Below are positions 1 through 64,000 of a stretch of 64,000 bases of DNA, in pieces. The position numbers were made by a program, and so were the translations under genes. The stretch is from the IMG/VR virus record IMGVR_UViG_3300031521_000001, one strand, 5' to 3'. Below the pieces are notes generated by a model that was given only the letters and a program-made list of their open reading frames with translations, was not told the origin of the DNA and did not search any database. Position 1 is the stretch's first letter. Each line of letters starts with the position of its first letter. Source of the DNA: a virus.

Positions 1-363
1 GAAGGCTTCGATGATGTCGCTAATTATTCAGGTTTCGGTACAAAAAATATTGATTTCGTTGATGGCTCAATATTCACATTTTATGATTTTGCATTTGAAA
101 ATGATAACATTGTTTTGATTGGTAAACTTGAATTAAGTGAAAACTATAGAGTATCAAATAGAATTATCGAAAACTATAATATATTACTAGTCAATCATAA
201 TGGTAATGTTGAATTACAAGATAAATCAAATAAGATAAAGTCCTTACCAACTAGAGACACTATGGAACAGTTAAAATATATTTATAAACATGCATATGAA
301 ACATTGATAGAAAAAGGTGATGATGCACAATATGATAATGTTAGAAAAAAATATTATAAATGA
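1..363 (+). CDS. Hypothetical protein, 5' truncated by window edge
   Basis: Frame 1 is open from base 1 to the TGA at 361-363; no recognisable motif. Confidence 0.55.
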   Translation, partial: EGFDDVANYSGFGTKNIDFVDGSIFTFYDFAFENDNIVLIGKLELSENYRVSNRIIENYNILLVNHNGNVELQDKSNKIKSLPTRDTMEQLKYIYKHAYETLIEKGDDAQYDNVRKKYYK

Positions 364-410
364 TAAATACTAATATCAAAAATAAAAAAAAATAAAAAAA
401 AATAAAAAAT

Positions 411-1697
411 ATGAAAAATTTAAAGTATGATTTGTTTAATTTCAAAAAGGATTTACCTATTGAAGATTATGAATTAAATGTAATCGTTGAGAGATATATT
501 CGCGATTATGACAAATTTTCAGAAAAAGAACTTGTAAGTTCTTTAAAAGAAAATTTAGCAGGATATGCTTGGGACACAAAAGTAAAAAGATTGGTAGAAA
601 ATTTACAAGATGAGATCAAGAGTGAACCTATAAATTACAATTTGAAAGATTTGTACAAAAAAATTGAAAGAAAAAATTACGGTCAAATGTATCGTCCAGC
701 TTTGAATTCTATTCTTAATATCATAAATATTCAAGATAATGATTCAAAAATGAGTACAATATTAAATGAATTGGTTATTCATGATTGGATTCCTGAAGTA
801 AAAATGTTTTTATCTGGATATATGAATAATCCTATTCAAAGACAAAATCTAGTAAACTCAGGTAACGCATCAAAAGTATTCACTTTAGTCGAAAAAACAA
901 ATGAAGGTAATTTAGTATTTATGAAAGATCGTTGGTTTTTGATTGGACAAGATGAAATAAAACAAACACTTTTAGAAAACCACATCACAGACATTGAAAA
1001 ATTAAGAGAATTTAGAATCTTGGAAAAAGTTATGACAATTGGTGACATCAATGAAGATAAGATTTCTTTCAGATTAGACGAAAACTTGGTTTTGAGTATT
1101 TCAACAAAATCAGATAAAGATGTGTTTTTAAATGAAGAAAAATTAGATAAAGAAACTACATTAGAAAATTTATTTAATTCTAAAATTATTCCTTGGTTGA
1201 AAAAAGATTTTTATGTATTATCAACAACAACAGCACAAAATTTGGACAAATTTGTTGACTTAGATATTGCATTAAAAGTAGAAAATGTATTGCACCCATG
1301 TTTGGAAACTTATGTTGTAAACTACAAAGATAAATTATATGTTTATAACAATGACACTAGAACAGGTTCTGCTTTTTATGAATATAATTCACCAAATGAT
1401 TTAATTAATGATATTCAGAGAGAATTGGATTATGATTTGACAGGATTTTTAGAAAATAAACTTTCAAAAGAAGTAAAACATTTAAGAACATTGGAAGACA
1501 AAGAAATGGAAATCAAAGAATCTATCAAACAAATAGACAAAGGATTAGAATTGTTAAAAGAAAATGAAGAATTAGTAAATGAAGATAAGGCATTGAAAGA
1601 AACTTTTAATCAATTATTAGTATCTAAACATGATTTATATGAAAACTTAAAAGCTATCAAGGATGATAAAATAAAAGCAAAAAGAATGATTATATAA
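411..1697 (+). CDS. Hypothetical phage protein with C-terminal coiled coil
   Basis: 428-aa ORF with an E/K-rich heptad C-terminus, followed by a terminator hairpin. Confidence 0.6.
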   Translation: MKNLKYDLFNFKKDLPIEDYELNVIVERYIRDYDKFSEKELVSSLKENLAGYAWDTKVKRLVENLQDEIKSEPINYNLKDLYKKIERKNYGQMYRPALNSILNIINIQDNDSKMSTILNELVIHDWIPEVKMFLSGYMNNPIQRQNLVNSGNASKVFTLVEKTNEGNLVFMKDRWFLIGQDEIKQTLLENHITDIEKLREFRILEKVMTIGDINEDKISFRLDENLVLSISTKSDKDVFLNEEKLDKETTLENLFNSKIIPWLKKDFYVLSTTTAQNLDKFVDLDIALKVENVLHPCLETYVVNYKDKLYVYNNDTRTGSAFYEYNSPNDLINDIQRELDYDLTGFLENKLSKEVKHLRTLEDKEMEIKESIKQIDKGLELLKENEELVNEDKALKETFNQLLVSKHDLYENLKAIKDDKIKAKRMII

Positions 1698-1716
1698 TCT
1701 TTTAAATGATAAAATT

Positions 1717-1748
1717 AAAAAGATATCACAATTTGTGATATCTTTTTT
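1717..1748. terminator. Intrinsic terminator hairpin
   Basis: aaaaagatatcaca-att-tgtgatatctttttt perfect inverted repeat with A/T tails. Confidence 0.75.
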
Positions 1749-1925
1749 AATAAAAATCAATTTTTATTAAACTTATATTAAACTTTTCATTATTAGAAAT
1801 CTATAAAAATTAACTTATATATACATTAGATTTCAAGGCATTAAAAAAAATTTATACATCAACATACCATATATTTTTATAGGCAATATAGAATAAAAAC
1901 AAATAAAAAAAAACAAATAAAAAAT

Positions 1926-2300
1926 ATGGCAAGATATATAGATGACACAACTTTCTACTATGAAATTATTTTATCAAAAGGCAAGGGAAAATTAACAAGA
2001 AAGTCCGAGAAAATGATAATTCTTATTGGAGAAGAAATGATAAAAAAATTTGAAAGAAAATATAAAACATCAGATGACAAATATGATTGTATGCAGCAGG
2101 GCATTCTGATGATGCTATCAAACTGGAAAGGATTCAATGAGAAAAAATATTCATCAGCCTTTCCTTATTTCTCAGAAATTTGTAAGCGTGGAATCGCAGG
2201 TGGACTAAATGTAATTTACCAAAAGAAAAATAATCAAGATATACCAAAAATGATAAGCTTAAGCAGCGCAAATGATGGTAAAGGACTTCATAACATTTAA
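1926..2300 (+). CDS. gp55: T4 gp55-like late-transcription sigma factor
   Basis: DKYDCMQQGILMMLSNWKGFNEKKYSSAFPYFSEIC resembles the gp55 D-M-x-x-x-G...F-D/N-x-x-K...F-x-Y-F core; short length; next to head genes. Confidence 0.7.
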   Translation: MARYIDDTTFYYEIILSKGKGKLTRKSEKMIILIGEEMIKKFERKYKTSDDKYDCMQQGILMMLSNWKGFNEKKYSSAFPYFSEICKRGIAGGLNVIYQKKNNQDIPKMISLSSANDGKGLHNI

Positions 2301-2317
2301 AAAATAATATATATAAT

Positions 2318-2581
2318 ATGGCACTAAGAGATTGGGTCAGAAATGACGGATTTATTAATTCAATACCAGGACCCTCAAATTCATATAGAGGTGATGAAGA
2401 GTTTATAGTTTTGGTTAGAGATATTCAATTCCAAGATATTCAAACTGGAGCTCACAATAGATTTCCAACACTATATGATGTTGCTAAGGCTAACGGAGGT
2501 AGAAATTACATAAATGTAACAGACAACACCAAACTTGTTCAAGATCCACCTAATTTAAATTCTTTACGAAACAAATATTGA
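2318..2581 (+). CDS. Hypothetical protein
   Basis: 87-aa ORF closely spaced in the operon, preceded by an AATATATA motif. Confidence 0.55.
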   Translation: MALRDWVRNDGFINSIPGPSNSYRGDEEFIVLVRDIQFQDIQTGAHNRFPTLYDVAKANGGRNYINVTDNTKLVQDPPNLNSLRNKY

Positions 2582-2584
2582 TTT

Positions 2585-3112
2585 ATGGGAGCAAATAAAG
2601 CATCATTTGGTAGCAGGAAAGATAAAAAAGGTAGAAATAAATATAAACAAGGTTTTTATAATCTTGAAAATGAAGAAAAATATATTGGAATCTTACCTAT
2701 AAAATATTTTTCTTCTTGGGAGTTAGGATTTTGCAGATTTTGTGATTTGAATGATAAAGTTTTAAAATGGAGTTCTGAAAGTTTAGAAATTCCATATCAA
2801 TTTAAAAATAAATTAGGTCAAATTGAAACTCATCGTTATTATCCAGATTTTTATTTAGAAATGATAGATAATAGTGATCCAGAAAAATATGATAGACTAG
2901 TAATTGAGGTAAAACCTAAACATGAAACTGAACAACCTAAACCACCCCAACGAAAAACATTAAAAATGTTAGAAAATTATGAATATTCATTAAACACATA
3001 TAAAAAAAATATGCACAAATGGTATTTCACAAAAGAATGGTGTGAAAGACATCATTTAAAATTTATAATAATATCTGAAGATGATTTGAAAAAATATGGT
3101 ATAATAAAATGA
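2585..3112 (+). CDS. gp4: T4 gp4-like head completion nuclease (TnsA-like PD-(D/E)XK)
   Basis: YKQG, SSWE, WSSESLEIPY, HRYYPDF and IEVKP motifs typical of the gp4 family. Confidence 0.85.
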   Translation: MGANKASFGSRKDKKGRNKYKQGFYNLENEEKYIGILPIKYFSSWELGFCRFCDLNDKVLKWSSESLEIPYQFKNKLGQIETHRYYPDFYLEMIDNSDPEKYDRLVIEVKPKHETEQPKPPQRKTLKMLENYEYSLNTYKKNMHKWYFTKEWCERHHLKFIIISEDDLKKYGIIK

Positions 3113-3879
3113 GTAATGTATCATTCACTGAAGAACTTGAATCTTTATTTGGACAATATAACAAAAACATCAACTTGATTAGAAAAGAATCTACAGAAGA
3201 GTTGTTTGGTTACATCACTAGAAATCCAAATAAGCAAATAAGACCTACGACATTAGCAAATATACAAATAGGCAAATTTTATATAATCAAATATAATTAC
3301 AACGGAAACAAATTATGGTGTCCAATATTAACTATACCTCCAATAAAAAATTCTAATGAACTTGGTGTTTTAGAGAGTCAGCTAAAAATTGTAAATATCA
3401 AGAAAATATTATATGCAGTAAATTTTGATTATTTACCAATATTATATAAAGCAAAATTAATAGATTCTATAATACAAACAAATCCTGATAGATATGAAAA
3501 AAACTCAGATAAAATATCCAAAGGCGATATAGTAAACAATGAATTTTATTTTAATGTGAATTGGATTTATCAATATTTAAAAATAAATGGTAAAAAAAAT
3601 TATTCTATAACTGCATATGATATATCTAAAATAGAACATGTATATCAAGTATCTTCCACCATTCTTCATAGATTTGTTTTCTTAGATACATATAAAATAA
3701 ATAATAGTTTAATGTATGAAACATTAAATAATATTGTTAACAATAAACTCAAAGGAGAATTCTCTGATAAAATAATAATGTATGAGGAAATATTAAAATT
3801 ATACGAAAAAGATATTGAAAATTTTTATACATCATTGAAAAATTTTGAAAAAAATTTAAAATTAATTGAAAAATTATAA
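3109..3879 (+). CDS. Probable T4 gp2-like DNA end protector
   Basis: GKFYIIKY...PIL...AVNFDYLP..KAKL resembles gp2 motifs; overlaps the gp4-like gene. Confidence 0.5.
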   Translation: MSNVSFTEELESLFGQYNKNINLIRKESTEELFGYITRNPNKQIRPTTLANIQIGKFYIIKYNYNGNKLWCPILTIPPIKNSNELGVLESQLKIVNIKKILYAVNFDYLPILYKAKLIDSIIQTNPDRYEKNSDKISKGDIVNNEFYFNVNWIYQYLKINGKKNYSITAYDISKIEHVYQVSSTILHRFVFLDTYKINNSLMYETLNNIVNNKLKGEFSDKIIMYEEILKLYEKDIENFYTSLKNFEKNLKLIEKL

Positions 3880-3956
3880 TATAGATATTAATTGAAGTGA
3901 AATGATTTAAATGAGCACAAGTATTTTAATATATAATAAAAATTAATAGATAAACA

Positions 3957-5729
3957 GTGGCAACATATAATAGATACAATCAGCCAAATTCCATGTATGA
4001 TTTTGGTAGAGGTAATGTAGGAAAAAGTTTCGGTAATAAAATATTAAGAAAATTAAGCAATTTTGGAATGGACGAACAAGAAATGGTCGTTAGAAATAGT
4101 CAGGCTATTGGAGCATTTCAAGATACTAGTAATTTACTATATGAGCCTGGTACAAATATGTACGATTTATTTACAAAAAAAATAATTTCTAAAATATTAG
4201 AAAAAAAATCTATTGCATATTTAGACCGTAGATATTTAGATAAAAGAAAAATTTTACATCAATATGCAATAAAAGAAGAAATTAAAGATTATGTAACTAG
4301 AATAGCAGAAGAAGCAATTAATTATGATGATGATAATTATTTTTGTACTGTTACAGATTTACCAGATAATTATGACCAATCAATTAGAGTGAAATATCAG
4401 GAAAATTTCAAGAAAATTTATAATGCTTTCAATTTTAATGATGGATTAACTGCTTGGAATTATATGAAAACTTTTTTAATTGATGGATTTTTATCATTTG
4501 AAATCGTTTACGATGATGATCAAAAAAACATAATTGAACTAAATTTATTGGACCCATTAACATTAATTGTTGCTGCTGAACCAGGAACTGGTACAGTTGT
4601 TTGGATTCAAAACCCAGATATTCCTCAATTGAGGAGAGTTTTGTTGGATGCTAATATTATTTACATTTCATATTCAAATAATTTGGATTATGATGAAACA
4701 AGTTATGTAGAAGGATTAATCAAACCTTATAATCAATTAAAATTATTGGAATTTACTAAATTGATGTATAATTTAAATCAAGCATCAATATACAAAAAAT
4801 TTGTAATCCCTGTTAATGGACTAACTAGACAACAAGCTGAACAACAAATAAGTCAACTAATGAGTGAATATCATGAAGACATAGAATGGGACGACACCAC
4901 AGGAGTACCATACATAAATGGTTCTACTAAAATTCCTCATTCAAAAGATTATTGGTTTCCTACATCAGAACTTGGAACACCAGAAATGGATATTATTCAA
5001 CCACAACAAGCAGAATTAAATGAAGATATAGTTTTACAGTGGTTTTATAAATCGTTCAAACGAGCATCAAAAATGCCATTCTCTAGATTGGATGAAGACC
5101 AGGGTGGAGGTAATTTTTATGATGACACTGCATCTATAACTATGGACGAAATAAGATTTAAAAATTTTGTTGGTAGATTACGAACATTGTTCAAAGAAGT
5201 ATTAGTTAAGCCATTAAAAATACAGATGATTTTAGAATTTCCCGAATTGAGCAGTGATAAAATATTTGAAAGTTATATTAAATTAAATTTCAATTCAAAT
5301 GATTTATTCGAAGAATGGAAATATTTGAATAATTTAGCAAAAAGAGCAGAAATTTCATCTACGTTATCAAGTAATTTACAAGATGGTGATGGGAAGCCCT
5401 ACCTTTCGATTGAGTGGATTGTGAGAAATATTATGAAATTTACTGATAAAGATATTGAATCTAACAACAAATATAAAATGATGAGTGGAACAGCAGGAGA
5501 AGGAGCAGGAGCATCTGGAGGTGGAGGCGGCTTTGGAGGAGAAGGCGGATTTCCAGGTGGTGAACCAGGATTTCCTGGTGCACAAGGTGATGCACAAGGT
5601 GGTGGACAGGCACAAGGTGGAGCACAAGGTGGAGCACAAGGTGGAGCACAAGGTGGAGCACAAGGTGGAGCACAAGGTGGAGCACAAGGTGGAGCACAAG
5701 GTGGAGCACAAGGAGAAGCAGAATTTTAA
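3957..5729 (+). CDS. gp20: Portal protein (T4 gp20-like) with Gly/Ala/Gln tail
   Basis: FLIDG, SYVEGLIKPYNQLKLLE, KDYWFP, KMPFSRL and ITMDEIRFKNFVGRLR match gp20 motifs; GTG start. Confidence 0.9.
   Translation: MATYNRYNQPNSMYDFGRGNVGKSFGNKILRKLSNFGMDEQEMVVRNSQAIGAFQDTSNLLYEPGTNMYDLFTKKIISKILEKKSIAYLDRRYLDKRKILHQYAIKEEIKDYVTRIAEEAINYDDDNYFCTVTDLPDNYDQSIRVKYQENFKKIYNAFNFNDGLTAWNYMKTFLIDGFLSFEIVYDDDQKNIIELNLLDPLTLIVAAEPGTGTVVWIQNPDIPQLRRVLLDANIIYISYSNNLDYDETSYVEGLIKPYNQLKLLEFTKLMYNLNQASIYKKFVIPVNGLTRQQAEQQISQLMSEYHEDIEWDDTTGVPYINGSTKIPHSKDYWFPTSELGTPEMDIIQPQQAELNEDIVLQWFYKSFKRASKMPFSRLDEDQGGGNFYDDTASITMDEIRFKNFVGRLRTLFKEVLVKPLKIQMILEFPELSSDKIFESYIKLNFNSNDLFEEWKYLNNLAKRAEISSTLSSNLQDGDGKPYLSIEWIVRNIMKFTDKDIESNNKYKMMSGTAGEGAGASGGGGGFGGEGGFPGGEPGFPGAQGDAQGGGQAQGGAQGGAQGGAQGGAQGGAQGGAQGGAQGGAQGEAEF
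5610..5714 (+). repeat. 12-bp tandem repeat (gcacaaggtgga) x8 plus a partial copy, encoding (AQGG)8
   Basis: Perfect copies at 5610-5705 within the 3' end of the portal gene. Confidence 0.95.
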
Positions 5730-5731
5730 AC

Positions 5732-5762
5732 AAAAAAGTGAGAATTAATTCTCACTTTTTTT
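5732..5762. terminator. Bidirectional terminator between convergent genes
   Basis: aaaaaagtgagaat-ta-attctcacttttttt. Confidence 0.75.
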
Positions 5763-7334
5763 ATAAATAAATTTTAGGTTACCAGAATCATATATTCTGT
5801 ATATTTTTCTATCAATCATAATTTCGTGTTCACTTTTATTTGGATCAAAACCTTTCTTAACTAATAAATCTTTTCTGAAGTTAAATCTGTGATGTCTAAT
5901 TCCGTCAATTATATAGTAATAATTTGGTTCAGTTTTTCCGTTATAATTAAATCCAAGAGTTTCATACAATTTACCTTGACTAAAACTTCTATCTGCGTAT
6001 GTAGTCATTTCACTTGGAGTATAATTGTTTATAAAATATTTAAACAATCTTGATGCACCACCTACAATATTAGTATTTAATTTATTACAAAATCTTAGTA
6101 ATTCATATTCACCTTTATTTGTTGATTTTTTACCCATTGCTATACGTCTATTACCGAAAGTCATCAAGCTTACTAATTCATCATTATAAAATAATCCTAT
6201 TTTAACTTTTGATCCGACAAATCCTTGTATATGATTTTTATTTAAAAAATCTCTAAGTAATTTATTATCATACATCTCTTTAATTATACATTTTCTAGCA
6301 TAAATTTTATTAGTATTTTTACCTAATTTATTTAATATTATAGATTTTACAATTTCTTGTCTATATAGCCAATCATCTTCCCATATATGAATTAATTGTA
6401 TTCCTTGCTTTTCACATTCTTCAGTCTTATTTAAATGATAATTATTTTCCTTATTTACTTCACTGTGCCAATATAATCCATTAAATTCAAATGCTAATTT
6501 CAAATCAGGAATATAAATATCCAATTCTAATGGTGAAATTATCTTTCTATTATTTTCTATTATTTCGTTATTATAATTATTTTTTATAAATTCACATAAT
6601 TTAATTTCATAACCAGATGAAAATGAACCAATTGGATTACAAACAGTGCAGATTGTTGTATTTAATTTTATTCTATTTTTTAATAATTCTCTTGATATTT
6701 CATAATTGTGTTTTTTCTCACATAAAAAAATATAATTTTTATTATCAGTAAAAACTAAGTTATTGTATTTTTCTAATAATTTTTTAGTTATTGTATTTTT
6801 ATATTTTTCAACAATTAAGTGTTTTTTGTTTTTAAAGTTTTCTGATTGATGATAATTCTCATTCCCATATTTTATCAGCACTGATTTTTTTACCTTTTTA
6901 ATCATATCAGAATAATCACGATTTTTATTAGTAATTTTAATTCTATTCTTATAATCTTCTGTTTGGGTATAATAATCTACTCCAAATTTATCAAAACTTG
7001 TTTGTTTTACCTTTTCAATAAATTCATCTGTTTTAGAATAATGATCAACACCATATTTTTCTAATGATGTTTTTTTGTTTTTTATTGTAGAACATTTATT
7101 TGAGCAACAAAAAATATTATATTTAGATGTGTTTCTACAATATTCTTTATAAGTCACCAATTTTTCATCACCACAAACATCACACACTGCTACAATTTCA
7201 GATTTACTACCTTTGGTCAAATCTAATACTTTTATATCATATATATTATTAACATCTACAATATAGTTCATTTTTCTATAATGTGATATTGTTTTGCTAT
7301 TCATTTTTAATTTAACAAATTCTGTTTTTATCAT
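5745..7334 (-). CDS. Free-standing endonuclease: Zn finger + KYG repeats + Vsr/DUF559-like nuclease + C-terminal Mom-like GNAT domain
   Basis: CDVCG; KYGVD repeats; LELDIYIPDLKLAFEFNGLYWHS...LIHIWEDDW; YELLRFC..GGASRL..TYADRSFSQGKLYETLGF. Confidence 0.75.
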   Translation of the reverse strand: MIKTEFVKLKMNSKTISHYRKMNYIVDVNNIYDIKVLDLTKGSKSEIVAVCDVCGDEKLVTYKEYCRNTSKYNIFCCSNKCSTIKNKKTSLEKYGVDHYSKTDEFIEKVKQTSFDKFGVDYYTQTEDYKNRIKITNKNRDYSDMIKKVKKSVLIKYGNENYHQSENFKNKKHLIVEKYKNTITKKLLEKYNNLVFTDNKNYIFLCEKKHNYEISRELLKNRIKLNTTICTVCNPIGSFSSGYEIKLCEFIKNNYNNEIIENNRKIISPLELDIYIPDLKLAFEFNGLYWHSEVNKENNYHLNKTEECEKQGIQLIHIWEDDWLYRQEIVKSIILNKLGKNTNKIYARKCIIKEMYDNKLLRDFLNKNHIQGFVGSKVKIGLFYNDELVSLMTFGNRRIAMGKKSTNKGEYELLRFCNKLNTNIVGGASRLFKYFINNYTPSEMTTYADRSFSQGKLYETLGFNYNGKTEPNYYYIIDGIRHHRFNFRKDLLVKKGFDPNKSEHEIMIDRKIYRIYDSGNLKFIYKKSEN

Positions 7335-7474
7335 AATATATTTTTGTTATTATATATAAATAAATATGGTTTGTTTTCTGAATAAGTATTATTTATTCAA
7401 ATTAATAAAATTTGATATTAAATTTAAAAATTCAACCATAATTATTTAATATATAAACAAAAACAAAAATAAAT

Positions 7475-8278
7475 ATGCCAGTAGATAGAGGAATAATTGC
7501 AATATTGTATTATAATAATATAACTGATATTGATAAAGTAGAAGATTTCATAGGAGAAAAAAACGGTTATTATGAAATTAAAATAAATGGAAAAATTGAA
7601 AAATTAAAAATACCAGATATATCATATGTTGAACATATAGAAGATGTAGAAGATGTAGAAGATGTGATAAAAGTAATATATAAAGAAGATACGTATGAAA
7701 AAGAATTAGAATATGAATTAGAAAAAATTAAAATAAGTTCAAATAAAATTGAAGAAGAAAGTAAAAGAATAAATAATAATATAATTGAATCACAAAAAAA
7801 AACAAAATTAGATTCAGAAGAAAAAAGAATAGCTTCAATTGAAGAACTAAAAAAACGTGAAATTGAGTTGGGTATTGTTAAAGAACCAATATCAAAATTT
7901 TTAGCTAATTCATCTGGAACAACATTCAATGAAGAATCTATAATAGAAAGCACAACAGAAAAAACAATAGAAAACTCACAAGTTAGTACAGATAACAAAT
8001 TAAATTTGAGATATTCGAATGTTCCTAATATTAACACAGAATTAATTAATGAATCTATTGTTGATACAATTGAAAATAATCAAGATGAATCAAAAGATAA
8101 ATCAAACAATGACAACTCAAAAAAAAATAGTTCTGCTATTACTAAAACTGTAAAAACAGAAACATATTTCTCGTCAGATACTGATAAAAATGATGATTCT
8201 AAAAAAAATAAAAATAAAAAAAATACTTCAACCAAATCTAAAAAGTCAGATGATAATGAATACATAAATGCGATTTAG
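7475..8278 (+). CDS. Hypothetical low-complexity charged protein
   Basis: 267-aa ORF with an upstream TTTAATATATA motif and a downstream terminator. Confidence 0.6.
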   Translation: MPVDRGIIAILYYNNITDIDKVEDFIGEKNGYYEIKINGKIEKLKIPDISYVEHIEDVEDVEDVIKVIYKEDTYEKELEYELEKIKISSNKIEEESKRINNNIIESQKKTKLDSEEKRIASIEELKKREIELGIVKEPISKFLANSSGTTFNEESIIESTTEKTIENSQVSTDNKLNLRYSNVPNINTELINESIVDTIENNQDESKDKSNNDNSKKNSSAITKTVKTETYFSSDTDKNDDSKKNKNKKNTSTKSKKSDDNEYINAI

Positions 8279-8297
8279 TATACTTTAAATTAAAATA

Positions 8298-8335
8298 ATA
8301 AAGCCCAGATATTATAAAAAATATCTGGGCTTTAT
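8298..8335. terminator. Intrinsic terminator hairpin
   Basis: ataaagcccagatat...atatctgggctttat. Confidence 0.75.
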
Positions 8336-8363
8336 TTATATATAAAAGAAATATGAAAGAAAT

Positions 8364-8672
8364 ATGAAAGTTAATAGATTTAATGAAAGTGTTGGTTTTT
8401 TAGATAGAAGGTACAAAATTGACATGATGATAGTTTTTAAACGATACAAAAGATTTAAAAATTCTCAACATAGATTAGCCTCAATATCTAATATGATAGA
8501 TAATGGAGGAGGAGATGTTTATTTATATTCTATATCAGAAGATTTAAAAGATGCACTCATAAAAAGTGATAAATTCGGGCATACATTGCAAACTGTACCA
8601 ATAGAATCATTAATAAATTTTGATTTGGATGAATATATAATATTTAAAAAAACTGATAAATATAATTTATAA
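8364..8672 (+). CDS. Small tagged protein (N-term MKVNRFNE, C-term DKYNL)
   Basis: Shares terminal motifs with the 22-27 kb family. Confidence 0.6.
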   Translation: MKVNRFNESVGFLDRRYKIDMMIVFKRYKRFKNSQHRLASISNMIDNGGGDVYLYSISEDLKDALIKSDKFGHTLQTVPIESLINFDLDEYIIFKKTDKYNL

Positions 8673-8703
8673 TAATATTAAAAAATAATATTAACTAAAT
8701 TAT

Positions 8704-8741
8704 AAAAATAGAAAAAAATGACATTTTTTAAGTAATATATA
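8704..8741 (+). promoter_or_regulatory. Conserved upstream motif AAAAATAGAAAAAAATGACATTTTTT-N-AATATATA (putative strong late promoter/operator)
   Basis: Near-identical copies upstream of the protease, the major capsid gene and (minus strand) the tRNA leader. Confidence 0.6.
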
Positions 8742-8760
8742 AAAGAAAAATAAAAGAAAT

Positions 8761-11106
8761 ATGAAACCAGTTCTTATTGTAGAACATTGTATGGACGGTC
8801 TTAAACCAATAAATGAACAAGCTGATCAAAAGAAAGGTAATTACATTTTAGGGGGTACTTTTACTGAATTTAATATTAAGAATAGAAACGATAGAATCTA
8901 TACTGCAGAAAAATTCTTACCTCACTTAGATGAATTATTGAGTCGTAAACAACAGCTTGGCGTAGTCTATGGTGAATTTGATCACCCTGATGTGTTCGAC
9001 ACATCGTTAGGAAGAGTTTCGCACACAATCGAAAATGCTGTATTTGATAAAGTATCAAATTCCGTAAAAGGAGAAATTAGATTGTTAAATACCCATTGGG
9101 GTAAAGAAGCGAAAGCACTTGTTGATGATGGTTGTCCTATTTTCGTATCATCTAGAGCCGCGGGCATCACCGAATCAGATGGTACAGTTACTGTTAAAAA
9201 ATTATTTACATATGATGCAGTTGCAGATCCAGGCTTCAGTTCAGCTAGAATGGAAGTCAAATCATTAAATGAAAGTTATGGATTTAGTGACAAAGATTAC
9301 TTTAGGATATATGATTTATCCGACGAGTCAAAAATAAATGAATTATTCCAAATGAACGAAGACTTTGTAACAAAAAAACAAATGACAGAGTATTCTAATT
9401 ATTTAACAGAAGAAATTGAAACCTTTAAATTGAAAATTAATGACATGGTTAAAGGTAAAAATGTCGATTTTGATCCTGCCAAATTAGAAAGTGTACTTGA
9501 TTATTACGAACAATTACATGAACAACAATCAAAAATGGTAAAATATTTAGATTATCTTGCAGAAAGTATGCAATTTGTTGTAAATGAAAATGTTCAATTG
9601 AAAAAAACAACAACAGATTTAATTAAACACAATGATTATCTTGCTGAAAACATTGAAAAAATAGGAAACTATTCAGAATATTTAGCTGAAAATCTTGACA
9701 AATCTATTGATTATGGTAAATATATTGCAGAAACTTTAGATAAAAATATTGATTTCTCAGAATATATAGCCGAACATGTAGATAAAAATATCAAATATTC
9801 AGAATACATTGCTGAAAATCTTGACAAATCTATTGACTATTCAGAATACATTGCTGAAAATCTTGACAGTTCTATTGTTTATTCAGAATATTTAGCTGAA
9901 AATCTAGATAATTCTATTGTTTATTCAGAATATGTAGCTGAAAATCTTGACAATAATATTGCATATTCAGAATACATTGCTGAACACGTAGATAACAACA
10001 TATCTTATTCAGAATATATAGCTGAAAATCTTGATGATTCTATGGCTTATACAAATTACATCGCTGAAAGTTTGGATAAAACTATCGAAAAATCAAAACT
10101 TCTTACAGAAAAATTAAAAACTGGTAAAGTACTTGAAAATTTTGAATTCATAACAGAAGATGAAAATACTAAAGATATTGACATTAATGGATATTATGAA
10201 GATCAAGCTCCTACAATGGAAGGTCCAGCAGCAGAACCTGCTCAACCAACGACAGATCAGCCTATTACTCGACCAGTACAAGGTGAAGAAGTAGAAGGAG
10301 AAGGAGAAGAAGTTGAAGCTCAACCAGCTGTAGAAGGTGAACTACCAACAGAAGAACCAATTGAACCAACAGTTGAAGAACCAGTTCAAGGTGAAACTGA
10401 AGAAGGCGGATTACCAACACCAGGAGAAACAATTGCAGTAGGTGACAAAACAGGTGAAGTACTTGCAACTAATCCACAAAATGGTATGGTTGTTATACAA
10501 TTGGACACTGAAGAAGAACCAGTTGAAGTACATGAATCTAAAATCACAAGACTAGGAAGCAAAGTACAAAAAATCGGAAACTCATTAAACGAAAGTATAA
10601 ATAATTTGATCAATGAAACTAAAAAAAGAAAAGCTTCAGAAAATGATCAACCAAATTTTATGATGTTCTTAACAGAAAAAAGAAAAGCTGCTTATTATTC
10701 ACTATCTAACGAAGACAAAATTAAAGTAAAAATGATGTTGAAAGAAAGTGAAGGTAAATATACAAGTGAAGTTCAAGTTATATCACTTATGAATGAAGCT
10801 CTTTCTCCAAAAAGAAAATCATTTAATGATTTATTAATTGAATCAATGCCATCTGAATTAACCATTATATGGGAAAAATTAGATGTAACTATTAAAAACC
10901 AAGTGTTGGCAACAGCAAGATTATTTCCCTCTTTAGATACAGTACAAAAATTTGAGAGTTTTTGGTATAGTAGAGACTTAGCACGTTACACAAACGAAAA
11001 ACCTGCAAAACAATTAATTACAGAAAATCATATCGTAGATGGCTCAAAATTGAGTGAATCACAGATTGATTATTTCAAATCAGCCTTTGATAAATTGAAT
11101 TCTTAA
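8761..11106 (+). CDS. gp21: Prohead protease (gp21-like) fused to a scaffold/core domain
   Basis: KNRNDRIY, GEFDHP, VSH, VSSRAAG, TYDAVADPGFSSA give the S77/U9-type protease core; then a coiled-coil repeat region and an acidic linker. Confidence 0.88.
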   Translation: MKPVLIVEHCMDGLKPINEQADQKKGNYILGGTFTEFNIKNRNDRIYTAEKFLPHLDELLSRKQQLGVVYGEFDHPDVFDTSLGRVSHTIENAVFDKVSNSVKGEIRLLNTHWGKEAKALVDDGCPIFVSSRAAGITESDGTVTVKKLFTYDAVADPGFSSARMEVKSLNESYGFSDKDYFRIYDLSDESKINELFQMNEDFVTKKQMTEYSNYLTEEIETFKLKINDMVKGKNVDFDPAKLESVLDYYEQLHEQQSKMVKYLDYLAESMQFVVNENVQLKKTTTDLIKHNDYLAENIEKIGNYSEYLAENLDKSIDYGKYIAETLDKNIDFSEYIAEHVDKNIKYSEYIAENLDKSIDYSEYIAENLDSSIVYSEYLAENLDNSIVYSEYVAENLDNNIAYSEYIAEHVDNNISYSEYIAENLDDSMAYTNYIAESLDKTIEKSKLLTEKLKTGKVLENFEFITEDENTKDIDINGYYEDQAPTMEGPAAEPAQPTTDQPITRPVQGEEVEGEGEEVEAQPAVEGELPTEEPIEPTVEEPVQGETEEGGLPTPGETIAVGDKTGEVLATNPQNGMVVIQLDTEEEPVEVHESKITRLGSKVQKIGNSLNESINNLINETKKRKASENDQPNFMMFLTEKRKAAYYSLSNEDKIKVKMMLKESEGKYTSEVQVISLMNEALSPKRKSFNDLLIESMPSELTIIWEKLDVTIKNQVLATARLFPSLDTVQKFESFWYSRDLARYTNEKPAKQLITENHIVDGSKLSESQIDYFKSAFDKLNS
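9637..10080 (+). repeat. About 11 degenerate 42-bp (14-aa) repeats Y(I/L/V)AENLDxxIxYSE
   Basis: Visible in both the protein and the DNA (tcagaatacattgctgaaaatcttgac). Confidence 0.9.
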
Positions 11107-11122
11107 AAATAGAAAATTTTTC

Positions 11123-11160
11123 AAAAATAGAAAAAAATGACATTTTTTATAGAATATATA
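11123..11160 (+). promoter_or_regulatory. Second copy of the late promoter/operator motif, upstream of the major capsid gene
   Basis: aaaaatagaaaaaaatgacattttttatagaatatata. Confidence 0.6.
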
Positions 11161-11209
11161 TCATTACTGAAAACAAAGACTTTAATGTCTTAAAAAAATA
11201 ATAAAAAAA

Positions 11210-13042
11210 ATGAATTTAATAATTGACAATCAAAAAGCAGTAGCTAAATGGAAACCAGTTTTAGAAAACTTGGGAGTTGCTGACAATTACAAACAGAGAT
11301 GGATGGCAGAGTATGCTGAAATGCATTCAATGAATGAAAACGTTGCTTATAGTACATTAGGTAACATGAATGGTATGGGTGCTGTACAAGCAGCTCAACC
11401 AGCAGGAACTCCAGGTTTAGTATGGGGTGATTATGGAGCAGGAACTCCAGGTGGAATTGGTTCTGGTGATATAGGACAAAATTTACTTCCAGTTTCTATG
11501 AAAATCGCTGCTCAAACTATTGGTTTGGACTTAGTTGCTGTTAAACCAGCTTCTTCTCCAAAAGTTGATATGTTGTTCGTAGATTTTAAATATGATAACT
11601 TAGCTGATTCTACATTGAAAGATGAAAGACCAATTATGTTCTCTATTAATATGTCTGATGCAACTGCAAAAGCTAACTTAAACACAGCTTTGAAAGCTTC
11701 TATGGCTCTTAAATTGGATGCTAATGGTATGCCAGTAAGAGAAAGAATTGGTGGCTTAACTGATTCAGTTTATGTTCACTTATCAGGTGGTTCTTTGGCA
11801 ACTCAGGTTCCTAATATCGCTACTACTGCTGCTTATTTTGCATTAGGTGGTGTTGCTACTCCTGCAGATTTAAACGGATTTGATCCAATTTTGATCAACT
11901 ATCCAGCAAATGGTGCCGCTCCAACAAAAGAAGGTTGGATGGAATTTTTAGGATGGTCTCGTATTAATGGTTATCCAATGTTTAGAATTTTCCGTCAATT
12001 CAATCCAGGTTCTAACAACGCAGGTTGGGGATTTGTGAATGATAGAAATACTTTTCCAACTGCTGCTTTCTCTATAGCTGCTATGTTGAATGATGGTGTA
12101 TCTGTTGAAGTTGCATCTGGTACTTCTGCAAAACAAGCAATTGTTTTAAGTGGTGTTACTATTGACTTAGTATCATTGTTAGAAGATCATATTCCTGGTT
12201 TCTCAGCAGGTTGGTATTTGAAACAACCAATGACAAGAGATGAAGACGAAAGAACTTATCCAAACGTTATAGGACCAGATATTTTCACTAAAACTATACA
12301 AGTAGGTGATATCGAAATTTCTAGTTCATTAAAAAGAACTCAAATTGAAGATATTAAAGCTGCAACAGGTATGGACATCGTTCAAAAACTTGAATCAGTT
12401 CTTGTTAATGAGTTGACTCAGACTATTTCAAAACAAATCGTTTCGAAAGTAACTGAATTGGCTGACAAAAATAGAATTGCTTGGACAACTCCTAAGGACT
12501 CCGCTGGTGCTTCTAAATTCGACTTCAATGTTGATAATTATTTGAAAGTTGGTGCAGCTACCCCAGGTGGTGAAACTACTCACTCAATTCAGAGAAAACT
12601 TATTGCTAAAATCAATAATGCTTCTAACTTTATTGCAACTGAAGGTCGTGTAGGACCAGCTCAATACCTTGTAACAAATGGTAATTTGGCTTCTGTAATT
12701 CAGGACGTTGCTGGTTATACTCTTAATCCAGTAAAATCTAACTTAAATGCAAATGGACAATTATTCCCAATGGGAAATATTGGTAACATTTCAATTTATG
12801 TAGATCCTTACCAAAGATGGGATGATAACAGAATATTCTTAGGAAGAAAAAATAGTGTTGAACAGCCAGGTTTGGTATTCGTACCATATTTGATGGCCCA
12901 ATCAATACAGTTAATTTCAGAAGCCACATGGGCCCCAAGAATGTTAATTCGTTCAAGATATGCTGTTGCTGATATTGGATTTTTTCCTTGGAAACAATTC
13001 ATGACATTGTTAGTAACTGATAGTGCAGGTGTACTTATCTAA
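11210..13042 (+). CDS. gp23: Major capsid protein (T4 gp23-like)
   Basis: KWKPVLE start, AQTIGLDLVAVKP, LVNELTQTISKQI, RVGPAQYLVT, IYVDPY, PGLVFVPY and PRMLIRSRYA motifs; follows the protease. Confidence 0.92.
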   Translation: MNLIIDNQKAVAKWKPVLENLGVADNYKQRWMAEYAEMHSMNENVAYSTLGNMNGMGAVQAAQPAGTPGLVWGDYGAGTPGGIGSGDIGQNLLPVSMKIAAQTIGLDLVAVKPASSPKVDMLFVDFKYDNLADSTLKDERPIMFSINMSDATAKANLNTALKASMALKLDANGMPVRERIGGLTDSVYVHLSGGSLATQVPNIATTAAYFALGGVATPADLNGFDPILINYPANGAAPTKEGWMEFLGWSRINGYPMFRIFRQFNPGSNNAGWGFVNDRNTFPTAAFSIAAMLNDGVSVEVASGTSAKQAIVLSGVTIDLVSLLEDHIPGFSAGWYLKQPMTRDEDERTYPNVIGPDIFTKTIQVGDIEISSSLKRTQIEDIKAATGMDIVQKLESVLVNELTQTISKQIVSKVTELADKNRIAWTTPKDSAGASKFDFNVDNYLKVGAATPGGETTHSIQRKLIAKINNASNFIATEGRVGPAQYLVTNGNLASVIQDVAGYTLNPVKSNLNANGQLFPMGNIGNISIYVDPYQRWDDNRIFLGRKNSVEQPGLVFVPYLMAQSIQLISEATWAPRMLIRSRYAVADIGFFPWKQFMTLLVTDSAGVLI

Positions 13043-13059
13043 TAGTTAGTATAATAATT

Positions 13060-13090
13060 AAAAAAGAGAGAATTTATTCTCTCTTTTTTT
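13060..13090. terminator. Terminator after the major capsid gene
   Basis: aaaaaagagagaat-tt-attctctcttttttt. Confidence 0.8.
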
Positions 13091-13190
13091 ATATATACAT
13101 TTGAGCTATTAAAAAATATTCAATTAGTATTTTAATAAAAACATAAACTTTTGTGCTATTAAACACTACGTAATATTAAATAAAAATACT

Positions 13191-13910
13191 ATGTCAAAAA
13201 GAAACAACATACAAGATTTAATTAATAGAGCTAATATAGTTCATAATAATAAATATGATTATTCTCTTGTAAAAAATTATAATTCTATGCATGATTATCA
13301 AGATATTATATGCCCTGTGCATGGAATATTTAGTTTACCTTTACATTGGCATATAAATAAAGGAAGAGGTTGTAAAAAATGCGCTATTTATAATGTTACA
13401 GACACAAGAGAAATATTTATAGATAAATCGAATAAAATACACAATTTTAAATACAATTATGATAAAGTTGACTATATTACGAGTAGAAAAAAAGTTATAA
13501 TAACTTGCTTAATACATGGCGATTTTTATCAAAAACCATGTGATCATATTAATTCTAAACAAGGATGTCCAATTTGCAACGAATCAAAAGGTGAAGCGTT
13601 AATATCTAATATATTAAAATCTTTTGATGTTTATTTTAAAAGAGAAAAAACTTTTCCTGATTTGAAATATAAATCATTGTTATATTATGATTTTTATTTA
13701 CCTGACTATAATGTTTGTATTGAGTATGATGGTGAGCAACATTTCAAATCAATTAGTCATTGGGGAGGTGATAAATTATTTAAAAAATTGAAATTGAGAG
13801 ATAATTTAAAAAACGAGTATTGTAAAAATAATAATATTACTCTGTTACGGTTAAAATATACTGAATCAGAAATTGATATTAAATATAAAATACAAAACAT
13901 ATTAATTTAA
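13191..13910 (+). CDS. Free-standing endonuclease (DUF723-like CxxHG repeats + PD-(D/E)XK domain)
   Basis: HNNKYDYS..ICPVHG..GCxxC twice; ESKGE, YDFYLP, CIEYDGEQHF, KNEYC. Confidence 0.75.
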   Translation: MSKRNNIQDLINRANIVHNNKYDYSLVKNYNSMHDYQDIICPVHGIFSLPLHWHINKGRGCKKCAIYNVTDTREIFIDKSNKIHNFKYNYDKVDYITSRKKVIITCLIHGDFYQKPCDHINSKQGCPICNESKGEALISNILKSFDVYFKREKTFPDLKYKSLLYYDFYLPDYNVCIEYDGEQHFKSISHWGGDKLFKKLKLRDNLKNEYCKNNNITLLRLKYTESEIDIKYKIQNILI

Positions 13911-13931
13911 AATTTTTTATACAACAAAATT

Positions 13932-15605
13932 ATGATAATAAAAAATAACATAGAAATAAAAACAACAAATAAAAATATTGAATATTATACCAGGTTGGGA
14001 TATAATATAAAATCTGGTGATATTATAACAATAAATGTACATGAATTACCAAAAACATCAAAACAAAAAATTGAAGTTTCTTGTGATAATTGCGATGAAA
14101 AATATACAATATCTTATTTTTCATATTTGAGAAATATAAAAGAAGATAAAGTTTATCATTGTAAAAAATGTTCAGGAATAAGGAGTAAAGAGACTAATTT
14201 GAATAAATATGGTGTAATACATCCATCACAGTTAGATGAATTTAAAGAAAAAACACAAAACACAAATTTAAAGAAATATGGAGTCAAATATTCTATGCAA
14301 AATACTGAAATTAAAAATAAATTTAAAGCTACAATAAAACAGAAGTCATCAAATATTATATTTGAAAAATATGGTGTATATAGTCCAGCACAAAATAGTG
14401 ATGTATATCAAAAGATGATGAAAAATGGCTTACACATTTATAAATTCAAAGACACAGATATTTATTATCAAGGAGAATATGAATTAGATTTTTTAAATAA
14501 GTATTTTGAAATAATAGAAATAAAAAGAGGAAGTTCTATAAAATACATTTTCAATAATAAAGAATTTATATATTTTCCTGATTTTTATAATGAGAAATTA
14601 AATTTAATAATAGAAATAAAATCATCTTATTGGTATGATAAACATAAAGATAAGAATATAGCAAAACAATTAGCATGTAAAGAACAAGGATATAATTTTA
14701 TTTTTATTATTGATAAGAATTATGATATATTCAGTAAGATAGTAGAATCTATAACATACACTAAAGAACATTGTTGGCAGTATGACATTAGATTAAATAC
14801 ATTGAAAGATGATATCATAAAAATTGACTTTGATTATAAAAATCTTAAAATTTCTGACTTTAATTTTGAATTTATAGATAAAGATGATTCAAGAACAAAA
14901 GACATTGTAACGTTCATTAAAAAATATGAGTGGCTTGGTAAGATGCCAAATAGACCGACTCACAGATTTATTGCAACATATAAAGGCATGATGGCAGGAG
15001 CAATTGTTATGTCCACCCCAAATGCATTTTCTAATATATTAGGTGATAATACATCAGATATTGAAAAATTGATAAGCAGAGGCGCTTGTGCATCTTGGAC
15101 ACCAAAGAACTTAGCAAGTGCATTAATAATGTGGTCAATTAAATGGATGGTTAAAAATACAGAATTTAGATTATTTGAAGCATATGCTGACACTGAAGCA
15201 AAAGAACTTGGCACAATTTATCAAGCTTGCAATTTTTATTATCTTGGTAACAATTTTGGATCAACTAAATTATATTTTGATCCTGAAAATATTGATAAAG
15301 GATGGGTTAATAGTAGAGGATTTAGAAAATTGAATTTTTATAAGTCTTATTTAAAATCAATTAATATTACATGGCAAGATGATTGGAACAAAAAAACAAA
15401 AATATTATGGGAAAATATTTCAGATAAAATTTCAGAATTAATGAAAACACATTCAATTGAATCTATAAACAAATGTCATATGAGAACTATAAATCATAAG
15501 CATAAATATATTTATATATTGGGTGAAAATAACAGAGAAACAAAAAAATTAAGAAATAAATTCAAATCTACAAATATGAATTATAATTATCCAAAAAATA
15601 GGTAA
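13932..15605 (+). CDS. Zn finger/KYG-repeat nuclease (YFPDF..IIEIKS) fused to a Mom-like DNA-modifying GNAT domain
   Basis: CDNC/CKKC, KYGV repeats; C-term LISRGAC..PKNLAS..AYAD..ELGTIYQACNFYYLG resembles the Mu Mom family. Confidence 0.7.
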   Translation: MIIKNNIEIKTTNKNIEYYTRLGYNIKSGDIITINVHELPKTSKQKIEVSCDNCDEKYTISYFSYLRNIKEDKVYHCKKCSGIRSKETNLNKYGVIHPSQLDEFKEKTQNTNLKKYGVKYSMQNTEIKNKFKATIKQKSSNIIFEKYGVYSPAQNSDVYQKMMKNGLHIYKFKDTDIYYQGEYELDFLNKYFEIIEIKRGSSIKYIFNNKEFIYFPDFYNEKLNLIIEIKSSYWYDKHKDKNIAKQLACKEQGYNFIFIIDKNYDIFSKIVESITYTKEHCWQYDIRLNTLKDDIIKIDFDYKNLKISDFNFEFIDKDDSRTKDIVTFIKKYEWLGKMPNRPTHRFIATYKGMMAGAIVMSTPNAFSNILGDNTSDIEKLISRGACASWTPKNLASALIMWSIKWMVKNTEFRLFEAYADTEAKELGTIYQACNFYYLGNNFGSTKLYFDPENIDKGWVNSRGFRKLNFYKSYLKSINITWQDDWNKKTKILWENISDKISELMKTHSIESINKCHMRTINHKHKYIYILGENNRETKKLRNKFKSTNMNYNYPKNR

Positions 15606-15607
15606 TT

Positions 15608-15635
15608 AAAAAGAGAGAATAAATTCTCTCTTTTT
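15608..15635. terminator. Bidirectional terminator
   Basis: aaaaagagagaat-aa-attctctcttttt between convergent genes. Confidence 0.75.
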
Positions 15636-15640
15636 AATTT

Positions 15641-16375
15641 TTATAATGTTTTAAATCCATGATATGATATAATACCATTTTCATTGACTGTTATATACTT
15701 CTTCATACGAAATATTAAAAATTCTTTTATATCTTCTATTTCAAATGGAATATCGTAATCAAAATTATAGTTATTATCAATATAATAAAATTTATCAGTA
15801 TCAAAATAAATTAAATCAGTTTTTAATTTTAGCTTAATATCATCAAGCATTAAAGATTTGTATTTATCAAAGTTATAAATATTATGAGAATTTATTTTTG
15901 TTATTTTATCACTGACCAATAATCCATAAAATGTATTTATCATTATTTTAACAATTACATACACATCAGTATTTTTAAAATGTTTTCTATTGACATATAA
16001 ATATTTAAATAATAAATAGTAATTCATATTATTTATAGAAATAATATTATTATCAACTAATTTCACTATTAAGGCTGGATAAAAAGAATAAAATGTTAAG
16101 CATTTAATATTTCTACAAATTTTTTCTTTATAAAATTCATTAAGATATATATTAGATGATATGTCTTTATTATTATCTTTATAAAATTTTAAAACTTCCA
16201 CCTCATTCACACTAGACTCAATACATAAATCATTCATGTCAATTTTTTTAAATATATCATCTGATATTTCAAACCATACATCTTGAAGTGATTTTGTTTT
16301 ACTGACACCAGAAGTTGGTGTTAGGTTATTTTTAATATAATATTCTTTTAGAATATTGTAAATTTTTTCATTCAT
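15641..16375 (-). CDS. Minimal/degenerate family-B DNA polymerase palm-like protein
   Basis: TFYSFYPALI (motif A-like), KIMINTFYG (motif B), YFDTDK (motif C) and KKY in order; only 244 aa. Confidence 0.65.
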   Translation of the reverse strand: MNEKIYNILKEYYIKNNLTPTSGVSKTKSLQDVWFEISDDIFKKIDMNDLCIESSVNEVEVLKFYKDNNKDISSNIYLNEFYKEKICRNIKCLTFYSFYPALIVKLVDNNIISINNMNYYLLFKYLYVNRKHFKNTDVYVIVKIMINTFYGLLVSDKITKINSHNIYNFDKYKSLMLDDIKLKLKTDLIYFDTDKFYYIDNNYNFDYDIPFEIEDIKEFLIFRMKKYITVNENGIISYHGFKTL

Positions 16376-16515
16376 ATATTTTTGATTAATTTTTGAAATT
16401 ATCTTAACCTAATTTGAAGTCATCTAATATTAGGTAATAATCTATTCATTTTATAGAAATAAACAAAAAAAGTTTTTTATTTTAATATATAGAATTATAA
16501 AAAAAATAATATAAT

Positions 16516-16893
16516 ATGCTAACTCAATTTGACAACTATATAAATGAATTTTATACTGGTAAATTTGCATCTGCTGGATTTAAAAGTAATGAACCAACAA
16601 ATGAATATGATTTCAGTGTTGATATAAAATATAGCAAAGAAAATGAAGATAAAATAAAGAATGATATTTTATCCAAATATAATATTCCTTATAATGATTT
16701 ATCATTTGAAAGATTTGGTGATACTCAAACACTAAAATTGAAATTTTTATCTTATAGCAATTGGGAAGCAGCTTCAATAGTAACAACTTTTTTAGATGAG
16801 CTAGTAGATCATGAAATTCCTTTTGACTCCAGAACAATTGATGTACCTACATTAAGAAAAGAAGATAGAACCAAAGTTACTGGATTCAAATAA
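16516..16893 (+). CDS. Hypothetical protein with CTS-like N-terminus (MLTQFDNYINE)
   Basis: ORF with an upstream TTTTAATATATA motif. Confidence 0.55.
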   Translation: MLTQFDNYINEFYTGKFASAGFKSNEPTNEYDFSVDIKYSKENEDKIKNDILSKYNIPYNDLSFERFGDTQTLKLKFLSYSNWEAASIVTTFLDELVDHEIPFDSRTIDVPTLRKEDRTKVTGFK

Positions 16894-17017
16894 TTTTAAA
16901 CTTTTCTATTTATTTAAATTATAATTATCAATGATAAATATAATTATATTTTTCAAGTGATAATCATTATCTATTGAAACCATTGTCACATTCAATGAAA
17001 TATAATTTAAAAAATGA

Positions 17018-17698
17018 ATGATATTGATGAAACTATTAATTAAATTTCCAACTAGAAACAGACCAACTAAATTTTTAGAAGTTTTAGATTTATATTATAA
17101 AAATATTAATAATATAGAACTCACAGAATTTTGTATTTCAATAGATGAAGATGATTTATCTATGAACAATGAAGATATTCTTTCAAAACTAGATAATTAT
17201 GAAAATTTGAGTGTATTTATTGGGAATTCTGAGTCAAAAATAGAAGCTTGTAACTCTGATATAAATGAAATAGAAGATTGGGATATAGTATTATTAGCAT
17301 CTGATGATATGATTCCTCAGATTAAAGGATATGATGATATAATAAGATACAATATGGAAAAATATTATTCAAATACTGATGGAGTTTTATGGTTTTTTGA
17401 TGGCAACAGAAGAGATATAAACACACTTTGTATATTAGGAAAGAAATACTATAATAGATTTGGATATATTTACCACAAAGGGTATAAGAGCTTCTATTGT
17501 GATGATGAATTCACTAAGGTCGCAAACAAATTAAACAAACAAACATTTATAGAAGAAACAATCATAAAGCATGAACATCCAGACATACCTGAATTTAGAA
17601 ATCAATTTGATGATTTGTATGCAAAAAACAATAAATACTATCAAACAGATTATAATTTCTTTCAATTAAGGCAAAAAAACAAATTTGGATTAAAATGA
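17018..17698 (+). CDS. GT-A fold glycosyltransferase
   Basis: KFPTRNRP, WDIVLLASDDMIP, YKSFYCDDE, HEHP; the real start is probably 17027. Confidence 0.7.
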   Translation: MILMKLLIKFPTRNRPTKFLEVLDLYYKNINNIELTEFCISIDEDDLSMNNEDILSKLDNYENLSVFIGNSESKIEACNSDINEIEDWDIVLLASDDMIPQIKGYDDIIRYNMEKYYSNTDGVLWFFDGNRRDINTLCILGKKYYNRFGYIYHKGYKSFYCDDEFTKVANKLNKQTFIEETIIKHEHPDIPEFRNQFDDLYAKNNKYYQTDYNFFQLRQKNKFGLK

Positions 17699-18354
17699 AA
17701 AAGATAATATCATTTAGTTTATGGGGAGATGATCCTAAATATTGCATAGGAGCAATAAAAAATGCAAAATTAACTAATCAAATCTATCCAGGATGGACTT
17801 CTAGATTCTACTGTGGTAAAAGCGTACCATCTAATATAATTGAACAATTAATAGAAATACAAAATTGTGAAGTTTTAATTGTGGACGAATTAGGAAATTG
17901 GTCAGGTATGTTTTGGAGATTTTTAGCTGCTAGTGATAGTGATGTTGACGTTATGATAAGTAGAGATTGTGATTCAAGATTAAATTTAAGAGAAAAATCT
18001 GCAGTTGATCAATGGATGAAAAGCAGTAAAGAATTTCATATAATGAGAGATCATCCCTGGCACACAGCCCTAATATTAGGTGGAATGTGGGGAGTAAAAT
18101 ATCCAAAATTGAACAACATGATAACACTTGTTGATAAATATTCAAAAGGTGATTTTTGGCAAGTTGATCAGAATTTTTTAAAAGAAATAATATATCCAAT
18201 AATTCAAAATGATTGTATGATACACGATGAATTTTTCATAACTAATTCAAATAGATTACCATTCCCATCTAATAGAATTGGTCAAGAATTTGTAGGAGAA
18301 AGTTTTGATGAAAATGATAATCCAAACTTAATTCATAGAAGTAAGATAAATTAA
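17695..18354 (+). CDS. Putative glycosyltransferase-like protein
   Basis: SFSLWG, GMFWRFLA, ISRDCDSRL (DxD), HIMRDHPWH, LGGMWG, DQNFL. Confidence 0.65.
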   Translation: MKKIISFSLWGDDPKYCIGAIKNAKLTNQIYPGWTSRFYCGKSVPSNIIEQLIEIQNCEVLIVDELGNWSGMFWRFLAASDSDVDVMISRDCDSRLNLREKSAVDQWMKSSKEFHIMRDHPWHTALILGGMWGVKYPKLNNMITLVDKYSKGDFWQVDQNFLKEIIYPIIQNDCMIHDEFFITNSNRLPFPSNRIGQEFVGESFDENDNPNLIHRSKIN

Positions 18355-18362
18355 TTTAATTT

Positions 18363-19253
18363 ATGTATAAAAACAATAAAATAGACGAATTAAATGATAT
18401 TTCATATTATGAAAATTATGGAATAGAAAAATCATTAAATTTTGCGAAAACTCTAACTGAAGAATATACAGATAACATAAATTTTTATTTATATTGGATA
18501 GGTAATAATGTAAATTATAAGCATTATGTAGTTTTAAAATCTTTTTTAGCAACTCAGAATTTAGAAATATGTAAACTTATAATATACAGTGATGTCAAAC
18601 TTGAAAATAATATTATTTTTGACGAATTCAAAAAATTCAAAAATAATATCGAATTTAGAATATTTGATGTTTATGAAGAAACTAAAAATACATTATTAGA
18701 AAATTTTAATTATTTATCAAAAATAAAAAATCATGAATTAAACCCTGCATTAGAAAGTGATTTTTTTAGATTACTAATTTTAAATAAATACGGAGGATTA
18801 TATTGTGATTTCGATATTTTATTTTTAAGAGATATGAGTCCATTATTAAAATATGAATTTGTATATAAATGGGAGAATTATAAAGCTTGCTCATATTTAA
18901 ATGGAGCTGTGATGAGATTATTTAAGAATAGTGAATTATCAATACAAATGATAAAAGAAATGATAAACAAAGAACCTTTAATAGGATCATTATGTTGGGC
19001 ATCAGAAGTGTATTGTTCTGTCGCTAAATATAATAACAATTTAATAGTTTTTCCAGCATCATTTTTTAATCCAGAATGGCAATTATCTATACCAATAAAT
19101 GGATTTGAAATATATAAATATAGTGAAGAATTATATGATGGTAGTTTTACATGGCATTGGCACAATAGATGGGAAAGTACAATAGAAAAAAATTCAAAAT
19201 TTGATATTTTAGATAATATAATTAACAAAAAATTAAAATTAAAATATGATTGA
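18363..19253 (+). CDS. GT32-like DxD glycosyltransferase
   Basis: SDFFRLLILNKYGGLYCDFD signature. Confidence 0.8.
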   Translation: MYKNNKIDELNDISYYENYGIEKSLNFAKTLTEEYTDNINFYLYWIGNNVNYKHYVVLKSFLATQNLEICKLIIYSDVKLENNIIFDEFKKFKNNIEFRIFDVYEETKNTLLENFNYLSKIKNHELNPALESDFFRLLILNKYGGLYCDFDILFLRDMSPLLKYEFVYKWENYKACSYLNGAVMRLFKNSELSIQMIKEMINKEPLIGSLCWASEVYCSVAKYNNNLIVFPASFFNPEWQLSIPINGFEIYKYSEELYDGSFTWHWHNRWESTIEKNSKFDILDNIINKKLKLKYD

Positions 19254-19965
19254 TAAATTAGGAATAGGTATAATGACTTCCATAAATTTAAAAGATAGAT
19301 ATATGGCATGTAAAAATACATGGGTATTAGATTTTGATAATATTTTTTTATTTGGAGGTGATTCTGAAGATGATAATTTAATAAGATTAAAAAATGTTGG
19401 AGAAGATTACAATAGTTGCTTTCTTAAACAACAATTAGGATTAAAGTATATTTACGAAAAAAATGATGAACTTGATTGGTACTGTATGGTTGGCTGTGAT
19501 ACTATTCTATATAAAAATAATATAATAGAAGAGCTATATAAATTTAATAGAGACGATGATTTATTTTTAGGACAATCAAACAATCACTTAGTAGTCAACA
19601 GCACAAAAATATTGGCTGTAGCAGGTGGAGGTGGCTTTTTTATTAGTAATTCATTAATGAGAAAAATATATCCGAAAATTTCAGAATTTAATGATACTTG
19701 GAAATTTTTATCTGATTCTAATAAATTACCAGTACCATATGCAATAGCAGATATAGCAATAGCTTATATGATCAAGATATATTTTAATATAGACTTAATT
19801 CATATATCAGGTATGTTCTCTCAGAATCCAAGCAAATATGTAAAAAGTAACAATTATTGTTTCTTGAATGATAATGATATAAATAGATTAAATTCTCCAT
19901 TGTCTTATCATTATATTAAACCAATTGAAATGAATGATATATATAATAAATACAAAAAAACATAA
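19246..19965 (+). CDS. Fringe/GT31-like glycosyltransferase
   Basis: CKNTW, DWYCMVGCDT, AGGGGFFIS, DIAIAY, PLSYHY motifs. Confidence 0.65.
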   Translation: MIDKLGIGIMTSINLKDRYMACKNTWVLDFDNIFLFGGDSEDDNLIRLKNVGEDYNSCFLKQQLGLKYIYEKNDELDWYCMVGCDTILYKNNIIEELYKFNRDDDLFLGQSNNHLVVNSTKILAVAGGGGFFISNSLMRKIYPKISEFNDTWKFLSDSNKLPVPYAIADIAIAYMIKIYFNIDLIHISGMFSQNPSKYVKSNNYCFLNDNDINRLNSPLSYHYIKPIEMNDIYNKYKKT

Positions 19966-19968
19966 AAA

Positions 19969-21000
19969 ATGAATTTTTTTAATTTAGATCTACATATATC
20001 AGTTATAGCAGATATTAAACAAATATTTAATGATTTAGGTCATGAAATAAATATAAATTATTTATCAAATCATGCTTGGGTATTTAATAAATTACCAAAT
20101 AACAATTACATAGTCAATCAATCAAATTGGAAAAATATTACGCCAGAAATATGTGATAATTTTTATATAAATCATAGGAAAGAATTAGAAAAATATGATG
20201 GGTTTATTGTTACTCATATTCCTATGATTTCTCTATTATATGAGAAATTCAATAAGCCAATAATTTTTGTAGCCAGTACTAGATATGAATATCCTTTCAC
20301 AAATGATGAAACAAGATGGAAATGGTTTAATAATTATATAAACAATAATAATAACATAATTACTATATCTAATAATTTATATGACAAATGGTATTGTGAG
20401 AGATTTTTAAATAAGAAATTTGAATATATTCCTAGTCTTTGTGAATATACGAATTCGAAGTACATTGAAAATAAAAATAAATCAATTTTATATTCTAGAT
20501 CAATAAAAATTAAAAATGAGAATATAATAGATAAAGAAAATATGGGCAAATATGATTGGAGTGACTTATCAAATCATAAAAGTATAATTCACATTCCATA
20601 CAATGTTTCCACTATGTCTATATTTGAGCAATATAATTCAAATATTCCACTATTATTTCCAGATAAAAAACTATTAACAGAATTATACAAAAATAAATCA
20701 TGTTTTAGTGAAATATCATATACTCAAATATTATCAAATTCAAAAAATAACACATTAAATATTAAAAATATAGATCCAAATAATATTAATGATCCAAATT
20801 TATTAAACAAATTAATAGAATATTCAGATTTTTACAATGATGATATGAATCAAATAAATTATTTTTCTTCTTTTGATGATTTGAATTATAAACTGATTCA
20901 ATTAAATTTTAATGAGATATCAGAAAAAATGAAAGAACACAATAAAGAAAAAAAAGATAGAGTATACAAAGAATGGAAAAATATTTTAAATAAATTATAA
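19969..21000 (+). CDS. Putative GT-B glycosyltransferase
   Basis: DLHISVIADIK N-terminus and IHIPYNVSTMSIFEQYNSNIPLLFP; located in the GT cluster. Confidence 0.55.
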   Translation: MNFFNLDLHISVIADIKQIFNDLGHEININYLSNHAWVFNKLPNNNYIVNQSNWKNITPEICDNFYINHRKELEKYDGFIVTHIPMISLLYEKFNKPIIFVASTRYEYPFTNDETRWKWFNNYINNNNNIITISNNLYDKWYCERFLNKKFEYIPSLCEYTNSKYIENKNKSILYSRSIKIKNENIIDKENMGKYDWSDLSNHKSIIHIPYNVSTMSIFEQYNSNIPLLFPDKKLLTELYKNKSCFSEISYTQILSNSKNNTLNIKNIDPNNINDPNLLNKLIEYSDFYNDDMNQINYFSSFDDLNYKLIQLNFNEISEKMKEHNKEKKDRVYKEWKNILNKL

Positions 21001-21010
21001 AAAATAAATT

Positions 21011-21637
21011 ATGACCAGAAAAATAGTAATCGCACATTATAAAGAAAACTTAGATTGGTGTTTAAATATTAAGGATAAATACGATATAAAAATATATTCA
21101 AAAACAAACAATAATTATAATTTTTTAGATAATAATAAAGGAAATGAAGTTCCAATGTATTTAAAATACATTATAGATAATTATAATGATTTACCAGACA
21201 GAACTATGTTTCTTCATGGTCATAATAATTCATGGCATCAAGATTATGAATCAAAATATATAATAGAGAACATAAATTGGGGCACCAGAGATTTTTTTTC
21301 TGTTAATAAACGTTCTTTATATCAAGAAATAAGCAAAAAATATACACTAAATGAAAATAAAAATGCATTTGATGATTGGATTAGGAAAAATTGGAATATA
21401 TTTCAAGATAAATTGATATTTCCAGAAGATGGATTATTTTTTTATACTGGAGCACAATTTGTAGTCTCAAAAAAATTAATATTACAATATGATATAATTT
21501 TTTGGAAAAAATTGTTTGATTGGGTGACAAGCACAAACATTAATAACGCAATAACATCAAGGATATTTGAATATACTTGGCATTATATTTTTACTAAAAA
21601 TAGAATAGAAGAAAAAATATCAAAAATATTAAAATGA
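21011..21637 (+). CDS. DUF3431-like protein (putative glycosyltransferase)
   Basis: VIAHYKENLDW, KGNE..YLKYIIDNY..LP...FLHGH..SWH, AQFVVS, FEYTWHYIF. Confidence 0.75.
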   Translation: MTRKIVIAHYKENLDWCLNIKDKYDIKIYSKTNNNYNFLDNNKGNEVPMYLKYIIDNYNDLPDRTMFLHGHNNSWHQDYESKYIIENINWGTRDFFSVNKRSLYQEISKKYTLNENKNAFDDWIRKNWNIFQDKLIFPEDGLFFYTGAQFVVSKKLILQYDIIFWKKLFDWVTSTNINNAITSRIFEYTWHYIFTKNRIEEKISKILK

Positions 21638-22191
21638 AAATAAATATAATAACACCTTGCAGTAGGCCAGAGAATTTAATGACAATATCAAAAAGCATAA
21701 ATATACCAAAAGAAAATTATAGATGGATAGTAGTTTTTGATAGAGATGAATTACCAAATAACGAATTAATCCCAAGTAATTGTGAGGTTTATCTTCATAA
21801 AAATTCAAAAAGTAAAGTAGGACACGCTCAAAGAAATTTTGCATTAGATATAATAAAAGAAAATTATGTATATTTCAATGATGATGATACAATAATTCAT
21901 CCTGATTTTTGGGAAAATGTGAAAGATTCAACTGAGGATTTTATATATTTCATTCAGGATAGAAAGGACGGTACTATTAGAATTTATAGTAATACAGTAC
22001 AAGTTGGCAATATAGATAGTCATAATTTTCTATTGAAATATGATATAATAGGGGACACAAGATGGATCATAAATAAATATGAGGCTGATGGTATATTTGC
22101 AAATGAATGTTTCAATAAATCAAAAACCAATAAGAGAATAAATAAAGTATTATCTACATATAATTACCTAAATGATGAACATCAAAAATAA
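21634..22191 (+). CDS. GT2-family glycosyltransferase
   Basis: IITPCSRP, RNFALD, YVYFNDDD, YEADG. Confidence 0.75.
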   Translation: MKINIITPCSRPENLMTISKSINIPKENYRWIVVFDRDELPNNELIPSNCEVYLHKNSKSKVGHAQRNFALDIIKENYVYFNDDDTIIHPDFWENVKDSTEDFIYFIQDRKDGTIRIYSNTVQVGNIDSHNFLLKYDIIGDTRWIINKYEADGIFANECFNKSKTNKRINKVLSTYNYLNDEHQK

Positions 22192-22205
22192 ATAATGACA
22201 TCTAA

Positions 22206-22496
22206 TTAGATGTCATTATTTTTTAATATGTTTTCTTGTTGTTCTTCTAATTCCATAATTTTAAATGAAACTTCATTATATTTCTCAACTACTTCTGGTT
22301 TAAACCAAATTGCATTTCTAGTAATAGATTCTTTGTTATCAATATCTATTAATCTAAAAATACCTTTTTCTTTCACATAAGGAAATAATCCTTTGCTCTT
22401 ATTTATGTGATATGTAGATGACATATTTCCACTACCAATAACATCACTAAAGTTAACAGATTTATATTCAGTTTCGTATATTTTTAAATGATTCAT
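22206..22496 (-). CDS. Small protein with CTS-like N-terminus (MNHLKIYE)
   Basis: ORF carrying the family motif. Confidence 0.6.
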   Translation of the reverse strand: MNHLKIYETEYKSVNFSDVIGSGNMSSTYHINKSKGLFPYVKEKGIFRLIDIDNKESITRNAIWFKPEVVEKYNEVSFKIMELEEQQENILKNNDI

Positions 22497-22502
22497 TTAA
22501 TA

Positions 22503-22703
22503 TTAATTGTTTTTATATTTTTCATTGACAAATTTATCAAAATCACAAATCAATGACTCATGTTTACGTTTCTTGACACGCTTAGGAAGTCCTTTATGTT
22601 TTGTTGAGGCAAAATCATTCGCATCTTTATTACTGATGTGTTTTGCTATTTTTTTAATTGTAGGCGACACATCTGTTAATTCTCCTTTTTGATAGGCATG
22701 AAC
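22503..22703 (-). pseudogene. DUF3008-like gene lacking its N-terminus and start codon
   Basis: Minus frame reads VHAYQKGE..SPTIKKIAKHIS.KDANDFASTKHKGLPKRV; no in-frame ATG before the upstream stop; not in the ORF track. Confidence 0.6.
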
Positions 22704-22729
22704 TATTATTAAGTAATTAAAATATTTAA

Positions 22730-23131
22730 TTATCTCATTGAGCTTAGTTTAGATAATCCATAAAAAATATCAGATATTCTAACTTTTAAAACAGAAAGTG
22801 TTTGTGAACTATAAACAGCAGATGATGAAGGTCTTTGTAAAAGTGCGGTTAACCATATTGTATCACCACGCTTAACTTGTTTTAAACTTAAATCAGTATT
22901 AAGAACTGGTCCGCCAGCAACCTCATCCAATTTTTTAATTTCATCTTTATCAGTAATCAATCCAGTAATTTGAACTATATTAACAGGTCCTGTTACTTTT
23001 TCATATTCACCATTATCTAATTTAGATATAGCAATAATATCATCAGACAAAGTATCATATTCTTTTTCTTTATCAAAGGTTTTTAATTTTTTAGATTTGA
23101 AATCATCAAATTTTGTTGTTATATCTGGCAT
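22730..23131 (-). CDS. Hypothetical protein (MPDITTKFDDF)
   Basis: ORF in the tagged small-gene array. Confidence 0.55.
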   Translation of the reverse strand: MPDITTKFDDFKSKKLKTFDKEKEYDTLSDDIIAISKLDNGEYEKVTGPVNIVQITGLITDKDEIKKLDEVAGGPVLNTDLSLKQVKRGDTIWLTALLQRPSSSAVYSSQTLSVLKVRISDIFYGLSKLSSMR

Positions 23132-23145
23132 AATTATCTTATTTT

Positions 23146-23400
23146 TTATATTGCACTGTACGTGTTTTGATATTCAATCAGAAATTCTAATATTTCATCT
23201 AAATTTTCATTCACACGATTTATATCTCCAACATATCCATAATTACCTGAATCTTTAGATTGCTCATTTGACATATTATTTAATGCTGATTTAATAATTT
23301 CTAATTTACTAATAGCAGAACTATATCCAAACATAAATTTTTTATCTACTTCAGCATTTTCTTTTATTAAATCTTCTTCTATGTGTGTAAATTTTTTCAT
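23146..23400 (-). CDS. Hypothetical protein
   Basis: ORF overlapping its neighbour by 4 nt. Confidence 0.55.
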   Translation of the reverse strand: MKKFTHIEEDLIKENAEVDKKFMFGYSSAISKLEIIKSALNNMSNEQSKDSGNYGYVGDINRVNENLDEILEFLIEYQNTYSAI

Positions 23401-23726
23401 TCTTCTTCAAATTTTTTTATTAAAGTTGGATCTTCATCAGCTTTCAAACCTGTAATATCACCTTCTGCTGCTAATTCATCATCTTCTACATCTTCTAAAT
23501 TTGTTTCATCTTCAACTACACCAAGTTCAGAGTCTTCAACTTTAACAAATGTATAATCTGATAATTCGTCAAGTATATCTTCTTCAGTAACTTCTTCATC
23601 AGTGAAGTTATTAACTATATTATGAATATCATGCAATGTTAATACATATACTCCTTCTTCAGTTGCATCAACTTCAATAGTTGATTCATTAAGTTCGTAA
23701 TTTGTGAAATTTATTATTTTTTCCAT
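23397..23726 (-). CDS. Acidic hypothetical protein
   Basis: ORF in the array; CTS-like start. Confidence 0.55.
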   Translation of the reverse strand: MEKIINFTNYELNESTIEVDATEEGVYVLTLHDIHNIVNNFTDEEVTEEDILDELSDYTFVKVEDSELGVVEDETNLEDVEDDELAAEGDITGLKADEDPTLIKKFEEE

Positions 23727-23741
23727 TTTTATTTTTATTTT

Positions 23742-24050
23742 TTATATGTTAAATTTTTTTGTGTCTTTGTATGTATCAGGATCATTTAAAAATAAAATAA
23801 AATCTGAATATTCATCTCCTGTAATTCTATACCAAGTACCTTGAGATTTTGATGGTTGATAATCTACCTGTATTCTATTATTTCTTAATATTTTAAAATC
23901 TTGTATATAAATAATATCTTCATTTTTAAATTTTAAAAAATCATATAGGCAATGTTTAATATAATCTCTCTCATCATCATTTTTCTTTAATCTATCATAT
24001 GTCCAATCTCCAAATACATTAGAATTTTCATACATTTTTAAATGTTTCAT
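23742..24050 (-). CDS. Small tagged protein (MKHLKMYE...KKFNI)
   Basis: Both family motifs present. Confidence 0.65.
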   Translation of the reverse strand: MKHLKMYENSNVFGDWTYDRLKKNDDERDYIKHCLYDFLKFKNEDIIYIQDFKILRNNRIQVDYQPSKSQGTWYRITGDEYSDFILFLNDPDTYKDTKKFNI

Positions 24051-24472
24051 CTTAATTTTAATTTTTCTAATAAATATTCTTTATATTTTTCTATAATTTT
24101 ATCAACTAAATAATCCTCATTAAATTTACTATTATCAATATCATAAATTTTTTTTTCATTTATTTTAATGTTAATATTATTTTCATTGTTATTCTTATAT
24201 GTAGATAAATTACTTATTATTTTATCTCCATTAGATAATCTTAGACTTAAATATGTTTTATATATTAAATTATTATTTTTGAAATTATCTTTTTTGAAAT
24301 ATCCAACAATTTCAGTTAATCTTATTGGTTTAGGACTATTTTTTCTTCTATATGATATAATAGAAAGTTCATGAGTTATCTTATCAATAAATTCTTTATT
24401 TTCATTTTCTACGTCAATTTTTATATCAGTTAAATCTATTTTTTCATATAATTTTTCAAATTTTGTTATCAT
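24047..24472 (-). CDS. Small tagged protein (MITKFEKLYE)
   Basis: N-terminal family motif. Confidence 0.6.
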   Translation of the reverse strand: MITKFEKLYEKIDLTDIKIDVENENKEFIDKITHELSIISYRRKNSPKPIRLTEIVGYFKKDNFKNNNLIYKTYLSLRLSNGDKIISNLSTYKNNNENNINIKINEKKIYDIDNSKFNEDYLVDKIIEKYKEYLLEKLKLR

Positions 24473-24475
24473 TTT

Positions 24476-24775
24476 TTAAAGATTGTATTTTTTTGCTTTC
24501 TCTCTAATTTCATAATCATCAATTGAGTTATCTGTTGTGAAAATTCCTCCAGCATAATGATATATAAAAATGCTATTGTGTTCTTCACGATTACTATCTA
24601 AAATTAAAATATTACAAAAATTGTTATTATCATCTTTTAATCTCATACCAAGACTAGAATCATAAACTTTATATTTTTTACCTTTCGTAAACTTCCAATA
24701 AAAATTTCCATCAAATGGACTCACACATAATAGATAATTTATTTTAGATTCATATTGTTTAAATTTTGTTATCAT
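24476..24775 (-). CDS. Small tagged protein (MITKFKQYE...KKYNL)
   Basis: Both family motifs present. Confidence 0.65.
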   Translation of the reverse strand: MITKFKQYESKINYLLCVSPFDGNFYWKFTKGKKYKVYDSSLGMRLKDDNNNFCNILILDSNREEHNSIFIYHYAGGIFTTDNSIDDYEIREKAKKYNL

Positions 24776-25448
24776 ATTGTATAATATTAAATTCTGATTC
24801 TATTTTTTTATTTTTTGATGAATTATTTGAACGTGTTGTTATACACAAATTTTCGATTCTTGATATCTCAACTGTCGATATGTTATTATCAAATCCATAT
24901 CTTATTGAATTTTTATGATCAATTGTCGGATATTTTTTATCATTACTATCTAATTTAAAATTTTCTAAAATATATTCAGTTGAATAATAATCATAACCAT
25001 TCCAATTACTCAGCAACTCTTTCTTATTTTTTAATGTTTCTCCGTAAACTGATAAATAATAATTGTAATAATCATCTCTATCTTCAACTTTTAACCATCT
25101 ACCATTTTTTATATTTGTCTCAAGTGTCTTATCTGTTACATCTTTTGACATTGTTGGATAAGGCACTCCCAATTTTTCTAAATTTGTAATATCATTTTTT
25201 TCAAATTCACATTTATTGCAAGTATCAAAATCAAATTTTTTACGTTGATTTAAATATTCTTGATATGTTATATTTTTAATTTCACCACATCTATCACAAA
25301 TAACATTTACTCTAAATTTACTATTTTTAGATAATTCATTAGAATTTATTTCTATAATATCACCATATTTTACATCATATCCTAATGATATAAAATGATT
25401 AGTATTTTTAGTTACAATTTTTATTTTTATTTTTTCTGTTATTAACAT
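24759..25448 (-). CDS. Free-standing HNH-like endonuclease with the shared Zn-finger N-terminus
   Basis: CDRCG..CNKC; YPTIDHKNS...NLCITTRSNNSSKN. Confidence 0.7.
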   Translation of the reverse strand: MLITEKIKIKIVTKNTNHFISLGYDVKYGDIIEINSNELSKNSKFRVNVICDRCGEIKNITYQEYLNQRKKFDFDTCNKCEFEKNDITNLEKLGVPYPTMSKDVTDKTLETNIKNGRWLKVEDRDDYYNYYLSVYGETLKNKKELLSNWNGYDYYSTEYILENFKLDSNDKKYPTIDHKNSIRYGFDNNISTVEISRIENLCITTRSNNSSKNKKIESEFNIIQYDNKI

Positions 25449-25462
25449 TATTATATCTATTT

Positions 25463-25804
25463 TTAAGAATTCGGTAAAACGAAATCATTAGTAACTTGAT
25501 TAGGGTTAGATGCAGGCGAATAATCTGTGCTACATGGCTGTTCCTGAGTCCAGGAAGGTCGATATGGCTCCTTTATAGAATCAGTTTTATTTATAACCAT
25601 ATTTTTATCGAATGGAATAGGCCTTTGATAAGGAAATGGATTATTAGGAACATCAAATGAAAACTGTTGATGAATTCCATCTTCTGTTACAATTTTAACT
25701 GGAACGATTTCCCTTTTATCTGTTTTAGGTACTTTATACATAATCAAAACAGTATCTCCTAAATCGAATCCACTTTGCTCAAATATTTTAAATTTTGTTA
25801 TCAT
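25463..25804 (-). CDS. Small tagged protein (MITKFKIFE)
   Basis: N-terminal family motif. Confidence 0.6.
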   Translation of the reverse strand: MITKFKIFEQSGFDLGDTVLIMYKVPKTDKREIVPVKIVTEDGIHQQFSFDVPNNPFPYQRPIPFDKNMVINKTDSIKEPYRPSWTQEQPCSTDYSPASNPNQVTNDFVLPNS

Positions 25805-25819
25805 TAAATTTTGTTGTTT

Positions 25820-26098
25820 TTATATGTTAAATTTATTAGTTGAAATTTTAATTGATTTCTCTGGCGTAATATTTTTTTTTATAATTTTTTTAAGAACATC
25901 TTGTGCATATGAATCATATTTTGCCCTATCGTCATAATAAAATATATTCATATCTTCCACATTAATCTTTGCAATAAACTCACCATCTATATCATCAATA
26001 CTTTCAAAGGCATTCAAATAGATAATATCACCTTCTATAAAATCAATATTTATCTTTACCCAAATACTTTTTTTTTCAAAATATTTTAAATATTTCAT
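25820..26098 (-). CDS. Small tagged protein (MKYLKYFE...NKFNI)
   Basis: Both family motifs present. Confidence 0.65.
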   Translation of the reverse strand: MKYLKYFEKKSIWVKINIDFIEGDIIYLNAFESIDDIDGEFIAKINVEDMNIFYYDDRAKYDSYAQDVLKKIIKKNITPEKSIKISTNKFNI

Positions 26099-26108
26099 AT
26101 TTCATATA

Positions 26109-26443
26109 TTATATATTATATTTTTTTGAATCTTTCAAAGATTTCAATTCGTCTTTATTCTCAGACCAAAATTTAAGATGATATAAATGATATTCATGAA
26201 TATATTCATAGTCAAAATAACCTAACCGTAATATTTCAGTTGGTACGTTATCAAATTTTACAACATAAACTATTTCTTTCCCTCCATGACTTCTTGGAGT
26301 CTCTATTATTTCTCCAACATTTTCATTCAAAAATTATAAATATTTATGTTATATTTTTCATATTTTTTAGATTCAATTATTACAAAATCACCTACTTTTG
26401 GCGCTACACTAATAGATTCAAACAATTTAAATTTTATTATCAT
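26109..26443 (-). pseudogene. Small tagged protein (MIIKFKLFE...KKYNI) interrupted by a 1-nt frameshift in a T5 run
   Basis: ATG at 26443 reads MIIKFKLFESISVAPKVGD...YNF then TGA; one extra T near 26330 joins it to the 26109-26330 frame. Confidence 0.6.
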
Positions 26444-27114
26444 AAATTATATTTATCTGATTTATTTTTAATAGAATCATACATCTCTTGCTTTGTTGCT
26501 TTTTTTATTATTGCACGAAATTCCACAAAAATTGACATATCCTTTTTTATCATATCAATTTTACTATAAAAATTATCTTCACTCAACTCATTAAAAAACT
26601 CATAATTTTTACCAATTTCTGTGATGTTTTTACTTTTAAATATTTTTTCTAGCTCTTCACATTTTTCTAAACTTAATGGTATAGTATAGAACATTTTATT
26701 TTCATGTTTATCGTCACCTATTAAATATAAATATAAAACATATAAATCATCATCAATATCTATTACTTTAGGTAATTCATCTTTTGTGTAATTAAATTTT
26801 TCTTTTGGATCATATATAACATAATTATCTTCATTTAAAATTATTTTTGGAAAATTTTTTAAATTATCACTAAAGTGTTGCCTAATATAATATAAATTTT
26901 TAATTTCATCATCTTCAGATAAATCATCTATATTTATACCTTCATCCTCTAAAAAATGTAAAATTGCATCTTCATCTATATCTATAGCTTCATCATCATC
27001 ATCAGCATTTCTTATAAGTTCATCCTTAAAATATTCACACAATGTTGAATTTTTTATAATATCAATAATATTATCATTACTGATATTTTCGAATAATCTA
27101 AATTTTGTTATCAT
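26440..27114 (-). CDS. Tagged acidic protein (MITKFRLFE...DKYNL)
   Basis: Both family motifs present. Confidence 0.65.
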   Translation of the reverse strand: MITKFRLFENISNDNIIDIIKNSTLCEYFKDELIRNADDDDEAIDIDEDAILHFLEDEGINIDDLSEDDEIKNLYYIRQHFSDNLKNFPKIILNEDNYVIYDPKEKFNYTKDELPKVIDIDDDLYVLYLYLIGDDKHENKMFYTIPLSLEKCEELEKIFKSKNITEIGKNYEFFNELSEDNFYSKIDMIKKDMSIFVEFRAIIKKATKQEMYDSIKNKSDKYNL

Positions 27115-27116
27115 AA

Positions 27117-27491
27117 TTAAAAATCTGTTTTTATTGCATTTGTATTTGTGTATTCTACATTTTCAGCAGATGTTTCTGTTCCTGTTTTAATCTCAATCAT
27201 ATTACTATCAGCCCAATCATAAATATCATCCCAAACTGATGTACTTTCTTCTATTTTATCTTTATTTTTAGTCATTCTATCTATTAATTCTTGCAATTTA
27301 ACCCAAGAATTTTGAGATGTTTGTTTAATTATCAAATCTTTTTGACTATTTAAAAAATTTATATAATTTTCATTAAATTTTACTAATTCATTAGAATTTT
27401 CATATAATGAATCATTCCAAATTTTGGAAATATCTAAAATTAGATTCCAATCCTGTTCTTTTTGTTCAAATATTTTAAATTTAGTAATCAT
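27117..27491 (-). CDS. Small tagged protein (MITKFKIFE), first gene of the array
   Basis: N-terminal motif; TAATATATA upstream on the minus strand. Confidence 0.6.
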   Translation of the reverse strand: MITKFKIFEQKEQDWNLILDISKIWNDSLYENSNELVKFNENYINFLNSQKDLIIKQTSQNSWVKLQELIDRMTKNKDKIEESTSVWDDIYDWADSNMIEIKTGTETSAENVEYTNTNAIKTDF

Positions 27492-27571
27492 ATTACTATA
27501 TATTAAATATATATATTGAAAATAAATATAATAATCATTTTTTTATATATAGTAAAAAATAAGTATTTTTA

Positions 27572-28966
27572 ATGCCAAACATAATAAGAATAAGAAATTT
27601 AGATAAAGAAACTAATATAACTGGTGGATTAATATTTCCTGTTGATTATAGTGGTGATACACTAAATCAAGGCTACACTTCTAATATAAAAAGAATAGAT
27701 TTAGCTCAAATTAAAGATTTTGTATTATTTGATTATACTGGCTCAACAAGTGGAACTGATGGTACATCTGGTGTAGATGGTTCTTCTGGTGTACATGGTT
27801 CAAATGGTAGTTCTGGTATATCACCTTGTCATGCATATCAATCGAATACAATAATAATATCTTATTCTTCAGTATCACAAACGCCATATATAATAACCAC
27901 TATTCCAAAAATTGAAAGTCTACCAATTTCAACTACTATACCATTTAATAGTGGTATTTGTTATATCGTTTCAGGAACAACAGGTGTAACTTTTTTTGTG
28001 ACAGGATTAACAGGTTTAACTGATTATTCATATGAATGGTATTTAAACGATAAATTAGTAAATTTAGGTAATATTTATATACTATCATATCCTAATGATA
28101 ATGATAAAATTTATTTAAAACAAATAAATTGCACAAATGTTAATAATATTATGGTCGCAGAATATTGTGCTGATTGTAATTCTGGAGTAACTGGAACATT
28201 TAGATATAGGACAGATTCATATAATTCATATTTAGAAATTTGTATGAAATCTGGTGTTGGTAATTATATTTGGTATCCTATTGTCTCAAATTCATGGGCT
28301 ACCACAACGACCACTACCACATTTCTAATTGTTAATCCTCCGATACTAATAAATGCATATATTCAAAATGGAGATATTATGATAGCATATTCTGGCGTGT
28401 CTATTAACACTCCAACAATGAAGATATGGATTTCATATGATGATAATGTCACTGGGTATCTAATTGATATAGATCCACTTACTCCTATTGTAAATATAGG
28501 GCAACAAACGAATTTCTTGAGACAAATGATGTGGTTTTGGGCTAGTGTACCAAATTCTTTATCATCAAATATTATTACTTTTGATAATTCTATTCCAGTC
28601 ACAACTACAACAACCACAACCAATGCGACTACAACAACCACAACAACCACCAACACACCAACCACAACAACTACAACGACAGTTTTTTCAAGTATAATGT
28701 ATTATTGTGTAAAAAATAGTGGAGCTAATAATTATACAGATGCATATAATTTATTTGATGTAGGATCAGCAGTACCTGTATATGTTTCTAGTATGACTAA
28801 TGGTAACCAAGTTTATGATGATTCTGAATTGACGATATTAGCATTTGATATATCATACTCGAACAAATATATCGCACTTACATCATCATTGAGTGATAAT
28901 CCAACAATATGGATATTATTATTTGAAAATAGTGATATTACAACACACGGTATCTATCAATTTTAG
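27572..28966 (+). CDS. Thr-rich (mucin-like) putative virion/fibre protein
   Basis: GTSG/GSSG linker, YCADCNS..GTFR..YLEICM module and poly-Thr tracts; paralogous to the next gene. Confidence 0.6.
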   Translation: MPNIIRIRNLDKETNITGGLIFPVDYSGDTLNQGYTSNIKRIDLAQIKDFVLFDYTGSTSGTDGTSGVDGSSGVHGSNGSSGISPCHAYQSNTIIISYSSVSQTPYIITTIPKIESLPISTTIPFNSGICYIVSGTTGVTFFVTGLTGLTDYSYEWYLNDKLVNLGNIYILSYPNDNDKIYLKQINCTNVNNIMVAEYCADCNSGVTGTFRYRTDSYNSYLEICMKSGVGNYIWYPIVSNSWATTTTTTTFLIVNPPILINAYIQNGDIMIAYSGVSINTPTMKIWISYDDNVTGYLIDIDPLTPIVNIGQQTNFLRQMMWFWASVPNSLSSNIITFDNSIPVTTTTTTTNATTTTTTTTNTPTTTTTTTVFSSIMYYCVKNSGANNYTDAYNLFDVGSAVPVYVSSMTNGNQVYDDSELTILAFDISYSNKYIALTSSLSDNPTIWILLFENSDITTHGIYQF

Positions 28967-29030
28967 ATATCAATAAATAATACCGCAAAAAAATAGAATA
29001 ATAATTTGTAAAACACAAAAAAGTATACAT

Positions 29031-30086
29031 ATGCCAAACATAATAAGACCAAGAAATTTTGAAAAGGAATATAATTTAAACGGTGACATAATTTTACCTG
29101 TTGATAATTCTACATATGGAACAGTTAGTAAACAAATAAATTTATACCAAATAAAAGAATTCTCATTATCTGGTATAACAGATGTGAGTTCAAGTGGAAA
29201 AAATGGCACATCTGGTATGAATGGAATAATTGGTATAGATGGAGAAAACGGTACATCAGGATTATTACCATCGTCAGGATTAACACACGAAGTTAATATA
29301 TTAGATTATTGCGGAGATTGCAATTCAGATATAGTTGGAACTTTCAGGCATAGAATTAAACAAAATTTACCATATTTAGAAATATGTATGCAAACAGGCA
29401 GCAATGAATATTCATGGATTAATTGTATTCCTACTACAACTACAACGACAACTATACCTCCTACAACTACAACGACAACTATACCTCCTACAACTACAAC
29501 GACAACTATACCTCCTACAACTACAACGACAACAACAACATATAATCCATTAACATTAATTAGTATACAACAAAGTGGAGGTACAGCAGATTTGATGACA
29601 ATTTTTAACTCCGGAAATACAACAATAGGAACATTAGCTTATCAATATTCAATAGACAACGGAGTTACATACACAGGTTTATTGGATTACGGTAGCGGTG
29701 TTAGTCCTAGAAATATTGGTAGTCAAATAATTTTTCCAAGAACAGGATTAACATTTAAAATATATGATGTCACATCATCCAGATTATCAAATTCTGCGTT
29801 TTATGATAACAAAGAAACATTAATTCTAAACTCAATCATCAATAGTTCAGGTAGTTTAATTTTAGGATTTAATGATGGAGGACAATCTATATCAGCAATG
29901 GATATATATTATAGATTATCTTCAACAGGAGGAGCATGGATATATGTTAAAAACATATCCGGCGGATTATCTAGCCCAATTAATATAGGACTAAAAACAG
30001 AATATCCATTAACAGCAATTCAAATTATAACAATGGATTATCCAGGATATAGATACTCAAGTATGATTTCTATCATAAATGTATAA
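29031..30086 (+). CDS. Thr-rich (mucin-like) putative virion protein, paralog of 27572-28966
   Basis: Same MPNIIR.RN start and YCGDCNS..GTFR..YLEICM module; (TTTTTTIPP)n. Confidence 0.6.
   Translation: MPNIIRPRNFEKEYNLNGDIILPVDNSTYGTVSKQINLYQIKEFSLSGITDVSSSGKNGTSGMNGIIGIDGENGTSGLLPSSGLTHEVNILDYCGDCNSDIVGTFRHRIKQNLPYLEICMQTGSNEYSWINCIPTTTTTTTIPPTTTTTTIPPTTTTTTIPPTTTTTTTTYNPLTLISIQQSGGTADLMTIFNSGNTTIGTLAYQYSIDNGVTYTGLLDYGSGVSPRNIGSQIIFPRTGLTFKIYDVTSSRLSNSAFYDNKETLILNSIINSSGSLILGFNDGGQSISAMDIYYRLSSTGGAWIYVKNISGGLSSPINIGLKTEYPLTAIQIITMDYPGYRYSSMISIINV
29434..29533 (+). repeat. 27-bp tandem repeat x3.7 encoding TTTTTTIPP
   Basis: ctacaactacaacgacaactatacctc at 29434, 29461 and 29488, partial copy at 29515. 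Confidence 0.9.
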
Positions 30087-30198
30087 CAATTTGATTTATA
30101 AAAATATAATAAATAAAATCTATTTTATTGAATAGATTTTGTTTATTTTTATATAAACTATTTTTATTTTTATTAATATATTAAATAAAAATTAATTT

Positions 30199-30831
30199 AT
30201 GACTAATCCAAAAGTGAGTGTAATAATGGCATCATATTTATTACCATATCCAGGTTCTGCATCTAATAGGGACAAAAAATTTATTCGTGCAGTAAACAGT
30301 TTTAAAAAACAGACATATAAAAATATAGAATTGATTATAGTATCAGATGGTTGTCAAATAACTATTGATTTATATAATAAATATCTTATTAATGATAAAA
30401 ATATAAAATTAATACAAATACCAAAGCAACAACTATACTCAGGTGAAATGAGAAATATAGCATTTCAGCTTGCAGATGGAGATATAATATCATATTTAGA
30501 TTCTGATGATATATTAGGGTCAAACCATATTCAAAAAATTGTTGATCAATTCGATTTAGATAAATTTGATTGGGTATTTTATAATGATTACTTAGTTCTT
30601 GATAGTACATTTAAAAAATTACAAAAAAGAATTGTAGAACCTCGTTGGACAAGCATAGGAACAAGCTCAATAAGCCACAAGAACATAAAAGAGACAAAAA
30701 CCTTATGGCAAACAGGTTATGGACAAGATTTCGTTGCTGTTGTTAAAATGGCAAGCATTGGATTAAAATTTAAAAAATTAGAAAATACTCCAGAATACTT
30801 GGTATGTCACTATCAGAATGCAGATTATTAA
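30199..30831 (+). CDS. GT2-family glycosyltransferase
   Basis: VSVIMASY, QTYKNIELIIVSDG, RNIAF..A.GDIISYLDSDD. Confidence 0.85.
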   Translation: MTNPKVSVIMASYLLPYPGSASNRDKKFIRAVNSFKKQTYKNIELIIVSDGCQITIDLYNKYLINDKNIKLIQIPKQQLYSGEMRNIAFQLADGDIISYLDSDDILGSNHIQKIVDQFDLDKFDWVFYNDYLVLDSTFKKLQKRIVEPRWTSIGTSSISHKNIKETKTLWQTGYGQDFVAVVKMASIGLKFKKLENTPEYLVCHYQNADY

Positions 30832-30867
30832 AATAAACAATTATACTAAATTATAATATATAAATTT

Positions 30868-31062
30868 ATGAAATATGAAGAATATATAAATGATCCACAT
30901 TCTTATGAATATAATAAATATATATTTGAAAATTCTAAAAATATAAAAAAACATATTACTCAATTAGAATATGAATATTATAAAAGTAAAAATAACTTAA
31001 AATATACTAGAATTGAAAAAATTAACAAATTAAAACAAATTTCAGAAAATGAGCACAAATGA
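30868..31062 (+). CDS. Small hypothetical protein with RxxKIxKL C-terminal motif
   Basis: ORF; TRIEKINKLK. Confidence 0.45.
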   Translation: MKYEEYINDPHSYEYNKYIFENSKNIKKHITQLEYEYYKSKNNLKYTRIEKINKLKQISENEHK

Positions 31063-31273
31063 AAATTATGAACAAACTGGTGATGATGATTTAAAAATCA
31101 CACTGAAACAATATGAAGAACTATTAGAAAAAAATGAATTAGAAATTGATAAATTAAAAGATGAAAATGAAAAATATTCTCATTTACAAGAAATAAGTGA
31201 TGACTATGAAATTGACATAAATATAGTGAGAATGATATTAACCAAAAGAATGTGGTATCAAGAAACTATATAA
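31049..31273 (+). CDS. Small coiled-coil hypothetical protein
   Basis: ORF followed by a terminator hairpin at about 31282-31317. Confidence 0.5.
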   Translation: MSTNENYEQTGDDDLKITLKQYEELLEKNELEIDKLKDENEKYSHLQEISDDYEIDINIVRMILTKRMWYQETI

Positions 31274-31370
31274 TAATATTAGAAAAAGAGTAATAATTCA
31301 ATTATTACTCTTTTTTTGTTTTTTATGAAGGTGTAATTTTTATATATAATAAAAAATTAAACCTGATTAC

Positions 31371-34073
31371 ATGGCAACACCTCTTTATAAATCAATGAAA
31401 AACAAGGGAACATCATTTTACTCTTTCCCAAGTGCTGCAAGTGATGTAAATTTAGCGAATTATAATGATTATTATAATTTAAATTTTACAAAATTTGCGT
31501 TATTAAATATACCAAAGCAAACATTATCAAGTAATAATATGAATGATGGTGTTATGGAATTTATACCAAAATCAAATGTTGGTGAATCTCCTTTTTATTG
31601 TGATGATCCTAATACAGCAAAGCCATCACTATTATCAGAGCAATTAGTTGAATCATTAAGAAATTATGTAGCAAATTATGACACTGCGTTACATGAAAGT
31701 AGAATAAATACAAATACTGATTTTTATAATATCGCAGAACGAAACACACCTACTGAAGAAATATTCTGGAAATGGTGTAGAAAATTAAATATGATAGATT
31801 TTGAACCAGCAGTACATAAAGTTGACTGGGATAAAAACCTAACTGATTTCAATAATGAAAACAGCTCAACAATAACAAATCCTGATTATTTTCGTAAATA
31901 TTTATGGAAAGAAAGGGAAATTATTGATTATCAAACAAAATGGGTAGAAGAAAGCACAGATGATTATCAAGGATCAGATGGCTATCACATTCCTAAATTT
32001 ACTATATCAGGTCAGACCACTAAATTCAAAGTTGGTGATAATATATTATTAAAAAGTAATATATCATCAGACATATCTAATTTATCTGCTATTACTTTTG
32101 GATATTCATATAAAATATCATATATAGAATTTTCAAGTGGAAATACTTACATATGGATAGATACAAATTTTCAAGGTCAAACACAAACTTCATTATTAGG
32201 TACATATTTTAATTTAGATTATCATAAATTAATTGAATACGTTGGAGAAATTAATCAAATAACAAATATTCAGACTGCATCAAGAGTGGGACAAGAAGTA
32301 ACGGCATACATACCAAATCAAGGAGGTGAAACACCAACTATTCTTTTTGGTACAAGAAGCAATACAAATTATTATCCTAATTTAGAGATACCAATACTTG
32401 CAGATGAAATTCAAACTGAAATTATTGGCGCAGAAAGTTTAAATTCTAACATAAGGACCAATCCTCAGGATTATCCTGGATCATTTTTTGGACAATTTGA
32501 CACCGCTGATAATACATATTTATGCTCTGATGGAGATAATGTAAGATACCAAGGTGATTACTATGGCGTAAATTTAACTAATAACACAGGATTAAATTCT
32601 GATGATTATATTGAAAAATTAACTGATTTTAATTCTGATTCTATTGATGGAGTTTTTCTTGATGTGGATAGAACACACTATTATAAAATGAACATTGCTG
32701 GATTAGAATGTAAAAATTTTGATGAATTTAGTTCACTATCAATACAAGGACAAGCACCAAAGGATTTTGAATTCAATGCAATATTATGGTATTATGAATT
32801 AGTTGAAAGAGATAGCAATAACAATGTTAACTCTCATGTTAATCTATATGGGATAGAATTTTTAAATAATCCTGACAATGACGATGATAATTTTGCAACA
32901 CAAATATCACCATATAACAAATTAGTGACGAATGGTACACAAGATGGATTATCTTATATGTTTAATTTGAATATAAATTATAATATAGATAATGACGTTA
33001 AACCGTTAACATACGATTCAACAACTATATATAATATGTTTGGATTTGATATGTATAATGAAATGATGAAAAGATTCTATCAAGTAAATGAAAATTTTGT
33101 TAATATTATAAATGAATTTGTTAGAATAAATTTGGATTTACAAGAAATGAAGAGTTTAATATATTCACAAACAGACATTGATGATTTAAAAAGCAAAATG
33201 TCAAATATGGAAAATTTATTAAAATTATATTCAACTAATCAATTTGTTGATTCTGATTCTACTGCAATATCTGTTGATTATTCAGGTATATATCCTAAAC
33301 TTAAAATGAATGTTATTACTGTTGAATATGATGAAATAGAAAAAATTAGCATTTCACAAGTTTATAATTATAATTTGGCTAATACAGGAACATCATATCC
33401 AATATCGACATCTTTCACTAGTAATATGTTATTAAACATAATAAATGATAACATATCAACAAATGGAGGAGATGTTATCATTATGCTAGATCAGGATTTG
33501 AAAAATAAACAAAAAATAGACATTTTAATTGAACCTAAATATGCTCAATATTCACAAAAATTATATTTTAATATGATGTTCAATTATAATGGAGCAATAT
33601 CTGAAGTAAATATTTTTTACACAGATTTACCGAAAGATGTCATAACAGGAAAATATATTAGTTTAACTCCAGAAAAATCTACATTTGATGATAATTTTTA
33701 TTTAAATGAAAATATATATGTTAATTGTACAGATGTATATACAGGAACAACATTATGTGTAGACGGAGAATATGTAGAATTAATATTAACTGAGGATATG
33801 TTCAAATCTGGTAATACTATATATGTACAGAACCTGTATTTTAAAGATACATTTGGTAATGTCATTGATTATAGTGGATCTTATACAATAATAAATAAAT
33901 TAGGTATAAATATAACAATAAACTTGTTACAATCTGTTGTTTGTGGGTATTTATTGGTTGGACAGCCAAGAATTAGTTATTATAGAGGTTTACAAGTTAC
34001 TATGCTTAGAGTAGATGGTAGCAACACATCTTCATTCGCAGATAGATACAACATAACATATAAAATAATTTAA
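31371..34073 (+). CDS. Large putative virion structural protein
   Basis: 900 aa with late-type TATATA upstream, in an operon with baseplate genes; no specific motif. Confidence 0.55.
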   Translation: MATPLYKSMKNKGTSFYSFPSAASDVNLANYNDYYNLNFTKFALLNIPKQTLSSNNMNDGVMEFIPKSNVGESPFYCDDPNTAKPSLLSEQLVESLRNYVANYDTALHESRINTNTDFYNIAERNTPTEEIFWKWCRKLNMIDFEPAVHKVDWDKNLTDFNNENSSTITNPDYFRKYLWKEREIIDYQTKWVEESTDDYQGSDGYHIPKFTISGQTTKFKVGDNILLKSNISSDISNLSAITFGYSYKISYIEFSSGNTYIWIDTNFQGQTQTSLLGTYFNLDYHKLIEYVGEINQITNIQTASRVGQEVTAYIPNQGGETPTILFGTRSNTNYYPNLEIPILADEIQTEIIGAESLNSNIRTNPQDYPGSFFGQFDTADNTYLCSDGDNVRYQGDYYGVNLTNNTGLNSDDYIEKLTDFNSDSIDGVFLDVDRTHYYKMNIAGLECKNFDEFSSLSIQGQAPKDFEFNAILWYYELVERDSNNNVNSHVNLYGIEFLNNPDNDDDNFATQISPYNKLVTNGTQDGLSYMFNLNINYNIDNDVKPLTYDSTTIYNMFGFDMYNEMMKRFYQVNENFVNIINEFVRINLDLQEMKSLIYSQTDIDDLKSKMSNMENLLKLYSTNQFVDSDSTAISVDYSGIYPKLKMNVITVEYDEIEKISISQVYNYNLANTGTSYPISTSFTSNMLLNIINDNISTNGGDVIIMLDQDLKNKQKIDILIEPKYAQYSQKLYFNMMFNYNGAISEVNIFYTDLPKDVITGKYISLTPEKSTFDDNFYLNENIYVNCTDVYTGTTLCVDGEYVELILTEDMFKSGNTIYVQNLYFKDTFGNVIDYSGSYTIINKLGINITINLLQSVVCGYLLVGQPRISYYRGLQVTMLRVDGSNTSSFADRYNITYKII

Positions 34074-34076
34074 CAT

Positions 34077-34727
34077 ATGGACATTTTAATAGAAGATTTA
34101 GTTAATAAAATAAAAAATGTATTTGATACAACTAAGGTATTATCAGTAGATACTATTTACGAGAAAATATTAAATTCAGAAGAATTGAGACTAATAATAT
34201 CAATAAACAAAATTTTATACGATGACATTAATATCATTTACACAAAATTGATTTTTACAACGGATAACACGAAATCAAAACTAACGAAAAATTACTTTAC
34301 ATATTTACATGACATTAATTGTGAATATGTTAGAATTGAATTTTCTAGCTTAGATGATTTTGAAAATAAAATAAAAAATACATTCAAAGAAAATAAATTT
34401 GGAGAAAATATTAAAATACTGTCTGATTTTATAAAATCACCAGCTACTTTAATTAATAAATGGTTTGAAAATAATGAAGTTTCAAATATATCAGTTACTA
34501 ATGTAGATGAACCAAAAATATCTATTATGCCTTGCAAATCAATATATTTTAATTTCAAATTATCATTAAGTAATAATCAAAATGTAGATTTAACTATTAC
34601 AAAAAATGGAGAAGATGAATACAACTTTAAATTCGAAATATTTAAAGAAAAATATGAAGTAAAAGAAATAAATCTCAAACGATTAGTTGAAACAATAGGA
34701 GAAAATCTAAAAAAACACATCAAATAA
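34077..34727 (+). CDS. Hypothetical protein
   Basis: 216-aa ORF in the operon. Confidence 0.55.
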   Translation: MDILIEDLVNKIKNVFDTTKVLSVDTIYEKILNSEELRLIISINKILYDDINIIYTKLIFTTDNTKSKLTKNYFTYLHDINCEYVRIEFSSLDDFENKIKNTFKENKFGENIKILSDFIKSPATLINKWFENNEVSNISVTNVDEPKISIMPCKSIYFNFKLSLSNNQNVDLTITKNGEDEYNFKFEIFKEKYEVKEINLKRLVETIGENLKKHIK

Positions 34728-34745
34728 AAAATAATTTAAAAAAGA

Positions 34746-36698
34746 GTGGCAAGAATCTCAAAACTTAATAGAATTTTCAATAGCATAGAATTAAATTATG
34801 CAAATTTAACAAATCAGTTAAATAATTGGATCAGTGCAACTTATAAAAAATCAAATATTCTTTATAATTCTGCTTCTCCATATGGACAAATTTTGAATTT
34901 TGTTAAAGAAATATTCATACAAAATATATTATATGTCAAAAATGCAGTAAGACAATTAGATATAGATCAAGCTGTTACTATCAGAACGATAAGAAATATC
35001 GCAAGAATTTCAGGACACAATCCATCTAGGGCAATATCAGCTCAAGGAACATTGAAATTTAAACTTAAGCAAGGAACAGATATCAGTCAGATTGCAGGTG
35101 GTAAAATTATAATATACAATGAAACACAATTAAAAAATATATCTAATAGTCTTTATTATTCAATAAAAACAGGAACGTATAGAAATTATTATACTTTAAA
35201 AAGTGGTTGTCAATTTTTCATTAATATAGTTCAAGGTAAATATGAAACACAAACATTCACTGGTGATGGTACATTATCTCAATCATTTCAAGTTGTAGTT
35301 AGCAACAATTCAACAATTGATAATTTTGATTTTCAAATATCATTAAATGGAGTAACATTAAAAGTAAGAGATCATTTATATGATATGCTACAAGATGAAT
35401 ATGCATGTTATACTAGAACTGGATTTAACGGTGGATTAGATGTATACTTTGGTAATGGTATAAATGGTTGTATTCCTAATATTGGTTCTGTCATAGAAGT
35501 TAAATATTTAACAACAAATGGATTGGCTGGCAATATATTAAATAACAATATCAATGGATTCAATTTTATTACAGATATATATGACAGTGAAGGTAACATT
35601 ATACAAGCTGATAAATTATTTGATATTTTTATAGAAACTGATATAAATTTTGCCAGTGATGGTGAGAGTATTGAATATACCAGATCTGTAATTCCTTATG
35701 TGTCAAGAAATTTTGTTCTTGCTACACCTGATCAATTTATATACCATCTAATGAAATTGAATATGTTTTCAAAAGTTAACGCATTCAATACATTAGATAC
35801 TATTAAAATTGATCTAAATTCTTCTACTACCAATTTAGTAGAAACAAATTTAAATGAAATGTATTTGTATTTAATACCAAGAATAACAGATCATTTTTCA
35901 TCTAGTGTTAATTATTTTAATGTTCCTTTTGATTATTTTTATCTTAATCAAGATGAAAAAAATAGAATTATAAGTTATCTTAAAATTCAAGGTATTGTTA
36001 GTATATCATCAATAATAAATATCATAGATCCAATAATAAAAAAATATATAGTAAATGTTTTTATTAGAAGGTATGATGATACATCAGAAGATAATATCAG
36101 AGAACAAGTTCTTGATACATTATCAACATACTTCTCTTCATATAGTAGATATGATAGAATTGTAAAAGCGAATTTAATAACAGAATTAAAAGATATTGAT
36201 GGAATAGATTCTATAAATTTGGAATTTGTAGGTAAAGACAATGAAGATTACAATAGAAATGGAGCATTATTATCCTCTACGCAACCAAATGTATTACAAT
36301 CTACTTATGTGTCTAATTCTAACTCTGTAAATGCATACACTAATGTATATCAAAGTACAATAACATCAGCAAACAACTCAAACGCTATGAAATCTGATAG
36401 TAGTAAATCTGCAACAACTCCAAATTATTCAAGTTCAATAATTGGAAATTCAAATTTATCTGCTTCTATTGGTAATAGCACAGTTGTATCATATAATAAT
36501 ACATCACAATATGATTCATCAAAACTGATTGGATTAGATCCAGTGTTGGGTGATATCATCATAGGAAACAACGAACTAGTAGTATTAAGAGGTGGTTGGA
36601 TAAATAGAAACGGTATTTATTTTGGAGAAGATCCTACATCATCATCAGGATTTAGTACTGTTAATATTATTTGGAAAGGAGTAACATACAGAACATAA
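34746..36698 (+). CDS. gp6: Baseplate wedge subunit (T4 gp6-like)
   Basis: IRNIARISGHNPSRAISA, VYFGNG..G.IP..GS.IEVKYLTTNG..GN, DGESIE...RNFVLAT.DQF. Confidence 0.8.
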   Translation: MARISKLNRIFNSIELNYANLTNQLNNWISATYKKSNILYNSASPYGQILNFVKEIFIQNILYVKNAVRQLDIDQAVTIRTIRNIARISGHNPSRAISAQGTLKFKLKQGTDISQIAGGKIIIYNETQLKNISNSLYYSIKTGTYRNYYTLKSGCQFFINIVQGKYETQTFTGDGTLSQSFQVVVSNNSTIDNFDFQISLNGVTLKVRDHLYDMLQDEYACYTRTGFNGGLDVYFGNGINGCIPNIGSVIEVKYLTTNGLAGNILNNNINGFNFITDIYDSEGNIIQADKLFDIFIETDINFASDGESIEYTRSVIPYVSRNFVLATPDQFIYHLMKLNMFSKVNAFNTLDTIKIDLNSSTTNLVETNLNEMYLYLIPRITDHFSSSVNYFNVPFDYFYLNQDEKNRIISYLKIQGIVSISSIINIIDPIIKKYIVNVFIRRYDDTSEDNIREQVLDTLSTYFSSYSRYDRIVKANLITELKDIDGIDSINLEFVGKDNEDYNRNGALLSSTQPNVLQSTYVSNSNSVNAYTNVYQSTITSANNSNAMKSDSSKSATTPNYSSSIIGNSNLSASIGNSTVVSYNNTSQYDSSKLIGLDPVLGDIIIGNNELVVLRGGWINRNGIYFGEDPTSSSGFSTVNIIWKGVTYRT

Positions 36699-36700
36699 TT

Positions 36701-36988
36701 ATGAAATATTTGAAAAAATTTGAAAAAAAGAATCTAATATACATAGAGGGTGATCATGTGTTTGTTTCTGGCTATCCAGATATTAACAATTTTTGTCAAA
36801 TATCTAAAATCAATAGTCATAAATCAAATGGTGGTTGGGATTATATGGTTAATTTTTTTGACGATGATGGATATCATTCATTTCCTAACGGAATACACAT
36901 AGATGAAGATGATATAGATAGATATTTAACAGCAGATGAAATTTTAGAATATGAAATAAAAATATCATCTGATAAATATAATATTTAA
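36701..36988 (+). CDS. Small tagged protein (MKYLKKFE...DKYNI)
   Basis: The ATG at 36701 gives both family motifs. Confidence 0.65.
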   Translation: MKYLKKFEKKNLIYIEGDHVFVSGYPDINNFCQISKINSHKSNGGWDYMVNFFDDDGYHSFPNGIHIDEDDIDRYLTADEILEYEIKISSDKYNI

Positions 36989-37266
36989 TTATTCAAAAAC
37001 TCGTTGATTATATCATCTTTGTTATCTAATACATAGTTATGTATATAATATGCGAGTTTTTTATAATTTTTATATTCATATATATCCTTAATATTATAAT
37101 CAGTTAAAAAATTATCATCACAAGATAATAAATATTCATTTTCTACATCAAACCAATACACCAGCTCATATATTTTATCAACAACTTTCATGGATAACAA
37201 TACTGCTACTCCATTGTTTATTTTTCCTATATAATCAATTACAGATATAAAATTTGACTCATCCAT
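36985..37266 (-). CDS. Hypothetical protein
   Basis: 93-aa ORF divergent from the gp25-like gene. Confidence 0.55.
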   Translation of the reverse strand: MDESNFISVIDYIGKINNGVAVLLSMKVVDKIYELVYWFDVENEYLLSCDDNFLTDYNIKDIYEYKNYKKLAYYIHNYVLDNKDDIINEFLNN

Positions 37267-37312
37267 TTACAATCTATCTTTTTTTATATATATAATAAAA
37301 ATAAGGTTTAAA

Positions 37313-37684
37313 ATGGCTCTAAATGATATAAAAGATTTTAGCATAAGATATCCTGGTCACCCAAAATACTCATCAGATAAAATCATAGAAGATGATGATG
37401 TTGAAGTTATAGTTCAAAAATTAGAAATGATACTATACACAAACAAAGGCGATGTATTGGGTGATGAAGACATGGGCGCAAATTTGGAATACTATCTTTG
37501 GCAAACTAATGTTACAACAGAAACACTAAAAAATTTAGTAGATGAGCAAATTCAGATATATATACCTGAACTATTAGCGATTGGCTACAATTTTGATTTG
37601 TATTTATATGAAGGAACATTACAGGATATTCTACGCTTAGATTTTTCAATAAAAGGATATAATATTGAATTTATTTATGAATAA
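37313..37684 (+). CDS. gp25: Baseplate gp25-like protein
   Basis: IVQKLEMILYTNKGDVLGDEDMGANLEYYLW...QIQIYIPE. Confidence 0.75.
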   Translation: MALNDIKDFSIRYPGHPKYSSDKIIEDDDVEVIVQKLEMILYTNKGDVLGDEDMGANLEYYLWQTNVTTETLKNLVDEQIQIYIPELLAIGYNFDLYLYEGTLQDILRLDFSIKGYNIEFIYE

Positions 37685-38088
37685 TTATATTTTCACTGAT
37701 ATTGATGGAGTTTTAAATCCTAAATATAAAAAGAATTGGGATAAAAAATGTATTAATAATTATAATAGAATTTGTAGCGATTTAAATTTAATTGCTATCA
37801 TAACATCAACATGGAGAGTTAGATATACAATAGAAGAATTACAAAAAATATTCATTAAACAAGGAATAAAAGTAATTATAAATGATTACACACCAATTTT
37901 AAATACTGATAGAGGGTTAGAAATAAAAAAAATGGTTAGATGATAATGAGCATGATAAATATGTAATTATTGATGATAAAATTTCTGAAATAGTACCGTA
38001 TGTTAATAATATAATACACTGTAAAGGATGGATTGGATTAACAGAAGAACATTACGAAGAAATAAAAAAAATGATGAATTATGGCTGA
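37677..38088 (+). pseudogene. HAD-superfamily (Swiss-army-knife RNA-repair type) protein with a 1-nt frameshift in an A run
   Basis: YIFTDIDGVLN, ITSTWR, RGLEIKK; deleting one A near 37930 continues WLDD..YVIIDD..GLTEE to the TGA at 38088. Confidence 0.7.
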
Positions 38089-38596
38089 TAATAAAGTTGA
38101 AGATTTTATATTAACAACAGAAATTGTAAATGAAATAACAATAAAAGAAAATTTAGGTAAACCTTTAAAAAGGTTTGAAAAATTGTGGTTCTCTAACATG
38201 AGAGGTATTCGCAGAACAAATCTAACATTTGCTATGACTGAGTTAGAATTTGAAGAATATATAAAATGTAAAATCAATGTTCAATATTTTGCTGAACATT
38301 ATTGTCAAATTAAAAGAGAAGATGGTTCAATTGGTCCAATGAAACTACGTGACTATCAAAAAGATATTATTGACTTATATACAAAAAATTCAAGAAGTAT
38401 ATTAATGGCAAGTCGGCAGACAGGAAAATGTAATTATTTTAACAACAAAGTTTTGATGAAAAATATTGACGGTACAGAATATACTATATCTATTGGAGAG
38501 TTATATTATAATGAATTAAAGAAGGATAGGAAGTTTAATATATTTGAAAAAATAAAAATACTTTTATATAAAATAATAGATAAAATTGAAAAATAA
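38081..38596 (+). CDS. terL: Terminase large subunit N-terminal part + split intein N-fragment (Cys117 at 38429)
   Basis: YFAEHYCQI, LRDYQ, Walker A start ASRQTGK, then intein block A CNYFNNKV...ISIGELY. Confidence 0.9.
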   Translation: MADNKVEDFILTTEIVNEITIKENLGKPLKRFEKLWFSNMRGIRRTNLTFAMTELEFEEYIKCKINVQYFAEHYCQIKREDGSIGPMKLRDYQKDIIDLYTKNSRSILMASRQTGKCNYFNNKVLMKNIDGTEYTISIGELYYNELKKDRKFNIFEKIKILLYKIIDKIEK

Positions 38597-38625
38597 AAAA
38601 TTGTGACTAAAAGTCACAATTTTTT
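38596..38625. terminator. Bidirectional terminator after terL-N
   Basis: aaaaattgtgact-aaa-agtcacaatttttt. Confidence 0.75.
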
Positions 38626-38632
38626 AAAAAGT

Positions 38633-40254
38633 TTATTTTTTATAAATAAATTTCATATTTCCGGAATCATATATTCTATAAATTTTTCTTTCTAGCATAA
38701 TATCATGTTCTGTTTTATTAATGTTATTAATATTTTCTTTTATTAATTTATTTTTTTTGAAATTAAATCTATCTTTTTTTATCCCATTAATTATATAACA
38801 ATATGAAGGTGATGTATTTTTTATAAAATTAAATCCTAATTTATAACACATTTCTCCTTTACTCCAAGATTTATCATCATAACATATTATTTCATCATAA
38901 TCATATTTATCTATAAAATAATCAAAAATTTTATTATATCCTTCTATAACTATAGTATTTAATTTATCACAAAATCTCAACATTTCACAAGATTTATAAT
39001 CATTTTTATGCTGTTTATCTTTTTTTATATTACCAAATATCATTAATGACACGAGAGAATCTTCATAATAAAGTCCAATTTTAATTTTAGAATTTATATA
39101 TCCTTGTAAATGATTTTTATTTAAAAAATCATTTACAATATTATTATCTGATATTTCGATTATATTAGTTTTTGTTGATAATATTTTATTTTCAATATTA
39201 TCTAATATATTTAAAATTTTTGATTTTATAATGTCTTTTTTGTATATCCAATCATCTTCATAAATATGAATTAATTGTATTCCTTTATCTTCACACATTT
39301 TAGTTTTCATTGAATGATAATTATTTGGTTTATACAATTCATTGTGCCAATATAATCCATTAAATTCAAATGCCAATTTTAAATCTGTAATATAAATATC
39401 CAACTCAAAAGGATTTATTACAAATCTATCATTTTTAACAATATTATAATTACAATTATTAAAAATAAAATCACATACATCATTTTCTTTATCTGAATTT
39501 GAACTTCCTATTGGATTACAAATAGTACACAACGATGTATCTGTACATATTCTATTATAAAATATAGTTTTTGGAATTTCAAATTTATGTCCTTTTTCAC
39601 ACTTACATATATAATTATATTTTTCGTAATTCACATCTAATAAATTATATTTAGCATACATGTTTATTAGTCTTTCCTTTCTTTTATCAAATATTTTTTC
39701 TCTAATATAATCCACTTTAAATATACTATCTACACCATATTTTTTAAGACAAGTTTCTTTATTTTTAATCATATTATTATAATTTTTATCACCATATTTT
39801 TCTAATTTTGTTTCTTTATTTTTAATCATATTATTATAATTTTCATTACCATATTTTTCTAATTTTATTTTTTTTATATTTTTTTAGAACATTCTAATTT
39901 ATTAAAATGATCAACTCCATATTTTTTGAGACAAGTTTCTTTATTTTTTTCTATGTTATTATAATTTTTATTTCCATATTTTTTTAATTTTGTATCTTCT
40001 GTTTTTAAATGTTTACATTTAATACAATAATACATTTTAGATTTTTCAATGTTATTATTATATAATCTATATTGTATATATTTTTCATCCCCACAATTAT
40101 CACATTTCACATTAACTTTAAAGGCACTTGTTTTTTGTAAATCTTCTATTTTAATATTGAAATTATCACCAGTTTTTAATATATATCCTATACTTCTATA
40201 ATATGTAATATTTTTACTACTTACACTAATATTCACAAAATCATCAATTATCAT
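38633..40254 (-). mobile_element. Inverted free-standing endonuclease (paralog of 5745-7334) between the two terL halves; split into 126- and 398-aa ORFs by a -1 frameshift in an A7 run
   Basis: N-part aligns with the N-terminus of the 5745-7334 protein (CDNCGDEK); C-part has FELDIYITDLKLAFEFNGLYWH and the GNAT-like tail; frames differ by 2. Confidence 0.8.
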
Positions 40255-40375
40255 ATTCGTTTTTTAATTATATATTAATATTTGATAGGTCAAAATGTAA
40301 TATAACTATTAAAAATAAATAAAAATAAATACACTCATCATTTTTTAATATATAATTAAAAATTAATTAAAATTA

Positions 40376-42556
40376 ATGTTTAAAAAATTTATTAAAAATG
40401 TAATATATTTTATAATTCAATCTATTGAAAAATATGAATTTAGAAATTTTAATCCTAATGAGGAAGATATAATGAAGAAATTCGTTAATACTATATTCCT
40501 TGATAAAGAAATATTAGTAGAAACAGATTATGGATTTGTTCCAGTGACTGAAATGAATATAACTCAACCATTTCAAATATATAGTCTAGAATTAGAAAAC
40601 GGATTATGGCTTGAAGGCGCTGATACTCATATGATTTTTTGTAAAGATCATAATATAAAAATGTTAATAGATTTGACTACAGATGATTATGTATTAACAA
40701 AAAAAGGAGAAAGTAAAGTCAAAAAAATTTCTAAACTAAAAAACAAAGTGAGTATGTTCGACCTATCTATAGATACTCCTGAAATGAGCTACTACACAAA
40801 TGATATACTTTCTCATAATACAGTTTCTGCAGCCATAGTTTTACTTCATTTCGTGCTATTTAATGATGATAAAGGATGTATGGTAGTGGCAAATAAAGGA
40901 AAAACAGTAAAAGAAATCATACGAAAAATAAAAGATATTTATAAGTTAGTACCATTTTTTCTTAAAAAAGGAGTAACTAACTGGAATGAAACTCAGATTG
41001 CATTTGAAAATAATTCAAGAATTCAAACAGAGAACAGAACTAAAGATCCCTCGATCGGATTTACTATAGATTTTCTTTATCTCGATGAGTTTGCTCACAT
41101 TCCAGATAATTTCATTAGAGATTATTATGGTGCTATTATTCCAGTAGTATCATCAGTTAATAATTCGCATATTGTAATAACATCTACTCCAAATGGATAT
41201 AATATGTTTTGGGAATTATTCACAAATGCTGAATTACCAGAGGATGATCCATTAAAAAATCCATATAAGGCTATGAGAGTCTTATGGAATCAAGTACCAG
41301 GAAGAGAAGACACTAAAATTAAAGTAATGGATGCTAAATTAAAAAAATTCAATATAGCAAAATCTTCTTTATTACGAGAAATAAGAGACAAATATGATAT
41401 TACGTTATACAAAAAAAGCATAGGAGAAGATATGTTTGATTGTGTCGCTTATAATGTGTTGGATGAAAAAACTCACATTGGTAACATAAGAAAGATAAGA
41501 ATAAATGGTATTCCTCTACCCGAATTGGCAGTTGTTAGTAACTGGCAAGAAGAAGAAACTAAATTATTATTATCCTCTGATAAATTTGATCAAGAATATG
41601 GATTACATTTTGTCACAGGAGATAAAATTCTTTTCAACAAAGACACAATTGATTTATTAAAAAGTAAACAATTACCTTTTGATAATATAAATATTAATCA
41701 ATTTGAAAAGTTTAAATTTCCATATGAATCTTTAAAATTTGTAAAAGATTTAAGTCTATTTAATGTTGCGAGATCAAAAGAATACTACACAGTTCTTTCT
41801 ATAGATTTATCAGAGGGACTAGCAAAAGATTTTTCTGTTATAAATATATTCAAATTAGAATTAAGAGATAAAAATGAAATAGAAAAATATGAATACGATA
41901 ACATACAAGATTTATTTAAACTTGAGCAAATAGGACTATTTAGAAACAATTTATACTCAATCAGAGAACTTGCCCATATGCTCTATCTTATTGCATTTGA
42001 GTTATTTGATCCAGAAAAAACTAAAATAGTACTAGAATATAATACATATGGTTCTGAATTATTAGCACATCTTCCTAATGTATTTGATGGTAAAAATAAT
42101 TATTCGAATTCTGTATTTTTAAGATATAAACACAACAGAGAAGATATAGCAGGTAAAATAGGAATGAAATTAAGTAAAGATAAACATCTAATTATTGACA
42201 AGGAATTTCAGCAATCAATTAGAAATAGAAAAATGATATTACACAGTGAGATAAACATAAAGGAAATAACCACTTTTAGTAAGCATGAAACAACATCTGG
42301 TATGATTACATACAAAGCTGAGAGCGGAAACGATGATGTTGTAATGACAACTATAACACTATCCACATGCTTTGATAATATTGGATATAAAAATTTGGTT
42401 GAATTATATGTAAATAATAATATTCAAGGTGATATGCTAAGATATGTTGAGAATATTACTAGTTTATCTGAAAATACATCAGGACTAATTGGAGCACACA
42501 GTAGAATTTACAGACGAAATCCTACTATTTCAGGATCAAGATATCCTGGAAGATAA
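40376..42556 (+). CDS. terL: Split intein C-fragment (aa 1-148, ending HN at 40819) + terminase large subunit remainder
   Basis: LEGADTHMI (block B-like), MFDLSI..YYTNDILSHN|T; then VANKG, LYLDEFAH (Walker B), ITSTPNG, VPGR, FDQEY, SIDLSEG..DFS, NDDVVM. Confidence 0.92.
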   Translation: MFKKFIKNVIYFIIQSIEKYEFRNFNPNEEDIMKKFVNTIFLDKEILVETDYGFVPVTEMNITQPFQIYSLELENGLWLEGADTHMIFCKDHNIKMLIDLTTDDYVLTKKGESKVKKISKLKNKVSMFDLSIDTPEMSYYTNDILSHNTVSAAIVLLHFVLFNDDKGCMVVANKGKTVKEIIRKIKDIYKLVPFFLKKGVTNWNETQIAFENNSRIQTENRTKDPSIGFTIDFLYLDEFAHIPDNFIRDYYGAIIPVVSSVNNSHIVITSTPNGYNMFWELFTNAELPEDDPLKNPYKAMRVLWNQVPGREDTKIKVMDAKLKKFNIAKSSLLREIRDKYDITLYKKSIGEDMFDCVAYNVLDEKTHIGNIRKIRINGIPLPELAVVSNWQEEETKLLLSSDKFDQEYGLHFVTGDKILFNKDTIDLLKSKQLPFDNININQFEKFKFPYESLKFVKDLSLFNVARSKEYYTVLSIDLSEGLAKDFSVINIFKLELRDKNEIEKYEYDNIQDLFKLEQIGLFRNNLYSIRELAHMLYLIAFELFDPEKTKIVLEYNTYGSELLAHLPNVFDGKNNYSNSVFLRYKHNREDIAGKIGMKLSKDKHLIIDKEFQQSIRNRKMILHSEINIKEITTFSKHETTSGMITYKAESGNDDVVMTTITLSTCFDNIGYKNLVELYVNNNIQGDMLRYVENITSLSENTSGLIGAHSRIYRRNPTISGSRYPGR

Positions 42557-42574
42557 AAAACAAAGAGTTTATTT

Positions 42575-42799
42575 TATAAACTCTTTGTTTTTTCTATATC
42601 ATCTTTTGATACTACTTCTACGAAACTTTTATTTTTTATATAGAACTCAACTTCTGTACTACCATTTTGGTATACATATACAACAGTTCCTTTTGTTCCA
42701 GATGGTATAGTGATTGTAAGTTAACTAAATCTTTTTTAGTGTAACTACATCAAGTTCTTCAAAGTTCATATTTTCAAATGTTTTAAAAATTGTTACCAT
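42575..42799 (-). pseudogene. Degenerate DUF4926-like gene
   Basis: MVTIFKTFENMNFEELDVVTL then, in another frame, IPSGTKGTVVYVY..G..EVEF; two frame corrections needed. Confidence 0.4.
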
Positions 42800-42921
42800 A
42801 GTTATTAATTATTTTTAAAGTGCAAATATACAATTGTTTTTTTATATAAAAATAATTTTTTATTTTTAACAAACAATATTCCAAAAACATCATATATTAG
42901 ATAAATTAAAATCAATCAAAA

Positions 42922-43692
42922 ATGGCAATAGCAACAACGATTTCATATAAATTCTCCATGGATTTAACACAATTAGCATTCTTCTTAGAAAAAGTTCATG
43001 ATTTAACCGCAATAGATAATGAAATTCTATTGAAGATAGACAAAGAAAAAATATTATTATATGCTGCTGTTGGCGAGAAAAATAATATTAACGCATTCAA
43101 ATCATACATTTTTAATACTGATGAAATTTTTTCATTTGAAACTGACATAGATCACGAAATAAGATACATTATAGTAAATGCAAAAAAATTCGAAATAACA
43201 CTAAAAAATTATTTAGAATATCAGGAAAACATAAAATGTGAGTTTTCTATGAATGATGATACTTATGTTGATAATTTCAAATTGAAAAATTCAAAATTGA
43301 GATTAAGTATAGTAGGAGGAGATTTTCGTGCAGTAAACACGAATATTGACATGTCAATGATTGCATCTGTCTTAAATAAAGATTTAATTGATTTTCAATT
43401 TTCTCTTGATAAAAACTCATTTTTAAATATTAAAAAAATAGGTGCTATTGACAACGAAAATGATATATTAACATTAAATGTGACTGACAATTCACTCACT
43501 ATTGGTGAAAATAATTGGGATTTAGAAATATGTAAAATTGAGCATGAAGATTTATCTATAACTTTTCCTAAAAAGTATTTCAAATCAATAACTTTCACAG
43601 AAAATGAAATAACAATATATGTTTTTGATACATTCATATTAATAGATAACGCAAACACAACATTATTAATTTCATTAGAATTAATAGTATAA
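42922..43692 (+). CDS. Probable sliding clamp (gp45/PCNA-like)
   Basis: 256 aa with a two-repeat beta/alpha pattern (FSMDLTQL..F / FSLDKNSF..I); no decisive motif. Confidence 0.45.
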   Translation: MAIATTISYKFSMDLTQLAFFLEKVHDLTAIDNEILLKIDKEKILLYAAVGEKNNINAFKSYIFNTDEIFSFETDIDHEIRYIIVNAKKFEITLKNYLEYQENIKCEFSMNDDTYVDNFKLKNSKLRLSIVGGDFRAVNTNIDMSMIASVLNKDLIDFQFSLDKNSFLNIKKIGAIDNENDILTLNVTDNSLTIGENNWDLEICKIEHEDLSITFPKKYFKSITFTENEITIYVFDTFILIDNANTTLLISLELIV

Positions 43693-43695
43693 CCA

Positions 43696-43727
43696 AAAAG
43701 AGAGAAATTTAATTTCTCTCTTTTTTT
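43696..43727. terminator. Bidirectional terminator
   Basis: aaaagagagaaat-tta-atttctctcttttttt. Confidence 0.7.
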
Positions 43728-44146
43728 ATTTCATATAACTTATTCAATTTTATTTTCCTTATCTCCTTAATTGGAAACACGCCTTCAATTTTAGTCATCT
43801 CTGCAGTTTCACTATAATATCCATTAGATTCACCATACCAACGTATTGTTACATATCCTTTTGATGTACCAAATTTATAAAATGTCCAAGTTCCTGATTC
43901 CAACGCATTAGAATCTTTATTACTTGACTCTTCGGCTTGAATCAAATCATAACCTATCAAATCATTCAAATCACCATCTATATCTTCAATGTGAACATAT
44001 TCACTACATTCAGTGTCATGACATTGTTTATAAATAGAACCATTTGATAAATAAAAAGTAATTGAATCTTCTTCTTCACAATCACCTACACATTTATCTA
44101 TCTTAATTATAACCTCACCTATTAATTCATCATATATTGAAATCAT
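43709..44146 (-). CDS. Conserved phage hypothetical protein
   Basis: H..ECSE.V.IEDI.GDL.DLIG, TWTFYK..T.KGYVTIRWYGESNGYYSE. Confidence 0.7.
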   Translation of the reverse strand: MISIYDELIGEVIIKIDKCVGDCEEEDSITFYLSNGSIYKQCHDTECSEYVHIEDIDGDLNDLIGYDLIQAEESSNKDSNALESGTWTFYKFGTSKGYVTIRWYGESNGYYSETAEMTKIEGVFPIKEIRKIKLNKLYEIKKERN

Positions 44147-44151
44147 ACTAA

Positions 44152-45126
44152 TTATTTTAGAGTTATTTTAACAAAATATTCAAATTTTTTAAATTTTCTA
44201 TATAAATAAATATCAGCATCTTCATATAGCCAATTCATAAATTTAGTTACTTGCTTTGCACCAGTTAATCTATTAAATCCAACTTCATTATATCTTACAC
44301 CTGATTTCATATTAACATCTAAATTTTTAGTAATATAATTTTTTATATCATCACAAAAATTAATATTTGATGTTAATGTAAATGTTATATTTCCAATATT
44401 ATTTTTTGGTATACATAAGCAGCCATCACCATCAAAATATCCTCTAATAAAAGATTTATATAAATTTATATTTTTTAATTCTGGTAGCCTTATTTTAAAT
44501 GTTTTATTTCTAACACAACCATTATTAATCAAATCATTTTTCATTATATTAGATACTATTTCAAGTCTATATTGTGGGCCTGAATGATATGCTTTATTTT
44601 TAAAATGAATTATTTCTTTTTCTTTTCTATATCCTAATACAATTTTTCCATATATTATTTTGGATATTTTTTCAAGTATTTCTTTATCTTTTTCATGTAA
44701 TGATATTCCAAACCCATTTTTATTTATATAACCATCAGAATATAATAAACCTAAAATATATGCTTTTTCATTGGTGTCTATATTTTTAAAATAATGTTCA
44801 TTTAAAAAAATATGTTTTCTAGATGATTCACTGAGAGTTTTTAATTTAATATCATTTCTTTTTAATATTCTTTGTACTACACCTCTATTGATATTATATT
44901 TTTCTGATATTTCTTTGTTTGTAATATTATTAGTATAATCAAAAATTATATTATTAACGATAGTAATATTAGTATATCTTTCTTTTAATTTTAAATTGTT
45001 TTCACGTATTATATTTCTAATTGAATGATCACATAATTTATATTTTTCGGCAATAATTTTAATTTTTAAATTATTATTAAAATAATCATCAATAACATAA
45101 TCTTGAATTTCTTTTTTAATTTTCAT
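44152..45126 (-). CDS. LAGLIDADG homing endonuclease with N-terminal HTH repeats
   Basis: KAYILGLLYSDG and FIRGYFDGDGC; LY..A.IYL.RK. Confidence 0.85.
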   Translation of the reverse strand: MKIKKEIQDYVIDDYFNNNLKIKIIAEKYKLCDHSIRNIIRENNLKLKERYTNITIVNNIIFDYTNNITNKEISEKYNINRGVVQRILKRNDIKLKTLSESSRKHIFLNEHYFKNIDTNEKAYILGLLYSDGYINKNGFGISLHEKDKEILEKISKIIYGKIVLGYRKEKEIIHFKNKAYHSGPQYRLEIVSNIMKNDLINNGCVRNKTFKIRLPELKNINLYKSFIRGYFDGDGCLCIPKNNIGNITFTLTSNINFCDDIKNYITKNLDVNMKSGVRYNEVGFNRLTGAKQVTKFMNWLYEDADIYLYRKFKKFEYFVKITLK

Positions 45127-45183
45127 ATTAATTTTTAATCGTATATATTTAAAAATTAATATTGAAAATAGTCCATTTAATGA

Positions 45184-45699
45184 TTACTTAGGTAACGTAA
45201 TATTATATTTTTCAAAAAAGTATAATAAAGCTTCAGCGTTTCCAATACAATCAAAAACAGGATTATGATTATGTTCAGTTTTTCTATGTTTTTTCCATTT
45301 ATAATATAAATTATGCTCTGCACCACAAAATAAATCACCAATTCTACGACTTGACCACCCAAATGGATTACTACCATAATATTTATGAAAATAGAAATTT
45401 ATCCAACTTGCATCATATCCGTTATTATCCGATATTAATATTGGTTTATTTTTTGATACTGATTGTATCCATTCAGCAAAATCTTTCATTACTTTTTCTG
45501 GTTCATCAAAAGTTTCATGTTCTTCTCTACTAAATCCACTAATTTCAAGTGCTTCTGAATCATATTCAGTTGAAATTGGTTTTGTTTTACCATAAAATGT
45601 TTTAGTTAAACCTGGTTCAACTAAAACAGCACCAAAGCAAACCATAGAATTTATACCTATAATTTGTCCATCACTTTCTACATCTACTACTATATACAT
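45184..45699 (-). CDS. DEDDh 3'-5' exonuclease
   Basis: VVDVESDG, SDNNGYD, HNHNPVFD. Confidence 0.8.
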   Translation of the reverse strand: MYIVVDVESDGQIIGINSMVCFGAVLVEPGLTKTFYGKTKPISTEYDSEALEISGFSREEHETFDEPEKVMKDFAEWIQSVSKNKPILISDNNGYDASWINFYFHKYYGSNPFGWSSRRIGDLFCGAEHNLYYKWKKHRKTEHNHNPVFDCIGNAEALLYFFEKYNITLPK

Positions 45700-45708
45700 T
45701 TTTATTTT

Positions 45709-46167
45709 TTATTCTCTATTATATTTTTTATAAGTAGGTAAAGATGGTTTATAATCGGTACCCCATAAATCTGAAGTAATCATAAGATCAGCAGAATGCC
45801 TATTACATGCAACTGGTATATCATGCAATCTACATTGTCGCAGCAACATTTGTATATCAGCTTGATGTGGATTTGCATTTAAATCATCAATTAAAAATAT
45901 ACACAAATCAATTTCATCTTTAACAACCATTGATGCTATTTCTGCATCTCCTCCAAGTGGTCCAGAATTCATCATTATTATTGAAACTCTATCAATATTT
46001 TTAGATTCACAATATTCATCTAAACACTCTTTAATTAATTTACCTGTTGTTCCAGTACAAACCAATTTATTTTTCTGTAATGTTTCAGCATTATATTTAA
46101 CCCACTCGATCATATCTGATTTTCTGTAATCATGAGCAATTAATGCAATCATTTTATCTATTATCAT
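45709..46167 (-). CDS. mgsA: Methylglyoxal synthase
   Basis: IALIAHD, TGTTG, SGPLGGD, PHQADI..LLR.C....IPVACN; start reassigned to the ATG at 46167. Confidence 0.9.
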   Translation of the reverse strand: MIIDKMIALIAHDYRKSDMIEWVKYNAETLQKNKLVCTGTTGKLIKECLDEYCESKNIDRVSIIMMNSGPLGGDAEIASMVVKDEIDLCIFLIDDLNANPHQADIQMLLRQCRLHDIPVACNRHSADLMITSDLWGTDYKPSLPTYKKYNRE

Positions 46168-46198
46168 TTTAATTTTTTTTATGCAAATATACAATTTT

Positions 46199-46663
46199 TT
46201 ATTGATTAAAAAAATTTTTATTGTTATTGTTATTGTTATTGTTATTATCAATTTTTAATTTTGAAAATTCTTCCTCAAATATTATATTTCTTGGAGGCTC
46301 TTCAATGAAAAACATATTAGCCATTTCTTGATTAGAATAACCATTAAGATTTATTTTAATTCCAGAATATGCTACTAAAAATTCTAAATTTTTATTCTCT
46401 TCTGCGAATAAATACAATTTTTTTATTTGATTAATAATATGTTCTGAACTTACTGATGGATGATTATATTTAGTCAAATTCTTTGTTACGATCGCATAAG
46501 ATTGTCCTTGTAAACCATATGCTTGACCATATATCGCACCAAATTTATCTTTTGCTTTAAGAGCAGCACCTTTACCATGTCTTCCTTGTGTATTAGAACC
46601 AAATACATATATCTGATGAGGTTTCAATTTTAATATTTTTCCTTTATAAGTCTTCATATACAA
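46199..46663 (-). CDS. Conserved phage protein (VFGSN..GRHG.GAA family, macro-like)
   Basis: IYVFGSNTQGRHGKGAA..A...FGA.YG...GLQGQSYAI.TK. Confidence 0.75.
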   Translation of the reverse strand: MYMKTYKGKILKLKPHQIYVFGSNTQGRHGKGAALKAKDKFGAIYGQAYGLQGQSYAIVTKNLTKYNHPSVSSEHIINQIKKLYLFAEENKNLEFLVAYSGIKINLNGYSNQEMANMFFIEEPPRNIIFEEEFSKLKIDNNNNNNNNNKNFFNQ

Positions 46664-46736
46664 ATATACAAAAAAAAATTCATAAAAAAAAGAGAATTAT
46701 AAAATAATTCTCTTTTTAACTTTTTTATTCACACGA

Positions 46737-46916
46737 TTACTTTTTAGATGTAGCTTCAACAGATGCTGCTCTATAAGGAGTTACCAATTTTTTAATTTCA
46801 CCAAAAGCTTTTCTAACCTCAGCTTCTGCTGTTTTGTTTCCTTTTGTAATAAATTTTTCGTGTTTTTCTTTTACAATTTCGAATTGTTCAAGAATTTGTG
46901 CATAAATTTCTTCCAT
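46737..46916 (-). CDS. Hc1/histone-H1-like small basic protein
   Basis: KGNKTA...VRKA..EIKKL...YR.ASVE resembles Bacteroidota Hc1-like proteins. Confidence 0.6.
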   Translation of the reverse strand: MEEIYAQILEQFEIVKEKHEKFITKGNKTAEAEVRKAFGEIKKLVTPYRAASVEATSKK

Positions 46917-47041
46917 GATATATTTTGTTTTGTTTTTTATAATCAACTCTTTGATTGATTTTTTAGAGTAAATATCATTTTTTAATAAAGTTTCAATTTT
47001 ATTAAAAAATCAGATTATTAATCTAATATCATTATATATTA

Positions 47042-47692
47042 TTAGTTGATGGTCCTGTTTAATATGTTTTGAATATAAAATAATTTTAATTTCCTTTTAT
47101 ATTTATTATATATTATAATATTTATTATTTTATCACTTTTTTCAATGTTTTTGTCTCTCCATAAAGGCTGAAAATTAGTATAATGATTCAATATAATTAT
47201 TTCATATTCTGTTTTACCTATACTAACAGGAATTATATGATCCAAATGCCATTCACCTTGGTTTAACCAAATCATTCCAGATGTAAACTTTTTTTCTAAA
47301 AAAATTTTAAATTCATCATAAGAACATCCTAATATTTCACATGTTTTTGATTTTTTATTATATCCGCCACGTTTGAAAGATAAATTTATTCTATTTCTAA
47401 TATTAGTAGTTAATTTAAATAAAATATCATTCTTTCTTCTATTTTTTGTGTATTCCCTTCTATATTCTTTAATATGTTCTTTGTTTTTATTATACCACAA
47501 TTTTTTACTTATTTTTATATTTTCTATATTATCTTCATATCTTTTTTTAGTATAATATTTAACATATTCTTTATTATTTTCTCTCCAATTATCAATACGT
47601 TCTTTAGTTTTATCTTTATTATTATCTCTATGTTTTTTATTCCAAATTTTATATTTTTCTTTATTTTGTTCATAGTATGACTTACTTCCCAT
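47042..47692 (-). CDS. HNH-like endonuclease with basic repeat N-terminus
   Basis: KT.EILGCS..EF..FLE, WHLDHIIPVS, NHYTNFQPLW...N..KS. Confidence 0.8.
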   Translation of the reverse strand: MGSKSYYEQNKEKYKIWNKKHRDNNKDKTKERIDNWRENNKEYVKYYTKKRYEDNIENIKISKKLWYNKNKEHIKEYRREYTKNRRKNDILFKLTTNIRNRINLSFKRGGYNKKSKTCEILGCSYDEFKIFLEKKFTSGMIWLNQGEWHLDHIIPVSIGKTEYEIIILNHYTNFQPLWRDKNIEKSDKIINIIIYNKYKRKLKLFYIQNILNRTIN

Positions 47693-47697
47693 CTTAT

Positions 47698-48087
47698 TTA
47701 AAATAGTTTTTTAATAACTTTCAGTTTCTTATTTCTTTCATATTTTAATACATCAGATTCATCAAATGACTTCCTCATATCAGGATATTGATAAATATCA
47801 TACCACTCGCTACCGTCATACTCCCCTCTTTGCATCCAAACACCATCTTCACAAAATATAACACCATACAAATTCTGTCCACCAAATCCATTATCATAAG
47901 TGTGATTCAATGATTCTAAAAAAATATCATAATCAACTTGACTAAACAAAGGCTTCAATTTAATATCACGATAAACACCAATCTCATTATCATGATATTG
48001 AATCTCAGATGCTACCAACTTATAACCTGAAATTATACTCAAAAATTCTTCTTTTGCATTCTTACCTTCTCTTATTACCTTAATCAT
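47698..48087 (-). CDS. Hypothetical phage protein
   Basis: YDNGFGGQNLYG...W..RGEYDGSEW; RxKKL tail. Confidence 0.65.
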   Translation of the reverse strand: MIKVIREGKNAKEEFLSIISGYKLVASEIQYHDNEIGVYRDIKLKPLFSQVDYDIFLESLNHTYDNGFGGQNLYGVIFCEDGVWMQRGEYDGSEWYDIYQYPDMRKSFDESDVLKYERNKKLKVIKKLF

Positions 48088-48088
48088 A

Positions 48089-48880
48089 TCACACTATTAT
48101 TTTATTATCAAATTCTTCTTCAAGAGCATTAATCATTTTTTGCATATTAGCAGAATAAAAACCAGCAGAATTTATACATCCTAACTCAATTATCTTATAC
48201 TCAGGTTTACCATCTATAATAACTTCACAAATATCAATTACAAATGATTTTGCTATCTTATAAATATCAATCATCTCTTTACAAAATTCTAATGCACCAT
48301 CATCAACAACTTCACTTCTATTGATAAAATTACCCATTCTATAAAGACTTCCAGTTACAACTTTATCTTCAACAACCCAAAATCTAAATTCTTTTGTTAT
48401 TTTTTTAACAGAACAAACTTGAATTTCAGTATCTTTTGTTAATGATGTTTCATATTCACCATTTAAACAACCATCTCTAAATTCTAACCATTCATACATA
48501 TCAAACACCTTTCCAGTGAATGTTTTTGTGTCTTCACAAGGTCTTGCAAAAAATAAATCAGTTCTATTAATATCATCTCCAAATTTTTGAACTACAGAGT
48601 CATAATTCAATAAATTATCCTTGTAATATTTACTATAAACTCTATAATCATGATTCTCATTTAATTGAGATCCAGGAAACCATTCATATTTTTTTGCTAA
48701 CCTTGCCATTTTAACAGAACCAAAACAAAAAACATCCTTTCTATCAGTCTTAAATTCAAAATCTTCTACAAATGGTAAAACCTTAACTATCTCATAAGAT
48801 AAATTCATTCTATCTAATGTTTCAACTAAATTATAATAATTCTCTTCCTTGAAAGTGTTTTCTTGTATTACGTAGTACAT
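48089..48880 (-). CDS. ATP-grasp protein (DUF4343/R2K-like)
   Basis: FARPCEDTK.FTG, EFRFWVV...VVTGSLY, FVIDIC, IIELGCINSAGFY. Confidence 0.8.
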   Translation of the reverse strand: MYYVIQENTFKEENYYNLVETLDRMNLSYEIVKVLPFVEDFEFKTDRKDVFCFGSVKMARLAKKYEWFPGSQLNENHDYRVYSKYYKDNLLNYDSVVQKFGDDINRTDLFFARPCEDTKTFTGKVFDMYEWLEFRDGCLNGEYETSLTKDTEIQVCSVKKITKEFRFWVVEDKVVTGSLYRMGNFINRSEVVDDGALEFCKEMIDIYKIAKSFVIDICEVIIDGKPEYKIIELGCINSAGFYSANMQKMINALEEEFDNKIIV

Positions 48881-48947
48881 TTTTTAATATTTTATATGTT
48901 TATTACCTATCTAAAAAATCAGATTTTGTTTATTAATATATACTATT

Positions 48948-49688
48948 ATGAAAACAAAATTTGAAATTTTTATAAATGAACATATATCACCTGATAGAAC
49001 ACGCTCATTAAAATATAAGACAGAACTACCACTAAATAATGAAATATTTATAAACGCTGTTGAGAATACAGTAGGAGCAAAAATATTAGATGAAGGACTA
49101 TTATTAAATGTTGTTCGTTACCAAAAACCAGAACAAGACGGAGAAACATCAATAAGAACTGGTGTATTCTATCTACCAATAGAAGAAAAAAATGTCAAAG
49201 AATATCGTGGAGGAAAAAGTGGGTATGGAGGAACAGATAAACACGAAGGTGAAATTCTATTAAAAAATCCACTATTTATAAAAGGCGCAACTGGAGGTAA
49301 ACTTTCTGAAAATGCATATGAAAAAATTAACGGAAAAGGTGCTACCAATGAATTAAAAGATTCTATATTCAAAACTGCAATTAAATACAATCCTCAACCA
49401 GAAGATGTTGCTGATGTACTAACTAAATATAATAAAGATTCTAATTATGATGAAAATTGTGATTTAGGATATGATATAATAAGACATAGTAGACAACACA
49501 ACACACTCAGATACGCAATACAAGAAAATATAATAGCAAATTCTGTTAGAGATGCTGGATATGATTCAATTTTAGGATATAGTAGAAGAAAAAATGGAGA
49601 TTATTACATATCTGAAATATTTGATGTCAGAGAACTAACATATCCATCTAATGAGTGGGAAGCTGATATACATAGTAAATATCTATGA
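48948..49688 (+). CDS. Hypothetical protein with CTS-like N-terminus (MKTKFEIFINE)
   Basis: ORF; KNPLFI and AGYDSI motifs; upstream TAATATATA. Confidence 0.6.
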   Translation: MKTKFEIFINEHISPDRTRSLKYKTELPLNNEIFINAVENTVGAKILDEGLLLNVVRYQKPEQDGETSIRTGVFYLPIEEKNVKEYRGGKSGYGGTDKHEGEILLKNPLFIKGATGGKLSENAYEKINGKGATNELKDSIFKTAIKYNPQPEDVADVLTKYNKDSNYDENCDLGYDIIRHSRQHNTLRYAIQENIIANSVRDAGYDSILGYSRRKNGDYYISEIFDVRELTYPSNEWEADIHSKYL

Positions 49689-49692
49689 TTTG

Positions 49693-49765
49693 TGCTCCTG
49701 GTGAGAATCGAACTCACAACCTTTTCCTTAAGAGGGAATAGCTCAACCAATTAAGCTACAAGAGC
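49693..49765 (-). tRNA. tRNA-Lys(CTT)
   Basis: Cloverleaf; anticodon loop CTCTTAA; T-arm GTGAG-TTCGATT-CTCAC. Confidence 0.85.
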
Positions 49766-49875
49766 ATTTTTGATGTCAAAAAAGATTACAAAGGTTGTCA
49801 ACCTTTACTGAGGACTAATCAGCTACTATCGGAATCGAACCAAGGCTTCCAGCACTTCATAAATACTCTTTTTCT

Positions 49876-49952
49876 TGGGGTGAATAATCGGATTTGAACC
49901 GACCCTTAAAGAACCACAATCTATCGTGCTAACCACTAACACTACATCCACC
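49876..49952 (-). tRNA. tRNA-His(GTG) with G-1 and encoded CCA
   Basis: Loop TTGTGGT; G-1:C73; T-loop TTCAAAT. Confidence 0.85.
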
Positions 49953-49962
49953 ATTTATTTTG

Positions 49963-50049
49963 GGTGTCAGATGGGATTCGAACCCACATTAACTGTTAAG
50001 TATTCCTGATTCACAATCAGGGCGGCATCCCTTACCGACTACAAACACC
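49963..50049 (-). tRNA. tRNA-His(GTG) with a 17-nt variable region
   Basis: CCTGA-TTGTGAA-TCAGG; G-1:C73; T-arm GTGGG-TTCGAAT-CCCAT. Confidence 0.8.
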
Positions 50050-50078
50050 ATATATAATATTCACATTCTGAATATTTG

Positions 50079-50169
50079 CGGAAAATGGGGGACTTGGACC
50101 CTCACACCGATTTAACTCGATGAACAGTTTAGCAAACTGCGCCAATACCAATTATGGACTTAATTTTCC
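50079..50169 (-). tRNA. tRNA-Ser(GCT)
   Basis: GCAGT-TTGCTAA-ACTGT; long variable arm; G73. Confidence 0.8.
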
Positions 50170-50174
50170 TTATG

Positions 50175-50247
50175 TGGAGATTATTGGTTTTGATCCAATC
50201 TCTCATGCTCTTCAGGCATACGCTTTCACCAGATTAGCTTAATCTCC
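50175..50247 (-). tRNA. tRNA-Phe(GAA)
   Basis: TATGC-CTGAAGA-GCATG; acceptor GGAGATT/AATCTCC; T-loop ATCAAAA. Confidence 0.8.
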
Positions 50248-50261
50248 TTTTTAATAATTTG

Positions 50262-50349
50262 CGGTAAGTTGAGGACCCGACCCCCATCCGATTAAACGAA
50301 ACCTAGTTTTCAAGGCTAGTCGCCACTCCAATTGACTGCTTAACTTACC
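50262..50349 (-). tRNA. tRNA-Ser(TGA)
   Basis: Loop CTTGAAA; long variable arm; acceptor GGTAAGT/ACTTACC; G73. Confidence 0.8.
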
Positions 50350-50357
50350 ATTTTTTG

Positions 50358-50440
50358 CGGAAGAAGTAGGTCCCAACCCCAAGTCGTTTCCGACCGTACA
50401 GATTTCAAGTCTGTCTTGCTCTCTGAGCAATTCATCTTCC
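50358..50440 (-). tRNA. tRNA-Ser(TGA), apparent 8/4 fold
   Basis: ACAGA-CTTGAAA-TCTGT; D-stem TTGCTC/GAGCAA; variable arm GGTCG-GAAA-CGACT; G73. Confidence 0.7.
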
Positions 50441-50481
50441 ATTATTTTAATTTTATATTCTACTATTAGAACATATTTTAG

Positions 50482-50563
50482 CACGCCATATTGGGATTCG
50501 AACCCATGAACCTTTCGGAATGATTTTGGAGATCATCTGCTTTGACCACTTGCTTAATGACGC
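50482..50563 (-). tRNA. tRNA-Trp(CCA) with a 12-nt variable region
   Basis: ATGAT-CTCCAAA-ATCAT; T-loop TTCGAAT; G73. Confidence 0.8.
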
Positions 50564-50574
50564 ATAACTATATT

Positions 50575-51414
50575 TTAATAATTTTTTTCATAAAAAATTC
50601 TCCACTTTTTAATAGAATTTCCACATACTCCATATTTTCTACCAGATCCTTCCAATCCTAATAACTCTATATCCATTTTTAATTGTTCATATGTAGGTCT
50701 TTCTACTGTTCTACTCTTGAATATATAATCTAGTTGTTTATCTGTCTTTTTATTTTTATATTTTTTATGTGTTTCTATATAATTATTATTTATTATATTA
50801 TTTTTAGTTATCATTCTTTTATTTCCAACACAATGAGTAGGTAATGTTGAATTACAATTAGGACAAACAATTCTCAAATTAAAAATTCTATTATCATTAT
50901 TTATACCATTGATATGATCCAATATCAATGACATATGCTCACCATTCCATTCTTCTCCTTGCCCACATTTTTCGCATAAACGTTCTTTTAATCCTTCTTT
51001 ATAAAGTCTTTCTTTTAATATTGTTGTATTATATGTTGAATTCTCAATTAATATTTTAGATAAATCAATTTTATTATGAATAACATCTATAATATTATTT
51101 TCAAAATGTTCTATACTAATATTATATTTTTTTATATATTTTTTTAATGTGTTGTAAGATGATCCCATATTTTTAATTCCTAATTTTTTAAGACATTCTA
51201 AATATGTTTTAGATTCAACTACAATTTTTTCTAAATTTTCTTTATGATATTTATCTTTAATATTATTATTTGCTAAAATATTTAATTTTTTCCTTCTTAA
51301 TTGGATTGATCTTTTTGTTCTATCTAATACTTTTAAACACTCATCTATACCATAAAGGGTATAATAATTAGTTAATAAATTATCTTCTTCCTTTGTCCAA
51401 TTTTTACTTTTCAT
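50575..51414 (-). CDS. HNH endonuclease inside the tRNA cluster
   Basis: CEKCG, LILDHING..NDNR..NLRIVCPNCNS; C-terminal GRKYGV.GNSIKKW HTH. Confidence 0.85.
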   Translation of the reverse strand: MKSKNWTKEEDNLLTNYYTLYGIDECLKVLDRTKRSIQLRRKKLNILANNNIKDKYHKENLEKIVVESKTYLECLKKLGIKNMGSSYNTLKKYIKKYNISIEHFENNIIDVIHNKIDLSKILIENSTYNTTILKERLYKEGLKERLCEKCGQGEEWNGEHMSLILDHINGINNDNRIFNLRIVCPNCNSTLPTHCVGNKRMITKNNIINNNYIETHKKYKNKKTDKQLDYIFKSRTVERPTYEQLKMDIELLGLEGSGRKYGVCGNSIKKWRIFYEKNY

Positions 51415-51483
51415 AATGTAGTCTTTTTTTGTAGTATATAAAAAAATACTATAGTCTCAAACTACATTAAAATACTATTTCAG

Positions 51484-51558
51484 TGAGTAAACGGTGAGTT
51501 CAACACCAGCCTTTGGTTTTTCAGACCAACGTACAATAAGCACCTATACGATTTACCC
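51484..51558 (-). tRNA. tRNA-Phe(GAA), divergent
   Basis: TTGGT-CTGAAAA-ACCAA; acceptor GGGTAAA/TTTACTC; T-arm TGGTG-TTGAACT-CACCG. Confidence 0.7.
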
Positions 51559-51566
51559 TTATACCA

Positions 51567-51878
51567 TTACTTGTTTTTTTCAAGTATTAATTTTTTTGCA
51601 TATTCTGAATCTAATTTATCAATCACTGAGAATGGTGAAACACCAATTCCTGTATAAGTAATATCATTAAATCCATTATCTTTTGTGATTAGACTTTCAT
51701 CTTCTGATATTGCACCTGAAAATTTGTCATATCCCTTTTTATGTTCTATATTTCCTGTACTTGGATTATATGAACCCCAATCTGCTGAACGTTTTGAACC
51801 AATTGGTTCCACATAATAACTTTTACCTGTTTTTAATGACTTAACAATGAATCTACCTGTTTCATCTCTTTGTGTCAT
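51567..51878 (-). CDS. Conserved phage hypothetical protein
   Basis: TGRFIVKS..TGK.YYVEPIG....WG..NP.TG. Confidence 0.65.
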   Translation of the reverse strand: MTQRDETGRFIVKSLKTGKSYYVEPIGSKRSADWGSYNPSTGNIEHKKGYDKFSGAISEDESLITKDNGFNDITYTGIGVSPFSVIDKLDSEYAKKLILEKNK

Positions 51879-52018
51879 AAACTTTCTGCCGAAATCTAAC
51901 TTTACCCCATGATTTTATATTTATTTTTTTATAATAGCTTCTCACTATTCAGATGAATAATTTTTATGTCCAGCCTAACTGAATAACTGTCATTCACTAT
52001 GACAAATATTTTATTTTT

Positions 52019-52999
52019 TTATTTAATCCATTTTTTAATAGAATTTCCAGTAACTCCATACTTTCTACCAACAGATTCTAAACTTGTTTCTTTTACCATC
52101 AAAATCAAATCATCTTTAGAAGGTCTTTCTAATACCTTTCTTTGTAATAAATGTGCACACTTTACACACCTAATAGAAGTTTTCCATATTTTTTCTCCAC
52201 AATTTATACAATAAGTATAGTTATCTTTATATTCTATTATTGGTTTATTATTAGATAAATTATTAATATATTCTAATAACCCAGTAATATATTTTTCTTT
52301 TTCTGTTCTTGTCATTTTTTGATAATCACTCCATTTTATTCTTATTATATCCCATCCATCAGATATCAAATATTTATTTTTTCTTATATCTGATTCTACT
52401 ATTTTTTTATCTAAGTAATGTTGATCTCCATCTATTTCAATTGCTATTTTTTTATTAGTTATAGAAAAATCTATATGATATAAACTTGATTGTACATATT
52501 TTTCATATTCAAATTTACCATTAAATATTTCATCAAAATATCTCTCAGGATAACTTGGACCTTTGCTATAATGATTTAACAAATAAGGAACTTTTTCTGG
52601 ATGTTCTTTTAAATATTTTGTTCTACTTATTGATATTTTCTTTTTTACTTCTTCACTATGGTATCTTTTTGTTTTTTTTCTTGATATTATAAATGATTCA
52701 CTTTTACTTCTAGTCTTAAATAAATTAGATTCAACAGCTTTATTTAATGTGGAATTATTTATATTAAATTTTTTAAGAACATCATCCCACATATTATTCA
52801 AATTATAATAATTTTGAACATCCACCCAATTAACATATTCAAATAATGTTTTTTTACATTTATTATCAGAATTAATAGTTCTAACTTTACCTCTTATTGA
52901 ATCTTTTGATATATTTAATAATTTAGATAATTCTTCATATGATTTATTCAAATTTTCACTTAATATTTTAATTTCATTTTCATCCCATTCTTTTTTCAT
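52019..52999 (-). CDS. Vsr/DUF559-like endonuclease inside the tRNA cluster
   Basis: SYPE, YHIDF, KIAIEIDGDQH, D..KN.YL...GW.IIRI.W; same C-terminal HTH as 50575-51414. Confidence 0.8.
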   Translation of the reverse strand: MKKEWDENEIKILSENLNKSYEELSKLLNISKDSIRGKVRTINSDNKCKKTLFEYVNWVDVQNYYNLNNMWDDVLKKFNINNSTLNKAVESNLFKTRSKSESFIISRKKTKRYHSEEVKKKISISRTKYLKEHPEKVPYLLNHYSKGPSYPERYFDEIFNGKFEYEKYVQSSLYHIDFSITNKKIAIEIDGDQHYLDKKIVESDIRKNKYLISDGWDIIRIKWSDYQKMTRTEKEKYITGLLEYINNLSNNKPIIEYKDNYTYCINCGEKIWKTSIRCVKCAHLLQRKVLERPSKDDLILMVKETSLESVGRKYGVTGNSIKKWIK

Positions 53000-53076
53000 A
53001 TTATAATATTTTTAATGTATATATTAAATATAAAAAATAGCTTTAAACTTGATTAAAAAATAATGAGTTCATGTTG

Positions 53077-53158
53077 TGCTCCAACTGGGACTCGAACCCA
53101 GAATGACTTTCGTCCCCGCCTTAAAAGGGCGGTGCCTTACCAATTTTGCTATTGGAGC
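53077..53158 (-). tRNA. tRNA-Lys(TTT) with a 14-nt variable arm
   Basis: CCGCC-CTTTTAA-GGCGG; GAC-GAAA-GTC arm; CTGGG-TTCGAGT-CCCAG; acceptor GCTCCAA/TTGGAGC. Confidence 0.85.
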
Positions 53159-53170
53159 ATTTTTTAAAAC

Positions 53171-53204
53171 AAAAAAAATCCAAACTTTTTGAGTTTGGAT
53201 TTTT
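53171..53204 (-). terminator. Attenuator terminator (3:4 hairpin) just upstream of the tRNA cluster
   Basis: Minus strand AATCCAAACT-CAAAA-AGTTTGGATT running into a U8 tract. Confidence 0.8.
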
Positions 53205-53228
53205 ATATTTCTTTTACATTTATTAATG

Positions 53229-53336
53229 TTAACTTATATTTACAATAAGGCAAGAAGTATCTGTTCCAAACTCGGTTTTTCTAAACCAGAATTTAAAGGA
53301 TTTTGATGAACTACTATGTTTACTTATTGATCTCAT
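53229..53336 (-). CDS. Leader peptide MRSISKHSSSSKSFKFWFRKTEFGTDTSCLIVNIS (putative tRNA-sensing attenuator leader)
   Basis: 35 codons, not in the ORF track; codons 5-18 are all S/K/H/F/W; contains GAGTTTGGA complementary to the terminator 5' arm. Confidence 0.75.
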   Translation of the reverse strand: MRSISKHSSSSKSFKFWFRKTEFGTDTSCLIVNIS

Positions 53337-53377
53337 GATTTCTAAATTTTTATCTTGTTGTGTTTTTTATTCTTTGT

Positions 53378-53415
53378 TATATATAATAGAAAAAAAGTCA
53401 TTTTTTTCTATTTTT
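53378..53415 (-). promoter_or_regulatory. Third copy of the late promoter/operator motif, containing a perfect 12-bp inverted repeat
   Basis: Minus strand aaaaatagaaaaaaatgactttttttctattatatata. Confidence 0.6.
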
Positions 53416-53438
53416 GTTTTTCTTTTAATATGATAGTA

Positions 53439-53470
53439 CAAAAGTACAATAAAGTTTTCAATCTACCAAA
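53439..53470 (-). promoter_or_regulatory. Bacteroidota sigma-A type promoter (-33 TTTG, 20-nt spacer, -7 TACTTTTG)
   Basis: Matches TTTG-N19-21-TAnnTTTG; part of a ~50-bp repeat also at about 54197-54247 and 54663-54713. Confidence 0.7.
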
Positions 53471-53504
53471 CATTTATTGAATTATTTTTAAAATAATTAT
53501 TATT

Positions 53505-53975
53505 TTACTGATAATCTTCTGTTTGAATAATTCCAAACTTATGAAAATATCTTAATGGTCTCCATTTGTGGTTATTCACATAGAATCCCCATTTATGATA
53601 TGGTTTTGAACACAATAAAATTGTCCATGCACCTTCTTTTGGGATATCTAAGTAATGTCTTTGTTCTGCTTTCATAAAACGTGGTTTCCATGCTTTAGCT
53701 AAATACTTAACAGGATTTCCGTTTTCATCTGGTATTACATTAAAGTAATTACCTTTTATTATTATTGATATTAAATCACATGAATGATCATGGAAATAAC
53801 GTCTATCATCTGACCTAAGCCAATGATGCAATCTAAATGTATAACCGAAAATAATAAATGTCCATCTATATAAATATGGACATTCTTTTATTCCCATAGG
53901 TTCTTTAATCCTGATTTGAAGTTTATTTCCAAATGGAAAATCTTCATGATTTTTAAAGACTAACAATTTTCCCAT
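53505..53975 (-). CDS. Phage cupin-like protein
   Basis: PYLYRW, RLHHWLRSDD.R.FHDH, H.L, AWTI, WGFY. Confidence 0.65.
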   Translation of the reverse strand: MGKLLVFKNHEDFPFGNKLQIRIKEPMGIKECPYLYRWTFIIFGYTFRLHHWLRSDDRRYFHDHSCDLISIIIKGNYFNVIPDENGNPVKYLAKAWKPRFMKAEQRHYLDIPKEGAWTILLCSKPYHKWGFYVNNHKWRPLRYFHKFGIIQTEDYQ

Positions 53976-53991
53976 TTATTATAATTTGTTG

Positions 53992-54178
53992 TCAGTTGGG
54001 AAGGATTCGAACCCCCTATCTTTTGCCTGTTTTGATATTAACAATATTAATCTCTCATTTTCAGACATTCTCAACATTAGCTAATTGTATTGAATTTCTT
54101 ACTTCTTTAAAATTTTTTCTTATTAATACGATTAGCTATAGACTAATCCAACTGCTCTACCTATTGAGCTACCAACCG
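53992..54178 (-). ncRNA. 187-nt tRNA-like RNA with a ~114-nt insert in place of a normal anticodon arm
   Basis: Acceptor CGGTTGG/CCAACTG+A; canonical D-arm TAGCTCAATAGGTAGAGC; T-arm GGGGG-TTCGAAT-CCTTC. Confidence 0.7.
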
Positions 54179-54196
54179 ATCTTTTTAATTTGTATG

Positions 54197-54228
54197 TAAA
54201 ATTACAATAAAGTTTTCATTCGACCAAA
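54197..54228 (-). promoter_or_regulatory. Bacteroidota-type promoter copy upstream of the tRNA-like RNA
   Basis: TTTG-N20-TAATTTTA variant within the repeated block. Confidence 0.55.
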
Positions 54229-54492
54229 CATTTATTGAATTATTTTTAATCTTGTGAATGATCAAGCATTCTTTCTTCTAAATCTTTAATAATTGTAAGA
54301 GACAAATTTTCAAGTATGTCACTATTATCTTCATATGGAATATCACCAACTTTCAAATTTTCTTTATTTTTTACTCTGGTTATTCTACATTTATTTCTAT
54401 TATATGTACAAATATACCATTATATGAATTTCTTTTCCTTTGTAATCAATTCTTTCTACACATGATCCTTTAATAATATTAAATACATTTAT

Positions 54493-54642
54493 TTATTTTA
54501 CTAATCCGTTTGAATCAACATTCAATGTTGTCATATAATGTGGCTTATGTATATTTTTACTACTATAAAGTCCATATTTTGATGAACAACTACAAAATAA
54601 TACAGAAATAACGAAAACTAACAATACTTTTTTTGATTTCAT
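54493..54642 (-). CDS. Small putative lipoprotein (49 aa)
   Basis: MKSKKVLLVFVISVLFCSC|SSK signal peptide and lipobox; not in the ORF track; own promoter copy at 54665-54696. Confidence 0.55.
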   Translation of the reverse strand: MKSKKVLLVFVISVLFCSCSSKYGLYSSKNIHKPHYMTTLNVDSNGLVK

Positions 54643-54720
54643 ATTTTATTTTTTATTTGTAATACAAAAGTACAACTATTTTTTCAATCCACCAAACATT
54701 AATAAAATTATTTCAATTTT

Positions 54721-55221
54721 TTATTCTATATCAACATCAAATTTAATACCTTCACTATTATAGTAATACATATCAATTTTATCATATGAAGTATAAAATC
54801 CATCAAAATATGTTGGAATAGAATAAGAAAAGAAGTTATCTTCTTCTTGATAAGGTACTAAATCTTTAAAATCTTCATCAAAATCTTCATCTAATTCAGT
54901 TCTACATTCACAAAATCTACCCCAATTAATATCGCCGCCATAATTGTGTCCACATCTATCTTTTCCATAACCATACCATTTTGCAGCTTCATCAGCATCA
55001 CAAAAACCTACTCTACCTTTATTATCTAAATTTACGCAGTTATCAATAGAATCAATGAAATCAGATACATATTTTTTAAATTTAATATCTTCTAATTTAG
55101 ATTTTTCGAAGACAAAATTTATTTTTTCATACCCGTCAGCATCACCTTCCATGAAAGTTATCACAATTTCATAACAATCTTTTTTGTTGATGCTCTTTTT
55201 ATTTATTTTAAAGTCTTTCAT
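54721..55221 (-). CDS. Hypothetical protein
   Basis: 166-aa ORF, MEGDADG motif. Confidence 0.55.
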   Translation of the reverse strand: MKDFKINKKSINKKDCYEIVITFMEGDADGYEKINFVFEKSKLEDIKFKKYVSDFIDSIDNCVNLDNKGRVGFCDADEAAKWYGYGKDRCGHNYGGDINWGRFCECRTELDEDFDEDFKDLVPYQEEDNFFSYSIPTYFDGFYTSYDKIDMYYYNSEGIKFDVDIE

Positions 55222-55224
55222 ATA

Positions 55225-55593
55225 CTAATTTATTACTAAGTAAGGCATTCCACCTGGTAGTGCATCCCATAATTCTCTTGGCATCAAATAAGTCATTTTA
55301 TCAACAGCAATACCTAAGCAAACTAATTCATCAACAGTAGCATGAAAATCTGTCCACTGAACACCCTTGTTATCCTCACACATATTAAGGAATGACCAAC
55401 CCCCACCCAAATCATGTTTAAAATTATCAGACAAATCATTTAGCACATCAGATATGTTTGATTTATTTTCTTCCAATTTCTTAATACAAAAATTTGCTTT
55501 TGTCAACACACCTTCAACAATTTTTACATCAACACTATCATTAGATAGACATTTTTTAAAAATGCCATGAACATTTTCTGCTGTTAGTTTCAT
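55225..55593 (-). CDS. Conserved phage hypothetical protein
   Basis: GGGWSFLNMC.D..G.QWT..H, W.ALPGGMPY. Confidence 0.7.
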   Translation of the reverse strand: MKLTAENVHGIFKKCLSNDSVDVKIVEGVLTKANFCIKKLEENKSNISDVLNDLSDNFKHDLGGGWSFLNMCEDNKGVQWTDFHATVDELVCLGIAVDKMTYLMPRELWDALPGGMPYLVIN

Positions 55594-55656
55594 AATTATT
55601 TATTTGTTATTTACAACAAAGATAACGAAAACATATCAAATAAAAAATTTTTTTAA

Positions 55657-56202
55657 TTATTTTTCACATAATTTTCTACGTTGTTTAATGAGGTCAATTA
55701 ATTCTTTTTCAAAATCAATATTAACTTCTTTTGCCATTGGTAAAATATATATTTCTGTTTGATCTAGGTAATGTGCTATCTTACCTGATGTGTGTGTATC
55801 TAAGTGTAAATCAGTAAGGTTACTAATTCTATCAGCACATTTTAATATTTTTGCTCTATCTGATCCATTTTTTAATAATCTTTCAAGATATACTTCTTTC
55901 GTCTCAGTTTTACTCTTAGAAACTTCTAAAATTAAATCCACAACCTCTGGTCCATCTTTATCAACATTTCGAATTTCAACAAGTCTTTCTGAACCGTTAT
56001 AATCTTCAACCAAATCATGCAAAACTGATGCTTTTAATAAAACTGGATCATCACAATATTTATAATCAATTAGAATACCAAGTGTAGCAAATTGATGTCT
56101 AAATTGATTACCTCCTGCTTTCCTACTAACACCAATCAAACCAGTGGCTATCATAATATAAGGTGCTAGACACACTTCTTTTAATGCTTTTAAATTACTC
56201 AT
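55657..56202 (-). CDS. HD-domain (p)ppGpp hydrolase-like protein (SpoT/Mesh1 type)
   Basis: ASVLHDLVED, V..L..EVSK, A.ILKCADRISNL. Confidence 0.75.
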   Translation of the reverse strand: MSNLKALKEVCLAPYIMIATGLIGVSRKAGGNQFRHQFATLGILIDYKYCDDPVLLKASVLHDLVEDYNGSERLVEIRNVDKDGPEVVDLILEVSKSKTETKEVYLERLLKNGSDRAKILKCADRISNLTDLHLDTHTSGKIAHYLDQTEIYILPMAKEVNIDFEKELIDLIKQRRKLCEK

Positions 56203-56641
56203 AATTAGACTGGTTTTGAATTTTACCTAATTTATTTTTCCTATCAATTTGTAATTTAAGTATATTATACTCAATTAAATTATTTATTACTATTTTTACT
56301 ATAAATGGCACCAAAACATGATCTCTTTTGAAATATGATGTTATTATAGTATAATCTTCATTTTTCATCTTTGAAAAAATATAAGGTAGTTCTACAATCT
56401 CATTGAAGGTACCCCAGTAGCAATAATTATTATTCCAATATTGTTTCCATTTACCATTTTTTGATACAGGAGGTTTTGAATTACCTCCAGTAGGATTTAC
56501 ACTATATACAACTTTAATTGAGTTTACTTCAGTTCTTACACTATCAACTTCAACTGAACACATACAAGTACAGATAACACCTTTTCTTGAATAATTTTTA
56601 GGTGTGGTAAAGCAATTATCAAAATTGATTGTTTTAATCAT
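56195..56641 (-). CDS. Hypothetical protein
   Basis: ORF with DRKNKLGKI tail. Confidence 0.5.
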   Translation of the reverse strand: MIKTINFDNCFTTPKNYSRKGVICTCMCSVEVDSVRTEVNSIKVVYSVNPTGGNSKPPVSKNGKWKQYWNNNYCYWGTFNEIVELPYIFSKMKNEDYTIITSYFKRDHVLVPFIVKIVINNLIEYNILKLQIDRKNKLGKIQNQSNYE

Positions 56642-56652
56642 ATTTATATAAA

Positions 56653-56946
56653 TTAGAATTTTATTATTTCTTTAATTGCAACGCTATCAGATATACACAA
56701 ATTATTTAAATATTCCATTTCTATTAGTTTATCTGATACATCTTTATCTGATAAACCTTTCAATGTAAATTCACAATCTTTTCTGTCCAAATCCCTTTTA
56801 TGTGTATAAGGATTATATTGATATGTATCATATTTTATTATATAAACATCTTTTTTATACTCCAATTTTGACAAAGAATACACTAGAATTGATAGTATCA
56901 CTATAGCAAACACAAATCTAATTATTAATATTTTTATTATTTTCAT
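56653..56946 (-). CDS. Hypothetical membrane-anchored protein
   Basis: N-terminal hydrophobic helix. Confidence 0.5.
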   Translation of the reverse strand: MKIIKILIIRFVFAIVILSILVYSLSKLEYKKDVYIIKYDTYQYNPYTHKRDLDRKDCEFTLKGLSDKDVSDKLIEMEYLNNLCISDSVAIKEIIKF

Positions 56947-57389
56947 TATTTATAAGATTTTAATATTTTATCTGTATCTCTTTTAATATCTCTTTCTTTG
57001 ATATGTTCTTTTTTACTGTATGTATTTTTACCTTTTGCAATACAAATTGTAACTTTACAAAGTCCTTTATCGTTTATGAACATATTTTTTGCTATAATAG
57101 TAAAACCTTTTTCTTTTACTTTTTTACGAATTTTATACAATTCTTTCTTTTTAAGTAGAAGTTTTCTTGGTCTCCTTGGCTCATGATTATATCTATTACC
57201 AAATTCATATTCATCAATATGTGAGTTCAATAAAAACAATTCATCTCCTTGAAATGCACAATAACTATCAGCAATTGATGCTTTACCTAATCTTATTGAT
57301 TTTATTTCTGTTCCAACCAATACAATACCTGACACAAAATCATCAAGTAATTCATATTCGTAAGATGCTTTTTTATTTTTAACTATCAT
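56946..57389 (-). CDS. smpB: SsrA-binding protein SmpB
   Basis: NKKASYEY, GIVLVGTEIKSIR, HI.EY, NHEP.R.RKLLL, AKGK; start reassigned to 57389. Confidence 0.93.
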   Translation of the reverse strand: MIVKNKKASYEYELLDDFVSGIVLVGTEIKSIRLGKASIADSYCAFQGDELFLLNSHIDEYEFGNRYNHEPRRPRKLLLKKKELYKIRKKVKEKGFTIIAKNMFINDKGLCKVTICIAKGKNTYSKKEHIKERDIKRDTDKILKSYK

Positions 57390-57457
57390 TTTAATGTTAT
57401 TTATTTTGTACAAAGATACACAATTTTTTTAAATATACAATAAATTACTAATAGAAT

Positions 57458-57829
57458 TTAATATAAATTATCAATATCATAAATCCAAAAATTTAATTTG
57501 CCTTTTATATTTTCGATAGGAATATCAAATAATATTGGATTTTTTAATATCCAATGATACATACCTTCTTCAGCCCAAATTGAGTTTGAATTTTTTATAC
57601 AATCAACAATTTCTACACTTCCAATTATTGAGCCAAATTTCATATTTTTATTTATATCAAATAAAATATGATTTTTTTGCTCTATACTTATGATAGATTT
57701 TGATATTTTTTTTGAAGAATGTATCAATACTCTACCTCTCACATTAGTTTTCCAACTACGATTTTCAACATCTTTTATTCCTGAACATATTAGATATGAC
57801 CATGGTTGTTTTATTGAAATTACTTTCAT
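57458..57829 (-). CDS. ASCH domain protein
   Basis: SIKQPWS..I..GIKDVENRSW.T..RG..LIHS, KGKLNFW. Confidence 0.88.
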   Translation of the reverse strand: MKVISIKQPWSYLICSGIKDVENRSWKTNVRGRVLIHSSKKISKSIISIEQKNHILFDINKNMKFGSIIGSVEIVDCIKNSNSIWAEEGMYHWILKNPILFDIPIENIKGKLNFWIYDIDNLY

Positions 57830-57831
57830 TA

Positions 57832-58200
57832 TTATTCAACATCTGATTCTAACAACTCATAAAAATTTGAATCATCATTAAACATAACATCTTCCATGAA
57901 TTGTGAAAATCTTTCATTATCAAACTCACGAATACAACACATTCCTTCTTCATAATCTGTAATACACTCAAATTCATTATCATCTTTTACTATAATACAT
58001 GAACCTTTACAATTATCACAATCACAACATTTTTCAACATCTAAAGATGACACTTCAGTTTTAAACCAGCAACTTGAGTATTCTTCATGTATATCTGAAA
58101 GAATTTTTTTTGTTTTTGATACATAATCTGAAATGTTCATCTTTACTATTTCTTTTTCATCAAATTCTTCACTAAAAAAATCAAAATTTATATTTTCCAT
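57832..58200 (-). CDS. Cys-rich acidic hypothetical protein
   Basis: ORF; CCDCDNC. Confidence 0.5.
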   Translation of the reverse strand: MENINFDFFSEEFDEKEIVKMNISDYVSKTKKILSDIHEEYSSCWFKTEVSSLDVEKCCDCDNCKGSCIIVKDDNEFECITDYEEGMCCIREFDNERFSQFMEDVMFNDDSNFYELLESDVE

Positions 58201-58208
58201 ATTATTAA

Positions 58209-59285
58209 TTATTCAAAAACGTTATCATCATAGAATTTTTCAATTGCCTCCTTATAAAATAAAACTTCTTTCATATTTATTGGACTGAAGTGATGTCCAT
58301 CTACACCAACATCCAATCCATATCTTTTTACCATTTGCCTACAATGAGCATGACCAAATAATGTAAAAAATTTCTTATCAGCATTCAATGGCTCATGTGT
58401 CATGAATAAATACTCATTTTTATCAAATTCATTGAATGGTAAAACTTTTTCTTCATCAATATTTGTTGAAATCATCAAGTCATTATAAACATTTTTAAAT
58501 CCTTTACCTATCAACATTTTTTTAAATGATTTAAAATCACCTTTGTAATCTTTATTCATCTCATCAATTTCATAATTACCTAATATCAAGAATATATTAC
58601 CATTTAATTTATTAATTACTGAATAATCTCCAAAATCACCCAAGTTATAAACATTATCATTAGGTTTTACTACTGAATTCCAACAATTTATCATACATTG
58701 ATCCATCTCTTCAACTGAATCAAAAGGTCTTTTAGACAATTCAAGAGTTCTTTTACTACCAAAGTGATCATCAGACGTAAAGAATGTATCTGGTTTAGAA
58801 TTAGATAGAACATCTATTTTATTTTTAACCTCTTTCAATAATTCATTATAAGTATTAAGAATTTTAACTCCATAATCTTTTTCAAGTCTATTCTTAATAT
58901 ATCTTTTCATTGGAAAATTATCATCAATTCCAATTATTATTTTTTTACTACATTTTGCTATCCATTCACCTACTTCAAATCTGGTAGTTTGTCCATACAT
59001 TCTACCTTCTATTTTTTCTTCTTCTTTTGGAAGCCAAAAAACAATAATATCTGATTCATTCAAATATTCAGTTTCCCATTTTACTTGTTCATCAAAATTA
59101 AATTTTGATTTGTCTAATGATTTTCTTCTTGGATTAGTAACTACCAAATTTTTGTAACCTGATAAATCATCACATATTTCTTTTTGCCAATTAGGAGCAC
59201 CTTGAATTGGTCCACCCAAAAAAACACACACATTATTACCTTTTTCTTCTTCAAATATTTCAGGACTTGTTATAATTTTTGTCAT
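58209..59285 (-). CDS. Nucleoside 2-deoxyribosyltransferase-like domain fused to a calcineurin-like metallophosphoesterase
   Basis: VFLGGPI..APNWQ, NPRR, QVKWE, TTRFEVGE; then FTSDDHFG, LGDF, LGNYE, HEP, FGHAH, DVGVD. Confidence 0.8.
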   Translation of the reverse strand: MTKIITSPEIFEEEKGNNVCVFLGGPIQGAPNWQKEICDDLSGYKNLVVTNPRRKSLDKSKFNFDEQVKWETEYLNESDIIVFWLPKEEEKIEGRMYGQTTRFEVGEWIAKCSKKIIIGIDDNFPMKRYIKNRLEKDYGVKILNTYNELLKEVKNKIDVLSNSKPDTFFTSDDHFGSKRTLELSKRPFDSVEEMDQCMINCWNSVVKPNDNVYNLGDFGDYSVINKLNGNIFLILGNYEIDEMNKDYKGDFKSFKKMLIGKGFKNVYNDLMISTNIDEEKVLPFNEFDKNEYLFMTHEPLNADKKFFTLFGHAHCRQMVKRYGLDVGVDGHHFSPINMKEVLFYKEAIEKFYDDNVFE

Positions 59286-59507
59286 TTATTATTTTTAATT
59301 TTTATAATATGATATACTCATAATATTATTTATATTTGTTTCTATTTTAGAATTTCTTTATTCAATTAATCTTCATCATTAATAGCTTCTAATTGAGAAA
59401 TTTTAATCAATTGTTTAGTTTCATTTATAGTAAAAACACGCCTACCACTATCATTAGTAAGAGTATCTATCAATAAATCTGTTTTTGTTTTCATATTTTA
59501 ATTTTTT

Positions 59508-60197
59508 TTATATTAGATGTACGATTTTTTTTGCTGCTTTAATACAACCCATCACATCTCCTTCACAATAAGTTTGAATTTTATCTAGTTCTTTAGTTTT
59601 CCAAAAATATTTATGTACATCTTTACCAGCCATAATATCTTTTGGACTATCTATACCTAATGTGTATAACATTTCATCAAATGAAACAATTTCTAATGTA
59701 CCAAGACTTTTCCAAACTTCAGCTAAATCAGCAACATTCATCTCCCATGGTTTAACACTATGAGTTTTAATTATTTTAGGAATTATATAACCATATTTTA
59801 ACATTTTTCTATTAAGCCATGGAATATCAAATCCTTTTATATAAAAACCACTCAATCCCAATAAAGAATTATTAGATACATTCATTAGGGATTTCTGTGT
59901 TTGTTTGATTATATATTCTTCATCCTCATTACATACAGACATCATTTTAATTTCATCATTTTTAGTAACTCGAGCCATGGAAACACAAACTACTCTACCA
60001 AACTCTGGAATCAAAGGTGATTTATTAAGATATACATCATTTGGGTCTTCTTTCCAATCTAAAAATTGTGGACTTTTTCTTTCTATTTTACGCATAAAAA
60101 GGTCATATCCTCTGATGTCGTTCTCTTTTAGAGATGACAAATCTGGATAAAACCCTGCAGTTTCAATGTCAATATATACTAAATCTTTATAATCCAT
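59508..60197 (-). CDS. PolB-type stand-alone 3'-5' exonuclease
   Basis: YIDIET, PEFGRVVCVS, GFDIPWL, YCEGDV. Confidence 0.82.
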   Translation of the reverse strand: MDYKDLVYIDIETAGFYPDLSSLKENDIRGYDLFMRKIERKSPQFLDWKEDPNDVYLNKSPLIPEFGRVVCVSMARVTKNDEIKMMSVCNEDEEYIIKQTQKSLMNVSNNSLLGLSGFYIKGFDIPWLNRKMLKYGYIIPKIIKTHSVKPWEMNVADLAEVWKSLGTLEIVSFDEMLYTLGIDSPKDIMAGKDVHKYFWKTKELDKIQTYCEGDVMGCIKAAKKIVHLI

Positions 60198-60214
60198 ATT
60201 ACATTTATACCATA

Positions 60215-60514
60215 TTATTTCATTAGTTTATTTAATTTATTTAATTTTTCTAATCTAATTATAATTGATACTAATTTAGATTCATTCTTTTCTAATTCAC
60301 TAAAAGTACGAAGATTTTTTAAATCTTCAATTAATTCTTCTAATTCTATAGTTTCCAATTTAATTTTTCTAATTTGCTTTTTTGCTAAATCATAATAATA
60401 TCCTCTATATTCAACAAAACTAAAAAAGTCTCTAATATCCATTTTAGTATAATCAGATGGAGTATCCAAATATATTTGATATGCTTTCCAGTCCAATTCT
60501 GTAAATTTCATCAT
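60215..60514 (-). CDS. Hypothetical protein with RKxKL motifs
   Basis: IRKIKLETI and IRLEKLNKL. Confidence 0.5.
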   Translation of the reverse strand: MMKFTELDWKAYQIYLDTPSDYTKMDIRDFFSFVEYRGYYYDLAKKQIRKIKLETIELEELIEDLKNLRTFSELEKNESKLVSIIIRLEKLNKLNKLMK

Positions 60515-61410
60515 TTATCTTTTTTCTTTCTATTTGCTAAAATTTCTTCCCTGCTAATTATAAATTTTAATTTTTCATTGGGTGATTCTTTTGTGTATGG
60601 TTTAACATCAACTCTTTTATTTGATATATCAACATATTCTTCATTAATATCAATCCCTATATAATTTCTATTATTCATCTTAGACATTTTACAAACCGTG
60701 CCACTTCCTACCATTGGATCTAATACTACATCTCCTTCATTACTCCATGATAAAATATGATCCTCTGCTAAACTCTCAGGAAAAGCTGCTGGATGTGCAA
60801 ATGCAAATTTATCTTTTGTGGTGAAACCTGCTCCATTATTTATATGCCAAACATTATATCTATATCCTAATTTACTAACAGTGAAACTTTTACTTTTTTT
60901 TAGTTCACCATCTTTAGTTCTAGCACTAGGAGTTCCAAAATTTTTGCTTCCAGCCCAACGATTCTCTTTATCACGAAACAAGTTGACTGTTTTAGGTTTA
61001 CCCTTTGAAAAAATAAACATATATTCGAATACTTGAGAGTATCTACCAGATTCAGGAAATGCAGGTCCATTCTTGTGATATATCATTGTATCATGAATAT
61101 TAAATCCTATTTCTTTAAATTTTAATGCTTGTCTAAAAGAATCACCACTCTCAGAGCCATCAACTATCTGATCACCAATAACCCAAACAACAACTCCTCC
61201 ATCTTTAGTTATTCTATATAATTCCTCTACCATTGGTATAAATGGAAAACTATAACCATCAAACTCATTCTTATCTTTTACAACACCTTTATATGTTCGC
61301 AATGAACCATATGGAGGACTTGTGACTGTAAGGTCAACACTATTATCAGGCATTTTTGACATTATATCAACAGCATCACCACATATTATTTTATTCAAAA
61401 AATCATTCAT
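60511..61410 (-). CDS. N4-cytosine/N6-adenine DNA methyltransferase (beta class)
   Basis: TSPPY, HPAAFP, VLDPMVGSGT, YIGIDIN. Confidence 0.9.
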   Translation of the reverse strand: MNDFLNKIICGDAVDIMSKMPDNSVDLTVTSPPYGSLRTYKGVVKDKNEFDGYSFPFIPMVEELYRITKDGGVVVWVIGDQIVDGSESGDSFRQALKFKEIGFNIHDTMIYHKNGPAFPESGRYSQVFEYMFIFSKGKPKTVNLFRDKENRWAGSKNFGTPSARTKDGELKKSKSFTVSKLGYRYNVWHINNGAGFTTKDKFAFAHPAAFPESLAEDHILSWSNEGDVVLDPMVGSGTVCKMSKMNNRNYIGIDINEEYVDISNKRVDVKPYTKESPNEKLKFIISREEILANRKKKDK

Positions 61411-61543
61411 ATTTATATTTATATTTATATTTATATTTATCTATCTTTTATATAAATAAAAACTTATTATGTTTAACAAAAAAAAGAGAATACAAGTTAA
61501 TGTATTCTCTTTTTTTTACTAAAAATTATTATATGTAATTAAA

Positions 61544-61975
61544 TCAACTAAATATACATGCAATTAAAATATCAACAAACCCAAATCCTAAACCAATCAA
61601 AAACATTGTACCTGCAAATGAAAAATCACCAACCAAAAATGATAAAAATGAAATAACAATAAATATTAATGCTATGATAAATATTATAACACCTATCATT
61701 GGAATTTTACTTTTACTATTCCAATCAATACCTTCGAGGGTTTTTTCATTTGAAGTTTTTTGATCACCACTAATACCTTCACCAGGATTGAATTTTTTCC
61801 CACATTTTAAGCAAGTTATTTTAGTTTTATTACTACCTATAAATCCTGCTAATAAACCAACACCACCTGTTAATGCTGCACCTGCAGCAGCTTTTCCAAC
61901 TCCAAATCCTTTTTTTTCTGTTGATAATTGTATTGATCCACACTTAGGACATCTAATTTGATCATTATTTTTCAT
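61544..61975 (-). CDS. Zn-ribbon membrane protein
   Basis: CPKCGS..KKGFG.GKA..G..L.GG.GLLAG..CLKCG plus two TM helices. Confidence 0.7.
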   Translation of the reverse strand: MKNNDQIRCPKCGSIQLSTEKKGFGVGKAAAGAALTGGVGLLAGFIGSNKTKITCLKCGKKFNPGEGISGDQKTSNEKTLEGIDWNSKSKIPMIGVIIFIIALIFIVISFLSFLVGDFSFAGTMFLIGLGFGFVDILIACIFS

Positions 61976-62071
61976 ACATAAATAACTTTAACCTATACAA
62001 GTGAGGTTTTTAAATTTTATATAAAAATAATAAAATTATTTCATATATGCAAATATTTTTAATAAAATTAT

Positions 62072-62260
62072 TTAAAATTCTTCTTCAAATTTTTCACCTC
62101 TACTAATCAAATCATCTTTTATAAGTTTTTCAATATACTTTGATTTATTTGTGTAACCATTCTCAGTTAAGTAAGATTCTAATTTTTCATTGAGTAATAT
62201 ATTCACTGAAACAGAAAACTCTTTCTTTTTCTCATCATCTGATAGTTTTTTCCTAGACAT
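62072..62260 (-). CDS. Ribbon-helix-helix-like small protein
   Basis: FSVSVN beta strand, helix, NKSKYIEKLI helix. Confidence 0.55.
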   Translation of the reverse strand: MSRKKLSDDEKKKEFSVSVNILLNEKLESYLTENGYTNKSKYIEKLIKDDLISRGEKFEEEF

Positions 62261-62383
62261 AAATAATTTTTTATTTTTATATCGTAAAAATCAAAAAAAG
62301 ATTGAAATATTTTTAAAATAATTGTAAAATAATTGTTTTTGACTTTAAAATATTTATATATACTATAAAATAAAGAACATAAC

Positions 62384-62551
62384 ATGAAAAGACAAGTAAC
62401 AAAAAAATCTATGACAGTTGTAATAGATAAGAATATATATGAAGCAATTGAACGTTTATTCTGTAACAAATCTAAATATATAAATTGGCTTATATATCAG
62501 GACTTATTGAAGAATACTAATGATGAAGAAATTAAAAAATTATTATTGTAA
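62384..62551 (+). CDS. Second RHH-like protein, divergent from the first (55 aa, not in the ORF track)
   Basis: MKRQVTKKSMTVVIDKNIYEAIERLFCNKSKYINWLIYQDLLK... Confidence 0.55.
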   Translation: MKRQVTKKSMTVVIDKNIYEAIERLFCNKSKYINWLIYQDLLKNTNDEEIKKLLL

Positions 62552-62552
62552 A

Positions 62553-63818
62553 ATGAAGAAATTAACTACAGAAGAATTTATACAGAAAGCAAAAAATGTA
62601 CATGAAGATAAATATGATTATTCATTAGTTGAATATATAAATTCATATACTAAGGTGAAAATAATATGTCCTACACACGGCATATTTGAACAAAAACCGA
62701 ATGGTCATTTAGATAAAAAAGGTTGTTCAGAGTGTAGTGGTAATAAGAAATTATCTAAAGATGAATTTATACAAAAATCAAAAAATATACATGGTAATAA
62801 ATATAATTACAGTTTAGTGAATTATTTTAATTCTAAAACAAAAGTTAAAATTATATGCGAAAAACATGGCATTTTCGAACAAAATGCAAATAGTCATATT
62901 ATAGGATATGAATGTTCAAAATGTAGTTATAATGATAGATATGTATTTATTGAAAAATCTAAACAGATACATGGTAATAAATATGACTATTCTTTAGTTA
63001 ATTATACAAATGCATTAAATAAAATAATTATAATATGTCCTGAACACGGTGAATTTACACAATTACCATATAATCATTTAAGTGGTAATGGTTGTAAAGA
63101 ATGTTGCACATTAAATAAAAAATTAAAAATTGATGAATTTATACAAAAATCTATGGTTACACATGGAGATAAGTATGATTATTCTTTAGTTAATTATAAA
63201 GATAGTAAAACAAAAGTTAAAATTATATGCAAAAAACATGGGGTATTTGAACAAAAACCAAATGAACATTTAAATGGTAAAGGATGTGCAAGGTGTTTTA
63301 ATACATTCAAATTAACAACAACTGAATTTATAATTAAATCAAAGGAAATACATGAAAATAAATACAATTACAGTTTGGTGAATTATGTTAATTCCAAAAC
63401 AAAGGTTAAAATTATATGTTCTATACATGGCATTTTCGAACAAATACCTAATTGTCATACAGCACAAAAACAAGGATGCCCGATATGTAAAGAAAGTAAA
63501 GGTGAAAGAATTATTAGACAATTTTTATTGAAAAATAATATAATTTTTATAACACAGAAAACATTTAGTAAATGTTTATCAGATAAAAATAAAAAGTTAA
63601 AATTTGATTTTTATTCAATAGACTATAATATGTGCATAGAATATGATGGTATTCAGCATTTTGAATCTGTTGAATATTGGGGAGGTGAAAAAGATTTCAT
63701 AAAAAGACAAATGTATGATCAAATAAAAAACGAATATTGTTTAAAAAACAATATTCGTTTAATACGAATTAGATATGATGAAAATATAGAAGAAATACTA
63801 AATAGTTATTTTTTATAA
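62553..63818 (+). CDS. Free-standing endonuclease with five DUF723-like CxxHG repeats + PD-(D/E)XK domain
   Basis: H..KY.YSLV.Y..S..KVKIIC..HG.F.Q repeats; ESKGE, FDFY, CIEYDGIQHF; start probably 62553. Confidence 0.8.
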   Translation: MKKLTTEEFIQKAKNVHEDKYDYSLVEYINSYTKVKIICPTHGIFEQKPNGHLDKKGCSECSGNKKLSKDEFIQKSKNIHGNKYNYSLVNYFNSKTKVKIICEKHGIFEQNANSHIIGYECSKCSYNDRYVFIEKSKQIHGNKYDYSLVNYTNALNKIIIICPEHGEFTQLPYNHLSGNGCKECCTLNKKLKIDEFIQKSMVTHGDKYDYSLVNYKDSKTKVKIICKKHGVFEQKPNEHLNGKGCARCFNTFKLTTTEFIIKSKEIHENKYNYSLVNYVNSKTKVKIICSIHGIFEQIPNCHTAQKQGCPICKESKGERIIRQFLLKNNIIFITQKTFSKCLSDKNKKLKFDFYSIDYNMCIEYDGIQHFESVEYWGGEKDFIKRQMYDQIKNEYCLKNNIRLIRIRYDENIEEILNSYFL

Positions 63819-64000
63819 TTATTAATATGTATATATTTCATTGTTTCAACCATTGTAGGATCACCAATTGCCTTAATTGCATCATCTGATAACTTAACAC
63901 AAGGAATTCCATTTGCACTAGTAAGTTTAATTACCATGTTCATTGGTTTACTTTTTTCACATTTATTACTTTTTTTTGAAAAATCCGATGTCAGAAAAGT
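63806..64000 (-). CDS. pncB: Nicotinate phosphoribosyltransferase, C-terminal fragment
   Basis: Minus frame TFLTSDF...KPMNMVIKL...NGIPCVKLSDD..KAIGD. Confidence 0.75.
   Translation of the reverse strand, partial: TFLTSDFSKKSNKCEKSKPMNMVIKLTSANGIPCVKLSDDAIKAIGDPTMVETMKYIHINNYKK

Follow-up and report, generated by a model that had tools for sequence, protein, structure and literature searches.

A candidate leader-peptide attenuator before a phage tRNA array, with leader codons that follow the tRNAs encoded downstream

The closest described systems to the element considered here are the multivalent leader-peptide attenuators of enterobacteria, namely the thr leader (Thr/Ile) and the ilvGMEDA and ilvBN leaders (Ile/Val/Leu). 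As predicted for the phage unit, these combine a short translated leader, a codon run covering several amino acids and an intrinsic terminator; the antiterminator overlaps the ORF and excludes the terminator, and ribosome position is the read-out. However, they regulate biosynthetic enzymes, whereas the phage unit would regulate tRNA genes, and their test codons name amino acids that are synthesised, while those of the phage name the tRNAs supplied, up to at least seven kinds in sister units. Unlike the thr and ilv attenuators, the phage element belongs to a virus and is built in modules, each array having a leader of its own, and the classical 1:2 hairpin of such attenuators is unsupported across the phage family. 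Components of the translation machinery can also be controlled in this way: pheM is the leader of the aminoacyl-tRNA synthetase attenuator of pheST. In the sections of the hisS report used here, a leader-peptide attenuator controls another aminoacyl-tRNA synthetase gene (PMC2965389). Both resemble the phage unit in placing codons for the cognate amino acid in a leader before a translation component, but they involve one amino acid and a protein-coding gene, whereas the product of the phage unit is the tRNA itself, and the loop would therefore close on the very molecule that is sensed. T-box riboswitches likewise sense the tRNA pool through a terminator/antiterminator switch before translation-related genes, yet they bind uncharged tRNA without translation and through a conserved fold, whereas the phage signal is predicted to be a translated codon run.

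Debate on the purpose of phage-borne tRNAs goes back 50 years; how phages control these tRNAs has received hardly any attention. Phage tRNA arrays have been interpreted as serving codon compensation or counter-defence against anticodon nucleases (PMC10264068), and the tRNA clusters treated there, some with unusual anticodon loops, resemble the cargo of the present unit. The parts of that paper drawn on here address what phage tRNAs do, and no account of transcription gating was found in them. In the literature searched, we came upon no account of an attenuator placed in front of tRNA genes, and attenuation, leaders and terminators are unmentioned in the main texts of the Lak megaphage preprint and of Al-Shayeb 2020.

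The present locus lies in a 64,000-nt stretch of IMG/VR record IMGVR_UViG_3300031521_000001, hereafter the window, and the source phage is a relative of huge gut-type phages. An initial annotation, made from the letters alone, had placed a leader ORF, a codon run, pairing strands, a terminator and a tRNA array on the minus strand, and all of these coordinates check. The leader ORF (53229..53336) begins at the first ATG after a 32-nt motif and has 35 codons plus TAA (ATG at 53336, TAA at 53231-53229; peptide MRSISKHSSSSKSFKFWFRKTEFGTDTSCLIVNIS). Its test-codon run, codons 5-18 (53283..53324), reads AGT AAA CAT AGT AGT TCA TCA AAA TCC TTT AAA TTC TGG TTT, that is, 14 of 14 Ser/Lys/His/Phe/Trp as had been claimed. 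This is the longest run of these residues in all six frames of the window, the runner-up reaching 9, and the rarity attributed to it holds, with a residue share computed at 26.8% of the six-frame translation in place of the assumed value of about 30%. Strict wobble readers exist among the array's anticodons for 13 of the 14 test codons, the same result being obtained for the near-identical leader of a close relative (L004). TCC is left without a strict reader, the exception already made when the match of anticodons to codons was first proposed. Four close relatives (L001, L004, L005 and L018) keep the leader ORF with a TGA stop in place of TAA; the two changes that occur within their 14-codon runs, AGT to AGC and AAA to AAG, are both synonymous, and the array still reads both codons.

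Upstream of the leader, the promoter region seen in the initial annotation is present, but it holds two elements and not one. The distal one, at 53439..53470 (minus strand), is a host-type promoter candidate consisting of TTTG, a 20-nt spacer and TACTTTTG, which we take to be the Bacteroidota -33/-7 pattern. This TTTG...TACTTTTG pair at 53470-53439 is the sole regex match in 49500-54400, and the stretch recurs at 54238-54183 and 54703-54628 and is conserved in relatives. The proximal element is the 32-nt motif GAAAAAAATGACTTTTTTTCTATTATATATAA (53377..53408, minus strand), an inverted repeat with TATATATAA at its end, which is likely a late-gene promoter or operator. In the scanned loci, its sites lie in tRNA leader units and upstream of the prohead-protease gene (window 8711), with a variant at 11134-11165 upstream of the major capsid gene; in IMG/VR, the motif is followed either by tRNA leaders or by long first ORFs.

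Downstream of the leader, an intrinsic terminator spans 53166..53204 on the minus strand (stem AAAAATCCAAACT / AGTTTGGATTTTT, loop CAAAA, T tract to 53166). Its stem, 53204-53174, has 13 pairs and a fold energy of -13.1 kcal/mol, and is the one strong terminator-like site on the minus strand of 49500-54400. The terminator had been given as 53204-53171 with the first tRNA 12 nt on; the element itself stands, but the stem ends at 53174, 15 nt from the tRNA. The array (49692..53158, all on the minus strand) opens with tRNA-Lys-UUU (53158-53076), followed by tRNA-Phe-GAA (51558-51483), tRNA-Trp-CCA (50563-50481), two tRNA-Ser-UGA (50440-50357 and 50349-50261), a second tRNA-Phe-GAA (50247 to about 50174), tRNA-Ser-GCU (50169-50078), two tRNA-His-GUG (50048-49962 and 49951-49876) and tRNA-Lys-CUU (49765-49692). 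Default ARAGORN calls six of these, Rfam adds the second Phe, and relaxed ARAGORN adds Ser-UGA at 50349-50261 and Ser-GCU. Ten tRNAs had been counted initially; nine come from the tools, the tenth, Ser-UGA at 50440-50357, is called by no tool and seen by eye only, and the Lys/Phe/Trp/Ser/His set stands. Several tRNAs have unusual bodies, and the body of the Lys-UUU directly after the terminator differs from one close relative to the next; no IMG/VR locus matched the odd tRNA-Lys body in a scan for an exact 28-nt stretch.

The antiterminator strand, strand 2 (GAGTTTGGA, 53265..53273, minus strand), lies within codons 22-24 of the leader ORF and is a perfect 9-nt complement of strand 3 (TCCAAACTC, 53191..53199, minus strand) in the 5' arm of the terminator. 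A complement at least this good between ORF and terminator arm turns up in 6 of 1000 dinucleotide shuffles, and helix 2:3 is present in the minimum-energy fold when strand 4 is omitted. Three close relatives (L001, L004 and L005) have A as the opening base of strand 2, which leaves their 2:3 helix with 8 pairs. The initial annotation had suggested folding the leader with the test codons masked, and no switch is seen in this way: in equilibrium folds of the full sequence, the terminator persists under every ribosome mask tried. Such folds therefore cannot show a switch, which would have to be kinetic. The third helix of the original proposal, 1:2, is on weaker ground. Proposed strand 1 (53283..53294, minus strand), the anti-antiterminator partner of strand 2, does pair with 53278-53265 in the minimum-energy fold, and the hairpin has an energy of -8.8 kcal/mol, but equally full pairing of strand 2 arises in 41 of 300 codon shuffles. 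The helix is not significant in a duplex test (300 shuffles) or by paired-base count in the minimum-energy fold (300 codon shuffles), and it is not family-wide, being absent in related units where strand 2 abuts the stop codon.

Close sequence matches to the locus are few. BLAST of 52900-54100 against GenBank phages yielded five matches, all short (71-82% identity over 5-10% of the query): three fall on tRNA genes, and the other two lie in a 735-kb phage record that carries no annotation. A codon-degenerate DNA pattern of the 35-aa leader found six loci, all in close relatives. The family was surveyed by a scan of IMG/VR for the 32-nt motif, which retrieved related phage contigs and gave 118 loci with 102 distinct downstream stretches. 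Where at least one tRNA lies downstream, the first ATG opens an ORF of 16-43 codons in every case (28/28). The remaining stretches are mixed: many have long first ORFs, in a number the first ORF is short but unrelated, and others look like leaders but cover about 300 nt only. Among the short-ORF units, a strict finder located the terminator in 31 of 43, and five misses checked by hand have longer-loop terminators. Sister leaders carry T/A/P/Q/G/R codons before a Gly-Ala-Gln-Pro-Thr-Arg array and N/I/Y/E/M/C/D codons before a Met-Glu-Asp-Asn-Cys-Ile-Tyr array, and the same design also stands before a Leu/Asp/Asn/Met/Glu array. The claim that the leader senses exactly the tRNAs supplied by the phage thus agrees with its own array but not with all phage tRNAs, since relatives carry further arrays besides the Ser/Lys/His/Phe/Trp one. 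An odd Asp tRNA in these phages carries C33.

Homologous loci in related phages keep both the ORF and its codon bias, and their leader codons track tRNA content, the behaviour on which the initial annotation had staked its reading. Across 17 non-redundant units, the fraction of own-array codons is 0.52 against 0.25 for other arrays, a difference reached in 0 of 100,000 permutations, although the units are related and permutation and shuffle counts here and below therefore overstate independence. Within the core, defined as codon 5 up to the antiterminator, 222 of 271 codons (82%) name amino acids of the unit's own array (16 non-redundant units), compared with 13/48 for codons 2-4 and 50/152 for the tail. 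The match is confined to one frame (82% in frame 0, 31% in +1 and 30% in +2), and amino acids of the array are present in the core in 88 of 98 cases against 32 of 222 for non-array amino acids. Strict wobble matches account for 198 of the 271 core codons; 49 match no detected tRNA, which arises partly from incomplete loci and tRNAs missed by ARAGORN.

The pairing strands covary as well. Terminator stems vary among units, and each ORF bears its own matching antiterminator strand, always in the 3' part of the ORF; the matching strand is significant (<=50/1000 shuffles) in 24 of the 31 units with a located terminator. In an alignment of 15 leaders, both sides have changed in 16 cells in five of the nine pairs of helix 2:3 and in 20 cells in five of the 13 pairs of helix 3:4, with 0 of 500 shuffles reaching either value and far lower scores in slid controls. 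This covariation supports the antiterminator and terminator helices first proposed from the window alone.

The best reading of the locus, to which we assign a probability of roughly 0.8, is a ribosome-read (leader-peptide) transcription attenuator that would meter decoding of the array's own codons. Homologous leaders that track array content support this overall reading, also that of the initial annotation, at the level of sequence. The following steps, from translation of the leader and ribosome stalling to the efficiency of termination and the sense of the response, are inferred. When charged Ser, Lys, His, Phe and Trp tRNAs are plentiful, the ribosome would trail the polymerase through strand 2 towards the stop, and strand 2 would either lie under the ribosome or be sequestered in the ribosome's wake, perhaps by strand 1. 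The terminator at 53204-53174 would then form and transcription would stop in the T tract. When any of the five tRNAs is scarce, the ribosome would stall in codons 5-14 and leave strand 2 bare, free to pair with strand 3 (53199-53191) while strand 4 is still to be transcribed. With 2:3 formed and no terminator, the array would be transcribed and the tRNA pool refilled, as a negative feedback. The stop codon of the window's leader lies 33 nt beyond the end of strand 2, so that a terminating ribosome would not cover that strand, and the off state would need helix 1:2 or trailing ribosomes. Because other tRNA blocks in related phages are gated by sister leaders, the unit can be viewed as one module, which may serve per-array, demand-driven tRNA supply from a promoter-like motif common to head genes.

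The same switch might have a different natural trigger, namely host attack on tRNAs, in which case the array would be an inducible counter-defence. Host anticodon nucleases include those of PrrC, PARIS and Cas13 type, and Lys-UUU, the first tRNA past the terminator and the one whose body differs in each close relative, is a classic nuclease target. The unusual bodies of several tRNAs, and the C33 of the odd Asp tRNA, point the same way, and all this fits an idea found in the sections used here of PMC10264068, that phage tRNAs evade nucleases. Nevertheless, host tRNA cleavage, the trigger named in the initial annotation, is unsupported, and we judge it unlikely. The same design gates the Gly/Ala/Gln/Pro/Thr/Arg, Asn/Ile/Tyr/Glu/Met/Cys/Asp and Leu/Asp/Asn/Met/Glu arrays, and in a complete 640-kb relative, three leader-gated arrays and a Cys/Tyr pair between them account for the full set of 20 amino acids, which makes plain supply-and-demand control the simpler reading. 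In that genome, the motif and leader stand at three tRNA blocks only, the Ile/Arg/Ser, Leu/Leu and Cys/Tyr blocks being without them. In addition, the motif shared with head genes suggests routine demand, and no nuclease or defence gene is linked to the unit. We somewhat favour a broader view, that huge phages may run a private, metered tRNA economy, with 20 amino acids in three or four blocks, each block behind its own "codon speedometer" leader with the promoter-like motif of the head genes. Decoding speed would be gauged for each codon, and just the lagging tRNA species refilled, whether the shortage comes from massive late synthesis of phage protein, host tRNA loss or anticodon nucleases.

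Any slowing of ribosomes would act on the RNA alike, and the ORF might accordingly be translated and yet report general translation capacity or transcription-translation coupling, with the codon match as a by-product. This is improbable, as a by-product would not make leaders follow individual amino acids from array to array. Val occurs in the core of exactly the three units with tRNA-Val in the array; Gln belongs to the Gly/Ala/Pro/Thr/Arg set in one phage and to the Cys/Asp/Ile/Met/Asn set in a second unit (L062), while a further unit (L041), left out of the core count, pairs it with Met/Ile/Glu; and Ile is added to the Ser/Lys/His/Phe/Trp class in two units. As Val, Gln and Ile shift between arrays, the leaders follow. 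ACG, GCG, GTG and AGG would be uncommon at about 25% GC (an expectation and not measured codon usage), but they are among the strict matches wherever C34 or G34 tRNAs are present, and ACG, AGG and GCG stand only where matching anticodons lie downstream.

Short ORFs abound in AT-rich DNA, and the 640-kb relative has one terminator directly before tRNAs without a leader. A chance ORF, with the hairpin as a plain terminator or RNA-processing signal and the tRNAs expressed from other promoters such as possible internal TATATA boxes, is nonetheless a very remote prospect given what would have to coincide. Chance predicts neither the run length, frame specificity and array-matched composition nor the covarying antiterminator and the fixed distance from stop codon to terminator stem, which is 21-47 nt (median 28) in 18/18 units and 21-35 nt in 17 of them, and no more than 15 nt lie between terminator stem and first tRNA.

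We give hardly any credence to a translation-independent RNA element, in which tRNAs or a protein would bind codon-like triplets directly: control of translation-related genes through a terminator and antiterminator does recall T-boxes, but the signal is periodic in one frame, from ATG to a stop codon whose spacing to the terminator is fixed, and no T-box or other Rfam cis-regulatory family comes near its gathering score in 47000-56000. Rfam holds the His, Trp, Thr and Leu leaders and Bacteroid-trp among its leader families. A cmscan of 47000-56000 with E up to 1 returned no T-box or leader family, only tRNA matches and three weak hits to unrelated families, two to plastid UTR elements and one to Qrr. 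These three reach 22-29 bits, where the gathering scores are 50-68, and look like chance.

If the view of a metered tRNA economy is true, this would be the first attenuator class in which the sensed molecule and the regulated product are the same tRNA, and nature would have supplied a sensor of single tRNA pools that can be reprogrammed. Leader-peptide attenuation would be extended from metabolic operons to genes for RNAs of the translation apparatus. A leader spelling out the codons read by its tRNAs implies that tRNA supply is a quantity regulated by the phage, and that it is sensed via decoding speed, block by block. To our knowledge, the phage has no cultured host, and a look-up of RNA sequencing runs returned none for this DNA. 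It now becomes testable when phage tRNAs are needed, whether host tRNA loss or cleavage induces them, and how attenuation works in hosts without Shine-Dalgarno-led initiation. With about 170 nt of leader and terminator, and specificity residing in codons, such units are compact natural parts and possible reporters of individual tRNA pools.

The array in the window also contains two endonuclease-like genes, both on the minus strand. The first (52019..52999, 326 aa; Pfam REase_MTES_1575 and DUF559) is preceded by ATATATAC at 53024-53017, the TATATA motif that had been noted near 53017; it is a possible internal promoter and could drive distal tRNAs independently. The gap between Lys-UUU and Phe is about 1.5 kb in the window and 448-449 nt in relatives. 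The second, an HNH homing-endonuclease ORF (50575..51414, 279 aa; Pfam HNH, PHROG HNH endonuclease), lies between tRNA-Phe and tRNA-Trp, which are 8 nt apart in L004.

The unit on the minus strand of the window is best read as a leader-peptide attenuator whose test codons would match the tRNAs of the array downstream. Its layout begins with a promoter candidate, TTTG-20 nt-TACTTTTG (53470-53439), the sole such pair in 49500-54400, which we take to be the Bacteroidota -33/-7 promoter pattern. A 32-nt motif (GAAAAAAATGACTTTTTTTCTATTATATATAA, 53408-53377) follows, and 40 nt past it starts a leader ORF of 35 codons (ATG at 53336, TAA at 53231-53229). An intrinsic terminator lies 24 nt past the stop, with a 13-pair hairpin (53204-53174) and a T tract to 53166, and is the sole strong minus-strand terminator-like site in the scanned 4.9 kb (49500-54400). 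The first array gene, tRNA-Lys(UUU), begins at 53158, and the array ends at 49692. In an Rfam search of 47000-56000, the unit matched neither a T-box nor any leader family.

Codons 5-18 of the leader form an unbroken run of 14 Ser, Lys, His, Phe or Trp codons, the longest such run in the six-frame translation of the window (the next is 9), where these residues make up 26.8%; overall GC is ~25%. As the initial annotation had it, the array serves the same five amino acids, and its anticodons read 13 of the 14 codons by strict wobble rules, the exception being TCC. Nine of the ten tRNAs claimed there were recovered by software, six by default ARAGORN, one (a second Phe) by Rfam, and Ser-UGA and Ser-GCU by relaxed ARAGORN; another Ser-UGA (50440-50357) is recognised by eye only. 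Two endonuclease genes lie within the array, and transcription of the distal tRNAs may start from ATATATAC (53024-53017), ahead of one of them.

Long variable arms are normally restricted to Ser, Leu and Tyr tRNAs. Long, stem-forming variable arms are also seen here in tRNA-Lys(UUU) (53158-53076), tRNA-Trp(CCA) (50563-50481) and one tRNA-His(GUG) (50048-49962), all on the minus strand and 83-87 nt in length, and relatives hold other long-arm Lys-UUU bodies (for example 6443-6526 in locus L001). Between His-GUG and Lys-CUU lies an orphan tRNA 3' half with a T arm and an acceptor-like end (49860-49822, minus strand), probably a remnant.

The proposed antiterminator pairing held up: strand 2 (GAGTTTGGA, 53273-53265) is perfectly complementary to 53199-53191 within the terminator 5' arm (strand 3), and an equal match was seen in 6 of 1000 dinucleotide-shuffled leaders. 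Calculated fold energies in the window are -13.1 kcal/mol for the terminator (helix 3:4), -11.7 for the 2:3 duplex and -8.8 for the 1:2 hairpin, in which strand 1 is 53294-53283. Folding without strand 4 yields 2:3 in the best structure; when the full sequence is folded the terminator is always favoured, so any switch would have to be kinetic, like that of classical attenuators. The window sequence does fold into helix 1:2, but strand 2 was paired as completely in 41 of 300 codon shuffles. Across related units, this helix occurs mainly where strand 2 and the stop are separated by more than 12 nt, and is absent where the two abut. In the window, the 33 nt between the end of strand 2 and the stop would leave strand 2 uncovered by a terminating ribosome.

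Judged in silico, the unit has four of the defining features of ribosome-mediated attenuators; a 1:2 hairpin and translation-dependent read-through would be two more. If the leader is decoded slowly, the antiterminator strand would stay available for pairing and transcription would enter the array, whereas rapid decoding would shut the array off. Among known systems, the multivalent thr and ilv leaders and the pheST and hisS leaders come nearest; unlike in these, the regulated product here would be tRNA itself, and the phage unit would be used as a viral module. Full-text literature searches returned no description of an attenuator before tRNA genes, nor did passages located by term look-up in the Lak megaphage preprint and in Al-Shayeb 2020 describe such attenuators.

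The window encodes a T4-like portal, a prohead protease, a Gp23-type capsid protein and a large terminase, and thus belongs to a tailed phage. The 32-nt motif is common to the window unit, to both ORF units of G001 (a 140-kb contig of 20% CheckV completeness) and to three units of G002 (a complete 640-kb relative). With its inverted repeat and TATATA, it is also found on the plus strand upstream of the prohead-protease (8711-8742) and major-capsid genes (11134-11165), and may act as a late promoter or operator in these phages. Since it precedes these genes too, it suggests that the tRNA units are transcribed at late times, when demand peaks.

A scan of IMG/VR with this motif alone matched at least 118 loci (~170 stored stretches are estimated to match), with at least 147 occurrences and at least 102 distinct downstream stretches, and the first ATG past the motif was taken blind to composition. 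Among the matches listed, every stretch with one or more tRNAs downstream (28 in all) opens with a first-ATG ORF of 16-43 codons. The remaining stretches among these matches are mixed, many having long first ORFs (a protein homologous to the window's prohead protease, a ~590-aa protein and an ORF open past more than 1300 codons recur) and a number having unrelated short ones; eight leader-like stretches among the listed matches lacking tRNAs have only ~300 nt of sequence.

Upstream of a second tRNA block in G001 (Met, Met, Glu, Asp, Asn, Asn, Cys, a CAT tRNA, Ile, Ile, Tyr), two short ORFs stand in series, MYQNLYIEMCNENIINDDTSQLTGI and then MNNMNNIYRIYRNCNINYNMEEICINMNNDYINDDENIVRRTG, each followed by a terminator of its own whose 3' arm is duplicated close to the end of the ORF. 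In G002, a leader MMRFTTYTTATTAPQQGAGQGRTAQPRG... precedes Gly, Ala, Gln, Pro, Thr and Arg tRNAs, MLNSFSHISSIVSSVKRHKWFISH... precedes Ser, Trp, Ile, Val, His, His, Phe, Lys and Lys, and MQLCNLNMDNYLNLEDD... precedes Leu, Asp, Asn, Met, Met and Glu; three further blocks there have no leader. The serial G001 units correspond to 2239-2380 and 3728-3930 of locus L021, where a 134-aa Lys/Glu-rich ORF begins within the first terminator's T tract, and a 148-nt GC-rich tRNA-like RNA (3975-4122), with a matching acceptor stem and T arm and a large internal insertion, sits directly past a terminator. G002 also holds tRNA-Cys and tRNA-Tyr with a terminator between them (locus L023, reverse strand, 12236-12686), and upstream a 72-aa Tyr-rich ORF with two Cys, in a layout unlike that of the leader units.

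Terminator stems vary across units (TCCAAACT, CCCTGCCA, CCACTCAGC, CCCCGAT, CCAGTCA and others), with a matching strand in the 3' part of each ORF. Among the matches listed, the first ORF encodes 12-60 aa in 43 units; a strict finder placed a terminator in 31 of these, and in 24 of the 31 the matching strand was reached in at most 50 of 1000 shuffles. Two of the seven units failing this comparison are not tRNA leaders, and five of the twelve listed units missed by the finder do carry a terminator whose loop is longer, together with a matching strand. The stop codon lies 21-47 nt from the stem (median 28; 21-35 nt in 17 of 18 units). In a MAFFT alignment of 15 leaders of the Ser/Lys/His/Phe/Trp class, 72% of cells were paired in helix 2:3 (slid controls, 13-47%) and 86% in helix 3:4 (26-59%); both sides had changed in 16 cells across 5 of 9 pairs and in 20 cells across 5 of 13 pairs, respectively, in each case reached by 0 of 500 shuffles.

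The expectation that leader codons should track the tRNAs behind them was borne out. Among the matches listed, 25 of the 43 units have at least three default-ARAGORN tRNAs, and removing eight with a leader similarity of at least 0.7 to a kept one left 17. In these 17 listed units, leaders matched their own array at 0.52 vs 0.25 for other arrays (0 of 100,000 permutations), and at 0.59 vs 0.29 with filtered relaxed tRNA calls (again 0 of 100,000). Codon counts were made in 16 non-redundant units, among the matches listed, that passed the terminator finder (L041 and L044, whose terminators it missed, were removed); they overstate independence because the units are related. In the core, from codon 5 up to the antiterminator strand, 222 of 271 codons (82%) fall in the own-array set (198 by strict wobble and 24 by amino acid only, with 49 having no detected match), compared with 13 of 48 at codons 2-4 and 50 of 152 in the ORF tail; the same core nucleotides give 31% and 30% in the +1 and +2 frames. 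Of amino acids served by the array, 88 of 98 are present in the core, vs 32 of 222 non-array ones.

Leaders follow the amino acids that move between arrays. Among the matches listed, Val is in the core of exactly the three units having tRNA-Val. In G002 Gln accompanies Gly/Ala/Pro/Thr/Arg, and in L062 it accompanies Cys/Asp/Ile/Met/Asn, both being among the 16 units counted; in L041, outside that count, it is paired with Met/Ile/Glu. L024 and L052 add Ile to the Ser/Lys/His/Phe/Trp class. Leaders of different classes share the tail endings ...CLIVNIS and ...CLYIS, which suggests that they diverged from one ancestor by rewriting of the core.

With the 156-aa neighbour gene as query, 14 IMG/VR loci were found; the whole unit is kept at 91-95% DNA identity in five of them and in one more locus reached with a codon-degenerate pattern. 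The 14-codon run shows two changes only in these close relatives, AGT to AGC and AAA to AAG, both synonymous and still read by the array. The rest of the ORF has four synonymous changes, a stop changed from TAA to TGA, and five replacements (R2T, S3A, R19S, T21P and E22K), the last of which cuts helix 2:3 to 8 pairs. Locus L018 has an extra G in its terminator 3' arm, making strands 2 and 4 identical over 9 nt. The Lys-UUU gene directly past the terminator differs among relatives. It lies 448-449 nt from Phe in close relatives vs ~1.5 kb in the window, and Phe and Trp are 8 nt apart in locus L004; these spacings are too short to hold the endonuclease genes.

A tRNA-like gene with a ~103-nt interruption (54178-53992, minus strand) has a promoter copy at 54238-54183; ARAGORN calls it as anticodon UUA with an intron, and Rfam scores it at 26.4 bits, slightly below the cut-off. 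In more distant relatives (L010-L012) this position, upstream of the 156-aa gene, is occupied by tRNA(CUA) genes, and together these hint at a suppressor tRNA and stop-codon recoding. tRNAs with introns are reported in the Lak megaphage preprint. The window also encodes a full-length SmpB homologue (57386-56946, minus strand; Pfam E 5.8e-52), and ARAGORN calls a tmRNA in the relative L009 (8514-9050).
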